NCBI GenBank assembly: GCA_963767005.1
Contig: CAVYCN010000019.1
Coordinates: forward strand, 64,001 to 128,000
DNA: 64,000 nt
Direction of reading: 5' to 3'
Source: an uncultured Actinomycetes bacterium
Lineage (GTDB): Bacteria > Actinomycetota > Thermoleophilia > UBA2241
Made by a program: the position numbers and the translations under genes. Below the pieces are notes generated by a model. That model searched no databases. It saw nothing but the letters and a program-made list of their open reading frames with translations, and was not told where the DNA came from. Positions 1 through 64,000 of this stretch are shown piece by piece; within the stretch, counting starts at the first letter, position 1, and each line of letters starts with the position of its first letter.

Positions 1-1923
1 GCCTACGACGGAGGCTGGGTGGGCAAGGAGGTCCATCTCTCCGACTGGGGCCTCGACCGGATGGCCGTCGACACGGGTCGCGCCCAGACGGCGAGCAGCC
101 TCGACGATCCGCGCCTTTCCGACGAGGAGCGGGCCGCCATGGAGCCGTACGGTCAGCGCAGCGAGATCGCGCTGCCGCTGGTCGCCCGCGACAGGGTGAT
201 CGGCCTCGTCGACCTTCTCGACCACGTCGAGCACGACTTCACGCCCGATGATATCGCCGCCGCTGAAGCCGTCGGCCAGCTCGTGGCCCTGGCGATCGAG
301 CACGCCCAGCTCTACGACGAGGTCAAGCGCCTGCACCTGGCCAACCTGCGGGCGCTCTCGTCGGCGCTGTCGGCCAAGGACCACTACACGCTCGGTCACG
401 CCGGCCGCGTCGCCGCCTACTCCGCCATGCTCGCCCAGGAGCTCGGCTGGTCCGAGGAGCGCGTGAACGAGCTCCAGAACGTCGCCTTCCTGCACGACAT
501 CGGCAAGATCGGCGTCTCCGACCGCGTGCTGCTCAAGGCCGGTCCGCTGACCTCCGAGGAGTGGGAGCTCATGCGCCAGCACCCCGGCATCTCGGCCGAG
601 ATCGTGCGGCCGCTGTTCGACGACGAGCTCGTCGCCGGCGTGCGCCACCACCACGAGCGCTTCGACGGCTCGGGATACCCCGATCACCTCGCCGGCGCGG
701 CGATCCCGCTCGTGGCCCGGGCGATGTGCGTGGTCGACTGCTACGACGCGATGTCGTGCGAGCGCCCCTACCGGCACGCGCTCTCGTATCGCGACTGCCG
801 CGCCGAGCTGCGGCGCTGCGCCGGCACGCAGTTCGACCCGGAGATGGTCGAGGCGTTCCTGCGGGCCCTCGACAGACTGCGACGCCGCCGTGCGCAGGTC
901 GCGGGCCTGGCGCGCCAGGCCGCGGCCCTGATCGACCCCGCCCGGCACACCCTGCTACGCAGCCGCGCCGACGAGGAGCGGCCCGAGTACCGCGAGATGG
1001 TCGAGACGCTGCGCGCCTTTCGCGACACCCACGCGCCGGTGCGCTTCATCACGAGCTACGCCCTCGCCGACGACCGCTGCATCACGGTGCTCGACACCGG
1101 CGAGAGCGAGGACGACCTGTCGCACGTCGGCGACCTCTGGCTGGCCGACGACGAGGTCGCCCGCGTCCTCGCCGGCGAGCGACTGACGGCCAACGTCCTC
1201 GACGCCGACGACTTCGGCGTGTGGGTCTCGGGTACCGTGCCGCTGCGCGACGGCGATGGGGTCGTCGTGGCCGCGCTCACCGTCGACGTGCCGGTCGTGG
1301 GGACCTTCGACCGCGCGGCCCGGTCCGACCGCTCCCACACCCTGGCGGCGATGCTGCAGGCCGCCGCCATCCGCTTCAGCCGGGCCGAGGTCGAGGCCAT
1401 CACCGACGGCCTCACCGGCCTCTACAACCACCGCTACCTGCACGAACGGCTCGAAGAAGAGATCGAGCGCGCCCGCCGCCACAAGACCCGTCTGTCGCTG
1501 CTGTTCTTCGACTGCGACGACTTCAAGCGGTACAACGACCTGTACGGTCACAAGGCGGGCGACGCCGCCCTCACCCGCATCGCCCGCATCGCCGAGGGCT
1601 GCAGCCGGCGCGTCGACCTGGCCGCCCGCTACGGCGGCGAGGAGTTCGTCCTCGTGCTGGTCGACACCGAGCACGAGGGCGCTCTCAAGGTCGCCGAACG
1701 GATCCGCAGCGAGGTCGAGAGCACGAGCGTCGCGACCGACCGTCCGCTCAGCGTGAGTGTCGGCGTCGCCGGTTTCCCCGACGACGCCACCGCCAAGGAC
1801 GAGCTCCTCGACAAGGCCGACTGGGCGATGTACGCGGCCAAGCGGGCCGGCCGCAACCGGGTGCTGTCGTTCCGCGACGGCCTCGTCACCAAGGAGACGT
1901 GGCTGTCGCGCCGCGGCCGCTGA
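1..1923 (+). CDS. GAF + HD-GYP + Cache-like + GGDEF c-di-GMP turnover protein (probably 5'-truncated by the window edge)
   Basis: ORF 19..1923 begins inside a GAF-like segment (IALPLVARDRVIGLVDL). It has HD-GYP motifs LHDIGKIG and HHERFDGSGYP, and a GGDEF domain (DGLTGLYNHRY, RYGGEEF, I-site RRVD). Confidence 0.9.
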   Translation, partial: AYDGGWVGKEVHLSDWGLDRMAVDTGRAQTASSLDDPRLSDEERAAMEPYGQRSEIALPLVARDRVIGLVDLLDHVEHDFTPDDIAAAEAVGQLVALAIEHAQLYDEVKRLHLANLRALSSALSAKDHYTLGHAGRVAAYSAMLAQELGWSEERVNELQNVAFLHDIGKIGVSDRVLLKAGPLTSEEWELMRQHPGISAEIVRPLFDDELVAGVRHHHERFDGSGYPDHLAGAAIPLVARAMCVVDCYDAMSCERPYRHALSYRDCRAELRRCAGTQFDPEMVEAFLRALDRLRRRRAQVAGLARQAAALIDPARHTLLRSRADEERPEYREMVETLRAFRDTHAPVRFITSYALADDRCITVLDTGESEDDLSHVGDLWLADDEVARVLAGERLTANVLDADDFGVWVSGTVPLRDGDGVVVAALTVDVPVVGTFDRAARSDRSHTLAAMLQAAAIRFSRAEVEAITDGLTGLYNHRYLHERLEEEIERARRHKTRLSLLFFDCDDFKRYNDLYGHKAGDAALTRIARIAEGCSRRVDLAARYGGEEFVLVLVDTEHEGALKVAERIRSEVESTSVATDRPLSVSVGVAGFPDDATAKDELLDKADWAMYAAKRAGRNRVLSFRDGLVTKETWLSRRGR

Positions 1924-1945
1924 CCGGCCGGCCCGCGACCCCCCC

Positions 1946-2896
1946 CTACTCCGGCACGACCAGCACGATCTTGCCGAGCTTGCCGCCGGCGGCGAAGCGC
2001 TCGAAGGCGGCCGCCGCCCGCGCGAGCGGGAAGATGGCCGCCACGGGCACCCGCACGCGACCGGCCGCGAGAAGCGGTAACGCGGCCGCACCGAGCGCCG
2101 CGACGACGCCGGCCTTTTCGGCAAGCGACCGGGCGCGCAGCGTCGCGGCCCGCACCTGGGCGCGCCGCGACATGAGCAGGCGGAGGTCGAGCTCGAGCGT
2201 CGCGCCGGCGCCGACGCCGACGACGACGGCGCGCCCGCCGGTCGAGAGGCAAGGCAACGCCTTCGCCAGGCTCGGACCACCGACGAGCTCGAGCACGAGG
2301 TCGTACGGCCCGCGCCTGCCGACCTCGGCGGCGCCGATGACCTCGGCGGCACCGAGGCCGGTGACGGCGTCGCGCAGGCTCGGGTCGCGGACCTCGGCGA
2401 CGACGTGGGCGCCGGCCGCGGCGGCGAGCTGCAAGGCGGCAGTGCCGACCCCGCCGGCGGCGCCGCTCACCAGCACGCGCTCACCGAGACCGAGATGGCC
2501 TTGCGTGAAGAGGGCGTCGTGGGCGGTCGCGAATGCTTCGGGAAAACCGCCCGCCTCGGGCCACGGCACCCCGGCCGGCAACGGCAACGCGTTCGTCTCG
2601 TCGACCGTGGCGAGGGTGGCCTGCGCCCCGCCGCCGACGAGCGCCATGACACGGTCGCCCGCGGAGAAGCGCCGGACGCGCGCGCCCACGCCCACGACCT
2701 CGCCGGCCATCTCGAGCCCGGGGACGTCGGCCGGCCAGCCCGGCGGCGCCGGGTAGCGCCCGTCGCGCTGGGCGAGGTCGGCGCTGTTCACGCCGGCCGC
2801 CCGCACGGCGACCAGGAGCTCGGTGTCGCCCGGCACGGGGGCGGGGCGCTCGACCACGTCGAGCGCCCCGCCCGCGCCGATCACGACCGCGCGCAC
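1946..2896 (-). CDS. NAD(P)H-quinone oxidoreductase, MDR/zeta-crystallin family
   Basis: AAGVNSADL...YPAPPG..PGLEMAGEVV, VSGAAGGVGTAALQLA, C-terminal GKIVL. Confidence 0.85.
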   Translation of the reverse strand: MRAVVIGAGGALDVVERPAPVPGDTELLVAVRAAGVNSADLAQRDGRYPAPPGWPADVPGLEMAGEVVGVGARVRRFSAGDRVMALVGGGAQATLATVDETNALPLPAGVPWPEAGGFPEAFATAHDALFTQGHLGLGERVLVSGAAGGVGTAALQLAAAAGAHVVAEVRDPSLRDAVTGLGAAEVIGAAEVGRRGPYDLVLELVGGPSLAKALPCLSTGGRAVVVGVGAGATLELDLRLLMSRRAQVRAATLRARSLAEKAGVVAALGAAALPLLAAGRVRVPVAAIFPLARAAAAFERFAAGGKLGKIVLVVPE

Positions 2897-2915
2897 AGGG
2901 CGACCCTCCCGCCGG

Positions 2916-3245
2916 TCATTGGTCCGCGACCGGCGAGTCGCCCCTCTCCCGGATCTGGGACACGGCCGACCGCAGCAGCCGCACCTGCTTGTGGTCGGCC
3001 ACCTCGACGACCACGAACCGGTCGCGGACCTGGCGCACGGTCCCGAGGATGCCGTCGATCGTGACGATCTCGTCCCCCTTGCGGATGGCGGACAGCATCT
3101 CCTGCTGGACGCGGCGCCGGCGGCGCTGCGGCCGCACGAGGAGCACGTAGAAGACGACGACGACGACGACGATGTACACCACGAGGATCGCGCTGCCGGA
3201 TCCGGCTGACCGCGCGAGGAACACCGAGAGGATCGCTGCGCTCAC
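2916..3245 (-). CDS. yajC: Preprotein translocase subunit YajC
   Basis: One TM helix followed by FYVLLVRPQRRR...IRKGDEIVTIDGILGTV, the typical YajC pattern. Confidence 0.85.
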   Translation of the reverse strand: MSAAILSVFLARSAGSGSAILVVYIVVVVVVFYVLLVRPQRRRRRVQQEMLSAIRKGDEIVTIDGILGTVRQVRDRFVVVEVADHKQVRLLRSAVSQIRERGDSPVADQ

Positions 3246-3455
3246 TTCGCCGACCCGCCCCCTTTCTGTTCTCGCATGAGCGACCGCGACGCGATCGCCC
3301 GGACTTGTCCAACGAGGCCAAGTCTATCCCCGATCGGCCCTCGTCGACCTTTCGGACGCGGAGAGGACCGCCGTTGACCGCGGGCCGCCGGATGAGTACC
3401 GTCGTCTCACCGGCCCGCACAGAAGGAGCGGCGCCGCGCGGCGACACGACAGGAG

Positions 3456-4100
3456 ATGAGAGCGACGCTGAAGAGACGACCTCCGCTGGCGACCGTCGCC
3501 GGCCTCGTGGCCATCGTCGTCGCGATCTCGCTCGCGCTCGTAGCGTACAGCTACTACCCGTGGGCCTTCAGCCCGGCGGCCAACTGGATCAGCGACCTCG
3601 GCAACACGCTGCTCAGCCCGCGCGGCTCCATCTACTTCCGGCTCGACATGGTCGCCCTCGGCGGCGTGCTCAGCGCGTTCTTCGTGGGCCTGCGCGCCTG
3701 GTCGCGCGGCCAGTCGCTGTTCGTCAGGCTGCTCGTGATCGTCGGCCAGCTCAGCGGTCTCGTGAGCGCCGCCGCCATCGTCATGACCGGCGTCTTCTCC
3801 GAGAACGACTACGCCGCTCATGCGCTGTGGGCGACCGTGATGTTCATCGCCCTGGCCACGGCCGTGCTCTTCATGGGCTGGGTCCACGTCTGGCACACCG
3901 ACCTGTCGCAGCGCCTCGCCTACGCCGCCTTCGCGGTCTGCGCGGTCGACGTCGTGTCGGTCATCGAGCGGCGTCACTGGCTCGAGTGGCTGGCGGTGGG
4001 TCTGCTGCTGTGTTTCGTGGCGGCCGTGTCGCTCGGCACCTGGTCGTTGGGGCCGCGTCCCGCGCCGGCCGAAGGCCTACGAGGGCGAGTCGGCCGGTAG
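3456..4100 (+). CDS. DUF998-like multi-pass membrane protein
   Basis: YPWAFSPAANWISDLG motif, about 6 hydrophobic helices, GVFSE..AHAL; RBS aggag directly upstream. Confidence 0.6.
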   Translation: MRATLKRRPPLATVAGLVAIVVAISLALVAYSYYPWAFSPAANWISDLGNTLLSPRGSIYFRLDMVALGGVLSAFFVGLRAWSRGQSLFVRLLVIVGQLSGLVSAAAIVMTGVFSENDYAAHALWATVMFIALATAVLFMGWVHVWHTDLSQRLAYAAFAVCAVDVVSVIERRHWLEWLAVGLLLCFVAAVSLGTWSLGPRPAPAEGLRGRVGR

Positions 4101-6022
4101 CGGCGGACCGAGCGGCGGGCCCAGCTTGCCCGGCCGCTGGGCCGGGTGCGAGTGGCGGCCCTCCTCGGCCGCGCTGCGCTGGCGGGCCTTCTGGTCTTTG
4201 GCGGCAAAGACCTCCTCGGCCGGGGTGCCGCCAAGCAGCGCCTCGAACTCCTCGCGTTCGATCGTCTCGCGCTCGATCAGGATGGCGGCCACGCTGTCGA
4301 GCTGGCTGCGATGCTCGCCCAGCACGCCGCGGGCACGCTCGTGGGCATCGGCGATGATGCGCCTGATCTCCTCGTCGATCGCGCGGGCGATCTCCTCGGA
4401 GTAGTCGGGCTCCTGGTTGAAGTCTCTACCTAGGAAGGGCATCGCCTGGTTGTGGCCCAAGGTGCGCGGCCCGAGCAGCTCGCTCATGCCGTAGCGCATG
4501 ATCATCTGCTTGGCGGTGTCGGTGGCCTTCTCCAAGTCGTTGGCGGCCCCGGTCGTGATCTCGGCAAAGACGATCTCCTCGGCGGCCCGGCCGCCCAGGG
4601 TCATCGCCAGGGTGTCGTTTAACTCGCCCATCGTGGTCAGGAACTTATCCTCGGAGGGCAGCGAGATGGTAAAGCCCAAGGCGGCGCCGCGGGAGACGAT
4701 CGAGATCTTGTGGACCGGGTCGGTGTGTTCCAGGTAGTGGGCCACCAGGGCGTGGCCCATCTCGTGGTAGGCGGTGATGCGGCGCTCGCGCTCGGAGAGC
4801 AGGCGGCTCTTCTTCTCGGGGCCGGCCAGCACGCGCATGATGCCCTCTTCGCACTCGGCCTGATCGATCGTCTTGCGGCCGTGCCGTGCGGCCAGCAGGG
4901 CGGCCTCGTTGACCAAGTTGGCCAGATCGGCGCCGGTGAAGCCCGGGGTCTGGGCGGCCAGGGTGTCGAGATCCACGCCCTTGGCCAGCGGCTTACCGCG
5001 GGTGTGGACGGCAAGGATCGCCTGCCTTCCGATGCGGTCGGGGCGATCGACCACGATCTGGCGGTCGAAGCGGCCCGGGCGCAGCAGGGCGGGGTCCAAG
5101 ATGTCGGGGCGGTTGGTGGCGGCGATCAGGATGATGTTGTCCTTCATCTCAAAGCCGTCCATCTCGACCAGGAGCTGGTTCAGGGTCTGCTCGCGCTCGT
5201 CGTTACCGCCGCCAAAGCCGGCGCCTCTGTGGCGCCCGACGGCGTCGATCTCGTCCATGAAGACGATGCAGGGGCTCTGCGCCTTGGCCTGGGCAAAGAG
5301 GTCCCTGACCCGCGAGGCGCCGACCCCGACGAACATCTCGACGAAGTCGGAGCCGGAGATGGAAAAGAAGGGCACCCCGGCCTCACCGGCCACGGCGCGG
5401 GCCAGCAGCGTCTTGCCGGTGCCGGGCGGGCCGTAGAGCAGCACGCCCTTGGGGATGCGGGCGCCGAGCTGCTGGAACTTGCGCGGGTTCTCTAAGAACT
5501 CCTTGATCTCCTGGAGCTCCTCGACGGTCTCGTCGATGCCGGCCACATCGGCGAAGGTCACCTTGGGGGCATCGGGGGAGACCTGCTTGGCGCGGCTTTT
5601 GGCAAAGCCCATGACGCGGCTGCCGCCGCTGCCCATGCGGCGCATCATGAAGGCAAAGAAGACGACGATCAGCAGCAGCGGCAAGAGCAGGGTGAGCAGG
5701 CTGCCCCACGAGGTGCCGCCGCTCTTGGCGGTGACGGCCACGCCGGGGTGGGCGGCGAGCAGCTGGGCGAGCAGGGTCGAGTCGGGGTAGGAGATCGTGT
5801 AGGGGGTGCCGCCGGCCGGGATCACGGCGATCGTCTGGGCGCTGGTGTCGACGGTGACGGAGCGCACCTGGCCGGCCTGGAGCTGGGCGACGAAGCTCTC
5901 GGCCCGCCCTGATAGGCATGGCTGACGCTGCTGCCATGGTTGGAACGCGTGACCGTCTCGATGATCAGGATGAGGGTCACGACGATCAGCAGCGGGACGA
6001 CGATGCGGCGGACTGTGCTCAC
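4077..6022 (-). CDS. ftsH: ATP-dependent zinc metalloprotease FtsH (one frameshift near 5905)
   Basis: Walker A GPPGTGKT, Walker [34 protein letters not shown] zinc motif in ORF 4077..5867. The first TM helix ([15 protein letters not shown]) lies in ORF 5822..6022, one base out of frame. Confidence 0.93.
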
Positions 6023-6190
6023 GTCGGCTCTCTCTTCTGTCGGGTGCGATTGGCCGGCTCGCCCGTTATGTTCCTCACAATCGGGCAGACGAATCTCGCG
6101 GACCCGAATCGCGTCGCCTGCGACCTTCGCGGCAGACGGGGCAAAGCCTTGCCGGCGGCGCCGCTGCGCGACTCCGCGCCGGCGGCGCCG

Positions 6191-6796
6191 CTACAGCCAG
6201 CCGCGCTCGGCGGCCAGGCGCGCCGCCTCGACCCGGTTGCGACTGCCGGTCTTGGCGATCGCCGTCGAGAGGTAGTTGCGCACCGTGCCCTCGGACAGAA
6301 AGAGCGTCGCCGCGATGTCGGCGACGGTCGCTCCGCCGGCCGCCGCCTCGAGCACCTCGCACTCGCGCTTGGTCAGCGGATTGGGCCCCGCGGCGAGGGC
6401 CGACGCGGCGAGCGCGGGATCGACGACGCGGGCGCCGGCGAGCGCCCGGCGGATGGCCGTCGCGAGCTGCTCGGCCGGGGCATCCTTGACGAGGAACCCG
6501 CTGACCCCGGCCTGCATCGCCCGCGCCAGGTAACCCGGCCGGCCGAACGTGGTCAGGATCAGGACCTTGCAGCCGGGTAGAGCGGCGCGCAGGGCCGCGG
6601 CGGCCTCGAGCCCGTCGATTCCCGGCATCTCGATGTCGAGCAGGGCGACGTCGGGACGCGCCGCGAGGGCCGCATCGACGACCTCGTCGCCACGCCCGAC
6701 CTGGGCCACGACCTCGATGTCGGGCTCCAGTCCGAGCAGCGCGGCAAGGGCGCCGCGCACCATCTCCTGGTCCTCGGCGAGCAGGATGCGGATCAC
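6191..6796 (-). CDS. DesR-like NarL/LuxR-family response regulator
   Basis: REC domain (LAEDQ, LLDIEMP, LTTFGRPGY) plus LuxR HTH (LTKRE...LFLSEGTVRNYLS). Confidence 0.92.
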   Translation of the reverse strand: MIRILLAEDQEMVRGALAALLGLEPDIEVVAQVGRGDEVVDAALAARPDVALLDIEMPGIDGLEAAAALRAALPGCKVLILTTFGRPGYLARAMQAGVSGFLVKDAPAEQLATAIRRALAGARVVDPALAASALAAGPNPLTKRECEVLEAAAGGATVADIAATLFLSEGTVRNYLSTAIAKTGSRNRVEAARLAAERGWL

Positions 6797-8180
6797 GGTC
6801 GGCCTGCTGACGCCGGCGAGGTGCGGCCCCCGCCGTCGGCGATCGCGGCAGTGCCTGCTTCGGGGCCATCGTCCCCGGCCGGCTCGACGCTTGCGGCAAC
6901 GCCTTGCTCGGGGCCATCGTCCCCGAACTGCTGCTCGACGAGCGCCTTCATCGTAGCCGGCGCCGCGGCCCCGCCGTCGGCGTCGGGCTCACGGCCTCCA
7001 CACGGCAGCTCGGCGACGAGCCTGAATCCGGCCGGCCGGGCCGACCCGGCCTCGAACCGCCCGGCCGCGTCGGCCACCGCCTCGGCCAGGCCGCGCAGCC
7101 CATGACCGGCGCCTGCGCTCCCCGCCGCCGAGCCGACGCCGTCGTCGCTCACCTCGAGGCGCACGCCGCCGGCCGTGCGAGAAAGGCGCACGGCGGCGTG
7201 CGCCGCCCGACTGTGGCGCACGATGTTGGTCGTCGCCTCGCGCAGCACGCGGGCAAGCAGCGCCTCGACGTCGGGTGGCAGCGGCTCGTCGGGCATCTCG
7301 GCGCCCATCTCGACGCCGGCCGCGTCGAGCGCGTCGCGCGTGCGCTCGAGCTCGGTACGCAGCGAGCGCGCGCGATAGCCGGTCACCGCCTCGCGCACCT
7401 CTTCGAGCGCGCGCCGCGCGATGTCCTCGACGTCGCCGACCTCGGCCAGCGCCCGTCCGGGAGCGGCCTCTCGCTCGAGCAGGCGGCGCGCGAGCTCGGC
7501 CTTGAGCACGATCACCGACAGGCTGTGGCCGAGCAGGTCGTGCAGATCGCGTGCGAAGCGCAGGCGCTCGTCGGTCACCGCGTCGGCGGCGGCAAGACGG
7601 GCGACCTCGTCGCGCGAGCTGCGCAGCTCCTCGACCATGACGCCGCGGCGCCGCAGGAGCAGCGCGATCGACGCCGGCCATGACGATCGACAACCCGTAC
7701 GACACGCCGGTGATGAGGTACGTCTCGCCGCGCCCCGAGGCGACGTTGACGGCGACCGAGCAGAGCGAACAGCCCACGATCGACGCGGCCGGCGTAGCGC
7801 AGCGGGAGAGACGCCACCATCGTCACGACCACGAAGATGAACAGCACCATCCAGTCCGGCCCGTAGGCAAGCGTCGTACCCACGGCGATCGCCGCGAACA
7901 GGACGAGGGCACCGCCACGCAACCGGCGACTGCCGCGGTGGCCGAGCAGGTGACCGTCGGCGGTCATGGTGTGCGGGATGGTCTGGACGAACACGGCGAA
8001 GCAGACGACGAACGCGACGAGCGCCGCGCCCGACACCCAGCGCGGACCCGCCACCCCGCTCACGACGTCGTTGACACAACCGGCCAGCGAGAGCAGGAAC
8101 AGATAGACCACGGAGTGGATGAGCCGGTCGTAACGCCGCTCGGCGACGCTCTGGCCCACCGGTGTCGCGGGACCGGTCAC
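6793..8180 (-). CDS. DesK-like HisKA_3 sensor histidine kinase (two frameshifts, near 7787 and 7672)
   Basis: ERLRFARDLHDLLGHSLS, REATTNIVRHS, DDGVG, GHGLRGL in ORF 6793..8331. The TM N-terminus is spread over ORFs 7575..8180 and 6989..7777. Confidence 0.85.
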
Positions 8181-8340
8181 GACCCCGCCACGCTCCTCGA
8201 GCTCGGCCGCGGGCTCCCTGCCCGCGGGCTCGCCTCATTGTACGGCAAGCGGCGCCGGCCCCGCGCGCTGCGCCGCGGGGCCGGCGCCGCGCGCCCGGTC
8301 CGTCGTCGCGCGCTTGCACCGACTCGCTCACGGGGGTCGC

Positions 8341-9075
8341 TCACACCCGCTGCGTGTCGCGCCGGTAGGCGCGGGCGGCGAGCAGCGACAGGCCCACGCC
8401 CCAGGCGCCGACCACGATCCAGCCCTTGGCCGGCCAGCCGCCCGCGCCGAGCGCGGCGTGGCTGGCCTGCACGAGCCAGTACGAGGGCAGGCACTGCGCG
8501 ATCGTGTTCAAGAGGCCGTTGCCGAGCGGATACCAGGCGCCGCTCACGAAGGCGAGCGTCGCCGTGAGGCCGCCCATCGCCGGGCCGATCGCATCGACGG
8601 TCAGCAGGTGGCCGCACAGGATGCCCAGGGCGGCGAGCGGGATCAGCCCGATCAGCAGGAGCGCGGTCATGTGGAGCCACTCCCCGGCCGACAGACGCAC
8701 GCCGAGCAGCGTGCCCGACAGGTACAGCAGGCCGATGGTCAGCCCGGCCATGAGGTAGGCCGTGACGACCTTGGCGCGGAAGTAGTCCCGCGTCCGCAGC
8801 GGGGTGACGCGCAGTTGACGGTTCCAGCCGACGGCGCGCTCACCGGCGATGCGGGTGCCGCTCGACAGGATGGCGGCCATGGTGCCGAACGCGGCGAGCC
8901 CGATCATGTAGTACGTGGGCGCCGGGATGCCGCTGCCGCCCAGGTCGGTCACGTTGCGGTTGGGCGCCGCGATCAAGAAGTAGATGGCGAGCGGGAACCC
9001 CAGCGACATCACGAAGAAGCGCTTGCTGCGCAGCGTCCGCAGCAGCTCGAAGCGGGTGTAGACGAGGGCGTTCAT
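8341..9075 (-). CDS. ABC-2 type exporter permease
   Basis: MNALVYTRFELLRTLR..., ERAVGWNRQLRVTPL, 6 TM segments; start overlaps the stop of the upstream ATPase. Confidence 0.85.
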   Translation of the reverse strand: MNALVYTRFELLRTLRSKRFFVMSLGFPLAIYFLIAAPNRNVTDLGGSGIPAPTYYMIGLAAFGTMAAILSSGTRIAGERAVGWNRQLRVTPLRTRDYFRAKVVTAYLMAGLTIGLLYLSGTLLGVRLSAGEWLHMTALLLIGLIPLAALGILCGHLLTVDAIGPAMGGLTATLAFVSGAWYPLGNGLLNTIAQCLPSYWLVQASHAALGAGGWPAKGWIVVGAWGVGLSLLAARAYRRDTQRV

Positions 9076-10103
9076 GGCCTCTCCTTCGGGTCGTCGATCG
9101 CGGTCGACCGGTCGTCGTGCGCCGCCCGGCCGTCGCCGGTGAGCTCGAGAAAGGCCTGCTCGAGACCGGCGCCGACGATCTCGATGTCGCGGGCGGCCGG
9201 CCAGCGTACGAGCAGCGCGCGGATGGCGGCGTCGGAGTCGCTGCACGAAAGCGCGACGGCCGCGCCGTGCCGCTCGACGGCGGCGACGCCGGGCAGCTCG
9301 CCGAGGGCGGCGTCGCCGGCTTCGGGCAGCGTGGCCTTGATGACCTTGCGACCGACCCGCGCCTTGATCTCGGTCGCCGGACCGTCGGCCACCACGCGGC
9401 CGGCCGACATGAGCACCACGCGGTCGGCGTAGGCGTCGGCTTCGTCCAGATAGTGCGTCGCGAACAGCACGGTGGTGCCGGCGGCGGCGGCCGCCCTGAT
9501 CGTCGTCCAGAAGGCGTGGCGCGACTCGACGTCCATGCCCACGGTGGGTTCGTCGAGCACGAGCAGCCCGGCGCCGCTCACGAGGGCGGCCGCGAAACGC
9601 GTGCGCTGCCGCTCGCCGCCCGAGAGCTTCTGCGTGCGCTGTCCGGCGAGCGCGGTCAGGCCGGTCGTCTCGAGCACCTGGTCGACGCCGAGCGCCGCCG
9701 GGTAGAGGGCGGCCGCAAGCTGTACGAACTCGCGCACCGACAGGTCGCGGATCAGCTCGCCGGTCTGCAGCATGGCCGCCACACGACCGCCGGCGACGGC
9801 CTCGACCGGGCTGCCGCCGAAGAGGGTGACGGCGCCGGCGTCGGGCCGGCCCAAGCCGAGCAGCAGGTCGATCGTCGTCGACTTGCCGGCGCCGTTCGGG
9901 CCGAGGAGCGCCACGGTCTCGCCGCGCTCGATCAACAGGTCGACGCCGCGCACCGCGCGGATGGCGCCCTGCGGCGTGGCGAAGGTCTTCTCGAGTCCGC
10001 GGGCGACGACGCCGGCGGCCCGCGGCGCGAACGACACCCCGCGGAGGGCACCGACCGCCGGTCTCTCGCGGTCGCTCACTGCCATCGGCGCTTTGCGTTC
10101 CAT
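9072..10103 (-). CDS. ABC exporter ATP-binding protein
   Basis: GPNGAGKST, LSGGERQR, LDEPT, THYLDEA; start placed at MERKAP after gaagggag. Confidence 0.9.
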   Translation of the reverse strand: MERKAPMAVSDRERPAVGALRGVSFAPRAAGVVARGLEKTFATPQGAIRAVRGVDLLIERGETVALLGPNGAGKSTTIDLLLGLGRPDAGAVTLFGGSPVEAVAGGRVAAMLQTGELIRDLSVREFVQLAAALYPAALGVDQVLETTGLTALAGQRTQKLSGGERQRTRFAAALVSGAGLLVLDEPTVGMDVESRHAFWTTIRAAAAAGTTVLFATHYLDEADAYADRVVLMSAGRVVADGPATEIKARVGRKVIKATLPEAGDAALGELPGVAAVERHGAAVALSCSDSDAAIRALLVRWPAARDIEIVGAGLEQAFLELTGDGRAAHDDRSTAIDDPKERP

Positions 10104-10242
10104 CGCTCTCCCTTCGCGCGACCCAGGTGGGCCGCGATTCGATCGCCTGCTGCCCCCCGCCGCGCGATCCGCGCGGAGGCAGTCCGGCAGGGAGTCTAGG
10201 ATCGGCGGTGAGCGGGCTGTAGTGCCGGCCGTCACCGGTCGC

Positions 10243-10260
10243 GCGTGACGTTTGTCACGC
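10243..10260. promoter_or_regulatory. Palindromic operator GCGTGAC-gttt-GTCACGC upstream of the ABC/two-component operon
   Basis: Perfect 7-bp inverted repeat; -10-like TAGACT on the minus strand at 10193-10198. Confidence 0.5.
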
Positions 10261-12195
10261 CGGTGGTCCCGATCGACCCCACCCTGACTGAAGGAAGTTG
10301 GCAAGGAGATCGAGACCGGCCGGACTCAGCATGCTCTCCGGGTGGAACTGCACGCCCCAGGCGGGCAGCGCGGCGTGCGCGATCGCCATCACGAGGCCGT
10401 CGTCGGTCCAGGCGGTACGGCGCAGCTCGGCGGGCAGGTCGCACACGTGGAGCGAGTGGTAGCGCGTGAACGGAGCGGGTTCGGGCAGGCCGCGGAAGAG
10501 ACCTTCGCCGCCGTGGTGCACCTCGTGAGCCTCGCCGTGCACGGGGCGCTCGGCGCGCGCCAGGCGGGCGCCGAGCGCCACGCCGAGCGCCTGGTGACCC
10601 AGGCAGACGCCGAGCAGCGGCAGCCGCCGGGCGAGGCCAGTCTCGACCCAGGCGAGCAGGCGGCCGGAGCTCGCGGGGTCACCCGGCCCCGGCCCGAGCA
10701 CAAGGTGCGTGGCGCGGGCCGGCAGGGCGTCGACCGGCTCGCTCACGTGGTCGACGGTGACGACCGTGGCGCCCAGCATGCGCAGGTAGTCGACGATCGT
10801 GTGGCTGAACGAGTCGTGGCACTCGACGAACACGACCCGCGCCGGGACACGTAAGCGAGGTCGAGGCGGCCGCCACGAGTGGTCGCGCACCGGCGCCGCC
10901 GGCGCGCGACCCGAACGGCCGCCGCCCAGCACGTGGAGCAGCGCCTCGGCTTTGTGGCGAGTCTCGTCGTACTCGCTCGCCGGGTCACTGCCGATCACGG
11001 TGCCGCCGCCGGCCGAGATGTGGCCGCGGCCCTCGGCGACGGTCAGGCTGCGGATCAGGATGTTGAAGTCGCAGCGCCTCCCCGACACGTAGCCGAGCGA
11101 GCCGGTGTAGGCGCCCCTGGGCACCGGCTCGAGCCGCGCGATCTCGCGCATGACGCTCTCCTTTGGAGCGCCCGTGATGGTGCCGCCGGGGAAGATGGCG
11201 CGCACGAGTTCGGCGACCGACGCGTCTGAGCGCCCGCGCACCTCGCTCACCAGGTGCATGACGTGGCTGTAGCGCTCCACCGTGAAGGCCTCGCCGACCT
11301 CGACCGTGCCCGGCCGGCAGACCCGCGAGAGGTCGTTGCGCAGCAGGTCGACGAGCATGACGTGCTCGGCGAGCTCCTTGATCGAGCCGCGCAGCTCGGC
11401 CTCGAGGGCGGCGTCGGCGGTCACGGTCGCGCCGCGCGGCCGCGTACCGGCGATCGGCCGCGCGCTCAGCGTGTCCCGATGACGCTCGAAGAGCCGTTCG
11501 GGGCTGCCCGACACGACGGCCCAGCCGGGTCCCTCGACGATGCCCATGAACGGGCTTGGGTTGGCCTCGCGCAGACGCGCGTAGTAGGCGAGCGGGTCCA
11601 GGTCGCCGGCCGCGAAGCTGAAGCGGTGGGAGAGGTTGACCTGGTAGACCCAGCCGGCACGGATACGCTCCTGCACGGCGAGGACGCCGGCGATGTAGGC
11701 GTCGCGAGCGTAGTCGCTCGTCACGGCGATCCGCGGCAGCGAAGACGGCAGGGGCGCGAGCGCAGCTCGAGACGCGGGCGTGGAGGCGACCCGCCCGGGC
11801 CGCATCCGTGCGCCGGCCGACTCGCGCCCGTCGCACCAAAGGCGACCGTCGTCGTACAGACAAAAGGCCGCCTCGGGCAGGCCGGGCAGGGGCGGGTTGG
11901 CCGGCAGGCCCAGGCGGCCGGCGAACTCGTAGCTCAGAAAGCCGATCCACACGGGGAAGTCGCGCCCGGGCCGCAACCCGCTCGCGAGTTCGTCGAGCAG
12001 GTCGGTCGCAGGCCCGATGCGCCGGCCGTCGCCGTAGAGGGAGCCGTCCCAGACCTCGAGCGTCCGGCGCGGCGCGACGCCGAGGAGGCTGCACCGCGAG
12101 AAGGGGGTCGGCGGCCCGAGCGACTCGAGCAGCGCGGGGCGCAGGCCGGCGGCGCGCGCCTGTGCGTAGGTGGTCGACGGGTCGGGCTGATCCAC
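10255..12195 (-). CDS. Fused chorismate-binding (PabB/TrpE-like) + class I glutamine amidotransferase (PabA/TrpG-like); probable aminodeoxychorismate synthase
   Basis: YQVNLS, SPERLF, RPIAGTRPRG, EHVMLVDLLRND, FPGGTITGAPK, then GATase motifs HDSFS, GPGPG, GVCLGHQ, GVQFHPES. Confidence 0.85.
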   Translation of the reverse strand: MDQPDPSTTYAQARAAGLRPALLESLGPPTPFSRCSLLGVAPRRTLEVWDGSLYGDGRRIGPATDLLDELASGLRPGRDFPVWIGFLSYEFAGRLGLPANPPLPGLPEAAFCLYDDGRLWCDGRESAGARMRPGRVASTPASRAALAPLPSSLPRIAVTSDYARDAYIAGVLAVQERIRAGWVYQVNLSHRFSFAAGDLDPLAYYARLREANPSPFMGIVEGPGWAVVSGSPERLFERHRDTLSARPIAGTRPRGATVTADAALEAELRGSIKELAEHVMLVDLLRNDLSRVCRPGTVEVGEAFTVERYSHVMHLVSEVRGRSDASVAELVRAIFPGGTITGAPKESVMREIARLEPVPRGAYTGSLGYVSGRRCDFNILIRSLTVAEGRGHISAGGGTVIGSDPASEYDETRHKAEALLHVLGGGRSGRAPAAPVRDHSWRPPRPRLRVPARVVFVECHDSFSHTIVDYLRMLGATVVTVDHVSEPVDALPARATHLVLGPGPGDPASSGRLLAWVETGLARRLPLLGVCLGHQALGVALGARLARAERPVHGEAHEVHHGGEGLFRGLPEPAPFTRYHSLHVCDLPAELRRTAWTDDGLVMAIAHAALPAWGVQFHPESMLSPAGLDLLANFLQSGWGRSGPPA

Positions 12196-12412
12196 GGCCG
12201 CTCCTTCCTCGATCGCTGCGGGCGAAGACGAGGTAGGGTGGCCGGTGGCCTAGAGCTTGCCTCGGTTGAAGCGTCCGCCAGTGTAGCCCCTCGGAGCACC
12301 CGCGCGCCAGCTGGTTTGGACCAGGCCTGGTCGCGGTGACGCTGTCCGACATGGCGCGGCGCACCGGCCGAGGTCGCGCCCGTCGGCGCATGAGCGCAGG
12401 AGAGACCGGGCA

Positions 12413-13549
12413 GTGACGACGACAGTCGGGGTGCTCACCGAGGTCACGCCGGGAGAGCGGCGCGTCGCCCTCGTCCCGGCGGCGGTCGGGCGCGTCGCGG
12501 GGTTCGGCGCAACGGTCGTCGTACAGGCCGGCGCCGGCGCCGGCAGCTTCTTCGCGGACGAGGACTACCGCCAGGCGGGCGCCGCCGTGGTCGCGGACCC
12601 CGCGGCGCTGCTCTCGGGCGCCGCCGTGGTCGCCAAGGTGCGGCCCCCCAACGTCGCCGAGGTCGCTCTCCTGCGCCCCGGCCAGATCGTGCTCGGGCTG
12701 CTGGATCCGGCCCGCGACCCGGGCCGCGTCGCGACCCTCGCCGGCGCCGGCGTCACGAGCTTCGCCCTCGAGCTGCTGCCGCGCATCACGCGCGCCCAAT
12801 CGATGGACGCGCTCACCTCGCAGGCGGCGGTGGCCGGCTATCGTGCCGTCCTGCTGGCCGCCACGGCCCTGCCGCGCTTCTTCCCCATGCTCACGACGCC
12901 GGCCGGCACCATCCGGCCGGCCCGGGTGCTCGTCCTGGGCGCCGGCGTGGCCGGCCTGCAGGCGATCGCCACGGCACGGCGCCTGGGAGCGACCGTCGAG
13001 GCCTACGACGTGCGGCCCGCCGCGCGGGAGCAGGTTGAGTCGCTCGGAGCGCGCTTCGTGGCCCTCGACGTCGACGCCTCCGCCGCGGGCGGCTACGCGC
13101 GCGAGCTCACCGCCGCGGAGCGCGAGCAGCAGGAGGCCCTGGTCGCCGACCACGTGAGCGCGAGCGACGCCGTGATCACGACCGCCGCCGTGCCGGGCCG
13201 TCGCGCGCCGCTGCTCGTGACGGCCGCCATGGTCGCCCGCATGCGGCCCGGCGCGGTCGTCGTCGATCTGGCCGCCGAGGGCGGCGGCAACTGCGAGCTG
13301 ACGCGGCCCGGCGAGACGGTCGAGCGCGACGGCGTGACCGTGCTCGGGCCGCTCGACGTAGCGAGCCTGCTGCCGGTCAACGCGAGCGAGACCTACGCGC
13401 GCAACGTCGCCGACTTCCTCGCGCTGCTCGTCCACGACGGCGAGCTCTCCCCGGCCTGGGACGACGAGATCGTCGCCGCGAGCCTGCTCACGCGCGACGG
13501 ACAGGTGGTGCACGAGGCGACGCGGGCGCTCGTCGAGGCGGCCTCGTGA
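12413..13549 (+). CDS. pntAA: NAD(P) transhydrogenase subunit alpha, part 1
   Basis: GERRVALVP, PRITRAQSMDALTSQ, GAGVAGLQAIATARRLGA, DLAAEGGGNCE. Confidence 0.93.
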   Translation: MTTTVGVLTEVTPGERRVALVPAAVGRVAGFGATVVVQAGAGAGSFFADEDYRQAGAAVVADPAALLSGAAVVAKVRPPNVAEVALLRPGQIVLGLLDPARDPGRVATLAGAGVTSFALELLPRITRAQSMDALTSQAAVAGYRAVLLAATALPRFFPMLTTPAGTIRPARVLVLGAGVAGLQAIATARRLGATVEAYDVRPAAREQVESLGARFVALDVDASAAGGYARELTAAEREQQEALVADHVSASDAVITTAAVPGRRAPLLVTAAMVARMRPGAVVVDLAAEGGGNCELTRPGETVERDGVTVLGPLDVASLLPVNASETYARNVADFLALLVHDGELSPAWDDEIVAASLLTRDGQVVHEATRALVEAAS

Positions 13550-13955
13550 GCGGCTGGTCCGCCCTGTACATCTTCTTGCTCGCGGCCGTGACCGGCTACG
13601 TCGTGATCGGCGCCGTGCCGGTCATCCTGCACACGCCGCTCATGTCGGGCGCCAACTTCGTGCACGGCATCGTGCTGGTCGGCGCGATGGTCACGCTCGG
13701 CCTCGCACGCACGCCGCTCGAGGTGGGGATCGGCATCGTCGCCGTGCTGCTCGCCACTCTGAACGTGCACGGCGGCTTCGTCGTGACGGTGCGCATGCTC
13801 GCCATGTTCAAGAGCAGCGGTGAGCGCGCCGGCGCGGATGGGGGCGGCGCCGGGCAGTCGTCCGCCTCGCCGGCCGGCGAGGCGGACGCCGGCGCCGCCG
13901 CCCGCAGCGCGGGCGCCGACGGCGGCGCCCGCAACGCCGGCGCCGGACGGTCCTG

Positions 13956-13956
<1 letters not shown>
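13546..13956 (+). CDS. pntAB: NAD(P) transhydrogenase subunit alpha, part 2
   Basis: LHTPLMSGAN and NVHGGFVVTVRMLAMFK; Ala/Gly-rich tail. Confidence 0.9.
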
Positions 13957-15362
<1,406 letters not shown>

Positions 15363-15455
15363 CCGGCTGACGGAGGGCTCGAGAGGGAGCACGCACGCGG
15401 CGAGCCGCTGCGGACGCGACGCCGGCGAGCGCTACCGCTCGCCGTCGCCCGCGCG

Positions 15456-17417
15456 TCAGACGAGCGGCAGCAGGTGCGCCATGGCGCCGCCGACCAGCAG
15501 GGCGGTGACCACGGTGCCGGCGCTGATCGCACCCGCCCGCCGCCAGCCGAGCTCGCGGCCCAGCATGGCGATCGTCGCCACGCAGGGCACGAAGATGGCG
15601 GCCACGAGAGCGTAGACGACGATCTGGTGGGGCGTCATGAAGGTGCGCAGGTTGTGCGCCCCGGCGCCGTAGCGCGCCACGGCGAAGACGACGAGCATCT
15701 GCAGGGCGAGCTCCTTGCGCAGGACGCCGAGCAGCAGGGTCAGTCCGGCCACGGCGGGCAGCCCGAGCCAGCCGACGACCAGTGGCGACAGCGGCCGCTC
15801 GAGGTGCCAGATGAGTCCGGTCTCGTAGAGCGCCCCCAGGGTGAAGCTGCCGATCAGCATGATGGGGGCCGCGGCCCAGAGGAACTGAGCGAAGCGCTTC
15901 CAGGTCTTGACCACGACCAGGCCAAGCGAAGGCCGGCGGAAGGGGAACATCTCCATGACGAGACCCTCGGGCTCACCCGGCAGGATGCGGTTGAGCAGCA
16001 CGCCGGCGGTCAGGCCGACGAGGCCGAGGACGCCGAACACGAGCAGCGCCCACTGCCAGCCCACGAACAGCGACACCGAGCCGAGGATCACGGCGGTGCG
16101 CGCGCTGCAGGGCACGAGCACGACCAGGGCGCAGGCGATCGTGCGCTCACGCTTGGTGGCGAGCACCCTGGTCCCCATGATCGCCGGCACGTTGCAGCCG
16201 GCCGCCGCCATCAACGGGATCACGGCGCGACCGTGCAGGCCGAAGGCGTGCATGAGGCGGTCGGCGAGAAAGGCGGCTGCGTTCATGTAGCCCGAGTCCT
16301 CGAGCAGGGCGAGCACGAAGTAGAAGGTCAGGATGTAGGGGATGCCGACGGCGAGCGCGGCGAGGATGCCGCCGTCGAGCCCCCAGAGCAACGTGCCGGC
16401 CAGGGCGCCGTGACCCACGAGGTCGTGCACGGCGGCGGCGAGCACCGGCGAGGCGGTCGCCGTCCAGGCCGCCGTCAGCAGGTTCGACAGCCAGCCACCG
16501 ACGAGGAACAGAAAGGCGAAGACGGCGGCGAGCACGCCGAGCAGGATCGGCACGCCCGTGAGCGGCGCCGTCGTGGCGCGCCACCAGCGGTCGGCGGCCG
16601 GCGCGCTCGGGCGACCCTCGGTGCAGGCCTCGGCGACGGCGGCCGCGGCGGCGTGTCGCGCCGCGGCGATGGTGACGGCGAGCTCGGCCGGCGGCGCCTC
16701 GCGCGGCGCCAGGGCCGCCGTGACCTCACGGTCGCCTTCGAGCACGGCGAGCGCCACGGCGCGCGGGGGCAGGCCCTCGGCGAGGTCGTCGACGCTGAAC
16801 GAAGCCTCGAGCTCGGCGAGGCGTTCCTCGACGGCCGGCGCGTAGCGCACGGGGCGGCCGTGACCGGCGCCGTCGCCGTCGGCGGCCACGGCGACGGCCG
16901 CGTCCGTGAGCTCGTGCAGCCCCTCGCCGCGCCGCGCCACGATCGGCACGACCGGCAGGTCGAGCGCCCGCGACAGCGCCTGCGAGTCGATGAGCAAGGA
17001 CTGTCGGCGCGCCTCGTCGATCAGGTTCAGGGCGATCACGACGCGCGGACCGAGGTCGACGAGCTGCAGGACAAGGTAGAGATTGCGCGCCAGGTTTGTC
17101 GCATCGACGACGGCGATGACCACGTCGGGCCGCCAGTCGAGGAGGCCGTGGCGCGCGACCCACTGATCCTCGGAGACCGGGTCGAGCCCGTACGTGCCCG
17201 GCAGGTCGACGAGTTGCACCTCGCGGCCGGACCAGCACGCGTCGGCGATGTTCAGGCCGACCGTCATGCCGGGGTAGTTGGCGGTCTCGACGGCCGCGCC
17301 GGTGAGGCGGTTGAAGAGGGTCGACTTGCCGACGTTGGGGTTGCCGGCCAGGGCGACGACCAAGGCGCTCGTCGAGCGCCGCTCGGTGGCGAGGTCGGTG
17401 CAGCAGGCGGTCGCCAC
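15456..17417 (-). CDS. feoB: Ferrous iron transport protein B
   Basis: G1 GNPNVGKS, NYPGMTV, DLPGTY, DATNLARNL, LEDSGYM, GCNVPAIM, PCSAR. Confidence 0.93.
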   Translation of the reverse strand: MATACCTDLATERRSTSALVVALAGNPNVGKSTLFNRLTGAAVETANYPGMTVGLNIADACWSGREVQLVDLPGTYGLDPVSEDQWVARHGLLDWRPDVVIAVVDATNLARNLYLVLQLVDLGPRVVIALNLIDEARRQSLLIDSQALSRALDLPVVPIVARRGEGLHELTDAAVAVAADGDGAGHGRPVRYAPAVEERLAELEASFSVDDLAEGLPPRAVALAVLEGDREVTAALAPREAPPAELAVTIAAARHAAAAAVAEACTEGRPSAPAADRWWRATTAPLTGVPILLGVLAAVFAFLFLVGGWLSNLLTAAWTATASPVLAAAVHDLVGHGALAGTLLWGLDGGILAALAVGIPYILTFYFVLALLEDSGYMNAAAFLADRLMHAFGLHGRAVIPLMAAAGCNVPAIMGTRVLATKRERTIACALVVLVPCSARTAVILGSVSLFVGWQWALLVFGVLGLVGLTAGVLLNRILPGEPEGLVMEMFPFRRPSLGLVVVKTWKRFAQFLWAAAPIMLIGSFTLGALYETGLIWHLERPLSPLVVGWLGLPAVAGLTLLLGVLRKELALQMLVVFAVARYGAGAHNLRTFMTPHQIVVYALVAAIFVPCVATIAMLGRELGWRRAGAISAGTVVTALLVGGAMAHLLPLV

Positions 17418-17424
17418 GGCGCCC

Positions 17425-18081
17425 TTAGGGCCGCACGAAGATCTTGCCGGCGACCTCGCGGCCGAGGGCGTAGCGCGCCCGGCCGACGCGCACGAGCAGC
17501 GGCCCGCCGAACGGTGCGACGTCTTCGACGGCCACGGCCGTCTGCGGCAGCAGGCCGAGCGACGAGAGGTAGCGCAGCAGGTCGGGCTGCTCGTCGGACA
17601 CGTACGAGATGGTGCTGCGCTGGCCGGCCGCGAGCTCGGCGAGCGGCCGCGCCTCGTCGACCACGAGCTCGCCGTCGGGCGAGGGGATGGCGCGCCCGTG
17701 GGGACAGGTCTGGGGGTTGCCGAGCTGCGCGGCGAGGCGCTGCTCGACTTCGTCGGACAGCACGTGCTCGAGCTTGCAGGCCTCGTCGTGGACCTGGTCC
17801 CAGGGGAGCGCGAGATAGTCGGTGAGGAAGCGCTCGCTCAGGCGGTGACGGCGCACGAGGCGCAGGGCCTCGCGGCGGCCCTGCTCGCTGAGCACGATGT
17901 GGCCGGCCGCGTGGCGCTCGATCAGGCCTTCGGTGGTGAGGCGGGCGACCATCTGCGAGACCGAGGGGGCCGCCAGACCGAGCTCGTCGGCCACGCGACC
18001 GACGGTCGCGCCGCCGGACTGCTCGGCGAGCTTGAAGATCGCCTCGAGGTACTCTTCGCGGCTCTCGCTCTTGACGGCCAT
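17425..18081 (-). CDS. DtxR/MntR-family metal-dependent repressor with C-terminal FeoA domain
   Basis: EEYLEAI, RRHRLSERFL, HDEACKLEH, CPHGRAIP, FeoA/SH3 end (GLLPQT..APFGGP...ALGREVAGKIFV). Confidence 0.9.
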   Translation of the reverse strand: MAVKSESREEYLEAIFKLAEQSGGATVGRVADELGLAAPSVSQMVARLTTEGLIERHAAGHIVLSEQGRREALRLVRRHRLSERFLTDYLALPWDQVHDEACKLEHVLSDEVEQRLAAQLGNPQTCPHGRAIPSPDGELVVDEARPLAELAAGQRSTISYVSDEQPDLLRYLSSLGLLPQTAVAVEDVAPFGGPLLVRVGRARYALGREVAGKIFVRP

Positions 18082-18104
18082 GCAGGTCTCCCTTCGCTCT
18101 GCGA

Positions 18105-18118
18105 TTAGGATAGCCTAC
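18105..18118. promoter_or_regulatory. Putative DtxR/MntR-family operator TTAGGATAGCCTAC
   Basis: TAGG-atag-CCTA palindrome about 24 bp upstream of the repressor start, in a locally AT-rich stretch; resembles TTAGG-N4-CCTAA boxes. Confidence 0.6.
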
Positions 18119-18153
18119 AGGCGTTGCTTCGGCAACGGCTACCGATTTCTTTA

Positions 18154-18259
18154 GTCCGACAAAATGGACTACGTTCGGCGCCGCTCAGGCGGGCGCGACT
18201 GCGTTGCGCGCCTGGTCCGACGAAAGGGACTACGTTTGGCGCCGCTCAGGCGGGCGCGA
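18154..18259. repeat. Two 45-bp direct repeats (18154-18198 and 18215-18259), 42/45 identical
   Basis: gtccgacaaaatggactacgttcggcgccgctcaggcgggcgcga versus gtccgacgaaagggactacgtttggcgccgctcaggcgggcgcga. Confidence 0.9.
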
Positions 18260-19778
18260 TGTCCGCCTGGTGCAGGACGGCGGCGAAGCGTCCGTTCGCG
18301 ACGGCCCGGGCCACGGCCTCGATCTCAGGCGCCAGGTAGCGGTCCTCGTCGAGGCGTGCCGCCATGCCCCGCACGATCTCGTGAGCCGCACCGGTGCCGG
18401 TGCCGGGCGCGAGCGGCGCGAGCAGGTCGATCGCCTGGGCCGCGCACAGCGCCTCGATCGCCAGGATCGAGCACACGTTGCGGGCCACCTGGAGGAGCTT
18501 GACGGCCGCCGTCATGCCCATCGAGACGTGGTCTTCCTGATCGCCCGACGAGGGGATCGAGTCGACGCTCGCCGGGTGGCAGAGGACCTTGTCCTCGGCG
18601 ACCAGGGCGGCCGCCGTGTACTGGGCGATCATGTAGCCGTTGTTCAGGCCGCTGTCGGGGGTGAGAAACGGTGGCAGCTCCGACAGCGACGCCGTGAGCA
18701 TCCGAAACGTGCGGCGCTCGCTGATGCTGCCGATCTCGGCGAGGCTCATGGCGGCGAGGTCGAGCGCGAGGGCGAGCGGCTCGCCGTGGAAGTTGCCGGC
18801 CGAGATCACGTCGCCCGAGTCGGGGAAGATCAGGGGGTTGTCGGTGACCGACTCGATCTCGACCTCCGCGACCTCGCGCAGCCAGCGCAGGGCGTCGCGG
18901 CAGGCGCCGTGCACCTGGGGGATGCAGCGGATCGAGTAGGCGTCCTGGACCTTGTCGCAGTTCAGGTGGCTCAGGATGATCTCGCTGCCGGCGGTCACGG
19001 CGCGCACGTGCTCAGCGGTGAGGAGCTGGCCTGGGATCGGCCGCAGGAGCTGGATGCGCTCCTCGAACGGTCCTACCGAGCCGCGCAGGCCCTCGAGGCT
19101 CATCGCGCCGATCACGTCGGCCGAGTCGAGCAGGGCCTCGCCGTCGGTCACGGCGAGGCAGGCGATGGCGGCCATGAACTGGGTGCCGTTCAACAGCGAC
19201 AGGCCCTCCTTGGCCTCGAGCGCGACCGGCGCGAGACCGGCGGCGGCCAGCGCCGGTCCCGCCGGCGCGCGCTCGCCGGCCGCGGTCAGGAGCTCGCCCT
19301 CGCCGAGCATGGCGAGCACGAGGTGGGCCGACGGCGCGAGGTCGCCCGAGGCGCCGAGCGAGCCGCGCGAGGGCACCCAGGGCACGAGGTCCCCGTTCAG
19401 CATGGCGCAGAGCGCCTCGAGCACGCCGGCACGCACGCCCGAGTAGCCCTTGGCGATCGTGCTGGTGCGCAGCAGCATGGCCGCGCGCACGACGTCGCGG
19501 GGCAGCGGTTCGCCCACGCCGACCGCGTGGCTGCGCACGAGGTTGAGCTGCAGGCGGCGCACCTGGTCGACCGGGATGCGAGTGGTGGCGAGCTGGCCGA
19601 AGCCCGTCGTCACGCCGTAGACGACGCGGTCCTCGGCGATGATGCGCTCGACGACGGCGCGGGCCTCTTCGAGGCGGCGCCGGGCGACGTCGCCGAGCAC
19701 GACCCTGCGACCGCGGCGGGCGACGTCGGCGATGTCGGCGATCGTCAGGGGACGGTCGCCGAGGATGAGGTCGTTCAT
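18246..19778 (-). CDS. hutH: Histidine ammonia-lyase
   Basis: YGVTTGFG, LVRSHA (His-type specificity residues), MIO motif GSLGASGDLAP, KEGLSLLNGTQ, QDAYSIRCIPQVHG, QEDHVSMG. Confidence 0.92.
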   Translation of the reverse strand: MNDLILGDRPLTIADIADVARRGRRVVLGDVARRRLEEARAVVERIIAEDRVVYGVTTGFGQLATTRIPVDQVRRLQLNLVRSHAVGVGEPLPRDVVRAAMLLRTSTIAKGYSGVRAGVLEALCAMLNGDLVPWVPSRGSLGASGDLAPSAHLVLAMLGEGELLTAAGERAPAGPALAAAGLAPVALEAKEGLSLLNGTQFMAAIACLAVTDGEALLDSADVIGAMSLEGLRGSVGPFEERIQLLRPIPGQLLTAEHVRAVTAGSEIILSHLNCDKVQDAYSIRCIPQVHGACRDALRWLREVAEVEIESVTDNPLIFPDSGDVISAGNFHGEPLALALDLAAMSLAEIGSISERRTFRMLTASLSELPPFLTPDSGLNNGYMIAQYTAAALVAEDKVLCHPASVDSIPSSGDQEDHVSMGMTAAVKLLQVARNVCSILAIEALCAAQAIDLLAPLAPGTGTGAAHEIVRGMAARLDEDRYLAPEIEAVARAVANGRFAAVLHQADIAPA

Positions 19779-19863
19779 GGGGACATCCCCCTGTCCACGC
19801 TGTTGAGTCCGTCGCTTCAGCTTAGCTCAGGCGCGCCGCCACCGGCACCATGCAGGAGGCGGC

Positions 19864-20898
19864 TCAGCTCGCGGCGACCGGCACCATGAGGGGGATGACG
19901 ACGGCCGCGCCGGCCCGGACGATCACTGCCTCGACCCGCCACACGCCGGGCAGCGAGAGCTGCAGGCCGCGCCCCGTCCAGGCGCCTGAGCCGGCCGGGC
20001 CCCGCCGCAGCGCGAGCGAGGCGCCCAGGCCCACGTGGCTGGGCAGCGTGAGCTCGGGGGTGACCGACCGGGCCGCGGCCGGCGTCGTGGAGCCGTAGCG
20101 GTCGGTCACGAGCATGAAGCTGTCCTCGCCGGCGACCGTCGGTGAGACCGTGAGGTGGACCGTGACGGTGGGCGGCACGTCGCTCGCGGAGCGCACGACG
20201 GCGTGGCGCGCGGGCGCGGCGAGCGTCGCCGGGCCGGCCGGCGCGAGGCCGGCCAGCACGGCGCTCGCCGCGAGGACCGCCGCGGCCACCGCGAGCTCGG
20301 CCCGCGCCGTGCGGCCGAAGCCGGCGCCCGCGCCGGGGTCGCGCGCCAGCGCCGGGACGAGGCGGAACCGGTTGCGGACGCCGAGCGCCACGAGCACGAC
20401 GACAGGGCCCACCTTGACGAGCAGGGTGACGCCGAAGCTCGTGTGCAGCAGCGCGCACGCCCCGGCCGGCGCCCGCGTGGCCGGCACGAGCAGCGACAGT
20501 GCAGCGCCGCCGAGCAGCGACAGGGGCCGGCCGAGATCGACCACGAGCTCGGCCGGCGTGCCCGGCACGGCGCGAGCCGGCGAGGCTCCCGGCACGGGGC
20601 GGCCGGCGGCGTCGAGGAGTCCGGCCGACGAGAGCCGCGGGTCGGGCGGTTCGCTGAAACGCAGCACGATGCGCTGCGGGGACTGGGCGAGCACGGCGCC
20701 GGCGGCGGGATCGCAGCCGATCAGCAGGGCGTGCGCCGCAGCCGGCGGCGCGAGCGCCCACAGCCAGAGACAGATCAGCCCCGCGGCGACCAGGGCGGCG
20801 CGCGCGGGGCAACCTGCGATGCGGCGGCTCGCCTCGTGCGCCGGGCCCCCGACGGGCCCGGCCCGGCAGCGAGCCGCCGGGTGCTAGCGGACGGTCAC
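19864..20898 (-). pseudogene. Degraded CopC/CopD-type copper resistance fusion
   Basis: A hydrophobic signal segment precedes AHALLIGCDPAAGAVLAQSPQRIVLRFSE (CopC N-terminus), then only the CopD end (FGVTLLVKV...RAELAV) and a YtkA-like tail (LSLPGVWRVE). The only in-frame start upstream of the signal peptide (GTG 20898) is followed by TAG at 20884-20886. Confidence 0.6.
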
Positions 20899-21194
20899 CG
20901 CCTGCGGCCGCGGCCTCCGCCCTCGCGCAGCTCGCGCCCGATCGTGGCGTACGGCAGGAGCGCCATCTCTCGCGCGCGCTTGACTGCGACGGCGACCTGG
21001 CGCTGGTGGCGGCGGCACGTTCCGGTCACGCGCCGCGACTTGATCTTGCCGCGCTCACTGACGCAGCGCCGCAGCGCGTCGAGGTCCTTGTAGTCGACCA
21101 GGACGACCTTGTCCTTGCAGAAGTGACAGTAGCGACGTCGGGCGGGGTCGACGGGGCGGCCTCGCTTGCGCGGTTTGGCTTTCGAGCTCGGCAC
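20895..21194 (-). CDS. rpsR: 30S ribosomal protein S18 (zinc-binding C+ form)
   Basis: CHFC...VDYKD...[37 protein letters not shown]. Confidence 0.93.
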
Positions 21195-21556
21195 GTTTCA
21201 GTTCCCTTCGTAGGTCGGCGTTTGCTGACGTTCCTGGGTCAGGCACACCTCGCGAAGCGCACACACCGCCCGCCGCCGCGACCGCGGGCCGGACGGCGCG
21301 CAGCGGCGCTTCGCTTCCGCGCGCACGAGTTGATAGACTACGCCGCCTTCGTGCCCAAACACAACTCGCTCCACACCACCCGGCTTGCCGCACAGCCGCC
21401 CAGACGTCCTCGCGCCCAGCCGGCGACGACAGGCCCAGAGCCGCAGCGAGGGCGACCACAAGCTAGCGGTAGTTCCGACGCCGTCGATCACCCCTTCCTT
21501 GCGGTCGCCGGGCGGCAGCCGCCCGCCGCGCGGCTCCATGCCCGCCGCGGCGACCG

Positions 21557-21623
21557 TCTCCGACGTTTGTCGCCGCGACCGGCTGCGACGCGTGCGGCGG
21601 CGGCTATCTCCGACGTTTGTCGC
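21557..21623. repeat. Perfect 17-bp direct repeat tctccgacgtttgtcgc, 50-bp period
   Basis: Copies at 21557-21573 and 21607-21623 in the divergent intergenic region. Confidence 0.85.
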
Positions 21624-21651
21624 GACGGCCCTCTGGTGACAAGTTGCCACG

Positions 21652-22605
21652 ATGAGGTCAGACCCCACACCGGCGCGGCCGTCTCCCACCGCCGCGGCGT
21701 CGCGACCCTCGGGCGGCACTCCGGCGCGCGACGACCGGCAGGCCATGCACGACGAGGCGCGGGCCGTGATCGACGCGGCCCGCGCCGAGGGCATGACGAT
21801 GCGACTGCTCGGCGGCCTCGGCGTGCGCGAGCACTGCCGCGACCTCGAGCTCTGCGCGCGCGACTACTCCGACATCGACATGGTCGCGCGGGCGTCCGAG
21901 TCGCGGCGGCTGCCCACCGTGTTCGCCCGCTTCGGCTACCACGAGGACTACGGCGTCGCCGGCGCGACCGGCAACGGCCAGCTACGGTTCGTGCGGCCCT
22001 GCCGCCACGGCGCCGCGCAGCGGCCCGCTCCGCACGACGACGACCACGTCGACGTCTTCCTCGACACGTTTCGCATGGACCACGTGCTCGCCCTCGGCGA
22101 CCGCCTGCACATCGACCGGTACACCCTGGCGCCTTCCGACCTGCTGCTCACCAAGCTGCAGATCTTCAGGCTGACCGGCAAGGACGCGCGCGACGTCGTG
22201 ACGCTGCTCGACGCGCTCGAGGTGCACGGCCCGGCGGGACCGCCGGCGACCGCCACGACCGTGCGCGAGCCGGCGCCTGCGGCCGCCGCGACTGTACGTG
22301 GGCCGGCGGCGACGGCCGCCTCCGGCGCCGGCCGCGACGCGCGCCAGACGATCGACGCCGCCGCCATCGCCCGGCGCTGCGCCGCGGACTGGGGCCTCTT
22401 CCACGACGTCACGACCAACCTGCAGCGGGTCGGCGAGCTGCTGCCGGGGTTCGCGCTCGACGACGCCGGCGCGGCGCGCGTGCGGCGCGGCCTCGCGCGT
22501 CTGGTCGGCGCCCTCGACGATGTGCCCAAGAGCCGGCGCTTCAGGTTGCGCGCCAGGATCGGCACCCGGGCGCCCTGGCACAGCGAGGTCGACGAGCAGG
22601 ACTGA
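21652..22605 (+). CDS. Uncharacterised nucleotidyltransferase-fold protein
   Basis: RLLGGLGV...YSDIDMV (G[GS]-x-DxD pattern), third acidic site HVDVF, DLLLTKLQI..KDARD; true start may be 21745. Confidence 0.6.
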   Translation: MRSDPTPARPSPTAAASRPSGGTPARDDRQAMHDEARAVIDAARAEGMTMRLLGGLGVREHCRDLELCARDYSDIDMVARASESRRLPTVFARFGYHEDYGVAGATGNGQLRFVRPCRHGAAQRPAPHDDDHVDVFLDTFRMDHVLALGDRLHIDRYTLAPSDLLLTKLQIFRLTGKDARDVVTLLDALEVHGPAGPPATATTVREPAPAAAATVRGPAATAASGAGRDARQTIDAAAIARRCAADWGLFHDVTTNLQRVGELLPGFALDDAGAARVRRGLARLVGALDDVPKSRRFRLRARIGTRAPWHSEVDEQD

Positions 22606-22649
22606 CGGGCACGACCGACGGTCCGCTCCGGCCGCGACGACGGGCGGCG

Positions 22650-23105
22650 TCAGTGAGCGGCCGGAGCCGGCAGCTCGACGACCTGCCGGTAGCGACGCTC
22701 CACGAGAAAGCGGCGGACGCGCTGCTCCAGGTAGTCGCGCGCCGTCCGGAACGCGGTGAGGTCGTCGTCGTCGCTCGCCTGGGCGACTGGGTCGTCGACC
22801 GGCCAGTACTCGCGCGTGCCCACCCCGGGGAACATGGGGCAGGCCTTCTCGTCGCGGTCGCACACGGTGATCAGAAAGTCGAAGCGCGCCTTGCCCATGA
22901 ACTCGTCGAGGCCCTTGGAGCGCTGGTCGGCGATGTCGACCCCGCGCTCGGCCATGACGGCCACCGCGCGCGGGTCCACACCATCGGCGGTCGAGCCGGC
23001 GCTCGAGGCCTCGAAGGCGTCGGGAGCGAGCACCCGCAGGAAGCCTACGGCCATCTGGCTGCGCACGCTGTCGGCGCTCGACAGAAAGAGGACGCTCTTC
23101 GCCAC
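22650..23105 (-). CDS. ArsC/LMW-PTP family protein with degenerate P-loop
   Basis: VLFLSSADSVRSQMA, SAGS, VMAERGVDI..QRSKGL, ITVCD...CPMFPG, WPVDDP, FRTARD; GTG start after ggagg. Confidence 0.8.
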   Translation of the reverse strand: MAKSVLFLSSADSVRSQMAVGFLRVLAPDAFEASSAGSTADGVDPRAVAVMAERGVDIADQRSKGLDEFMGKARFDFLITVCDRDEKACPMFPGVGTREYWPVDDPVAQASDDDDLTAFRTARDYLEQRVRRFLVERRYRQVVELPAPAAH

Positions 23106-23192
23106 TGTCGCCTCCGTTGGACGAACGGTTTGTCTGTGATGGATAGTACCCAACACCAAACGGCCCGGGCGGCGACAGCGCCGGACGGGCCG

Positions 23193-24092
23193 TCAGCCGG
23201 ACCGACCCTCGGTCCAGACGAAGGTGCCGTCGCGCAAGTCCGTCAGCGCCTGCTCGAGCTCGGCCCGCGTGTTCATGACGAACGGGCCGTAGCGGGCGAT
23301 CGGTTCGCCGAGCGGCGCCCCCGAGATGAGCAGCAGCCGACCGCCCTGCACACCGGAGCGCATCGTCGCCTCGTCGCCGTCGCCCAGCACGGCGAGCGCC
23401 GGCGCCGACACCAGGCCGGAGGCGTCGTCGGGCTCCCGCTCGCCGTCGCCGATCTCGGGTCCGAGCGCAACGCTCCCGCGGTAGACGTAAGCGAACGCGG
23501 CGTGACCACGCGGCACGGCCTGGGTGAACATGCTACGCGCCGGCAGCTCGACGTCGAGGTATCCCGGCTGGGCGTAGATCGCCGTCACCGGACCGCGCAC
23601 CCCGTCGACCTCCCCGGCGACGACCCGGACGCGTACGCCGCCCGACCGCTCGACCACCGCGATCGCGGCCGCCGCGACGTCTTGGTAGCGCGGTCGCGAC
23701 ATCTTGAGCGCGGCCGGCATGTTGACCCAGAGCTGGAAGCCGGCCATGCGGCCGTCACGCGGGCGCGGCATCTCCTCGTGCATGATGCCGCCGCCGGCCG
23801 TCATCCACTGGGCGTCGCCGGGACCGATCGTGCCGGCGTTGCCGAGCGTGTCCTTGTGGTCGACCTCGCCAGCCAGCATGTAGGTCACGGTCTCGATGCC
23901 GCGGTGCGGGTGGAGCGGAAAGCCAGCCAGATAGTCGGCGGGGTCGTCCGACTCGAAGTGGTCGAGCAGCAGGAAGGGGTCGTGATAGTCGAGCGAGAGG
24001 CCGCCGATCGTGCGCAGCAGCCGCACGCCGGCGCCTTCGATCACCGGACGCGGGCGCACCACCCGCGCGACCTGCCTCACAAGCACCGCCAT
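23193..24092 (-). CDS. Pirin family protein
   Basis: DPFLLLDHF, GFPLHPHRGIETVTY, WMTAGGGIMHEE, QLWVN, YGPFVMNT. Confidence 0.92.
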   Translation of the reverse strand: MAVLVRQVARVVRPRPVIEGAGVRLLRTIGGLSLDYHDPFLLLDHFESDDPADYLAGFPLHPHRGIETVTYMLAGEVDHKDTLGNAGTIGPGDAQWMTAGGGIMHEEMPRPRDGRMAGFQLWVNMPAALKMSRPRYQDVAAAAIAVVERSGGVRVRVVAGEVDGVRGPVTAIYAQPGYLDVELPARSMFTQAVPRGHAAFAYVYRGSVALGPEIGDGEREPDDASGLVSAPALAVLGDGDEATMRSGVQGGRLLLISGAPLGEPIARYGPFVMNTRAELEQALTDLRDGTFVWTEGRSG

Positions 24093-24454
24093 GGCCCCTC
24101 CTTCGCACGCGTCGCCACCTGATGCCCGGCGAGCCACGGTGGGAAACGAGCGGCCGTCCCGGGACCCGCTCGGCGCCCGGGCCTGGCTCAGCCGCCGCGC
24201 GCCGCCGGCCGGCAGTCGCGCCAAGTCGGTCCGCCCCGACCGTCATCGTCGAGCAGCGTCGGGGCGACCTCGCCGGCTCGCGCGACCGCGAGGGCCTTGA
24301 CTTCGGGCACGCCGCGCCCGACACTTGGCCGGCCTCTCCGCGGGTCAAGTCGGTCGACCGGCGCTCCGATACCGCACAGCAACCACGCCTGCGCCGCCGC
24401 CCCGCGAGTGGCGCGAGGCCGCAGGGGACACGGGGTGCTCGAGGTGCAGGGAGC

Positions 24455-26131
24455 ATGAAGGACGGCCAGACCATCATCGCCGAGATCGGGGCCACGATCG
24501 CTTCGACTCTCGAGGTGGGCGACGTCATGGCCAGGATCGCCCGTCAGGTCGGTCAGGCGTTCGACGTCTACTCGTGCGACATCCACCGCTACGACGCCGA
24601 GAACGACCTGCTCACCTACCTCGCCTTCTGGGACCGCGAGCTCGAGCGCGGCGACGGACCCTGGGTCTGCGAGGCGCACCACCAGGTGAGCGAGCAGGTG
24701 ACCGGCGAACCGTTCCACCCCGACCTGCGACCGAGCTTCCTGCCCACCGTGCGCGAGGGCAAGATCGTCGAGGTCCACCGCGACGACCCCGGCCTGCCCG
24801 CGGCCGAGGCCCGCGAGATGGACCGCTGGAGCGAGAAGTCCACGCTGGACGCGCCGCTCGAGTTCGACGGCAGGATCATCGGCGTGCTCGGCCTCGTCGA
24901 GACCGCCTCGTGCCGACGCTTCACGCCCGACGAGATCGAGCTCTTCGCCCAGGTCGCCGTGCTCGCGGCCATCGCCATCCGCAACGCCGATCTGTTCACC
25001 GAGCTCGAGCAGCAGAACCGCTCGCTGCACTCGCTGCTCAAGGCGAGCCGGGCGCTCACCTCGACGGTCGGGCTCGACGAGACCCTGACCGTCATGGCCC
25101 GCTCGGCCGCGGAGGCCCTGAACGTGCCGGGCAGCGCCATCTACGAGTACCTCACCGACGAGCGTGCCCTGGTGCCGCGCACCTCGTTCGGCGCGGCCGA
25201 GATCGAGCAGGCCAACGTGCCCATCCCGATCGAGCGCCACTCGGGCGACCGCCTGGCGCTCGAGCAGCGCGAGATCGTGCTCGAGCGGGTGACCGACGAG
25301 TCGGTGCCGGCGCACGTGCGGCAGGCCATGCGCGCCGCCGGCGAGCTGACCCACCTGCACGTGCCCCTGGTCTACGGCGATCACCTGCTCGGCACGATGC
25401 TGCTCGTCGAGCGCTCCGGGCAGCGCGAGTTCACCTCGTATGAGCTCGAGATGGCTCGCGGCCTCGGCGAGCATGCCGCCGCCGCCCTGCACGCCGGACG
25501 CGCCTACCAGGCCATGCAGGTCCAGGCCCTGACCGACGGTCTGACCGGGCTGTTCAACTACCGCCACCTGAACGACCGCTTGCGCGAGGAGACGGCGCGC
25601 TTTCGCCGCTACCGCACGCCGCTCTCGCTGCTCATGTGCGACGTCGACGACTTCAAGCAGTTCAACGACACATACGGCCACCAGGCCGGCGACGCCGCCC
25701 TCGTCGCGGTCGCGCACGTCCTGAGCGACACGCTGCGCGCCGACATCGATGTCGTGTGCCGCTACGGCGGCGACGAGTTCGCCGCCCTGCTGCCCAACAC
25801 GCCGCTCGACCACCAGACCGGCGGCGACGGCGCGCCCACGGGCCGCGAGAACGTGCGCTCCGAGGGCGCCATGGCGACGGCCGAGCGCCTGCGGGCGGCC
25901 GTCGAGGAACGCGCCCGCGACCTCGTCACGCCGCCGCTCGCGCGGGCCATCACGATCAGCGTGGGTGTTTCGTGCATCGCCGCCGAACCGCACACCCCCG
26001 AGGAGCTCGTGGCCGCCGCCGACCGCGCGCTCTACCAGGCCAAGCGGCGCGGCCAGGACCGCGTCGAAGCCTGCACGCCCGAGCACGAGCGTACGGCGCC
26101 CGCCGCGCCGGTGTCCGTCCCGGGCGCCTGA
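24455..26131 (+). CDS. Diguanylate cyclase with two GAF domains
   Basis: Two GAF repeats, TDGLTGLFNYR, DVDDFKQFNDTYGHQAGD, RYGGDEF. Confidence 0.9.
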   Translation: MKDGQTIIAEIGATIASTLEVGDVMARIARQVGQAFDVYSCDIHRYDAENDLLTYLAFWDRELERGDGPWVCEAHHQVSEQVTGEPFHPDLRPSFLPTVREGKIVEVHRDDPGLPAAEAREMDRWSEKSTLDAPLEFDGRIIGVLGLVETASCRRFTPDEIELFAQVAVLAAIAIRNADLFTELEQQNRSLHSLLKASRALTSTVGLDETLTVMARSAAEALNVPGSAIYEYLTDERALVPRTSFGAAEIEQANVPIPIERHSGDRLALEQREIVLERVTDESVPAHVRQAMRAAGELTHLHVPLVYGDHLLGTMLLVERSGQREFTSYELEMARGLGEHAAAALHAGRAYQAMQVQALTDGLTGLFNYRHLNDRLREETARFRRYRTPLSLLMCDVDDFKQFNDTYGHQAGDAALVAVAHVLSDTLRADIDVVCRYGGDEFAALLPNTPLDHQTGGDGAPTGRENVRSEGAMATAERLRAAVEERARDLVTPPLARAITISVGVSCIAAEPHTPEELVAAADRALYQAKRRGQDRVEACTPEHERTAPAAPVSVPGA

Positions 26132-26271
26132 GCCCCCAGCGCGACGCGCGGGGCGTCTCCAAGACTGACGAAGGGTTCCGTACCATCCTCTCCTTGACGA
26201 CCGCGCCGCGGCTTGGTACAAGCCGGGCAAGCTCGCAAACGTCGAGATCGCACGTCGCTCAGGGGGGAACC

Positions 26272-28491
26272 ATGTCGCCTGCCCGCCGCACCCTGCTCGC
26301 CAGCCTCGCCACCCTCGTCGCTTTGTTCGCCGGCGCCCTGGCCCTGCCCGCCGCCGCCGCCGCGCTGACATCGACCGGCGACGGCTCCTGGGTGTGGCAG
26401 AACCCGCAGCCCATGGGCACCATCATGAACGGCGTCAGCTTCGTGTCGGCCAGCCAGGGCTGGGCCGTCGGCGACGGCGGCGCCGTGCTCATGACCATGA
26501 ACGGCGGCGCGACCTGGACGGCCGAGCACTCCGGCTCGTCGGCGTATCTGACGGGCGTCGACTTCACCGACGCGCTGCACGGCTGGGCGGTCGGCGAGAT
26601 CGGCTACGAGGGTGTGGTGCTGGCGACCACGAACGGCGGCCTGTCCTGGCGCCTGCAGGACACGGTCGCCAACGACGAGCTCACCGGGGTGCGGTTCGCC
26701 GACGCGCGGCACGGCTGGATGGTCGGCCTGAACGGCACCACCTTCGCCACGACCGACGGCGGCGCGCACTGGACGAGGCACTCGGGCGCCGCCACCGACA
26801 GCCTGTACGGCATCGCCTGTGCCGGCACCCTGCGGGCCTGGGCCACCGGCGACGGCGGCGAGATCGAGGCCACGACCGACGGCGGCAAGCACTGGCGGCT
26901 GCAGGGCGTCGGCATCACGGACGAGGACCTGAACGCGGTCACCTTCGCCAGCGCTGCCGACGGTTGGGCGGTCGGCGATTCCGGCACGATCGTCGCCACG
27001 ACCGACGGCGGCAAGCACTGGCGGCTGCAGGGCGTCGGCATCACGTCGGAGTACCTGAGGGCCGTCGCCTTCCGTGACGCCGCGCACGGCTACGCCGTCG
27101 GCAACAGCGGCACCGTCCTGCGCACGGCAAACGGCGGCAAGAAGTGGACCGCGAGCTCGCCGACGACGGTCGATCTGTGCGCGGTCGCCGCGCCGGCGAC
27201 CGGCAGGGCCTGCGCCGTGGGGCGCGACGCGGTCTCGCTGCTCAGTACGAACGGCGGCAGCACCTGGACGCAGCACGGCGCCCAGGGGCCGACCGGAGAG
27301 CTCGACGCCGTGTCCTTCCCCGACGCCCTGAACGGCTGGGCGGCCGGCGACGGTGACGAGACCGTGCTGCACACCAGCGACGGCGGCGCCACGTGGGCGT
27401 CGCAGGACGCCGGCGCGGGAGCCGCGCTTCTGGCCGTGCATTTCGCCGACTCTCAGCACGGCTGGGCGGCCGGGTTCTCGGGCCAAATCTACGGCACCAC
27501 CGACGGCGGGCAGACCTGGCAGCAGCAGGGCGCCGGGGTGACGACGCAGAACCTCGAGGCCGTCGCGACGACCGACGCCCAGCACGCCTGGGCGAGCGGC
27601 GAGGCCGGCACCATCGTCGCCACGACCGACGGCGGTCAGACCTGGCAGCAGCAGAGCGTCGATCTCCCGACAGGCTACGGGACCGACACGGTCTACAGCC
27701 TGGCCTTCGCCAGCGACGACGTCGGCTGGGCCGCCTGTTTTAACCCGATGTCGGGCTCGCGGAACGGCGTGATCCTCGGCACCACCAACGGCGGCGGGAC
27801 CTGGACGGTCCAGTACTCGAACGACAACGACGAGCTGTACGCCGCAGCCTGTGCAGGCACGTCCGACGCCTGGGTCGCGTCGAGCACGAACAGCACTGTG
27901 TACCGCACGACCGACGGCGGCACGACGTGGACCCCGGTGGGGCTCGGCGCGCTCGCCAGCGGCGTGCTCAGCGTCGCCTTCGCCCCCGACGCTCTCCACG
28001 GCTGGGCGACCACGTGGATGCCGACCGACGGCATTATCGCGACGACCGACGGCGGCGCCACCTGGACGGGGCAGGACGTCGGCACGGGCCAGTCCCTGTA
28101 CGGCCTGGCCTGTACCGATGCGACCCACGCCTGGGCCGTCGGCGAAGAGGGCGGCATCCTCGCCACGGCCACCGGCGGCGTGCGCGACACGACGCGCCCC
28201 CGCACGACTGCGCTCAAGGCCGTCACGGTAGTGCACAACCACCGCTGCAGCCTGCGCTACAAGGTCACCGACGCGGGCGGCGGCACGGCCCTCGTCGTCA
28301 TCCTCATCAAGACCACGCACGGCAAGCTCGTGCGCTCGCTCACGCTCGGCTCGCGAGCCGAGAACACACCGCTGTCGGTCTCGCTCAAGGCGACGATGGC
28401 CAAGGGCAGCTACCGCTGGTACGTCGTGGCGACCGACGCCGCCGGCAACACGCAGGCGAGCGTCGGCAGCGCGAAGCTGACCGTCAAGTAG
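26272..28491 (+). CDS. Secreted YCF48/BNR (Asp-box) repeat beta-propeller protein with C-terminal Ig-like domain
   Basis: Signal peptide MSPARRTLLASLATLVALFAGALALPAAAAA; many GWAVG...TTDGGxTW repeats of about 42 aa; beta-rich C-terminus (GSYRWYVVATDAAGN). Confidence 0.85.
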   Translation: MSPARRTLLASLATLVALFAGALALPAAAAALTSTGDGSWVWQNPQPMGTIMNGVSFVSASQGWAVGDGGAVLMTMNGGATWTAEHSGSSAYLTGVDFTDALHGWAVGEIGYEGVVLATTNGGLSWRLQDTVANDELTGVRFADARHGWMVGLNGTTFATTDGGAHWTRHSGAATDSLYGIACAGTLRAWATGDGGEIEATTDGGKHWRLQGVGITDEDLNAVTFASAADGWAVGDSGTIVATTDGGKHWRLQGVGITSEYLRAVAFRDAAHGYAVGNSGTVLRTANGGKKWTASSPTTVDLCAVAAPATGRACAVGRDAVSLLSTNGGSTWTQHGAQGPTGELDAVSFPDALNGWAAGDGDETVLHTSDGGATWASQDAGAGAALLAVHFADSQHGWAAGFSGQIYGTTDGGQTWQQQGAGVTTQNLEAVATTDAQHAWASGEAGTIVATTDGGQTWQQQSVDLPTGYGTDTVYSLAFASDDVGWAACFNPMSGSRNGVILGTTNGGGTWTVQYSNDNDELYAAACAGTSDAWVASSTNSTVYRTTDGGTTWTPVGLGALASGVLSVAFAPDALHGWATTWMPTDGIIATTDGGATWTGQDVGTGQSLYGLACTDATHAWAVGEEGGILATATGGVRDTTRPRTTALKAVTVVHNHRCSLRYKVTDAGGGTALVVILIKTTHGKLVRSLTLGSRAENTPLSVSLKATMAKGSYRWYVVATDAAGNTQASVGSAKLTVK

Positions 28492-30292
28492 AGGGTGAGA
28501 AAGGCCCGAGAGCGGCGGCCGGCGCAGCCGGCCGCCGCTCTCGCGGCACCGTGGCGATCGGCATCCGCCAGCCCACACCGAAGGCACGGTCGGTGACCTT
28601 CAGGCCCGGCGCCGCCTGCTTGCGCTTGAACTCGTTGGCGGCCACCAGGCGCACGACGCGCTCGACGGTCGCCCGCTCATAGCCGCGGACGACGATCTCG
28701 TCGGCCCCCAGGTGCTCCTCGATCAGCAGCGCGAGGATACCGTCGAGCACGTCGTAGGGCGGCAGGCTGTCCTGGTCGGTCTGGTCGGGTCGCAGCTCGG
28801 CCGACGGCGCCTTGTCGATGATCGCCCGGGGGATCACCTCGTGCCCCTCGCGCTCGTTCACAAAGCGCGCCACGGCGTAGACCATGGTCTTGGGCACGTC
28901 GGAGATCACGGCGAGACCGCCGGACATGTCGCCGTAGATCGTGCAGTAGCCCACCGCGAGCTCCGACTTGTTGCCGGTCGTGAGCAGCAGCGAGTCGAAC
29001 TTGTTGGAGAGCGCCATGAGCAGGTTGCCGCGGATGCGCGCCTGGACGTTCTCTTCGGTCACGCCGGGCGGGAGCCCGGCGAACACCGGCGCCAGGGCCG
29101 CGTCGAAGGCGGCCATGAGGTCGGCGATCGGCAGGGTCACCGTGCGCAGGCCGAGGTTGGCGGACAGGGCGCGGGCGTCGGTCACGCTGCCTTCGCTCGA
29201 GAACGGCGACGGCATGAGCACGGTCAGCACGTTGCCGGCGCCGAGCGCCTCGGCCGCCACGGTCGCAACCAGAGCCGAGTCGATGCCGCCCGAGAGGCCG
29301 AGCAGGGCGCGCCGAAAACCGCTCTTGGCGACGTAGTCGCGTACGCCGAGCACGAGTGCCTGCCACACCTCGGCGGCCGGCGTGAAGTCGTCGGGGGCAA
29401 GCGCGGCCGGCGGCGCGAGCGGCACAGCGCGTGCCGTGGCGGGCCCGTCGCGCCGGCCGGCGCTGGCGTCGCCGGCCGCGGCCGGCGACGCTGCGGCGGC
29501 CGCGTCGCCGGCAGGGCCGGCCGCGAGCTCGTCGAGCTCGACGACGAGCACGTCGGGGGCGAAGGCGGCGGCGCGAGCGACGAGCGCGCCTTCGGCGGTA
29601 AAGGCGCAGCTGCGCCCGTCGAAGACGAGCTCGTCGGCCGCGCCCACCTGGTTCACGTAGATCACCGGCACGCGGTACTTGCGGGCGAGCGCGCCGAGCA
29701 TGGCCTCGCGGTGACGCTGCTTGCCCATGGTGAAGGGCGAGGCCGAGAGGTTGAGCACGCACGAAGCGCCGGCGCCGATCAGCTCGCCGACGGGGTCTGA
29801 GTGGTAGCGCCGCCGCTGCCAGAAGTCGCGGTCGTTCCAGACGTCCTCACAGACCGACACCCCCAGGCGGCGGCCGTCCCAGGCGAGCACCTGCGCACCC
29901 CGGGCCGGCTCGAAGTAGCGGTCCTCGTCGAAGACGTCGTAGGTGGGCAGCAGCGTCTTGCGGTAGACCTCGCGCACCTCGCCGCCGGCGAGCAGCGCGG
30001 CCGCGTTGAAGAGCGGCCGCCCGGCGCCCTCGTTGGTCTCGGCGAGACCGACGAGCAGGGGCGGCCCCGCGGCGAGCTCGCGCGCGAGCTCGCCGCACAC
30101 CCGCCAGGAGCGCTCCACGAACGAGCGCCGCAGCAGCAGGTCGCGCGGCGGGTAGCCCAGCAGCACGAGCTCCGAGGCAACGGCAAGATCGGCGCCGGCG
30201 CGGCCCGCGGCCGCGGCGGCCGCGGCGATCAGCGCGGCGTTGCCCTCGAGGTCGCCGACCGTCGGGTCGAGCTGCAGAAGGGCGATCTTCAC
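28484..30292 (-). CDS. nadE: Glutamine-dependent NAD+ synthetase
   Basis: Nitrilase domain (SELVLLGYPPRDL, KTLLPTYDVFDE, VCEDVW) plus synthetase domain (GLSGGIDS, ENVQARIRG, TTGNKSE, PSAELRPDQTD); GTG start at 30292. Confidence 0.93.
   Translation of the reverse strand: MKIALLQLDPTVGDLEGNAALIAAAAAAAGRAGADLAVASELVLLGYPPRDLLLRRSFVERSWRVCGELARELAAGPPLLVGLAETNEGAGRPLFNAAALLAGGEVREVYRKTLLPTYDVFDEDRYFEPARGAQVLAWDGRRLGVSVCEDVWNDRDFWQRRRYHSDPVGELIGAGASCVLNLSASPFTMGKQRHREAMLGALARKYRVPVIYVNQVGAADELVFDGRSCAFTAEGALVARAAAFAPDVLVVELDELAAGPAGDAAAAASPAAAGDASAGRRDGPATARAVPLAPPAALAPDDFTPAAEVWQALVLGVRDYVAKSGFRRALLGLSGGIDSALVATVAAEALGAGNVLTVLMPSPFSSEGSVTDARALSANLGLRTVTLPIADLMAAFDAALAPVFAGLPPGVTEENVQARIRGNLLMALSNKFDSLLLTTGNKSELAVGYCTIYGDMSGGLAVISDVPKTMVYAVARFVNEREGHEVIPRAIIDKAPSAELRPDQTDQDSLPPYDVLDGILALLIEEHLGADEIVVRGYERATVERVVRLVAANEFKRKQAAPGLKVTDRAFGVGWRMPIATVPRERRPAAPAAALGPFSPST
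28507..28543. terminator. Perfect 17-bp stem / 3-nt loop hairpin at a convergent gene junction
   Basis: cgagagcggcggccggc-gca-gccggccgccgctctcg; no U-tract. Confidence 0.55.
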
Positions 30293-33200
30293 GCGTCGCC
30301 CGCGATGCCGGGCGCGGCCTGGGGCAGCGCCGGCTCGGAGAGCGTCGGGATGCGGCCGGCGAAGATGTTGCCGGTACGGCCGTCGATCGACAGCCAGTCG
30401 CCGGCGTGCAGCTCGGCGCCGGCCAGTCGGGCGACGCCGCTGCGCTCGATCACCTCGAGGTCGCGGCAGTCGACGACCGCCGTCTTGCCGAGCCGCTTGG
30501 CGGTCACCGCGGCGTGGGAGGTGGCGCCGCCGCGGGCCGTCAGGATGGCGTTCACCCGCGTGATCATGGCGATGTCCTCGGGCACGGTGTCGGGCCGCAG
30601 CAGCACGATGTTCTCGCCGGGCGCCTCGCTCAGGAGCTGCTCGATCTGCTGAGCGTTCACCGCGACGCGTCCCGAGTAGGCGCCGCCCGACACGCCCATG
30701 CCGACCGCGACCGGCGGTCCGAACTCGGGCGACGACGTGTCGAAGTAGGCGGCCTCGCGCGACTGCCGGCGGCCCTGCACCACGGCGCGCTTCTGCAGCA
30801 CGTACAGGTCGGCCGCGTCGGGCCCCTCGAAGGTGAACTCGAGCTCCTGCGGGTCGTACTCTTGCTCGCCGACGAGCTCGCGGGCGACCTTGAGCAGCTC
30901 GCCATAGACGGCGGGGTAGTCGCGCTCGAGCGAGTGGTCGGTGCCGCGATAGGTGGGGCTGCCCAGGCGCTGCGCCTCGGAGATCGGCAGCGGGAACACG
31001 AGCCCGCCGACCAGGTCCTCGCCCTGGCTCTGCATGGCGAAGTCGCCGAACAGGCGCACCTGGCGGCTGTAGGGGTCGAGCGGGTTGTGGGTGAAGGTCA
31101 CGCCCGAGCCCGACTCGCGGCTCAGGTTGCCGAACACCATGCGCTGCACGACGACTGCCGTCCCCCACTCCTCGGCCACGCCGACGTACTGGCGGTAGAG
31201 GCGGGCGTGCGGCGAGTCCCACGACTCGAGCACCTTGAACACGCACGACACGAGCTGCGCGAACGGGTCCTCGACGAACACCACCCCGCCCTGGCGGGCG
31301 CGGTCCTTGTAGGTGAAGGCGATCTCACGCATCTGCGCGACCGTGAAGTCGAGCTTCTGCTCGACGCCGTAGCGCTCCTTGAACTCGCTCATGATCGCGT
31401 CGAAGAAGTCGCGGTCGATGCCCGACGACATCGCCCACGACTGCAGGAAGCGCCGGTAGCAGTCCCAGGCGGCCCAGCTCAGGCGCGGCTCGGCCGACAT
31501 CGACTCGGCGAGCTCGTCGTTCAGGCCGACATTGACGAAGGTCGTCATGAGGCCCGGCATCGAGACGGCGGCGCCCGAGCGGATCGACAGCAGCAGGGGG
31601 CGCGCGGGGTCGCCGAGGCGCCGGCCGGTGACCTTCTCGAGCTGGGTGAGAGCGCCGGCGATGCGCTCGATCGTGTCGTCGTAGAGCGGCCGGTACGACA
31701 GCGCCGGCATGGCGCTGAACAGCTCGGTGGAAAGCACGAAGCCCTCGGGCACGTTGTGGCCGTACGAGGCCATCTGCTTGAGCCCCAGGCCCTTGAAGCC
31801 CAGCGTGTGCTGGTCGTCGGTGTCGGGATCGGGCCGGTGCAGCAGCGACACGAGCCGCTCCGGGTCGTAGTTCATCATGCGCGTGAGGGCCTGGCTGCCG
31901 AGGCGGCCGTTGAGCAGCGAGATGCGCCGCAGAGCGGCGCCGGCGAAGCCGTCGAGCGCCTGCATGCCGAGCGCCGAGACGAGCACCTCGCGCAGCACGA
32001 GCTCGGCCACGGCGTCGACCGACAGGCTGCGCGCCTCGCACTGCCGGGTGTCGTTGATCAGCACGGTGTGCAGCACCTGGTCGTGGGAGAGGATCGCGTT
32101 CGCCGAGATCTCGGTCACCGCGTTCACCAGGAACTGGAAGAGGTTCTGGTACTGGCGGAACGTGAAGTTGTGGCTGCCGAAGCTGCTGTTCAGCATGTCG
32201 AGGTTGGCGACAAGCGCGCGCGAGTCGACGCCCTCGACTGCGAGAGCGCGCTGGAAACGGCCGATCGCCTCGCACATGCGCTCCAGCGACCAGCGCGTGA
32301 CGTAGGGCTCGATGCCCTCGGCCACGAGGTCGTCGAACAGCCGGTCGACCAGGCTCTCCACCCGGAACGACAGCCCCAGGGCGTCGAACTTCGGCTCGGC
32401 GTAGTTGCCGTAGATCGACGGGATGCCGGCCGCGATGTGGCGCTTCTGGTAGATGTTCTCGGTCGAGGTCGAGGTCGCCGGGTCGAGGATGATCGCCTTG
32501 AGCTCCTCGAGGACGGTCAGCGCGGCGTCGAGCAGGCGGTCCCGCCGCGCCGGCGCGGGATCACGCTGCCAGGCGGTGAGGGCCCGCTGGAACCGGCGCC
32601 GGCTGCCGGCGTCGAGGGCGAGGTGCCGGGCCACCGCGTGGCCGACCTCGGGGGCGGCCAGCGAGTACTTGGCCGTAAGGAGCTGCACGGTGCGCACCAT
32701 GAGCGCCACGCGGCGGCGCCCGCTGTCGTCGGGCGCGCCGCCGTCGGAAGGCGGCGCAAGCTCGGCGAGCAGCGCCGCCGGGTCGAGCCCGAGCCGTGCG
32801 GCGAGCGCGTCGGGCGACAGGGCGGCGAGCCGGTCGATGAAGGCGTGGACGGCCTCGGCGTCGGTCGGGGGCGTGCCGTCGGGCAGCAGCGTGAGCAGGG
32901 CCTCGTGCGGCCCCTGGGCCCACTCGCCCTCGTCGCGCACGGCCTCGAACGTGGTCTCCGAGACGTAGGGCGCAAGGCCCGCCGGGTCGAGCGTCAGCCA
33001 GTAGCGCAGCACCTCGCGGCTGAAGTCGACCATGCGGTTCGACGACTCGGCGTGCAACTGCTTGCGCAGGAAGTGCACGAGCGAGTCGTGACGCCCGCAG
33101 AGCTCGTCCACACCGGTCGACACGGTACGCAGCTCGCCCTCGGCCCCGACCTCGTTGAAGAACACCGGCAGCGTCCGCAGGAGCTGCTTGGCGACGAAGT

Positions 33201-34527
33201 AGATGGGCCTGATATCGGCGTTCAGGAAGCGCGTGACGTCGCGCTGGAACAGGTCGGTGTCGGCGATGTACACGCCGCCCAGCTTGAGCTGCACGTTGAG
33301 GGCCGCCGCGAGGCGCTCGTAGAGCGCCGGGTTGGACTCGATGATGCGCAGCCAGCAGCGGATCTTGGGCAGGTGGTACGGGTTGACCATGGTCGCCCAG
33401 TCGTCGGTCGCGCCACGGATCTCGGGGTACTGGAAGCGCCACGACAGCACGTCGGCGACGAGGTGGTCGACGGCCTTCACGTTGGAGGCCTCGCCGATCG
33501 CCTCACCGATCGCCTCGTAGCACTTGAAGCGCATCAGCAGGAACTGGTTGTCGCGGTCGCGGAAGAAGGCGGTCAACCGGCTCAGGATCATGTCGACGTC
33601 CATGCCACGGTCGGGCCGCAGCATCTGTTTGACGACGTCGAGCAGCTCGACCATGGCCTCCTTCTGGCGGTAGCCGAGCACGTCGTCCTTCAAGAAGAAG
33701 AGGCACACCGCGAAGCGATCCTCGATGTTGCGCACGTCGAACAGGCGGCCGATGGCGCGCTCGAGCAGCTCAGAGAAGAGCGGCAGGTCGGGCGAGACGA
33801 GCTCCTCGCCGGGCGCCTCGTCGGCGGCGCAGATGAGCTCGAGCAGGCGGCCTCCGGCGAGGAACTCGAAGTGCGCGGCGACGTCGGCGGGATCGGTCAG
33901 GCCGGCGACCTGCACGGTCGCCCAGCTCGGCACGTCGAGGCGCTCCTCGAGACGCCGGTAACCGGCCAGCAGCACGCCGCGGTGGAGCTCGCCGAACACC
34001 CCGGCCAGAGCGGGGCGCCGCGCGACGCGCTCGACGACGTCGCGCAGCAGCGCGTCGCGCTCGAGGAAGGCCGCGGTCTGACGCGGCAGCAACGCCTCGA
34101 GGGTCGCGCCGACCGCCGCCAGACCGGCGTCGTAGGCCTCGCCGTGCGGCCCCCTGAGGGCGCCGACGCACCAGAGCAGCAGCGTGCGCAGCAGCAGCGA
34201 GAACTGCTCGGGCGTGAGCGCCGAGTCGAGCAGCCCGAGCACGAGCTCGGCGAGCAGCTCGAAGAGCGCGGCGCGGTCGTCGGCGCCCTCGAAGTGGGCC
34301 CAGTTGCGCAGCAGGGTGACCTGGAAGCCGTCGATCAGCAGGTCGGCGTTGCGGTAGTCGTGGAAGTACTCGCCCATGGTCTCGGCGAGCGCGGCGCGCA
34401 CGCCGTACAGGCCGTCGACCGCCCGCAACAGCGGCAGGTAACGCTCGGGGATGACGACGTCCTGCGCCGTGCTCGCGAGGTTCGCGCGCAGCGCGTCGGA
34501 GTCGAAGGGCACGACCGGTCTACTCAT
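30289..34527 (-). CDS. Large PPDK-like protein: about 900-aa unknown N-terminus, ATP-grasp domain and phospho-His swivel domain; no PEP/pyruvate-binding barrel
   Basis: LGFKG, VPEGF, LLSIRSGAAVSMPGLM, VQRMVFGN, SGSGVTFT, QGEDLVGG, ELEFTFE, LQKR, GGATSHAAV; the protein ends just after SIDGRTGNIF. Confidence 0.85.
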   Translation of the reverse strand: MSRPVVPFDSDALRANLASTAQDVVIPERYLPLLRAVDGLYGVRAALAETMGEYFHDYRNADLLIDGFQVTLLRNWAHFEGADDRAALFELLAELVLGLLDSALTPEQFSLLLRTLLLWCVGALRGPHGEAYDAGLAAVGATLEALLPRQTAAFLERDALLRDVVERVARRPALAGVFGELHRGVLLAGYRRLEERLDVPSWATVQVAGLTDPADVAAHFEFLAGGRLLELICAADEAPGEELVSPDLPLFSELLERAIGRLFDVRNIEDRFAVCLFFLKDDVLGYRQKEAMVELLDVVKQMLRPDRGMDVDMILSRLTAFFRDRDNQFLLMRFKCYEAIGEAIGEASNVKAVDHLVADVLSWRFQYPEIRGATDDWATMVNPYHLPKIRCWLRIIESNPALYERLAAALNVQLKLGGVYIADTDLFQRDVTRFLNADIRPIYFVAKQLLRTLPVFFNEVGAEGELRTVSTGVDELCGRHDSLVHFLRKQLHAESSNRMVDFSREVLRYWLTLDPAGLAPYVSETTFEAVRDEGEWAQGPHEALLTLLPDGTPPTDAEAVHAFIDRLAALSPDALAARLGLDPAALLAELAPPSDGGAPDDSGRRRVALMVRTVQLLTAKYSLAAPEVGHAVARHLALDAGSRRRFQRALTAWQRDPAPARRDRLLDAALTVLEELKAIILDPATSTSTENIYQKRHIAAGIPSIYGNYAEPKFDALGLSFRVESLVDRLFDDLVAEGIEPYVTRWSLERMCEAIGRFQRALAVEGVDSRALVANLDMLNSSFGSHNFTFRQYQNLFQFLVNAVTEISANAILSHDQVLHTVLINDTRQCEARSLSVDAVAELVLREVLVSALGMQALDGFAGAALRRISLLNGRLGSQALTRMMNYDPERLVSLLHRPDPDTDDQHTLGFKGLGLKQMASYGHNVPEGFVLSTELFSAMPALSYRPLYDDTIERIAGALTQLEKVTGRRLGDPARPLLLSIRSGAAVSMPGLMTTFVNVGLNDELAESMSAEPRLSWAAWDCYRRFLQSWAMSSGIDRDFFDAIMSEFKERYGVEQKLDFTVAQMREIAFTYKDRARQGGVVFVEDPFAQLVSCVFKVLESWDSPHARLYRQYVGVAEEWGTAVVVQRMVFGNLSRESGSGVTFTHNPLDPYSRQVRLFGDFAMQSQGEDLVGGLVFPLPISEAQRLGSPTYRGTDHSLERDYPAVYGELLKVARELVGEQEYDPQELEFTFEGPDAADLYVLQKRAVVQGRRQSREAAYFDTSSPEFGPPVAVGMGVSGGAYSGRVAVNAQQIEQLLSEAPGENIVLLRPDTVPEDIAMITRVNAILTARGGATSHAAVTAKRLGKTAVVDCRDLEVIERSGVARLAGAELHAGDWLSIDGRTGNIFAGRIPTLSEPALPQAAPGIAGDA

Positions 34528-34604
34528 GGCATCTCAGATGATACCTGCTCACCGCCGCGGTCGCGGTGTGCGGCGCCGGCCGGGCGGCGGGGCGTGCAGC
34601 GGGC

Positions 34605-34657
34605 GTCACCCGCGCGCCTCGGGGTCGGGGGCTGACACCCCGAGGCGCGCGGGCGAC
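34605..34657. terminator. 21-bp imperfect inverted repeat downstream of hydantoinase B
   Basis: gtcacccgcgcgcctcggggt (34605-34625) pairs with accccgaggcgcgcgggcgac (34637-34657); the single mismatch is a G-U pair on the minus strand. Confidence 0.5.
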
Positions 34658-34720
34658 CGTTCGCCGGCGTCGTCGATGTCGACGGACGAGCGCGTTCGTG
34701 CGGCGCTCGTCCCCGGCGCT

Positions 34721-36502
34721 CTAGCGCTCTCGCAGCTCGCGAGTGGCGGCCTCGTCGATCGCACCGTCCTTGATGACGACGCCGTAGACGTCCCTCGCCC
34801 GCTCGCAGGAGATGCGCTGCTCGAGCACGTCGTGCAGGACTCGCTCGGCGCTGCGCTCGCGCGGCGAACCGTAGCCGCCTCCGCCACAGCACTTCGAGAC
34901 GATCGCCTCTCCGGGGGCGACCGTCACCAGCCCCAGGCCACGGGTGGGCGCCGCGACGACCTCGCCGCTAGCCAGCCGCCGCCACGCCCCGGCGGGGCCG
35001 CCGGACCCGCCGCCGCGGACACCCTCGGCCGGGTACATCGTGCCGTCGTTCACATAGAAGACCTCGACGTCGGTGCCGACGGCTTCCATGACGGTCATCG
35101 CCCCGGGCGATCCGCATGTTCGACCGGCGCCCTCGCTGTCGGGGATGAGGCGCTGCTCCAGGACTCTGATGGGGAAGGAGATCTCGTCGATCTCGGTGCT
35201 GTCGAGCATGCCCATGCCCAGCGTGACGATGTCGGTCGACGTGAGCCAGCCGTCGGCGTACGGAGTGGCCGCGCCGCCGGTCAGGCCGTGCAGGAAGACC
35301 TCGTTGACGAACGGGGCGCCGTCCTTGCGCGGATCGTTGCCCGAGATCACCCCGACGGCGGGCGGGAGCAGCAGGCCGTACTCGGCCCGCCCCATGCCGT
35401 CGCCGAGCTCCGCCATGGCGTGCGCCACGGCGTTGGCGACACGGTCGACGAGGTCGGTCGTGCAGGCGGAGCAGCTGAACGGGTGCCGGGTGATGCCGAC
35501 GATGCAGTTCTCGCGAAGATGCACACGGATGCGGCGCTGGCTGCCGCCGTTGAACGGCACGTCGGCACAGATGCCGCAGAAGACACCCGCCATCGCCCCG
35601 GCGAGCGAGGACGACTCGCTCAGGTTGAGCCCGAACGGCTGATTGTCGATATTGTCGCGCAGGTCGACGTCGATCATCGCCTCAGCGGGGTCGACCTGCA
35701 CGGTCACGTTGACGGGAAGGTCGTCGAGGCCGGGCACCGGGTCGTGGTGGCCGTGCACCGTCACTGTGCCGCCGGCGAGGCCCTTGATCGCCTCGGCCAT
35801 GACCTGCTCGCTGTAGTGGAACCACTGGTCGACGAAGTCGTCGAGCGCCTTCCAGCCGACCTCGCGGCCGAACTCGAGGATCTCGCGCTCACCGATGCGT
35901 GCCGAGCCGATCAGGGCCAGATAGTCGCCCCACCACTGCTCGGGCACACGGATGCGCAGCTTGCACATCCGGATGACGTCTTCGATGTCCTTGTAGTCGC
36001 TCTGCACCTTGACGCACGGGAAGATCAACGCGCCTTCCTCGTAGACGTCTTTGGCGGTGCTGAAGTACGTGGTCGGCACCGAGTTGCCGCAGTCCGCCTG
36101 GTGCCCCTTGACGAGCGACGTGAAGCGATGCACGCCCTGCTCGTCGAAGATGGGGACGAGCACCGACCAGTCCGCCGCGTGCGTGTTGCCGTGGTAGGGA
36201 GAGTTGTTGAGGAAGGCGTCGCCTGGCTTAAGGTCGGGCTGCGCCTCGAGCAGGGCCTCACCCAGGAGGTGGCTGTTCATGACGTGGAGCGGCTCCGCTT
36301 CGGCCATGGCCAACAGGCTGCCGTCGGCCGACAGCAGGCAGCACGAGAAGTCCTTGGCGGTGTTCAGCACGCCGGACCGGGCCGACCGCAGGAGCGTGTT
36401 GGTCATGCGCGTGACGATGCCGTTCATGCGGCTGTTCATGATCGCGAGCTGGACGCCGTTGAGCCGAGTCCTGGTCTCCGGCGTGGCCGCCTCTGGATTC
36501 AT
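34721..36502 (-). CDS. Hydantoinase B / 5-oxoprolinase family subunit
   Basis: LLRSARSGVLNTAKDFSC, GDAFLNNSPYHGNTHAAD, GHQADCG, DSEGAG, GGGGYGSPRER; ATG after ggagg. Confidence 0.88.
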   Translation of the reverse strand: MNPEAATPETRTRLNGVQLAIMNSRMNGIVTRMTNTLLRSARSGVLNTAKDFSCCLLSADGSLLAMAEAEPLHVMNSHLLGEALLEAQPDLKPGDAFLNNSPYHGNTHAADWSVLVPIFDEQGVHRFTSLVKGHQADCGNSVPTTYFSTAKDVYEEGALIFPCVKVQSDYKDIEDVIRMCKLRIRVPEQWWGDYLALIGSARIGEREILEFGREVGWKALDDFVDQWFHYSEQVMAEAIKGLAGGTVTVHGHHDPVPGLDDLPVNVTVQVDPAEAMIDVDLRDNIDNQPFGLNLSESSSLAGAMAGVFCGICADVPFNGGSQRRIRVHLRENCIVGITRHPFSCSACTTDLVDRVANAVAHAMAELGDGMGRAEYGLLLPPAVGVISGNDPRKDGAPFVNEVFLHGLTGGAATPYADGWLTSTDIVTLGMGMLDSTEIDEISFPIRVLEQRLIPDSEGAGRTCGSPGAMTVMEAVGTDVEVFYVNDGTMYPAEGVRGGGSGGPAGAWRRLASGEVVAAPTRGLGLVTVAPGEAIVSKCCGGGGYGSPRERSAERVLHDVLEQRISCERARDVYGVVIKDGAIDEAATRELRER

Positions 36503-36531
36503 TCCGACCTCCACCTTGTCGCCGCCCATGA

Positions 36532-38607
36532 TCAGCGTCCCGTCGTGTCGTCGTGGCTCAGCAGCAGGTTCCCCAGCCGGGAGCGGACCGCGACGGCGCC
36601 GGGTTCGACGACGACCGTCGTGAGCGGTGACTCCACCAGCGCCGGCCCGGAGACCGGCTCGTCTTCGGCGAGGACGGAGAACTCGACCACCGGGGTCGAG
36701 ACGAGCCCCACGCCGGGGAACCAGGCCTGGCGAGCGCCGTGCTTCGGGACGGCGCCCTCGGCTCCGACCGCGGTCAGCTCGGTCTCGCGCAGGCGACACT
36801 CCGCCCGTGCCCGCCAGCCCACCACCTCGATGGGCGACTGCGGGTCGCTGACGGCGAACACCTCCTGATGGATGTCGTGAAAGCCCTGTCGCAGGGCGTC
36901 GACGTCGTTTGCGCCGGCGAAGCGATCCGCCTGCAGCACGACGGGCAGCTCCCAGATCTGGTCGGGGTAGCGCGTGTCGGCCGAGTAGCTGATCGAGGCG
37001 GACAGCGTGCCTTCGCCGGCGCCGTCGACGAAGGCCTGCGCCTTCTTCTCGAGGTCGCGGAGCACGGCGTTGACGCCGGTCAGATCGAACCCGTCGCTCG
37101 TCGTGACGAAGGTCGCCGCGTATTCGGCGGTGAGGTCGGACAGCAGCATGCCGACGGCGCTCAGGACTCCCCCGAACTGCGGGATGATGACGCGGTCGCA
37201 ACCGAGCCGCCGGCCGACGATGGACGCGTTCAAGCCGGCGGCGCCGCCGCCGCCGATCAGGACCGCCTCCGCCGGGTCGATGCCCTGGTCGATCGTGATC
37301 GCACCGATCGCCTGGACCATGTTCTCGGTCGCCACCTCGAGGACGGCGTAGGCCGTCTCGCAGACGTCGAGCCCGAGGCGCACCCCGAGGTCGGCGAGCG
37401 CCTGGCGCGACGACCCCGCGTCCAACTTCATGGCGCCGCCCAGGAAGTAGTCCGAGTCGAGGTAGCCCAGTACGAGGCACGCGTCGGTCACGGTCGGCTC
37501 CGTGCCACCGCGCCCGTAGCAGATGGGGCCGGGGTCGGCCCCCGCGCTGCGCGGGCCGACGTGCAGCAGACCGTGCTGGTCGACCCAGGCGATGCTGCCG
37601 CCGCCGGCCCCCACGCTGCGCACGTCGACCGAGGGGAAGCCGGTCATGTGGCCCACGAACCGCGGCCCGATCCAGGTCTCCACGGTCGTCGGGATGCGGC
37701 CCCTCTGCACGACGCTGACGTCGTAGGTGGTGCCCCCCGTGTCGGCCACGACGACGGTCTTGTGGCCGGTCTCCGACGCGGCGATGCTGCGCCCGGCGAT
37801 AGGCGCCATCGCCGGGCCGGAGTTCAGGGCGTGGATCGGCGCGTCGGCCACCTCGCGCGCATCGGCCACGCCCCCGTTCGACGTCGACACCAGCAGCCTG
37901 CCGGCGAACCCCGCCTCTCTGAGGCGTTGCTCGAGACCGTGGAGGTACTCGCTCATCACCGGCTTGAGCGAGGCGTCGATCACGGTGGCCGACGCCCTGC
38001 GGTACTCCCTGAGGATCGGATTGAGCTTGTGCGACAGCGTGCAGGAGATGCCGGGCGCGTGCTCGGCCAGCAGCTCACCCACGCGCAGCTCGTGAGCGGG
38101 ATTGATGGTCGAGAAGAGCAGGCAGACGCCGACGGCCTCTACCCCGCGCTCCCGCAGCCCGGCGATGATCCTCACCGTCTCCTCTTCGTCGAGCGCGCGC
38201 ACGATCTCGCCGTCGTAGGCGATGCGTTCGGGGATCTCGAAGGTGAGCGAACGCGGCACGTAGGGCTCGGGAAACTCCTGGAAGGCGTCGAACGGCTTCT
38301 CCTTGCCGCCCTCCCGATTCACCAGTATCTCGGGGTGCCCCCAGGTCGTGAAGAACGCGGTCCTCGCCACCGTCCCGGTGACGACCGCGTTGATCGCTCG
38401 CGTCGTGCCGTGGATCAGCATCTCGCAGCGCGAGAGCAGCTCCTGCTGCGTCGTGCCGAGCTGCTTCGCGGCGCTCTCGACCACGTCCAGCACCCCGACG
38501 ATCGGGTCGTGTGGCGTCGTGGGCGCCTTGAACTGATGCAGCTTCCCGGCGTCGTCCTCCACCGCGAGATCGGTGAAGGTCCCTCCAGTGTCGATCGCAA
38601 ACCGCAT
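36532..38607 (-). CDS. Hydantoinase A / 5-oxoprolinase family ATP-binding subunit
   Basis: IDTGGTFTD, HGTTRAINA, SGPAMA, DTGGTTYDVS, GAGGGSIAW, SAGADPGPICYGRGG. Confidence 0.9.
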   Translation of the reverse strand: MRFAIDTGGTFTDLAVEDDAGKLHQFKAPTTPHDPIVGVLDVVESAAKQLGTTQQELLSRCEMLIHGTTRAINAVVTGTVARTAFFTTWGHPEILVNREGGKEKPFDAFQEFPEPYVPRSLTFEIPERIAYDGEIVRALDEEETVRIIAGLRERGVEAVGVCLLFSTINPAHELRVGELLAEHAPGISCTLSHKLNPILREYRRASATVIDASLKPVMSEYLHGLEQRLREAGFAGRLLVSTSNGGVADAREVADAPIHALNSGPAMAPIAGRSIAASETGHKTVVVADTGGTTYDVSVVQRGRIPTTVETWIGPRFVGHMTGFPSVDVRSVGAGGGSIAWVDQHGLLHVGPRSAGADPGPICYGRGGTEPTVTDACLVLGYLDSDYFLGGAMKLDAGSSRQALADLGVRLGLDVCETAYAVLEVATENMVQAIGAITIDQGIDPAEAVLIGGGGAAGLNASIVGRRLGCDRVIIPQFGGVLSAVGMLLSDLTAEYAATFVTTSDGFDLTGVNAVLRDLEKKAQAFVDGAGEGTLSASISYSADTRYPDQIWELPVVLQADRFAGANDVDALRQGFHDIHQEVFAVSDPQSPIEVVGWRARAECRLRETELTAVGAEGAVPKHGARQAWFPGVGLVSTPVVEFSVLAEDEPVSGPALVESPLTTVVVEPGAVAVRSRLGNLLLSHDDTTGR

Positions 38608-38642
38608 TCGTGCGCCTCCTCAGGCAGCAGCGCGCGCTGCCC

Positions 38643-40130
38643 CTATTCGAGCTCCGCCATCACGTTCGCACCGTTGTCTCCGACCTGTCCCGCGCGGACC
38701 AGCCACTCCTTGTCCTTGCTCGCAGCCTTTGACAACAGGATCGCGCCACCCACGGCGACCCAGACTCCGACCAGAGGCAGTGCCCACGCCCCGGGCCCGG
38801 TCGGCAGCGGGACGAACGACTTCCACAACACGTAGAGGACCACGCCACCGGCGACCACCGGCATGACGGCGTGCTTCCAGACGTTGAACTCACTTCTTCT
38901 CTCGACAAAGTAGTACTTCACAACACCGGCGCAGGCAAACACGTAAATACACACAGTTCCTAACGTGAATACCAGTCCGTACACGTAGTATCCATTTGTG
39001 GTGCCAAAACCGATGCCTAGGACAAGACCGGCGATCGTCCCGATGATCCACTGCGGATAGAGGATCTTTGTCGGTACCTTGTTCTTCGCGACGGTAGCCC
39101 AGCTGTTCGGCAAGACTCCTGACCGCGCCATGCCGTACAGCATCCTGTTACAGGCCGTGCCGGCAGACAATGTCGCCCCGAGACACGAGTTGATGAGGGC
39201 GACCAGAATGAGCCACCACAACGGTCCCCAGAACTTATGCGCGAGAGTGAGACCAGGGAGAACCGCCGCCGAGCTGAACTCCTTTATGTTGTCGATGCCG
39301 TAGCCGGTGAGAAGGCCGTACGACGTGAGAACCACGAACGCGACCAGAAAGACGACCGCCATCCACATCGCGCGCGGCACCATGTGGCGAGGGTTGCGCG
39401 TCTCTTCCGCGATCGGGGCTACCGTTTCCCACGTCGTGTAGATGAACACGGCGAACACCAGCGCCAGGAACAGGGTGTGCGCGTTGGGAGCCGAGGCGGG
39501 GCTGAACGGCCGCAGACTGACCCCGCCCTTGCCTGGGTCGGCTATCCCCCACAGCGCCAGCAGAAGCAGGAGGGACATCTCACCGGCGCCGAGGATGGCT
39601 GCCGTCTTGACGGACAGGGAGATGCCGCGGCTCGCCGCGTACAGCACGCCGCCCATGAAGACCAGATACCAGGCCCACCACGGAATGTTGACGTTGGCCG
39701 CGTTGAGGACTTCGAGGTGCAGGACACCGCTGAGCATGAGACAGACGCCGGCGCCCGCGATGATCATGGCGCCCAGGTAGAGCCACGTCGCCATGAAGCC
39801 CCAATAGGGGTTCAGCGACCGGCTCACATACGCGTAGAAACCACTTGCCGACGGCAGGTGCTTGGCGAGCTGACTCGATGAGAGCGCCACGAGCAGCATC
39901 AGGATGCCGCCCATCACCATGGCGAACGGCGCGGCCAGCCCGGCGTTGATGGCGATGAACTGCACGATGAACATGACGCTGAGGGTCGGACCGGAAGATG
40001 TGATGGCGGTGATGACGGAGCCACCCAGCCCGATGGCTCCAGCCCGCAGTTCCGTCGTGACAACCGGTACTTCGTGCTCACCCGTCGTCTTCACAGCGGT
40101 GAGTGGTCGCGTCAGATCCTCTGTGTCCAT
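38643..40130 (-). CDS. APC family amino acid/amine permease
   Basis: About 12 TM helices; LPSASGFYAYV, WETVAPIAEETRNP, RMLYGMARSGVLP. Confidence 0.88.
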   Translation of the reverse strand: MDTEDLTRPLTAVKTTGEHEVPVVTTELRAGAIGLGGSVITAITSSGPTLSVMFIVQFIAINAGLAAPFAMVMGGILMLLVALSSSQLAKHLPSASGFYAYVSRSLNPYWGFMATWLYLGAMIIAGAGVCLMLSGVLHLEVLNAANVNIPWWAWYLVFMGGVLYAASRGISLSVKTAAILGAGEMSLLLLLALWGIADPGKGGVSLRPFSPASAPNAHTLFLALVFAVFIYTTWETVAPIAEETRNPRHMVPRAMWMAVVFLVAFVVLTSYGLLTGYGIDNIKEFSSAAVLPGLTLAHKFWGPLWWLILVALINSCLGATLSAGTACNRMLYGMARSGVLPNSWATVAKNKVPTKILYPQWIIGTIAGLVLGIGFGTTNGYYVYGLVFTLGTVCIYVFACAGVVKYYFVERRSEFNVWKHAVMPVVAGGVVLYVLWKSFVPLPTGPGAWALPLVGVWVAVGGAILLSKAASKDKEWLVRAGQVGDNGANVMAELE

Positions 40131-40564
40131 TGCTACCTCCTATGCGACGTAGTCCGTAGCTATGCGAAACAGCACGCCATGTGTGGCGGAGACGCTGGTG
40201 GTTGCCGAGGGCACCGCGGACAAGGGACAGTCTGGGCGCAGCTCACCGGCAACGGCCGGTGATCCCCATACGGCCGGGTACGACGACACGCGCTGCTCCA
40301 GAGCGCTTGAACCCCCCTCTCTCTCGATCGGCGCGGCCGCCGGCACTCATCCGACGCCTCCCCCAACGGTGCGGGCCGGTGATCGGTCGCTACAGCCGCT
40401 CGAGCATAGAGCTCCGATGCCCTTCGGCATTGTGTCCACTACGTCGCGGCATCGTATACGAAGTGTATGGAGAAGCTATTCTGTGGAGAGTGCGCTGTCA
40501 AGGGCGTGTCACGAGAACGACCGCGCGACGAACCGCGCGGAGATCGGGCTCCAGGGGCGGCGGG

Positions 40565-41236
40565 TCAGTAGGCATCCGTCCTCACGTCCGCGGCAACCTC
40601 GTAGCGCATCCCGGTCGCGGCGCGGATATCGTCGACGGTGTAGCCGCGGGCGGTCTCGCTGAGCACGAAACCCGCGCCGGGCGAGCGCCGAAAGAGCGCG
40701 CGCTCGGTGATGATCACGTCGCACTCCCCCACGCCCGTGAGCGGCAGAGTGCACCGCTGGACGAGCTTCGGCGATCCGTCCTTGGCGCAGTGCTCCGTGA
40801 GCACGTAGACGCGCCGTGCGCCGGCGACCAGGTCCATCGCCCCGCCCATGCCGATCTTGCGGCCGGGCATCTCGTAGTTGGCGATGTTGCCGTCCGCGTC
40901 GACCTGGAGCGTGCCGATCATGGTGGCGTCGATGTGCCCCCCGCGGATCATGGCAAAGGACACGGCGCTGTCGACGTAGCACCCGCCGGGCAGGAGGGTC
41001 ACCGGCAGGTTGCCGGCGTTCCTGCGGTCCGGCTCCTCGGTCCCGGGCGGCGACACCGGGCCGGCCCTGACGATGCCGTTCTCGGCCTGGATCACCACGT
41101 CGTGCCCGCCGGGCAGGTAGTTGGCGACCAGCATCGGGATGCCGGCGCCGAGATTGATCACGTCGCCGTCGTGCAGCTCGGCCGCCGCCCGCGCGGCGAT
41201 GACGCACCTGCTGTCAGCCGCTGGCTCCACGTGCAT
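40565..41236 (-). CDS. Family I CoA-transferase subunit B
   Basis: VINLGAGIPM, QAENG (catalytic Glu), MIRGGHID, GMGGAMDLV, CTLPLT. Confidence 0.9.
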   Translation of the reverse strand: MHVEPAADSRCVIAARAAAELHDGDVINLGAGIPMLVANYLPGGHDVVIQAENGIVRAGPVSPPGTEEPDRRNAGNLPVTLLPGGCYVDSAVSFAMIRGGHIDATMIGTLQVDADGNIANYEMPGRKIGMGGAMDLVAGARRVYVLTEHCAKDGSPKLVQRCTLPLTGVGECDVIITERALFRRSPGAGFVLSETARGYTVDDIRAATGMRYEVAADVRTDAY

Positions 41237-41933
41237 GGGGACCTCCTTTCGCCGGTCCGGCGGCTGCGGCCGTAGCGGCGCTCGCGCGCACGACCGCGTC
41301 GACGAAGATCCCACAGGTCTGGATGCGCTCGGGGTCGAGCTCGCCGGGGCAGCAGACATGGTCGACCTCGGCGATGACGTACTCGGCGCAGCTCGCGACG
41401 ATCGGCGCGTAGTTGCGAGCGGTCCCGCGATGGCACAGGTTGCCGACCGTGTCGCCGGCGTGCGCCCGCACGAGACCGACGTCGACGCGCACCGCCCGCT
41501 CCCAGAAGTAGGTCGTGCCGTCGATCGTCACGTGCTCCTTGCCTTCGGCCACGGCAGTGCCCACCCCGGTGGGCGTCAGAAAACCACCGAGGCCGGCCCC
41601 GCCGCAGCGCAACATCTCGATGAGATTGCCCTGCGGCACCCATACAAGCTCGAGCAGCCCCCGCTCCACCGCCCCCGTCACGGCGGGGGTGTAGCCGAGG
41701 TGGCAGCAGTAGAGCCTGGCGACCTTGCCGGCCAACACGAGCTCGACGATGCCGTCGTCGCCGAACCCGGCGTCGTTGGCGTAGATCGTGAGGTCGCCGA
41801 CGTCGCTGTCGCGCAGCGCCCGGATCAGCGTGAGCGGGGCGCCCTGGCCCAGGAACCCGCCGATCGCCAGCGTCATGCCGGAAGCCACCCGCGACACGGC
41901 GGCGTCGAGCGAGAGCACCTTGTTGCAAGCCAT
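41214..41933 (-). CDS. Family I CoA-transferase subunit A
   Basis: GMTLAIGGF, PQGNLIEMLRCGGAGLGGFLTPTGVGT, GNL..RGTARNY. Confidence 0.9.
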   Translation of the reverse strand: MACNKVLSLDAAVSRVASGMTLAIGGFLGQGAPLTLIRALRDSDVGDLTIYANDAGFGDDGIVELVLAGKVARLYCCHLGYTPAVTGAVERGLLELVWVPQGNLIEMLRCGGAGLGGFLTPTGVGTAVAEGKEHVTIDGTTYFWERAVRVDVGLVRAHAGDTVGNLCHRGTARNYAPIVASCAEYVIAEVDHVCCPGELDPERIQTCGIFVDAVVRASAATAAAAGPAKGGPHARGASG

Positions 41934-42230
41934 CCTCAACCCCCCTCGCCGTCGACTCCCGAAAGCAGAGTCCCGGCCGCGCCGCCAGGCCTGCGCGTCC
42001 GCGCCGGACCACGTCACGTCGAGCACGTCGATGAGGCGCGCCAAGCCCTTCGCCAGACCCTCCGCGGTCCGCTCGTCGGCGTCGATCCCGATCGTGATCG
42101 CGGTCCTCTGCTCCTCGATGTTGCGAGCCGTAAAGTGCTCGATGTTCACACCGCGACGCGCGACCTGCCCGGCGACACGGGCAAGGACCGCCGGGCGGTT
42201 AAGGACGAGAGCTCGCAGACAGACCCTCAC
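41934..42230 (-). CDS. ACT-domain protein (IlvN/IlvH-like); as assembled it runs in frame into CoA-transferase A
   Basis: LVLNRPAVLARVAGQVARRGVNIEH...LARLIDVLDV; GTG start overlaps the porB-like stop, RBS aaggggag. Confidence 0.65.
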
Positions 42231-43152
42231 GGCTCCCCTTCCACTTCGGTCGTGTCGGTCGCCGTGACCGGGAAGCAAGCCTCCATCGCGTCGAGGTAGG
42301 CCCATTGCTCGGCGATCGCGGCACGTGTGGCGTCAGGTCGAACGCGTCGGACCTGAAGCGGCCCTGGCGCGAGACGTAGTCTTCGAGGGCCGTCCCATCG
42401 GGCCGCGCGTTGATGCGGAACCGGCGGCCCGCGAAGACCTCGTAAAGCGGGAACAGGCCGCAGCCCACCGCCAGCCGACCAGGTCGACGCCCTCGGCCGG
42501 CTCGGACTTCCAGCCGGTCGGGCAGGGCGAGAGCATCACCAGGAAGCGAAAGCCGCGCAGCCGGCGGGCGAGCCGTACCTTGCGCAGCAAGTCCTCGCGG
42601 TGGGCCAGCGACAGCGTCGCCGCGTAGGGGACCCGGTGCGCTGCCAACATCGCCATGATGTCCTTCTTGGGCTCGGCCTTGCCGTCGGCGTCGTGCTGGT
42701 CTTCGCGCCCGGCGGCGTCGCGCTGGAGCGCTGCCCGCCGGTGTTGCCGTAGATCTCGTTGTCGTAGCAGATGTAGATCATGTCCTCGTTGCGCTCGGCG
42801 GCCGCCGACAGAGTCGCCATGCCGATGTCGTACGTGCCGCCGTCGCCGGCCCAGCAGACCGTCGGCGCCGTCTCATCGTTCATCGCGCGCACGCGCGCGA
42901 CCCCGGTGGCCACCGACGGCGAGCTGGCGAAGGTCGTGGCGACGGCGGGCACGCCGAAGGCGGTGGTCGGGAAATAGCCGGGCGTGACCGACGCGCAGCA
43001 GGCAGGGACGATCATCGTCGGCCGCTCGGCGCCCAGCGCCTCGTCGAGCCATTGCAGGCCGAGCGACATGCCGCAGCCCGCGCAGTCCCGTTGCCGGAGC
43101 GCCGCAGCGCGTCGTCGCTGCGAGGCCGGACGCCGTCGCCCGCGCCGCTCAT
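42227..43152 (-). CDS. 2-oxoacid:ferredoxin oxidoreductase beta (TPP-binding) subunit, frameshifted
   Basis: CAGCG, GDGGTYDIG...YDNEIYGNTGGQRS, SPCPTGW, split across ORFs 42536..43210, 42333..42656 and 42199..42468. Confidence 0.82.
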
Positions 43153-44324
43153 GGGACCACCTCCCCGACGAAGACCGCATCGGCCGCGGCGGCGCGGTCG
43201 TCGAGGTCATCGAGGATGCCCTCGATGACCGCGGGCGCCACGTCGCTGCCGCCGAGTCCCACGATGTAGTCCTGGAGCAGCACGTCGGGCCGCGCGCCGA
43301 GGCTCGTGGCGATCTCGGCCCAGAAGATGCCGCCGGAGCCCGGCGAGTGGTTGCGGTCGAGCACCGCCACGCGCCGCGCCGAGCCGAGCGCCGTGACGAA
43401 GGCCCGCCTCAGGAAGGGCCGGAAGAGCTTGAGCCTTACCAGGCCGACTTTCTCGCCGGCCGCCCGCCGCGCCGCGACGACCTCTCTGGCGGTCTCGGCC
43501 ATCGTGTTGCAGGCGACGAGCACCACGTCGGCGTCCTCCGTGTGCTCCGCCGAGAAGGCCGCGGCCGGCCGGCGGCCGAAGACCTGCTCGAACTCGTCGA
43601 GCGCGTCGGACATCGCCTCGGGCACCCTGTCCATGGCCGCCTGGATCTCGGCTCGCTGCCGCTGCGTGTCGTGCGGCCAGGTCATGCCGCCGTACATCCT
43701 CGGGTGGGCGAAGTCGAGCCGATGCGGCAGGTCGAGCGGCGGCAGGTACTCGTCGACCAGCTCCTGCTCGGGCAGGTCGACGACCATCTGCGTGTGCGAC
43801 AGCAGAAAGCCGTCCTGCGCGACCAGCGCCGGCAGGAGCACCCGGTGGTCCTCGGCCACCCGGAAGGCGACCAGGATCGTGTCGACCAGGTCCTGGTGCG
43901 AGTCGCAGTAGAACTGCAGCCATGGCGCATCCCGCAGGGCGAGGCTGTCGCCCTGGTCGATCCAGATGTTCCACGGCGGGCCCAGCGTGCGGTTGGAGGC
44001 GACCATCACGATCGGCAGGCGGTAGTAGCCCGCCGCGAAGACGTTCTCGGTCATGTAGAGGAGCCCGTTGGAGGAGCTCGCCGTGAACGAGCGGGCACCC
44101 GCCAGCGAGCCGCCGATGCAGACGCCCATGGCGCTGTGCTCGGACTCGACCGGCACGACGCTGCCCTTGGCGAAGGAGTGCGCCATGAGGTACTCGATGA
44201 TCTCGGTCTGCGGCGTGATGGGATAGACGCCCGAGCAGCAGCCGCGCGCGCCGCGGTTGGCCTCGCCCGCCGCCGCCAGCGCATAGCCGGCGGCGTTATT
44301 GCCGGTGACGTAGGCGCGGCTCAT
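43149..44324 (-). CDS. 2-oxoacid:ferredoxin oxidoreductase alpha subunit (Por/Vor type)
   Basis: TGNNAA, YPITPQTEI, VESEHSAM, TASSSNGL, DGFLLSHT, FRPF. Confidence 0.9.
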   Translation of the reverse strand: MSRAYVTGNNAAGYALAAAGEANRGARGCCSGVYPITPQTEIIEYLMAHSFAKGSVVPVESEHSAMGVCIGGSLAGARSFTASSSNGLLYMTENVFAAGYYRLPIVMVASNRTLGPPWNIWIDQGDSLALRDAPWLQFYCDSHQDLVDTILVAFRVAEDHRVLLPALVAQDGFLLSHTQMVVDLPEQELVDEYLPPLDLPHRLDFAHPRMYGGMTWPHDTQRQRAEIQAAMDRVPEAMSDALDEFEQVFGRRPAAAFSAEHTEDADVVLVACNTMAETAREVVAARRAAGEKVGLVRLKLFRPFLRRAFVTALGSARRVAVLDRNHSPGSGGIFWAEIATSLGARPDVLLQDYIVGLGGSDVAPAVIEGILDDLDDRAAAADAVFVGEVVP

Positions 44325-46550
44325 CCGGCCACCGCCGTGACGCCGTCCTCCATGACGATGGCCCCGCGAGGACACTGCGCGACGCACAGACCCGCAGCCC
44401 TTGCAGTACTCGTAGTCGAACACGTAACCGCCCTCCCTGTCGAGGCAGACGACTCCCTCGGGGCAGTAGGCCACGCACGTGTCGCACTCGTTGCAGGCGC
44501 CACAGCTCAGGCAGCGGTCGGCTTCGGCGACCGTCGCGTCCTCGCCGGCCCGTCGACCAGGCCGCGGCGGACCTCGAGGAAGCTGTGCCGCCGCTCGTCG
44601 AGGGGCGCCAGGGCGCCTCTGTGCTGCGGGCTGCGGGGGAAGCGCGCGAAGTCGACCACGTCGGTTCCGGCGAGCTCGTGCGGCTCCGCGGGGGCGAGCT
44701 CGCGGCCGGCCAGCAGCGCGTCGATGCACGCGGCCGCCAGCCGGCCGCTGCCCACGCCCGCCGCCACGGTGCCCTCGGCGACGGCGAGGTCGCCGGCGAC
44801 GAAGAGCGGCGCGTCCGTGCTCGCGTCGGCGACGCGGCCGTCCACGATCTCGGCGCCCTCGGGCAGGACGGACAGGTCCGCCGCCTGCCCGAGCGCCAGC
44901 AGCACGCGATCGCAGGGCACCTCGGCGAGGCGTCGCCCTCGAGGGGGACGGCGCGACGCCGACCGGACTCATCGGGCTCCCCGAGCCGCATGCGCCGGCA
45001 GACCAGGACGAGCCCGTCGTCGGCCTTGTCGAGCCGGACGGGCGCCTGGAGCTCGTCGAGCTCGATGCCTTCTTCGAGCGCCTCGTCGACCTCTTCGGCG
45101 ATCGCCGGCATCTCCGCGCGGGTGCGGCGATAGACCACGCGCACCTGTCGCGCGCCGAGACGCGCCGCGCAGCGCGCGGCGTCCATCGCCGTGTTGCCGC
45201 CACCCAGCACGACGACGCTGGCGCCGCGCACCGACGCCCTGCCCTTGCGGGCGCCGTCGAGGAACTCGAGGCCCTGCACGACCCTGCCGCCGGGCACGCT
45301 GCCCAGATCGAGCGCGGGCTGCTCTGCAGCCCGGTCGCCACGAGCACGGCGGCGTACTCACGGCGCAACCGGCCAAGACCCTCGCGATCGACGGCACGAC
45401 CGACCTCGACCTCGACCCCATGACGCACGATGAAGTCGATCTCGCGGTCGAGCACGTCGCGCGGCAGTCGATACGGCGGGATGCCGCGACGCAGCAGGCC
45501 GCCCGTCTCGTCGGCCGCCTCGAAGACCGTCACCCGGTAGCCGGCGCGCGCGAGGTGATAGGCGGCGCTCAGCCCGGCCGGGCCCGAGCCGACGACGGCG
45601 ACGCGTTCGAGCCGCGACGGTCCGCACGTTCGCGGCCACGTGCCCCGTTGGGCGACCGCGCGCTCGATCTCGCGCACGTTCACCGCCTCGTCGAGCTGCG
45701 AGCGGTTGCAGGCGGCCATGCACGGCGCCGGGCAGACGCGGCCGCAGATGCCCGGGAACGGCGTCGTGTGCAGCAGGGTCGCCAGGGCGCCGTCGCAGTC
45801 CCCGCGGACCGCCGCCTGCACGAAGCCGCGCACGTCGTTGCCCGCGGGACAGGCCGCGTCGCAGCGCGCCGCCAGCCGGCGGCCGCGCGGCCGGCGCGAG
45901 GCCCACTCTCCCGTACGGGTCGTGGGAAGGCCGCCCACATCCTCGTCGAGAAACCCCACGGCGGCGGTGCGGCGAGCGCGACGGCCGGCGGACCGCAGCG
46001 GCCCGGCAGCTCCTGCGCTGCACCTCGTCGAACGCCGCCCGTGCGGCGGCGAGGTTTCCGCCGGCGAACCGCGCCTCGCGCAGGGCGGCCTCGACGTCCG
46101 CGAGCGCGAGGCCCAGCAGCTTGGCCACGGCGCCGAGGATCGTCGTGTTGACGATCGGCAGGGCGGTGGTCCCGAGATGGTTGGCGGCGGCGATGGCGTC
46201 GGCGTCGACCGTGGCCACGCGCCGGCCCGGGAAGAGCGTCGCGAAGGCGCCGGGCGGCCGCGGCGTGTTGAGCATCAGCCACCCCCCGGGCTTCAGCCCC
46301 GCGGCGACCGGCGGGGCGATCAGCGACGGTCGATGACGACGACGTGGTCGGGCTCCGCGATGGGCAGGTGCGCCGTGATCTCGTTCGCGTCGACCCGGAC
46401 GAAGGACTGCACCGGGGCCCCCGCGCGCTCGGCGCCGTAGACGCCGAACGCCTGCACGTAGTCGCCCCGCAGAAAGTAGGCGCCGGCGATCAGCTTCGCG
46501 AGCGTGACGCCGCCGCGACCGCCGCGACCCTGGATCACGATCTCGAGCAT
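44321..46550 (-). CDS. Apparent fusion: OFOR gamma subunit + GltD/NfnB-like FAD/NAD(P) oxidoreductase + delta-type 2x[4Fe-4S] domain (several frameshifts)
   Basis: QGRGGRGGVT..YGAERAGAPV..IVNTTILGA, then CDAACPAGND..CGRVCPAPCMAACNR, GSGPAGL, GIPPYRLP, GGGNTAMDA, then CLSCGACNECDTCVAYCP and CKGCG..C...CP. Confidence 0.75.
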
Positions 46551-46557
46551 GGCCCGA

Positions 46558-47475
46558 TCACCTCGCCGCGTAGACCGGGTAGCACCAGCGCCGGTAGGCG
46601 GTAGCTTGCCGCGCACCACGGCGGCGTAGAGGTCGCTCACCGCCGCCGTCACCGGCCCCGCTCGTCCGTCGCCCACGGTGCGGTGGTCGATCTCGTAGAC
46701 GGGCGTGATCTCGGCCGCCGTCCCGCACAGGAAGACCTCGTCGGAGACGTAGAGCTCGCTGCGGTTCACCGACCGCTCGACGACCTCGAGACCGAGCTCC
46801 GCCACGGCCAGCTCCATCACGCACTCCCGGGTGATGCCGGCCAGCAGGTCGTCGCCGGCAGCCGGCGTGACCAGGGGCCATCCTGGACCAGGAAGATGTT
46901 CTCGCCCGTGCCCTCGGCCACGTGGCCGGACGCCGTCAGCGTCAGGGCTTCGTCGAAGCCGTTGGCCATGGCCTCGTATCGCGCGAGGGCCATGGCGGAG
47001 TACATGCCGCCGATCTTGGCCCGCGCCGGCGCGACGTTGCCTTCGGGACGCCGCCAGGAGCTCACGCAGCAGCGGATGCCGCCGGCGGCGAGGTACCGGC
47101 CCATCGGCACGTAGAAGATGACCAGGCTGTCCTCGAGGTCGGCCCGCCACACGCCGATCGCTTCGTGCTCTTGAAGACGATGGGACGCAGGTGCACGTCG
47201 ACCCTGACGCCGTCCCGCGCCAGGAGCGCCACGCTGATCGCGCAGAGCTCGTCCTCGGAATGCGGCAGCGCCATGTCGTAGAATCCAGCGGAACGATGGA
47301 GGCGGGAGTAGTGGCGATCGGCGCGGAACAGATAGAGCTCCTCGGTGTCGGCGTCCCAGTAGGCGCGGATGCCCTCGAACACGCTCGTGCCGTAGTTGAG
47401 AGCATGGCTTTCGATGCCGAACGTCAGCCCTCCGAGGGCGACGAACCGACCATCCAGAAACGCCGATACCTCCAT
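46558..47475 (-). CDS. ilvE: Branched-chain amino acid aminotransferase (PLP class IV), frameshifted
   Basis: HALNYGTSVFEGIRAY, AKIGGMY, GFDEAL..GHVAEGTGENIF, LAGITR, DEVFLCGTAAEITPV, in successive frames. Confidence 0.85.
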
Positions 47476-47501
47476 GACCCTCCTCGCCGTGCGCATGCCG
47501 A

Positions 47502-47538
47502 TTGACGCAAAGAGTAACTGTATATATCAATGTGTCAA
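47502..47538. promoter_or_regulatory. Divergent ilvE/gntR promoter-operator region
   Basis: AT-rich, bounded by inverted ttgacgca...tgtgtcaa; minus-strand TTGACA-16nt-TACTCT; central tgtatatatca near-palindrome. Confidence 0.55.
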
Positions 47539-47603
47539 GCCGGGCCCTGGCGTGCGTTCGAACGCAGGTGGCGGGCATCCGTCGACGAGGGGAGCGAAGC
47601 GCG

Positions 47604-48354
47604 ATGAGATCTTCCAGAGATCCCTCGGCGTTCTCGTCGGCCGTGCCCCCGGCACCGGTGAGCGCGGTGAGTCCGAGCGACCTCACCGCCGCCCTGATCC
47701 GCGGCATGATCTACTCGGGCGAGCTCACGCCCGGCGATTGGCTGCCGCCCGGTCGCGAGCTGGCCGACCACCTGGGCATCTCTGTGCTCACGCTGAGAGT
47801 GGCGCTGAAGTCGCTCGAGGGCGCCGGCTTCATCGTGGCACGAGCAGAGGAGCGCACGGCGGATCGCGCGTGGTCGACATCGAGACCCTCACCCGCTGCT
47901 GGACCGATTGGATGCGCGACAAGGTGCACGACATCGACGACCTCTGGGAGTTCCGCGAGATCGTCGAGGCGAACATCGCCTCGCTCGCGGCCGGGCATCG
48001 CAGCGCCGCAGAGCTGCATGCCATCGAGGCGGCCTGGGCGGCGGCGGCCACCGACAGCCACGCCGCGTTCCTGCGCTGGAACGCCGTGTTCCACGACGCG
48101 CTCGCGACGGCGTCGCACAGCTGGCGCCTGACCGAAGCCATGCTCGCCGTGCGCCGCGAACTCTTCCTGCCGGTAGCGCTCGCTACTGCGCAAGCATCGG
48201 GCCGAAGAGCTGCGCGATTCGCACACCCAGATCCTCGAAGCGATGCGTCTGCGCCGGCCGGCGCGGGCCGCCGACGCCATGCGCAGTCACCTGGCCAACA
48301 CCCGTCGATGGCGACGACGTGCTGGCCGAGACGCTCGGCGCACGGCGCCTGTAG
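47604..48354 (+). CDS. GntR/FadR-family transcriptional regulator, frameshifted
   Basis: wHTH PGDWLPPGRELADHLGISVLTLRVALKSLE; FCD domain LWEFREIVEANIASLAA...FHDALATASHS...MRSHL in later frames. Confidence 0.8.
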
Positions 48355-48390
48355 GCCGCGCGGTCGGCGCCGCCGTCAGACGGCGGCGGG

Positions 48391-49091
48391 CTACCTGGTC
48401 GTCGCCGCTCCGCGCCCGCCCCGACCCCCTGCGAAGATGCGCGCATCGAGGGCGACACAGCCCCGGGCCAAAGCGATCCGGGGTTCAAGTCGATCTCGGC
48501 GATCTCGGTGTGACGACCAGAAGGTCGCCGATCCTGACGAGACGTCGGCGACCGCGTCGCGGTGAACCGGCGGCTGGCCGCGGAAGCCTCGAGCGGCCGC
48601 GCGGCGGCAGCTCGGTGGCGTCTCCAGGCCGTCTGGGCGTCGCAACGACGCGACGCGGAACACAACGTCGGCCAGCAGCTCGGCCAACACGCCGCCCAGC
48701 CCGCCATCACCGTCGGCCCGAAGGTGGCGTCGCGCACGGCGCCAACGATCGACTCGCGACCGCCGAAGACGTGGCCGGCCACGAGGACGCCGTCGATACG
48801 CGCACCCGGCAGCGCGTGCTCACGGCGCAGCCGAGCGTGGCCAGGCCCGCTCGCAGCCCCGTCTCGTCGCTCAGACCGATGACCACGCCGCCGGCGACGG
48901 TCTTGTGGACCACGTCGCGGGAGATGACCTTCAGGACGACCGGGTAGCCGATGCGCGCGGCGATGCCGGCAACGGCCTCGGCGGCAGAGCCCATGCCGTG
49001 CTCGACGCAGGAGATGCCGCAGAGCAGAAGGAGCGCGGCGGCTTCCGGCTCCAGCAGCATGCTCGTCGAGCTGCTCCGCGGTGACGCTCAC
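48391..49091 (-). CDS. ADP-forming acetate/acyl-CoA ligase beta (ATP-grasp) subunit, frameshifted
   Basis: LLEPEA, IGYPVVLKVIS..VVHKTVAGGV, RDATFGPTVMAG, EIDLNP, ALDARI. Confidence 0.75.
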
Positions 49092-50492
49092 GATCCCACC
49101 TCCGCTCCCCGTCGTTTCTCCGCATACCAGCAGCCGGCGGCGATCGCCCGCATCGCCCGCTCCGGCGATGGGAAGACGCGGGCACGCCCAGCCGCTGCAT
49201 CCTGCGCCGTTCGACCTGTTCGACGGCGCCGCCGCCGTAGTACGCGGCGCAGACGGCGGCCCGCGGACTTCGGCGGCCAGCTCGGCGGCCAGCTCCGCCG
49301 CCCCCGGGACCGGGTCGCCGAAGATCAGCAGGATCGTGTCGACGAACCCGGCGGCGTCGGCCAGCCGCGCCGCCGTGCGGAACTGGTCCACACCGATCGT
49401 CGCCAGGTCGAGCGGATTGGCGAACGAGCCCCACTCGGCGAGGTCCATGCCCCTGAGCCCCGCGACGAGGTCGGGCGGCAGGACGGGCAGGACGAGGCCG
49501 TGCGCGTCGCCCACGTCGGCGGCGAGCGCGCAGCTACCGCCGGACGAGGAGACGACGAGCACCCTGCGCGCCCGGTAACGGGCGCACGCTCGCGAGGATC
49601 TTGGCGGCGTCGTAGAAGGATTCGGAATCGTCGGCCGCGCCACGCCGTACTCGCGGCGGGCCCGCTCGAACACCTGATCGGAGCCGGCGAGCGACCCGGT
49701 GTGCGAGGCGACGGCCTCGCGGCCGCGCTGCGAGCGCCCGCACTTGGACACAGCGAGCGGCTTCTTCAAGGCCACGCTCCTGGCGGCCGCCACGAAGCGC
49801 GGACCGTCGGACACGCCCTCGAGGTACAGGGCCACGGCCCGCGTGTCGTCGTCGTCGGCCAGCAGGTCCGCACCGCGTCCGCCTGCGCAGATGTCGGCCT
49901 GGTTGCCGAGACTGATCGAGGCACTGACGCCGAGGCCGTCGTCCTGGGCCCAGTCGGTGATCACGCCGCCACGACCGTGCCGCTCTGCCCGACCACCGCG
50001 AGGGGCCCGTGCTCGGTCGTCGCCCGGCCAGAACACGGCGCACAACCGGTTGGGCCCGTACGACACGCCCTGGATGTTGAGCCCGAACAGGCGCAGGCCG
50101 CGCTCGCGCGCGATGGCCACGAGCTCCCTGTCGAACTCGGGCTTGCCGGAGACTGACTCGCGCCCGCCGGCGCTGATCACGATCGCTCCGGCCGCTCCCT
50201 TGTCGGCGGCCTCGTGCAGGACGCCCGGCACGAACCGGGCTCGCGCGGCGATCACCACGAGGTCGATCTCGCCGGGGATGTCCGTGACCGCGGGGTAGCA
50301 CGTGAGGCCCGACACCTTCTCGGCCCTGGGGTTGACCGGGAAAACCTCGCCGGTGAACCCCCCGGCCAGGATCGACGGCACCAGCACGCCGCTGAACTTG
50401 CTCGGGTCCTGCGACGCACCGACCACGGCGACGCGTCGCGCCTTCAGCATCCGCCAGATGGCGTCCGTGTCACCCACCACGCTCTCCTTCAC
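49088..50492 (-). CDS. ADP-forming acetate/acyl-CoA ligase alpha (CoA-binding) subunit, frameshifted
   Basis: VAVVGASQDPSK, FPVNP, CYPAVTDIPGEIDL, SLGNQADI, LYLEGV, phospho-His motif SHTGSLAG, SSGG, NPLDL. Confidence 0.8.
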
Positions 50493-50537
50493 TCGTGCAC
50501 AGTCCGAAACGGAAGAGGACGCCCCCGTTCATCACGA

Positions 50538-51912
50538 TCACCGCAGCAGCTCGAGCGCGACCTGCTCGACGAAGAACGCCTCGAACGCCAGGTCGGCCAC
50601 CGCGATGCGCTCGTCGACGTTGTGGCAGCGCGGCCACACGTCCTTGTAGCTCTCCACGACGTGCGGATCGAAGTTGTGGGCGACGACGTCGGGGAAGGCG
50701 CGCGCAGCCAGCGCGAGTCGGTGAACCCGACGCAGTGCGTGTTGCCCAGGACGGCGCCCGGCACGTGGCGCTCGAGCACCGCGCGCACGGCCTCCGAAAG
50801 CGGCGACGGGTACGGCGAGGCGTTGCCGCGCACGACGTTGATCCATTCGAGCTCCCACTCGGCCTCGACGCCCTGTAGCGCGGCATACACCATGGCCTGG
50901 ACGCGGCCTCGTCGTCGCCGGCCAGCGTGCGGCAGTCCACGCCGAGCTCCACCCCCTGTGGTCGGAAAGACGTTCACTCCCCCGGGTTGTCGGACCGCAC
51001 GGTGGTGACCGAGAACGCAAAGCCGTACAGCGGCTCGATCATGGCGGCCAGGCCGGGTTCGCGATCCGCCAGCTCGTCGAGGGCGGCGCGCGCCCGCGCG
51101 GGGTCGCGCAGGCGGGCGCGCAGGTCGGGATGCCGGCGACCAGGTACCCGACGAGGTCGCGCGACTGATCGACGACCTCGACCGGCAGCTCGCAGGCGGC
51201 GAGCGCCGCGGCCACGCGTGCGGCGGCGAGCACGGCGTTGCCCTGCCGCAGCGGCACCGAGCCGTGACCGGCGCGGCCGTGCACGACGATGCGGAACTGG
51301 GCCGCGCCCTTCTCGCCGCTCTGCAGCAGGAAGAGGCGGCGATCGCCGCACGGCACGTAGGCGCCGTCTCCCTCGTTCAGGACGTAGTCGCAGCGCAGGA
51401 GATCGGGGCGCTGCTCGAGCAGCCAGCGCACCCCGCCACCGGTGCGGCGCTTGCCCACCGTCGGCCGTGCAGGCATAGGTGACCGTGCCGGCGAAGGGCG
51501 CGCCAGTGGCGGCCAGGCGCCGCACGGCGACGGCGTTGGCCGCCACGAGGTTCTTGATATCCACGGCCCCGCGGCCCCAGACGTAGCCGTCCTTCACGAG
51601 GCCCGAGAACGGCGGGACCTGCCAGTCGGCCGGGTCAGCCGGCACGACGTCTTCGTGGGCCAGCAGCAGGAGGGTCGGCCCCGGCCTGCTGCCCTCGAGC
51701 CGGCAGACGAAGCTGGCTCGCCCAGGCTCGCCGACGACCTCGCCCTGCAGCCCGTGCCCACGAAACCACTCGGCCATGAACGTCGCCACGGCCGTCTCGT
51801 TGCCCGGCGGGTTGCTCGTGTCGATCTGGATGAGCCGGCTGAGCAGGTGGGCCGACTCGCGCTCCAGGTCGGCCATCAGCGCCGGGTCGAGGCCGATGGT
51901 CGTGGTGGTCAT
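50538..51912 (-). CDS. M20/M25/M40 family metallopeptidase/deacylase, frameshifted
   Basis: IQIDTSNPPGNE, LLAHEDVVPA, WGRGAVDIK, LNEG, GRAGHGS, NVFP, GFTDSRWL, HNVDERI. Confidence 0.8.
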
Positions 51913-53418
51913 GTCACACCTCCGAAGCGTCGGCCGGCGGCTGCGAGCGACTCTCCGCGCGAGGCGTGGCTGGTTGCCCAGTCCGGCGCCGCGACGCGGG
52001 TGGCCGCGGCATGGTCGCGCACGTACTGCTTGATGCGCTGCACCACGTCGGACGGCGCGCCGTACGCGAAGGGCCCGCTCCAGGATCTCCTCAACCCTGG
52101 CGTGGGCGCGCGCCAGCATCGTGTACTCGTCGCCGGTGCGACCCCGTGTGGTTGAAGGAGCCGCCGTAGTAGTGCTCGCCCGCCTGCACGGCGCGCCTGG
52201 TGTGCGTCTCGCCGAGGAACGAGCCGCCCGGGCCGATCTTCTCGATGATCTCGTAGGCCAGGGTCGCATCGTCGACCACGATCTCGGTGGAGAGGCGCTG
52301 CGCCATCTCCCAGATGTCGTGATCGATCACGACCTGCTCGTAGCTGTGGTGGGCGGCGTTGTCGAGCGGGCCGCCCATGGTCACGAAATCGGCCTCGCTC
52401 TGGGCCAGGATGAGGATCGCCATGGCCTTTTCGATGCCCGCCTGGACGTCGGGCCACTGCGAGTCGCTGTACCCGCCCATGCGCGTCGTCGGTAGGCCGT
52501 AGTACCTGGCCAGCGCCATCTCGCCGCTGCTGATCAGGCAGGTCTCCGCCGCGCCCATCGACAGGTAGCCGGTGCGCATGTTCATGAGGGAGCCGGTCGG
52601 AGCGTGCAGGACCTTCGCTCCCGGCCAGATCGTGTTGGCCAGCGTGCACAAAAAGAGCGTCTCGGCATCACCCAGCAGCAGGTTGGCAGCCACCACGTCG
52701 CCGGCGTGGCGACCCCGGCGATCGGCATGGGGCAGACGTCGACCGGACAGTGCCGCCCGACGACGTGCATGATGATGTCGCCCTCGCGCGCGCCCAGCAC
52801 GAGCGGCGTGGTTGTGTTGATCTCGGCCCACGTGCCGGGAGCGCTGTCGAGGCTGTCGGTGCCGGCCGCCACCATCGCGAGATCGAGCGACGTGCGGGCG
52901 TCGCCGACGTTGCCTGGCGCGCAGAGACTGAGCTTGCCGGTGACGGCCAGCACGAGCCCGAGCGTGTCGGCCACGTCGATCTCGGCCGGCACGTCGCTCG
53001 ACGGGTACTGGATGGCGACCGTGAACTCGGCGCCGGGCAGCGCGTTGGTCACCCGGCAGAGATCGATCACGTCCTGGCGGCGGGGCGGGCGGAACTCGTG
53101 AGCGCCGTAGTCGAGCATCTTCGGCATCTTCACGCGCACGCCGGCGTGCTGCCTACCGTCGGGGACGGTGAACCGCGACCCGCCCGGGCGCACGAGCTCG
53201 AAGGTCCGCGGGAGCTGAGCCATCGCCTCCTCGACCATGGCGGCGGGCAGACGCACCACGTCGGTCTGCCCCAGCGCCTTGGCGCCGGCGCGCTCGAGCA
53301 CCTCTCGGCAGCGGTCGTTCTCGACGCGCACGCCGACGTTCTCGAGGACCCTCAGCGACTCGGCGTGGATCCGGTCGAGCGCCTTCTCGTCGAGCAGGGA
53401 CACGGCCTTGGTCGCCAT
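51909..53418 (-). CDS. Trimethylamine methyltransferase (MttB) superfamily protein, pyrrolysine-free, frameshifted
   Basis: IHAESLRVLENVGV, TTTPL, MPIAGVATPAT, NMRTG..MGAAE, ARYYGLPTTRMGGYSDSQWPDVQAGIEK, SYEQVVIDHD, IGPGGSFLGETHT. Confidence 0.85.
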
Positions 53419-53438
53419 CTCGTCGCACGCTCCCCTTG

Positions 53439-54720
53439 TCAGCGGCCGCGAGCGCCGTCGCCCACCGCGGCGGTCGCGAGGGCGAGGCCCTGGGCCGCCA
53501 TGCGGCCGAGCGCACGCTGCCAGGCGGCCACGACCTCGCCCAGCACGCCGTCGTCCATCGGCGTCGAGAGGTTCATGCTGCCGCGCGGCGCGATGTAGAG
53601 GCCTTCCTCGAGGCAGGCGCGATGGAAGGCCAGCGGCGCCGCCGAGTTCACCTGCAGCAGCGAGCCGTAGTTGTGCACGCGTACGTCGAGGCCGGCGGCG
53701 TCGGCCGCGTCGTTGAGCAGGCGCGACAGGCTGTCGCCGAAGCCGTTGATGCGGTCGCAGGCTGCCGTGTCGAGCATGTCGAGGCTGACGCAGCCCGCGG
53801 CCAGGCACAGGGGGCTGCCGTTCATGGTGCCGTGGGCCGACAGCGGCTCGGGGATGCGCGGGTCGAAGATCCGCATGACCTCTTCCTTGCCCCCGTAGGC
53901 GCCCAGCGGCATGCCGCCGGCGATCGTCTTGCCGACCGTTGTGAGATCGGCCTCGATGCCGTGCTCCGCCTGCCAGCCGCCGGGGTGCAGGCGAACGGTG
54001 ATCGTCTCGTCGAGGATGAGCAGAGCGCCGTGCTCGTGCGCGAGTCGCAGCGCGGCGCGGATGAACTCGGGGTCGCCGGGCTCGAGGATGTGGCCCAGGA
54101 TCGGCTCGAGCAGGATGGCGACTGTTGGGGCCGTGCGCCTGCATCAGCTCCTCGAGATGGGCGACGTCGTTGAAGCGCACGAAGTGGCACATGCCGGCGA
54201 GCGCCTGGGGGATGCCCATCGGGACAACGCCGGCGCCGTCAGGGTGAGCCTCGTCGGCGCCGCTCAGGGAGACCTGGTCCCAGCTACCGTGGTAGCCGTT
54301 GGCGGGCATGATGATGTCGTCGCGGCCGGTGAACGCGCGCGCCCCTCGCACGGCCATCATGACCGCCTCGGTGGCCGAGTTGGTGAAGCGCACGAGGTCG
54401 ATCGAGGGCGTCCGCGAGCAGAGCCGCTCGGCGAGCTCACCCTGCAGGGCGATAGGCGCGGGCATGGCCGCGGCCAGACCGTGGGGTGCCGTGCGCGTCA
54501 TGGCCTCGACGATGCGCGGATGCGCGTGGCCGTGGACCAGGGCGGTGTAGTTGTTGATCAGGTCGATGTAGGCGTTGCCGTCGACGTCCCAGAGGCGGCA
54601 GCCCTCGCCCCGCTCGATGCCGATCGGGAACGGATCGTAATGGGTCACCGTCCTCGTGTTGGCGCCGGGCATCACCTTCGCCAGCCGCTCGAAGAGCTCG
54701 CGTGATCTGTCGTCTCTCAT
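53439..54720 (-). CDS. Class III PLP aminotransferase (GSA aminomutase-like), one frameshift near 54130
   Basis: MPGANTR, WDVDGNAYID, HGHAHP, RFTNSATEA, YHGS, ILDETIT, TVGKTIAGGMPLGAYGG, HGTMNGSP. Confidence 0.85.
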
Positions 54721-54847
54721 CTGCCTCTCCTGCACGATCGGGGCTTGGCGTAGTGGGCAAGCGCAACGCGCCGGTCACCGACTTGCCCGCCCGCGGGGGC
54801 TGGATGCGTATCGTATGCAATCAGCATACCGAGCGCGGTGATGGCGG

Positions 54848-55883
54848 TCAACGGAAGATGAACCCTTCCCCGACGGGGTCGTCGGGGTCGACGAAGAAGG
54901 TGGCCGTACCGGTAAGGAAGGCCGCGCCCGTGACCTCGGGCACGACGGCCCGGTGACGACCGACGCCTGAGCGCGCGACGACGGACACGGCGAAGCACGT
55001 GCCGAGGATGCTCTCGATGACGATGGTCTCGCCGTCGCCGAGCTGGCCGGCATCATGCAGCAGGGCGGCCCGGGCGCTGACCCCCGTGCCGGTCGGCGAG
55101 CGGTCGACCTCGCCCTCGGCAAAGACGCAGACGTGCCTGCTGTGGTGGCGCTCGTCGGCCGGCGGGCCGGTGAAGATGACGCCGTAGAGGAAGCCCAGGT
55201 CGGGGGCGTTCGGGTCGTCGATCGTGAGCTGGGCCGCGACCGCCTGCTTGACCAGCTTTCCCACACAGACCAGGCGATCGTGCTGGCCTGGCACCAGCGA
55301 CAGGCCGAGGTCGGCCGCGTCGCAGAAGGCGTAGTAGGCGCCGCCGAAGGCGACGTCGCAGACCGTCGTGCCGATGCCCTCGAGCCTCACGTCGACGCCG
55401 CGCCGGTAGACGAACGACGGCACGTTGGCGAAGCTCACCGTGTGCACGGTCCCGCCCGCCGCCGTCGCGCGGGCCACCACGAGACCGGCCGGCGTGTCGG
55501 TTCTCACCGAGCGACTCGGCGCCCTCGCCGGCCGCGACCATGCCCGTCTCCAGGAGCACCTTCGTGAAGCCGATGATGCCGTGCCCGCACATGGTGCTGA
55601 AGCCCTCGTTGTGCAGGAACAGCACGCCGCAGTCGCTACCCTCCGTCACCGGGGCGGTCGGGATCGCGCCGTACATGTCGGCATGACCGCGCGGCTCCCA
55701 CATCAGCGTCCGCCGCAGGCCGTCGAGATGCTCCTGGGCGTAGCGACGTTTGGCGAGCATCGTGTCGCCCGGGATCGGCGGCAGCCCCTCGACGATCACC
55801 CGCAGGGGCTCGCCGGCGGCGTGCACGTCGATGGTCCGCAGGACCGGTGAACCCCCGGGTACGTGCGGCGTGACCTGCGCCAT
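54848..55883 (-). CDS. Proline racemase family protein, Cys/Thr type (probable trans-3-hydroxy-L-proline dehydratase), one frameshift near 55505
   Basis: [59 protein letters not shown]. Confidence 0.85.
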
Positions 55884-57268
55884 CAGCCGTAGAAGGGCGG
55901 ATCGCGGAACTGCAGCCCCATTGCTTCCAGACCTGCCCTTGCCTCTTCGTATGCCGCGCGGATCTCCGGGCCGGGGCGCCGCGTCGCTACCTCGTAGCAG
56001 TCCTGATAGCGCAGACCGAGCGGCGGGTCCTTGAGCTTGTCCTCGTAGGCGTCGAGCAGCCGCAGGACGATCGCGTTGACCTCGGCCCGGGGCAGACCGA
56101 CCACGGACCGCCCGACCTCGGCGGCAAGCAACGGCTCCGCCGGCGAGACGTGATCGGGGTGCGTGGCGCGCGCGGCGGGGCCGGCCTCGACGCTGCCGCC
56201 GCTCACCACGCAGGTTGCGGCCATCGCCGCCGCCTCGTACAGGCTCATCGTCGTCCCGGGCCCGGCCGCGTAGACACCCGACTCGAGACAGGGCACGTCG
56301 CTATGGGTGGTGACCGCCTGCATCGCCACCGACCGCACCCAGATGACGTCGCGGCCGGCGACGGACTGCGTCTCGAAGTGCGTCACGTACGGGTGCTGGA
56401 CGGCGGCCTGAAGGACGAGCAGCGCGAAGAAGTGATAGGCGGCGAGCGTGATCGCACAGCCGGCCGGACCACCCGCGTAGCCGCCGATCACCTGCCCGGT
56501 GCCGCCCAGCACGTGGCGACCCTGCGAGCGTGCGAACGCGACCCGGCTCAGATTGTCGAAGTCGATCTTGAGCTCGGCGATGTTGCCGATCTCGGTCACG
56601 TCGTGGCTGCCGGCGAGGGCGCCGCCGGCGATGTTCCCCTGCGCCTTGACGCCGGTCGGCACGAGGTTGGAGATGCCCAGACCGGGGCGCCCGGCGGCGT
56701 GGCGCGCCGCCTCCCGCGTCATGGCGACCGTGCGCAGGCACCCCTCGACCTCGAGAGGGCTGCCGGCGACGACCGGCAGGCCGTCGATCTGCGCCATCGC
56801 CGGCGAGGCGACGGCGTCGATGTGGGGCAGCTCGCAATAGGCTTGCGTGAGGCTCGCGAAGACGTCGTCGCTGGTGACCGCCGCGCCGCAGGCGCCGAGC
56901 GAGAAGAACGGCTCGATCGCGCTCTCGGGGCGGCGGGTCGGGATCGCCCTGGCCTGCTGCCCCTCGCCCAGGACGACGCCGCGCGGCGCTTCGGCCAGCG
57001 CCTGGTCGAGCTCGAGCTCGTCGAACGCGACCACTCGCTCGGTGTCGACGCAGTAGACCCCGACGCGCAGGAACAGCTCGCGGCCGGCCTGCCAGACGCG
57101 TTCGGCGAGGTCGTCGTCACTCGGGATCGGCGTCTCGGGCGTGTAGACGATCCCGTGCTTCTTGACGAGCTCGCGGACCGCCGGGATGAAGCGCTTGAGG
57201 TCGAAGTCGCCCTGGTTACAGATCTCGCCGCTCACGGCGCGGCGGTAGAAGTCGACGCTCGAGAGCAT
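55883..57268 (-). CDS. Monomethylamine methyltransferase (MtmB) family protein, pyrrolysine-free
   Basis: [15 protein letters not shown]...[61 protein letters not shown]; 461 uninterrupted codons. Confidence 0.85.
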
Positions 57269-57274
57269 CCGCCA

Positions 57275-57926
57275 TCAGCTCCTCTGGCGCCGGGCCAGGG
57301 CGACGGCGTCGGCCGCCGTCTCTCCGTAGCCGTCGGCCCCGATCTCGCGCGCCCACTCCGCGGTGACGGCCGCACCGCCGACCATGACGAAGAAGTCGTC
57401 CCTCCTGCCCGCCGCGGCCAGATGCTCGAGGACCTCGCGCTGCTGCGGGATGGTCGTCGACATGAGGGCGCACACGGCGATCACCTCGGCGCGCGCATCG
57501 CCGGCGGCCGAGACAAAGCGCGACGCGGGAACATCGACGCCGAGGTCGACCACCTCGAACCCCGAGGCCTTCAGCATAGTGGCGACGATGTTCTTGCCGA
57601 GCGAGTGGATGTCGCCCTTGACGGTGCCGATCACGACCTTGCCCCTGGCGTCGGCGCGCGTGGCGCCCTCGAGCAGCGGCTCGACCAGGTCCATGCCGGC
57701 CTGCCAGGCTTCGGCCGCGAGCATCATCTCGGGCAGGTAGACCTCTTCGCGACGGAACTGCTCGCCGACCTCGCGGATGCCGGCCACGAGCCCGTCGTCG
57801 AGCAGGGCGCGCGGCGCAAGACCGGCCTCGAGACCCTCCCGTACGAGCGCCGGCACCCGGTCGAAGTCGGCCTCGACGAAGGCCGCCACGATGCGGCAAC
57901 CCCCGCTCGGCCTGCGCATCACTCAT
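57275..57926 (-). CDS. Corrinoid (B12-binding) methyl-acceptor protein, MtmC/MttC-like
   Basis: GLVAGIREVGEQF..YLPEM, GTVKGDIHSLGKNIV (DxHxxG), DLGVDVP, VMVGGA, IGADGY; likely start MSDAQ at 57926 with an indel near 57897. Confidence 0.9.
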
Positions 57927-58100
57927 ACCGTACCTTCCTGTCGTTCCGTCACGTCGAGGTCAGGGGTCCCGCCGGCCCAGTGCAGACACCGGCCAGCAGC
58001 GGTCGGCCGCAGTCGCGGCCGCCGGCCAGGGTCCACGAGGCGCCGCTCCACGAGCGTCGCCGGGGAGTCCGAGTACTTCCCGTGAGGCCTTCGTGTCGCT

Positions 58101-60018
<1,918 letters not shown>

Positions 60019-60022
<4 letters not shown>

Positions 60023-60909
60023 ATCACTGCCAACCGGCTCAGCTCGTCGCCGGCGAGGACCCGCGACAGGGCATCGGCGGTGAGGTTGAGTGACACGGCC
60101 AGGCACGTGATGCCGAGCGCCGGCAGCATGGTGCCCCACGGCGCCACGGTGATCAGGGCACGGTTCTCGGCCACCATCAGCCCCCAGTCCGGCGTCGGCG
60201 GCTGCACGCCGAGGCCGAGGAAGCTGAGCGTGGCGACGAACAGGATGCCGTAGGTGAGCCGCAGGCCGAACTCGGCGAGGGTCGGCCCCGAGACGTTGGG
60301 CAGCACCTCGCGGAAGATGATCGACAGGTCCCGTTCGCCGCGCGCCTGCGCGGACAGGACATAGGGGTTGACGATCACCGACTGGGCCGTGCCGCGCACC
60401 ACCCGCCCCATGCCCGGCGCGTACACGAGCGCGACGACAGTGATCAGCACCGTATCGGAGGAGCCGACCGCGCCGATGATCACGAGCACGATGAGCAGCG
60501 GCGGCAGGGTGAGCATCACGTCGAACACCTTGGAGATCACGACGTCGGGCCAGCGGCCCCAGTAGGCGGCGAACAGGCCGAGGCTGCCGCCGACGATGAG
60601 CGAGAGCGTCACGGCGACGAGCGGGATGAGCAGCACGGTCACGCCGCCGTGCAGGAAACGGCTCAGGACGTCGCGCCCGAGGGCGTCGGTACCGAACCAG
60701 TGCGCCGCCGACGAGGGCGAGCCCGGAGCGCCGGCGTCGTAGTTCGTGCCGGGCCCGAAGAAGCGGCCGAGCACGATGAGCCCGATCATGAAGGCGCCCA
60801 GGCCGATGCCGATCTTGCCTTCCGTGGTCTGCAGCACGCCGCGGAGCACGCTGCGCCGCGGTGCGACGCTCGCCACGGAAGCGGCGGCCGATGATTCTGC
60901 AATGCTCAT
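60019..60909 (-). CDS. Dpp/Opp ABC transporter permease (DppC-like)
   Basis: HWFGTDALGRDVLSR, YVLSAQARG..REVLPN, LSFLGLGVQPPTPDWG. Confidence 0.92.
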
Positions 60910-60912
60910 CTC

Positions 60913-61953
60913 TCAGCCGTTCCTGAGTCGGGGGTTGTAGAAGGTCACAAGGACGTCGGCGGCGACTCCGATGGCGATGAAGAGGACGCCACAGAGCATC
61001 GCGACCGCCTGGACCACGAGCAGATCGCCGTCGGCGATGGACTGGACGAGCAGCGTGCCCATGCCCGGGAAGCCGAACACGTTCTCGACGATGATGACAC
61101 CACCGACGAGCCAGATCAGGTCGAGGGCCACGGCGTTGATGATCGGGCCCGAGGCGTTCGGCATGAGGTGCTTGTAGACGATGGTGCGACGCGACAGTCC
61201 GCGCAGGACCGCCGCGCGCGCGTAGGGTGTCGTCATCGTCTCGCGCACGGAGACCTGCGTGAGCCGCGAGATGTGCGGCAGCAGCGAGATCACCAGCGTG
61301 GTGGTCGGCAGGATGAAGGCCTGGATCTTGCCGGACACCCCCCCGAACGACATGCCGGTGCTGTCGACCGGTGTCAGGCCGAGCTTCACGGACAGCGCGT
61401 AGATCAACACGATGCCGATGACGAAGACCGGGATCGCGGCCACCGACACGTTCATGATGGAGAGGCTGAGCTCGCGCACCCGCGAGCCGGGTCTGGCAAG
61501 GTAGACGCCGAAGGCGATCGCGATCGGCAGGGCGACGATGATCGAGGTCAGCGCCAGGATGAACGTATTGACGAACTTCGGCATGACGATGCCGCTCACG
61601 GGATCGTTCGTGACCGCCGACGTGCCCCAGTCGCCGTGCAGGAACCCGACGAGCCACTGCTCGTACTGCACGATCACCGGCCGGTCGAGCCCGTGCGCGC
61701 GGTTGAAGTCGGAGAGCTGCTGCGGCGTGGCCTGGCGACCGAGGACGCGGCGCGCCACGTTGATGCCCAGCACGTGCGTCGAGGCGAAGACGATCAGCGA
61801 GATCAGCAGCAGCGTGACCAGGGCGGGAATGAGGCGCGACCGCACGAGCAGCCACGCCACCGACGCCGCACCCCCCCTGCCGGGGGGTGCGGCGAACGCT
61901 TCGGTGGAAGCCAGCGCCGCCTCGGGTAGAGACGGTTCCGAACCTTCCGTCAT
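60913..61953 (-). CDS. Dpp/Opp ABC transporter permease (DppB-like)
   Basis: GLDRPVIVQY, GDWGTS, YARAAVLRGL, VENVFGFPGMG. Confidence 0.92.
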   Translation of the reverse strand: MTEGSEPSLPEAALASTEAFAAPPGRGGAASVAWLLVRSRLIPALVTLLLISLIVFASTHVLGINVARRVLGRQATPQQLSDFNRAHGLDRPVIVQYEQWLVGFLHGDWGTSAVTNDPVSGIVMPKFVNTFILALTSIIVALPIAIAFGVYLARPGSRVRELSLSIMNVSVAAIPVFVIGIVLIYALSVKLGLTPVDSTGMSFGGVSGKIQAFILPTTTLVISLLPHISRLTQVSVRETMTTPYARAAVLRGLSRRTIVYKHLMPNASGPIINAVALDLIWLVGGVIIVENVFGFPGMGTLLVQSIADGDLLVVQAVAMLCGVLFIAIGVAADVLVTFYNPRLRNG

Positions 61954-63572
61954 GCGTAGAACCCGCACTGCCGGAAGTCGAGCATGGAGAACGTCCAGGG
62001 TACGACCCTGGTGCCGACCCTCGAGGTCCAGAGGCGATTGAGGTAGGCGGGGATCATCTCGCCGCTGCCGCCGTCACCGGAGGCCATCCATTCGCAGCAC
62101 TCGGTGGTCGCCGCCGTGAGCGCGTCGCCGGTCGACGCGTACGCCTTGGTGAGCAGCGCGTCCATCTTGGCGCTCTTCCACTTGGACTCGTTCCACGGCG
62201 CGCTGCTCTGGCAGTTGAGCGCCATGGTCTCGACGGGATGACGCCGGTTCCAGTCGTCGACGCAGAACGGATCCTTCATCCACACCGTGTCCCAATAGGT
62301 GTCGGCCGGGATCTGCTTGACGGTGATGCGGAAGGGCGAGCCCTTGGTCGCGGCCGCGAAGGCCAGGCTGAAGTTGGCGTGCAGCGCGTCGCCGGGGGCC
62401 TTCAGGTTCAGGTCGATGCCGCTGGCGTAGCCGGCCTCGGTCATGAGCTGGGTCGCCTTGGCGCGATCCATCTTCGTCGTCGCGATCAGCGTGTCGTTCA
62501 TGAACGGGTCGTCCATCGCGACCCAGGCGTCGGGCGACGCGAACCCCTGCCCGCCGTAGGCGATGTTGATGACGTTGTCGCGGTCGATCGAGAGCTTGAG
62601 GGCCTGGCGCACCCGGGGGTCGCTGAACGGCTTGGTCGTACAGTCGCACACGACGCAGTACGTGATGCCCTTCTCGTAGGGGTTGACCTGCAGCTTGGAG
62701 TTGGCCTTGACCACGGCGAGCTGGTCGAACGAGACCTGGGTCACGCTCGCCGCGCCCGACGCGACCGACTGCAGCTTGGTCGACTCTTCGGGGTCCTGGA
62801 TGCCGCGCACGGTGTCGACGATCGGATAGCCCGTCATCCAGTAGGCCGGGTTCTTGTCGACCTCGAAGGACTGACCTTCGTTGTAGAACTTGAGCTTGAA
62901 CGGGCCGGTCCCGATCCCCTTGGCGTAGTCGGCTTCCTTGCTGTTCGCCTTGACGAGGTAGCACTGCTGGTTGGACAGCGCCAGCAGCAGGAGCGAGTCG
63001 GGGCGCTTGAGCTTGAGCTTGAGCGTCAGGTCGTCGACGACGACGACGCCGTTCTTGTCGATGCTCGAGTCGAGACGCTGCATCATGCCCGAGCCGCCCT
63101 CGGGCGACATGATCCGCTCGATCGACCAGGCGGCGTCCTTCGCCGTGAACGGCGTGCCGTCGTGCCAGGTGACGTTGGGGCGCAGATGGAAGGTGTACTC
63201 CGTGAGCTCGGGATTGACGTCCCAGGTCTGCGCCAGGCGCGGCACCGGCTGGAACTTGAAGTCGTAGGACACAAGACCTTCGCGCAGCATGCCCTCGAGC
63301 GCGTCCTGGCCGTCGTCGATGTTCTTGAGCGGATCGAGGCCGTCCTTGGGGAACAGCTGATCGGTCGCGAACGTGAAGACCCCGCCGCGCTTGATGGCCC
63401 TCGACGAGGCCGTCGGCGCGGCGCCCGTCCCTGAACCGCTGCTCCCGCAAGCGGCCAGCAGGCCGGAGCTTGCGAGCCCCGCTCCCAGGCCGACGACAGC
63501 GCCGGCCTGCAGCAGTTGACGCCGCGTCAGGCGTACGCCCAGGGGGCCTTCTGCTTCACCTCGTGACTTCAC
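61950..63572 (-). CDS. Family 5 ABC substrate-binding lipoprotein with twin-arginine signal
   Basis: TRRQLL plus lipobox LLAAC, LRPNVTWHDGTPFTAKD, GTGPFKL, FSDPRVRQALKLSIDR. Confidence 0.92.
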   Translation of the reverse strand: MKSRGEAEGPLGVRLTRRQLLQAGAVVGLGAGLASSGLLAACGSSGSGTGAAPTASSRAIKRGGVFTFATDQLFPKDGLDPLKNIDDGQDALEGMLREGLVSYDFKFQPVPRLAQTWDVNPELTEYTFHLRPNVTWHDGTPFTAKDAAWSIERIMSPEGGSGMMQRLDSSIDKNGVVVVDDLTLKLKLKRPDSLLLLALSNQQCYLVKANSKEADYAKGIGTGPFKLKFYNEGQSFEVDKNPAYWMTGYPIVDTVRGIQDPEESTKLQSVASGAASVTQVSFDQLAVVKANSKLQVNPYEKGITYCVVCDCTTKPFSDPRVRQALKLSIDRDNVINIAYGGQGFASPDAWVAMDDPFMNDTLIATTKMDRAKATQLMTEAGYASGIDLNLKAPGDALHANFSLAFAAATKGSPFRITVKQIPADTYWDTVWMKDPFCVDDWNRRHPVETMALNCQSSAPWNESKWKSAKMDALLTKAYASTGDALTAATTECCEWMASGDGGSGEMIPAYLNRLWTSRVGTRVVPWTFSMLDFRQCGFYA

Positions 63573-63914
63573 TGGTTACCTCCCTGTCGTCGTCGTGCTC
63601 GGGGACGATGTGTGGGGAACGGGCCGGGACCCTGGAACGAACCTGTGCGCTCCCCCCGGATGCGCGGACCGCGCCGGAAGCTCGTCGCGCCACCTGCGGC
63701 GGCGCCTTCTGCTACCCGGCCGCGGGGTCGGCTCACGTCATGGACCCTCCTTTGCGGAATGTCTGAACGGCTGCGGCTTGCCGGGCCTGTGTGGCGTACA
63801 CTTCTGGTATGCGCAGAGTATGCGTAGCCCTCCGTGGTCGTCAAGAACGTCGTGCAGCGAGGTTCGCGGGACCTCCTGATCGGACCGGGGCGCGGCGTCG
63901 CGAAAGGAGAGACC

Positions 63915-64000
63915 GTGGGTGAGAAGGTCGGGTTCATCGGGCTCGGTATCATGGGCCGGCCGATGGCGAGGAACCTGCTGAAGGCCGGTCACGACCTCGT
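63915..64000 (+). CDS. Beta-hydroxyacid dehydrogenase (GarR/MmsB family), N-terminus only
   Basis: aaaggag RBS, then GTG GGT GAG AAG..., reading VGEKVGFIGLGIMGRPMARNLLKAGHDL; runs off the window. Confidence 0.75.
   Translation, partial: MGEKVGFIGLGIMGRPMARNLLKAGHDL

Follow-up and report, generated by a model that had tools for sequence, protein, structure and literature searches.

A pyrrolysine-free MtmB homologue in a conserved Thermoleophilia operon, with a possible role in N-methyl amino acid demethylation

What is the substrate of a homologue of the monomethylamine methyltransferase MtmB that lacks pyrrolysine (Pyl) and is encoded among genes for amino-acid catabolism? Pyl-free MtmBs are mostly without a known substrate, and the anaerobic fate of the tertiary amines left by MttB-family enzymes is largely open. 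The locus described here lies in a 64,000-nucleotide stretch of DNA (the window) from an uncultured member of the Thermoleophilia. The original prediction held that no Pyl-free MtmB had an assigned substrate and that the locus encodes a new system. Both statements are overtaken by MtqB, a Pyl-free MtmB active on tetramethylammonium and choline, which already represents the class and gives it its only known substrate set; the remainder of the 1,061-sequence MtmB tree is termed 'of unknown function' (PMC13044021, 2026). New here is that the window protein belongs to an undescribed Pyl-free MtmB subfamily within a conserved Thermoleophilia operon. A small, compact subfamily, a conserved operon and a short list of candidates make its substrate a directly testable question.

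The MtmB gene (55883..57268, minus strand) encodes 461 amino acids without an in-frame stop, and the profile search suggested with the original prediction bears out a full-length homologue: PF05369 matches residues 5-452 at 262.3 bits (cut-off 25; profile positions 4-450 of 450). Alignment with Methanosarcina barkeri MtmB (216 bits, 30% identity) places the X at position 202 of 1L2Q opposite Ser200, and the codon at 56669-56671 is TCC on the minus strand, so that codon and alignment agree on the predicted Ser and on the absence of an in-frame UAG or Pyl at position 202 of the window protein. The AlphaFold model (pLDDT 93.4) is that of an MtmB TIM barrel, superposing on 1NTH, 1L2Q and 1TV2 with a TM score of 0.94 and an rmsd of 1.6 Å compared with ≤0.57 for the next families, and an ESM Atlas search returned MtmB clusters only. 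The window and M. barkeri proteins also share the AGRPG motif and an adjacent corrinoid gene, but the window protein has Ser for Pyl202, Gly for Glu259 and Ser/Val for Gln333/Tyr335, and its gene lies in a bacterial amino-acid-catabolic context. Glu229 and Glu259, which we take to be the acidic pocket pair of Pyl-dependent MtmB, are only half kept, as Glu226 and Gly256, respectively. Glu occupies the Glu259-aligned site in 54 of 73 subfamily rows, including the L005 and L006 orthologues, and the Pyl202 site is Ala (51), Ser (16), Pro (4) or Gly (2). Asn201, Glu226 and His292 are invariant across these 73 rows and Glu361 is present in 72; assuming the pocket location given by the alignment, these residues would suit a zwitterionic amino acid better than an aromatic cage would. 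The subfamily is ~30% identical to Pyl MtmB and lies far in the tree from the separate TAG-containing MtmB of the same genome. A copy from another assembly (P0001, 460 amino acids) is identical at 459/461 positions, and a one-residue local difference immediately ahead of the Pyl-site motif is probably an assembly error in the window copy.

The MtmB gene is tightly flanked, as originally described, by a corrinoid protein gene 6 bp away and by a Cys/Thr dehydratase gene that starts on its stop codon, with an importer upstream. The corrinoid protein (57275..57922, minus strand) is the predicted cognate methyl acceptor; it has a cap domain and a B12-binding Rossmann domain with the DxHxxG motif (DIHSLG), exceeds the cut-offs of PF02310 and PF02607, and scores 206.5 with TIGR02370, slightly below the cut-off of 215.3. 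A corrinoid gene is present at 105 of the 138 MtmB loci examined. This one is the only such gene in the window, as had been stated, but the further suggestion that the nearby MttB relies on it is doubtful, given 23 B12-binding matches in the whole genome and a relative (G023) that keeps MttB without the corrinoid-MtmB pair. The dehydratase (54848..55883, minus strand; MCGHG and DRSPTGT motifs) does resemble trans-3-hydroxyproline (t3Hyp) dehydratases, although the prediction missed a single frameshift near 55510 that splits it. Because a whole 344-amino-acid copy (P0254; 100% and 99% identical to the two window pieces) exists in another assembly, this frameshift is an error of the window assembly. 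P0254 and its orthologues have the catalytic pair Cys99/Thr264, and Cys/Thr is given as the t3HypD signature in PMC4113996. An intact orthologue scores 387 bits against Thermococcus litoralis 6R76, the closest solved structure, and 279 against human 7QPO, compared with ≤252 against racemases and epimerases; NF045511 (t3HypD) is the best-scoring model for the L006 orthologue, at 370 bits, under its 540-bit cut-off.

Upstream, an Opp/Dpp-type ABC importer of the peptide type (58104..63572, minus strand) comprises a family 5 binding protein (61950-63572), two permeases (60913-61968 and 60019-60909) and fused ATPases (~58104-60043, one frame change). Its binding protein gave 28-33% matches without functional labels in tblastn against plasmids; Prb of Sinorhizobium is an Opp-like importer of proline betaine. 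Downstream on the same strand are a class III aminotransferase (53439..54735), a non-Pyl MttB-family methyltransferase with Tyr at the Pyl334-aligned site (51978..53436, three frame changes), an M20 (ArgE/DapE-like) peptidase or deacylase (50544..51900) and an ADP-forming acyl-CoA ligase with CoA-binding and ATP-grasp domains (48183..50492). These four genes and the ABC ATPase gene are frameshifted in the window assembly, and no intact copies from the same organism were found. Frame changes number 12 in 14 partly overlapping alignments of this region versus 0 in 75 elsewhere, and the indels differ between assemblies.

The linkage of MtmB, dehydratase and MttB recurs in relatives. The Thermoleophilia operon comprises a peptide-type ABC importer, opine dehydrogenase, M19 peptidase, corrinoid protein, MtmB, dehydratase, beta-keto-acid-cleaving enzyme (BKACE), beta-transaminase-like enzyme and a highly conserved MttB. 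No opine dehydrogenase or M19 gene was detected in the window's genome, and its BKACE lies in a separate, divergent GntR-BKACE-Tdh unit. Where subfamily loci include downstream sequence, the dehydratase follows MtmB in 9 of 14 of the non-Anaerolineae type (it is not beside MtmB at L009, L074, L079 or L086) and in 0 of 5 of the Anaerolineae type. Genes between the two vary (none, a TPP enzyme, or DHDPS, 3HCDH and IlvD); genuine TPP-enzyme neighbours are confined to L010, L076 and G023, and matches at the MtmB 3' end in L073, L074, L077-L079 and L083 were spurious, the query ORF having been too long. Near Dehalococcoidia MtmBs, DHDPS and MR genes were discounted, being on the opposite strand and, for DHDPS, above the DapA cut-off. 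Across 89 genomes of the window's family, which are kin and not independent, the MtmB subfamily occurs in 6, a full-length proline-racemase-family gene in 7 and both in 5; these counts leave out weak PF05544 matches in 39/89 genomes (E ~1e-4 to 1e-6, 60-85 positions). One of the two genomes with the dehydratase family but not the MtmB subfamily is G089, in which the gene sits at a contig start. Another genome, G023 (90% complete), keeps the importer, opine dehydrogenase, dehydratase, BKACE, transaminase and MttB without M19, corrinoid protein or MtmB; the dehydratase therefore does not need MtmB, and the link between them is not obligate. With the window excluded, 7 of 8 decided loci with Glu at the Glu259-aligned site have the dehydratase after MtmB, versus 1 of 4 Gly/Ala-type loci, so substrate specificity may differ within the subfamily.

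The substrate of MtmB is probably some N-methyl amino acid, and from sequence and context the enzyme likely demethylates an N-monomethyl imino acid, with N-methyl-3-hydroxyproline or N-methylproline as the most likely candidates, and passes the methyl group to Co(I) of the adjacent corrinoid protein. The more specific role of last-methyl N-demethylase for N-methyl-(3-hydroxy)proline is our tentative preference. N-methyl-trans-3-hydroxyproline probably occurs in nature, in Tamarix. Proline betaine is among the betaines that MttB-family enzymes demethylate, and MtyB did not measurably act on the dimethyl product that it forms (PMC8604678), so full demethylation needs a second enzyme. MtgB, MtpB, MtcB and MtyB (non-Pyl MttBs, PF06253) likewise perform B12-dependent demethylation of amino-acid betaines and belong to the superfamily of the operon MttB, but they act on a quaternary amine, and no MtmB-family partner is reported for them in the literature examined. 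The operon MttB matches MtgB at 144 bits but shares none of four binding residues in register: in the L006 orthologue Y97, R312, H348 and F356 align with Leu, Thr (with Arg one residue off), a gap and Ala. MtpB, which acts on proline betaine, is said in the literature to retain R312. A distant MtmB group (L116, L117 and L121) has the order corrinoid protein, MtmB, (methyl)malonate-semialdehyde dehydrogenase, class III transaminase and MttB, a layout that would be expected for beta-alanine betaine and, by analogy, fits a division into first-methyl and last-methyl enzymes.

In the route we propose, of which all substrates and the order of steps are inferred, a (3-hydroxy)proline betaine, or the corresponding N-methyl compound, would enter through the Opp-type importer; MttB would take off the first methyl and MtmB the last, with the ring and carboxylate of the substrate occupying the space of Pyl in the methanogen enzyme. 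Next, the Cys/Thr enzyme would dehydrate trans-3-hydroxyproline, giving Delta1-pyrroline-2-carboxylate, or would already work on the N-methyl compound one step before that, and an imine reductase would then yield proline for PutA. For that reductase the candidates are the operon opine dehydrogenase in relatives and, here, an ornithine-cyclodeaminase (OCD)-family gene (C19:41428) that lies on the same contig at a distance of 77 kb and scores under the family cut-offs; no OCD/MLD2 pyrroline-2-carboxylate reductase is encoded inside the window operon. The known t3Hyp pathway (t3HypD with an OCD/MLD2 reductase) has a Cys/Thr dehydratase in common with this operon, and the genome has an OCD-family gene and PutA, but in the conserved operon the dehydratase is linked to corrinoid methyltransferases and to an opine-dehydrogenase-family gene instead of an OCD/MLD2 reductase gene. 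A MeTr-type protein would hand the methyl group on to tetrahydrofolate, and RACo would reactivate the cobalt; the genome encodes MeTr (above cut-off), RACo, FTHFS and PutA homologues. The methyl group would be oxidized or assimilated rather than converted to acetate, because no acetyl-CoA synthase was detected in the genome. Proline-catabolic neighbours occur in relatives: PutA after MttB (L005), glutamate-semialdehyde dehydrogenase (L011) and a partial OCD match in the extended G023 operon.

A hydroxyproline substrate leaves the opine dehydrogenase, M19, BKACE and the beta-transaminase-like enzyme unexplained, and the latter two have no role in the proposed route. They are central to an alternative that we consider unlikely, in which MtmB takes the last methyl off an N-methyl beta- or omega-amino acid, the amine is transaminated to a beta-keto acid, BKACE forms acyl-CoA and acetoacetate, the CoA ligase yields ATP, and the dehydratase acts on another substrate imported alongside. 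A BKACE orthologue is present in 6/6 genomes with the MtmB subfamily, a tighter tie than that of the dehydratase; BKACE, transaminase and MttB form a fixed block in L005, L006, L009, L010, L011, G023 and G089, and at L009 and L074 MtmB accompanies this block in the absence of the dehydratase. Acetoacetate-type CoA transferase genes lie at 40565-42305, and the closest solved relatives of the transaminase include beta-phenylalanine and beta-transaminases. However, the block survives without MtmB in G023, as does BKACE in G007, G010 and G011, the window's BKACE stands in its separate unit, and the evidence names no abundant natural N-methyl beta-amino acid. BKACE itself found no placement in any published substrate group.

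Less likely still is a broad demethylase of N-methyl amino acids (sarcosine, N-methylalanine and others) whose patchwork operon would recover modified amino acids from peptides taken up by the cell. The peptide-type importer, the variable genes between MtmB and the dehydratase, and neighbouring peptidases (M19 adjoining the corrinoid gene in 9 loci, M20 in the window, L011 and G023, and M24 in L079) are consistent with it, but recurrence of the dehydratase and MttB at 70-90% identity suggests a specific compound, and characterized corrinoid methyltransferases are mostly narrow (PMC8604678). Comparably improbable is O-demethylation of a small methoxy hydroxy-acid such as O-methylglycerate, with the Glu/His cluster binding a metal. 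It would account for enolase and glycerate kinase at 5/5 Anaerolineae-type loci, LarA racemase at three and transaminase at none, and for sugar-acid-type dehydratases adjoining MtmB at L074, L011 and L089; the L074 MR/MLE gene resembles acid-sugar dehydratases and was rejected as a hydroxyproline-betaine epimerase. The Anaerolineae-type members, however, are 54-57% identical and form their own branch, enolase and glycerate kinase also flank MtmBs of other clades, and the window operon is amino-acid-catabolic throughout.

Demethylation of a quaternary amine (choline, tetramethylammonium or proline betaine itself), as in the sole characterized Pyl-free MtmB, is a poor prospect. MtqB/MtqC of Methanococcoides methylutens Q3c share with the window pair a Pyl-free MtmB homologue, a neighbouring corrinoid gene and the proposed logic of a substrate that mimics Pyl, but by its description MtqB branches near Pyl MtmBs and has a pocket of Met, Cys and several aromatics (PMC13044021), whereas the window subfamily is distant from Pyl MtmBs, with Asn, Glu and His at the barrel end and folate rather than CoM as predicted methyl acceptor. 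It is very unlikely that the protein is just another monomethylamine methyltransferase, or that its gene is decaying within a pseudogenizing island, despite the weak methylamine activity of MtqB (PMC13044021) and the cluster of frame changes, given the genome's separate TAG-containing MtmB, the whole dehydratase and differing indels of other assemblies, and intact operons in L005, L006 and G023.

Our literature search, which covered sources outside subscription journals, found no publication on this operon, on a monomethylamine methyltransferase joined with hydroxyproline and corrinoid, or on N-methyl proline demethylation in Eubacterium limosum. If the preferred reading, N-methyl-(3-hydroxy)proline demethylation, is true, Pyl-free MtmB would have a new job, removing the last methyl of methylated (hydroxy)proline without oxygen. 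We also advance a more speculative proposal: Pyl-free MtmBs of this and neighbouring clades may be the enzymes so far missing for the last methyl in anaerobic betaine breakdown; the one here would complete, with MttB, the oxygen-free demethylation that turns 3-hydroxyproline or proline betaine into a free imino acid, and the opine-dehydrogenase-family protein may be a new kind of pyrroline-2-carboxylate reductase. The preferred reading would also bear on the gain or loss of pyrrolysine in the MtmB fold, and would provide a substrate for uncultured Thermoleophilia that encode dozens of methyltransferases (41 MttB-family matches in this genome) without a detectable acetyl-CoA synthase.

The Pyl-free MtmB of the window is encoded at 55883-57268 on the reverse strand by a 461-aa ORF that lacks an internal stop, matches the PF05369 profile at 262 bits and aligns with M. 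barkeri MtmB (216 bits) so that the Pyl202 position faces Ser200 (TCC, 56669-56671). Its AlphaFold model (pLDDT 93.4) superposes on the M. barkeri structure 1NTH with a TM score of 0.94 and an rmsd of 1.6 Å. A 6-bp gap separates MtmB from the corrinoid gene upstream, the only one of its kind in the window (23 B12-binding matches genome-wide), and the dehydratase gene begins on the stop codon of MtmB. The original prediction had proposed each of these features, namely an uninterrupted homologue with the MtmB fold, Ser at the Pyl site, tight flanking by both genes and a single corrinoid protein, and all were borne out; the protein belongs to the MtmB family and is not among the Pyl-dependent methylamine enzymes. 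Its premise that no substrate is known to be assigned to Pyl-free MtmB is outdated: in PMC13044021, MtqB is the first such enzyme given a function (tetramethylammonium 37, choline 42 and methylamine 11 nmol/min/mg), with other non-Pyl MtmBs classed as unknown. A non-methylamine role for a non-Pyl MtmB had been proposed earlier (PMC9768040), and families and substrates were assessed with PMC8604678, PMC13080624, PMC4113996, PMC9842639, PMC4922564 and 10.1101/2023.02.15.528638.

Among 117 MtmB homologues, 55 are 54-75% identical to the window protein, which falls in a 73-row clade (support 0.999) of a 273-row FastTree phylogeny that left out tblastn hits <380 aa and proteins <420 aa and kept locus and protein rows without de-duplication. 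Asn201, Glu226 (MtmB Glu229) and His292 are invariant across these 73 rows, and Glu361 is kept in 72. The Pyl site holds Ala (51), Ser (16), Pro (4) or Gly (2), and the site aligned with Glu259 holds Glu (54), Gly (14, including the window protein) or Ala (5). Judging from the alignment to MtmB, in which Glu229 and Glu259 form an acidic pocket pair, these residues would line the pocket.

Comparison of 68 loci from genomes and 79 from metagenomes revealed a conserved operon around this non-Pyl MtmB. It begins with SBP5 and DppBCDF, the ABC importer that had been placed upstream, followed by opine dehydrogenase, M19 peptidase, corrinoid protein and MtmB, and continues through a variable insert (none, a TPP enzyme, or DHDPS, 3HCDH and IlvD) to the dehydratase, the BKACE (beta-keto-acid cleavage enzyme), a class III transaminase and MttB. 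Beyond MttB lie M20, PutA, PanB or a class I transaminase, and close by are genes for an ADP-forming CoA ligase and GntR. Six of the 25 subfamily loci end without any downstream gene and five are Anaerolineae-type, lacking the dehydratase and having enolase and glycerate kinase instead (two look like identical DNA); of the remaining 14, nine carry the dehydratase, four lack it (L009, L074, L079 and L086) and one (L089) ends too early. Across 89 genomes of the window's family, which overlap the locus set and include non-independent kin, 6 have the subfamily MtmB, 7 have a full-length gene of the proline-racemase family and 5 have both; a BKACE orthologue occurs in 11, including all 6 with the subfamily MtmB. 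The BKACE of the source genome lies at C19:129731, just beyond the window, where it shares a divergent unit with threonine 3-dehydrogenase; this genome has no detectable opine dehydrogenase or M19. None of the 11 other genomes of the genus has the subfamily MtmB; in one relative (G011) the flanking genes directly adjoin GntR-BKACE-Tdh, so that the cluster appears to form an island in the source genome. In another relative, G023, the operon is present but M19, the corrinoid protein and MtmB are missing from it. The island continues through 34730-47500 of the window (hydantoinase/oxoprolinase A/B pair, APC permease, CoA-transferase pair, 2-oxoacid:ferredoxin oxidoreductase cluster and class IV transaminase), and this gene order is also seen behind the operon in G023.

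The dehydratase, transaminase, MttB, M20, CoA ligase and ABC ATPase genes are frame-broken in the window assembly. Against 332 ORFs of relatives, 14 partly overlapping alignments within C19:102-128 kb contained 12 frame changes, 75 alignments (~31,850 aa) elsewhere contained none, and gene decay was considered because of this clustering. The dehydratase break is specific to this assembly, as a 344-aa copy from another (P0254) is intact, retains Cys99 and Thr264 and matches the two window pieces at 100% and 99% identity. One MtmB copy (P0001, 460 aa) is a single local indel away from the window protein, another (P0057) has a different frameshift, and a second transaminase copy (P0256) is frame-damaged at another place; these differences between assemblies point to read errors, probably also the cause of the MttB, M20 and CoA ligase breaks.

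An intact dehydratase orthologue is closest among solved structures to the Cys/Thr enzyme 6R76 (387 bits), matches human t3Hyp dehydratase at 279 bits and scores below the NCBIfam cut-off. For the transaminase the closest is 6K8H, with beta-phenylalanine (219 bits) and beta-transaminases (202 bits) scoring similarly to GSA aminomutases. In the operon MttB, Tyr occupies the Pyl site, and none of the four binding residues of the glycine betaine enzyme MtgB aligns in register. N-methylproline is the product of MtpB, and N-methyl-trans-3-hydroxyproline is present in Tamarix. Plants contain 4-hydroxy-N-methylproline (PMC6983124), 3-hydroxystachydrine is listed as a plasma metabolite, and our literature search found no paper on this operon.

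Our preferred, still tentative reading is that MtmB demethylates N-methyl-3-hydroxyproline or N-methylproline. MttB would act on the betaine beforehand; as in its family, MtmB would then present a methyl group to the adjacent corrinoid protein's Co(I), MeTr would pass it to tetrahydrofolate and RACo would repair the cobalt. The MtmB step may fall ahead of (or after) dehydration, with reduction to proline and PutA following. The BKACE/transaminase block is more tightly tied to MtmB than the dehydratase is and is not accounted for by this substrate; an N-methyl beta- or omega-amino acid feeding the transaminase and BKACE is a less likely alternative. Broad N-methyl amino acid salvage is unlikely, and next comes an O-methyl hydroxy acid, a doubtful substrate for which the case is strongest in the Anaerolineae branch. 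A quaternary amine, as for MtqB, is less probable again, and a methylamine enzyme or decaying gene is very improbable.

More distant MtmBs have mostly amino-acid catabolic neighbourhoods. Three loci with a distant Pyl-free MtmB group (L116, L117 and L121) read corrinoid protein, MtmB, a (methyl)malonate-semialdehyde-dehydrogenase-type enzyme, class III transaminase and MttB, a layout consistent with a betaine from which MttB would strip the first methyl and MtmB the last; these operons are candidates for a beta-alanine betaine pathway; L126, L131 and L140 have the same group without MttB in view. Chloroflexota-type MtmBs (L007, L008, L080, L088, L015, L024, L107 and L108), often tandem, occur with enolase, glycerate 2-kinase and LarA racemase, which suggests glycerate as product and possibly O-demethylation. 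Pyl-free MtmBs at L104, L105, L109, L110, L115 and L125 adjoin an arylmalonate-decarboxylase/racemase-family gene and DUF6282, with an N-methylaspartate-type substrate possible. L206 (G023:C34:50000-69900) reads SBP5-3HCDH-CoA ligase-BKACE-SDR-aconitase X; its BKACE is 59% identical to the operon's and its aconitase X is cis-3-hydroxyproline-dehydratase-like, a second pairing of such a BKACE with a 3-hydroxyproline-dehydratase-like gene. In the source genome, L198 (C4:98000-117900) carries on one strand SBP3, a row of 4-5 MttB genes, a lysine 2,3-aminomutase exceeding the TIGR03820 cut-off, RACo, three EamA transporters, a class III transaminase and BKACE, a candidate route for methyl-lysine demethylation and beta-lysine cleavage.

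The source genome (3.44 Mb, 19 contigs), in which the window spans C19:64001-128000 and whose nearest titled homologous loci are Thermoleophilia, has MeTr, RACo, FTHFS, PutA and a gene of the OCD family, with no genome-wide match to acetyl-CoA synthase. It also encodes two Pyl-free MtmBs that belong to another clade (L161, C3:104519; L162, C2:314112), are 29-31% identical to the window protein and each have their own corrinoid gene; the C2 type is common across the genus. As one of 4 MtmB and 7 of 41 MttB-family matches contain a single in-frame TAG, this actinobacterium probably uses pyrrolysine. The window MtmB and its operon are real, conserved and probably functional, and they represent an undescribed subfamily and operon in a class of which one member has now been characterised.
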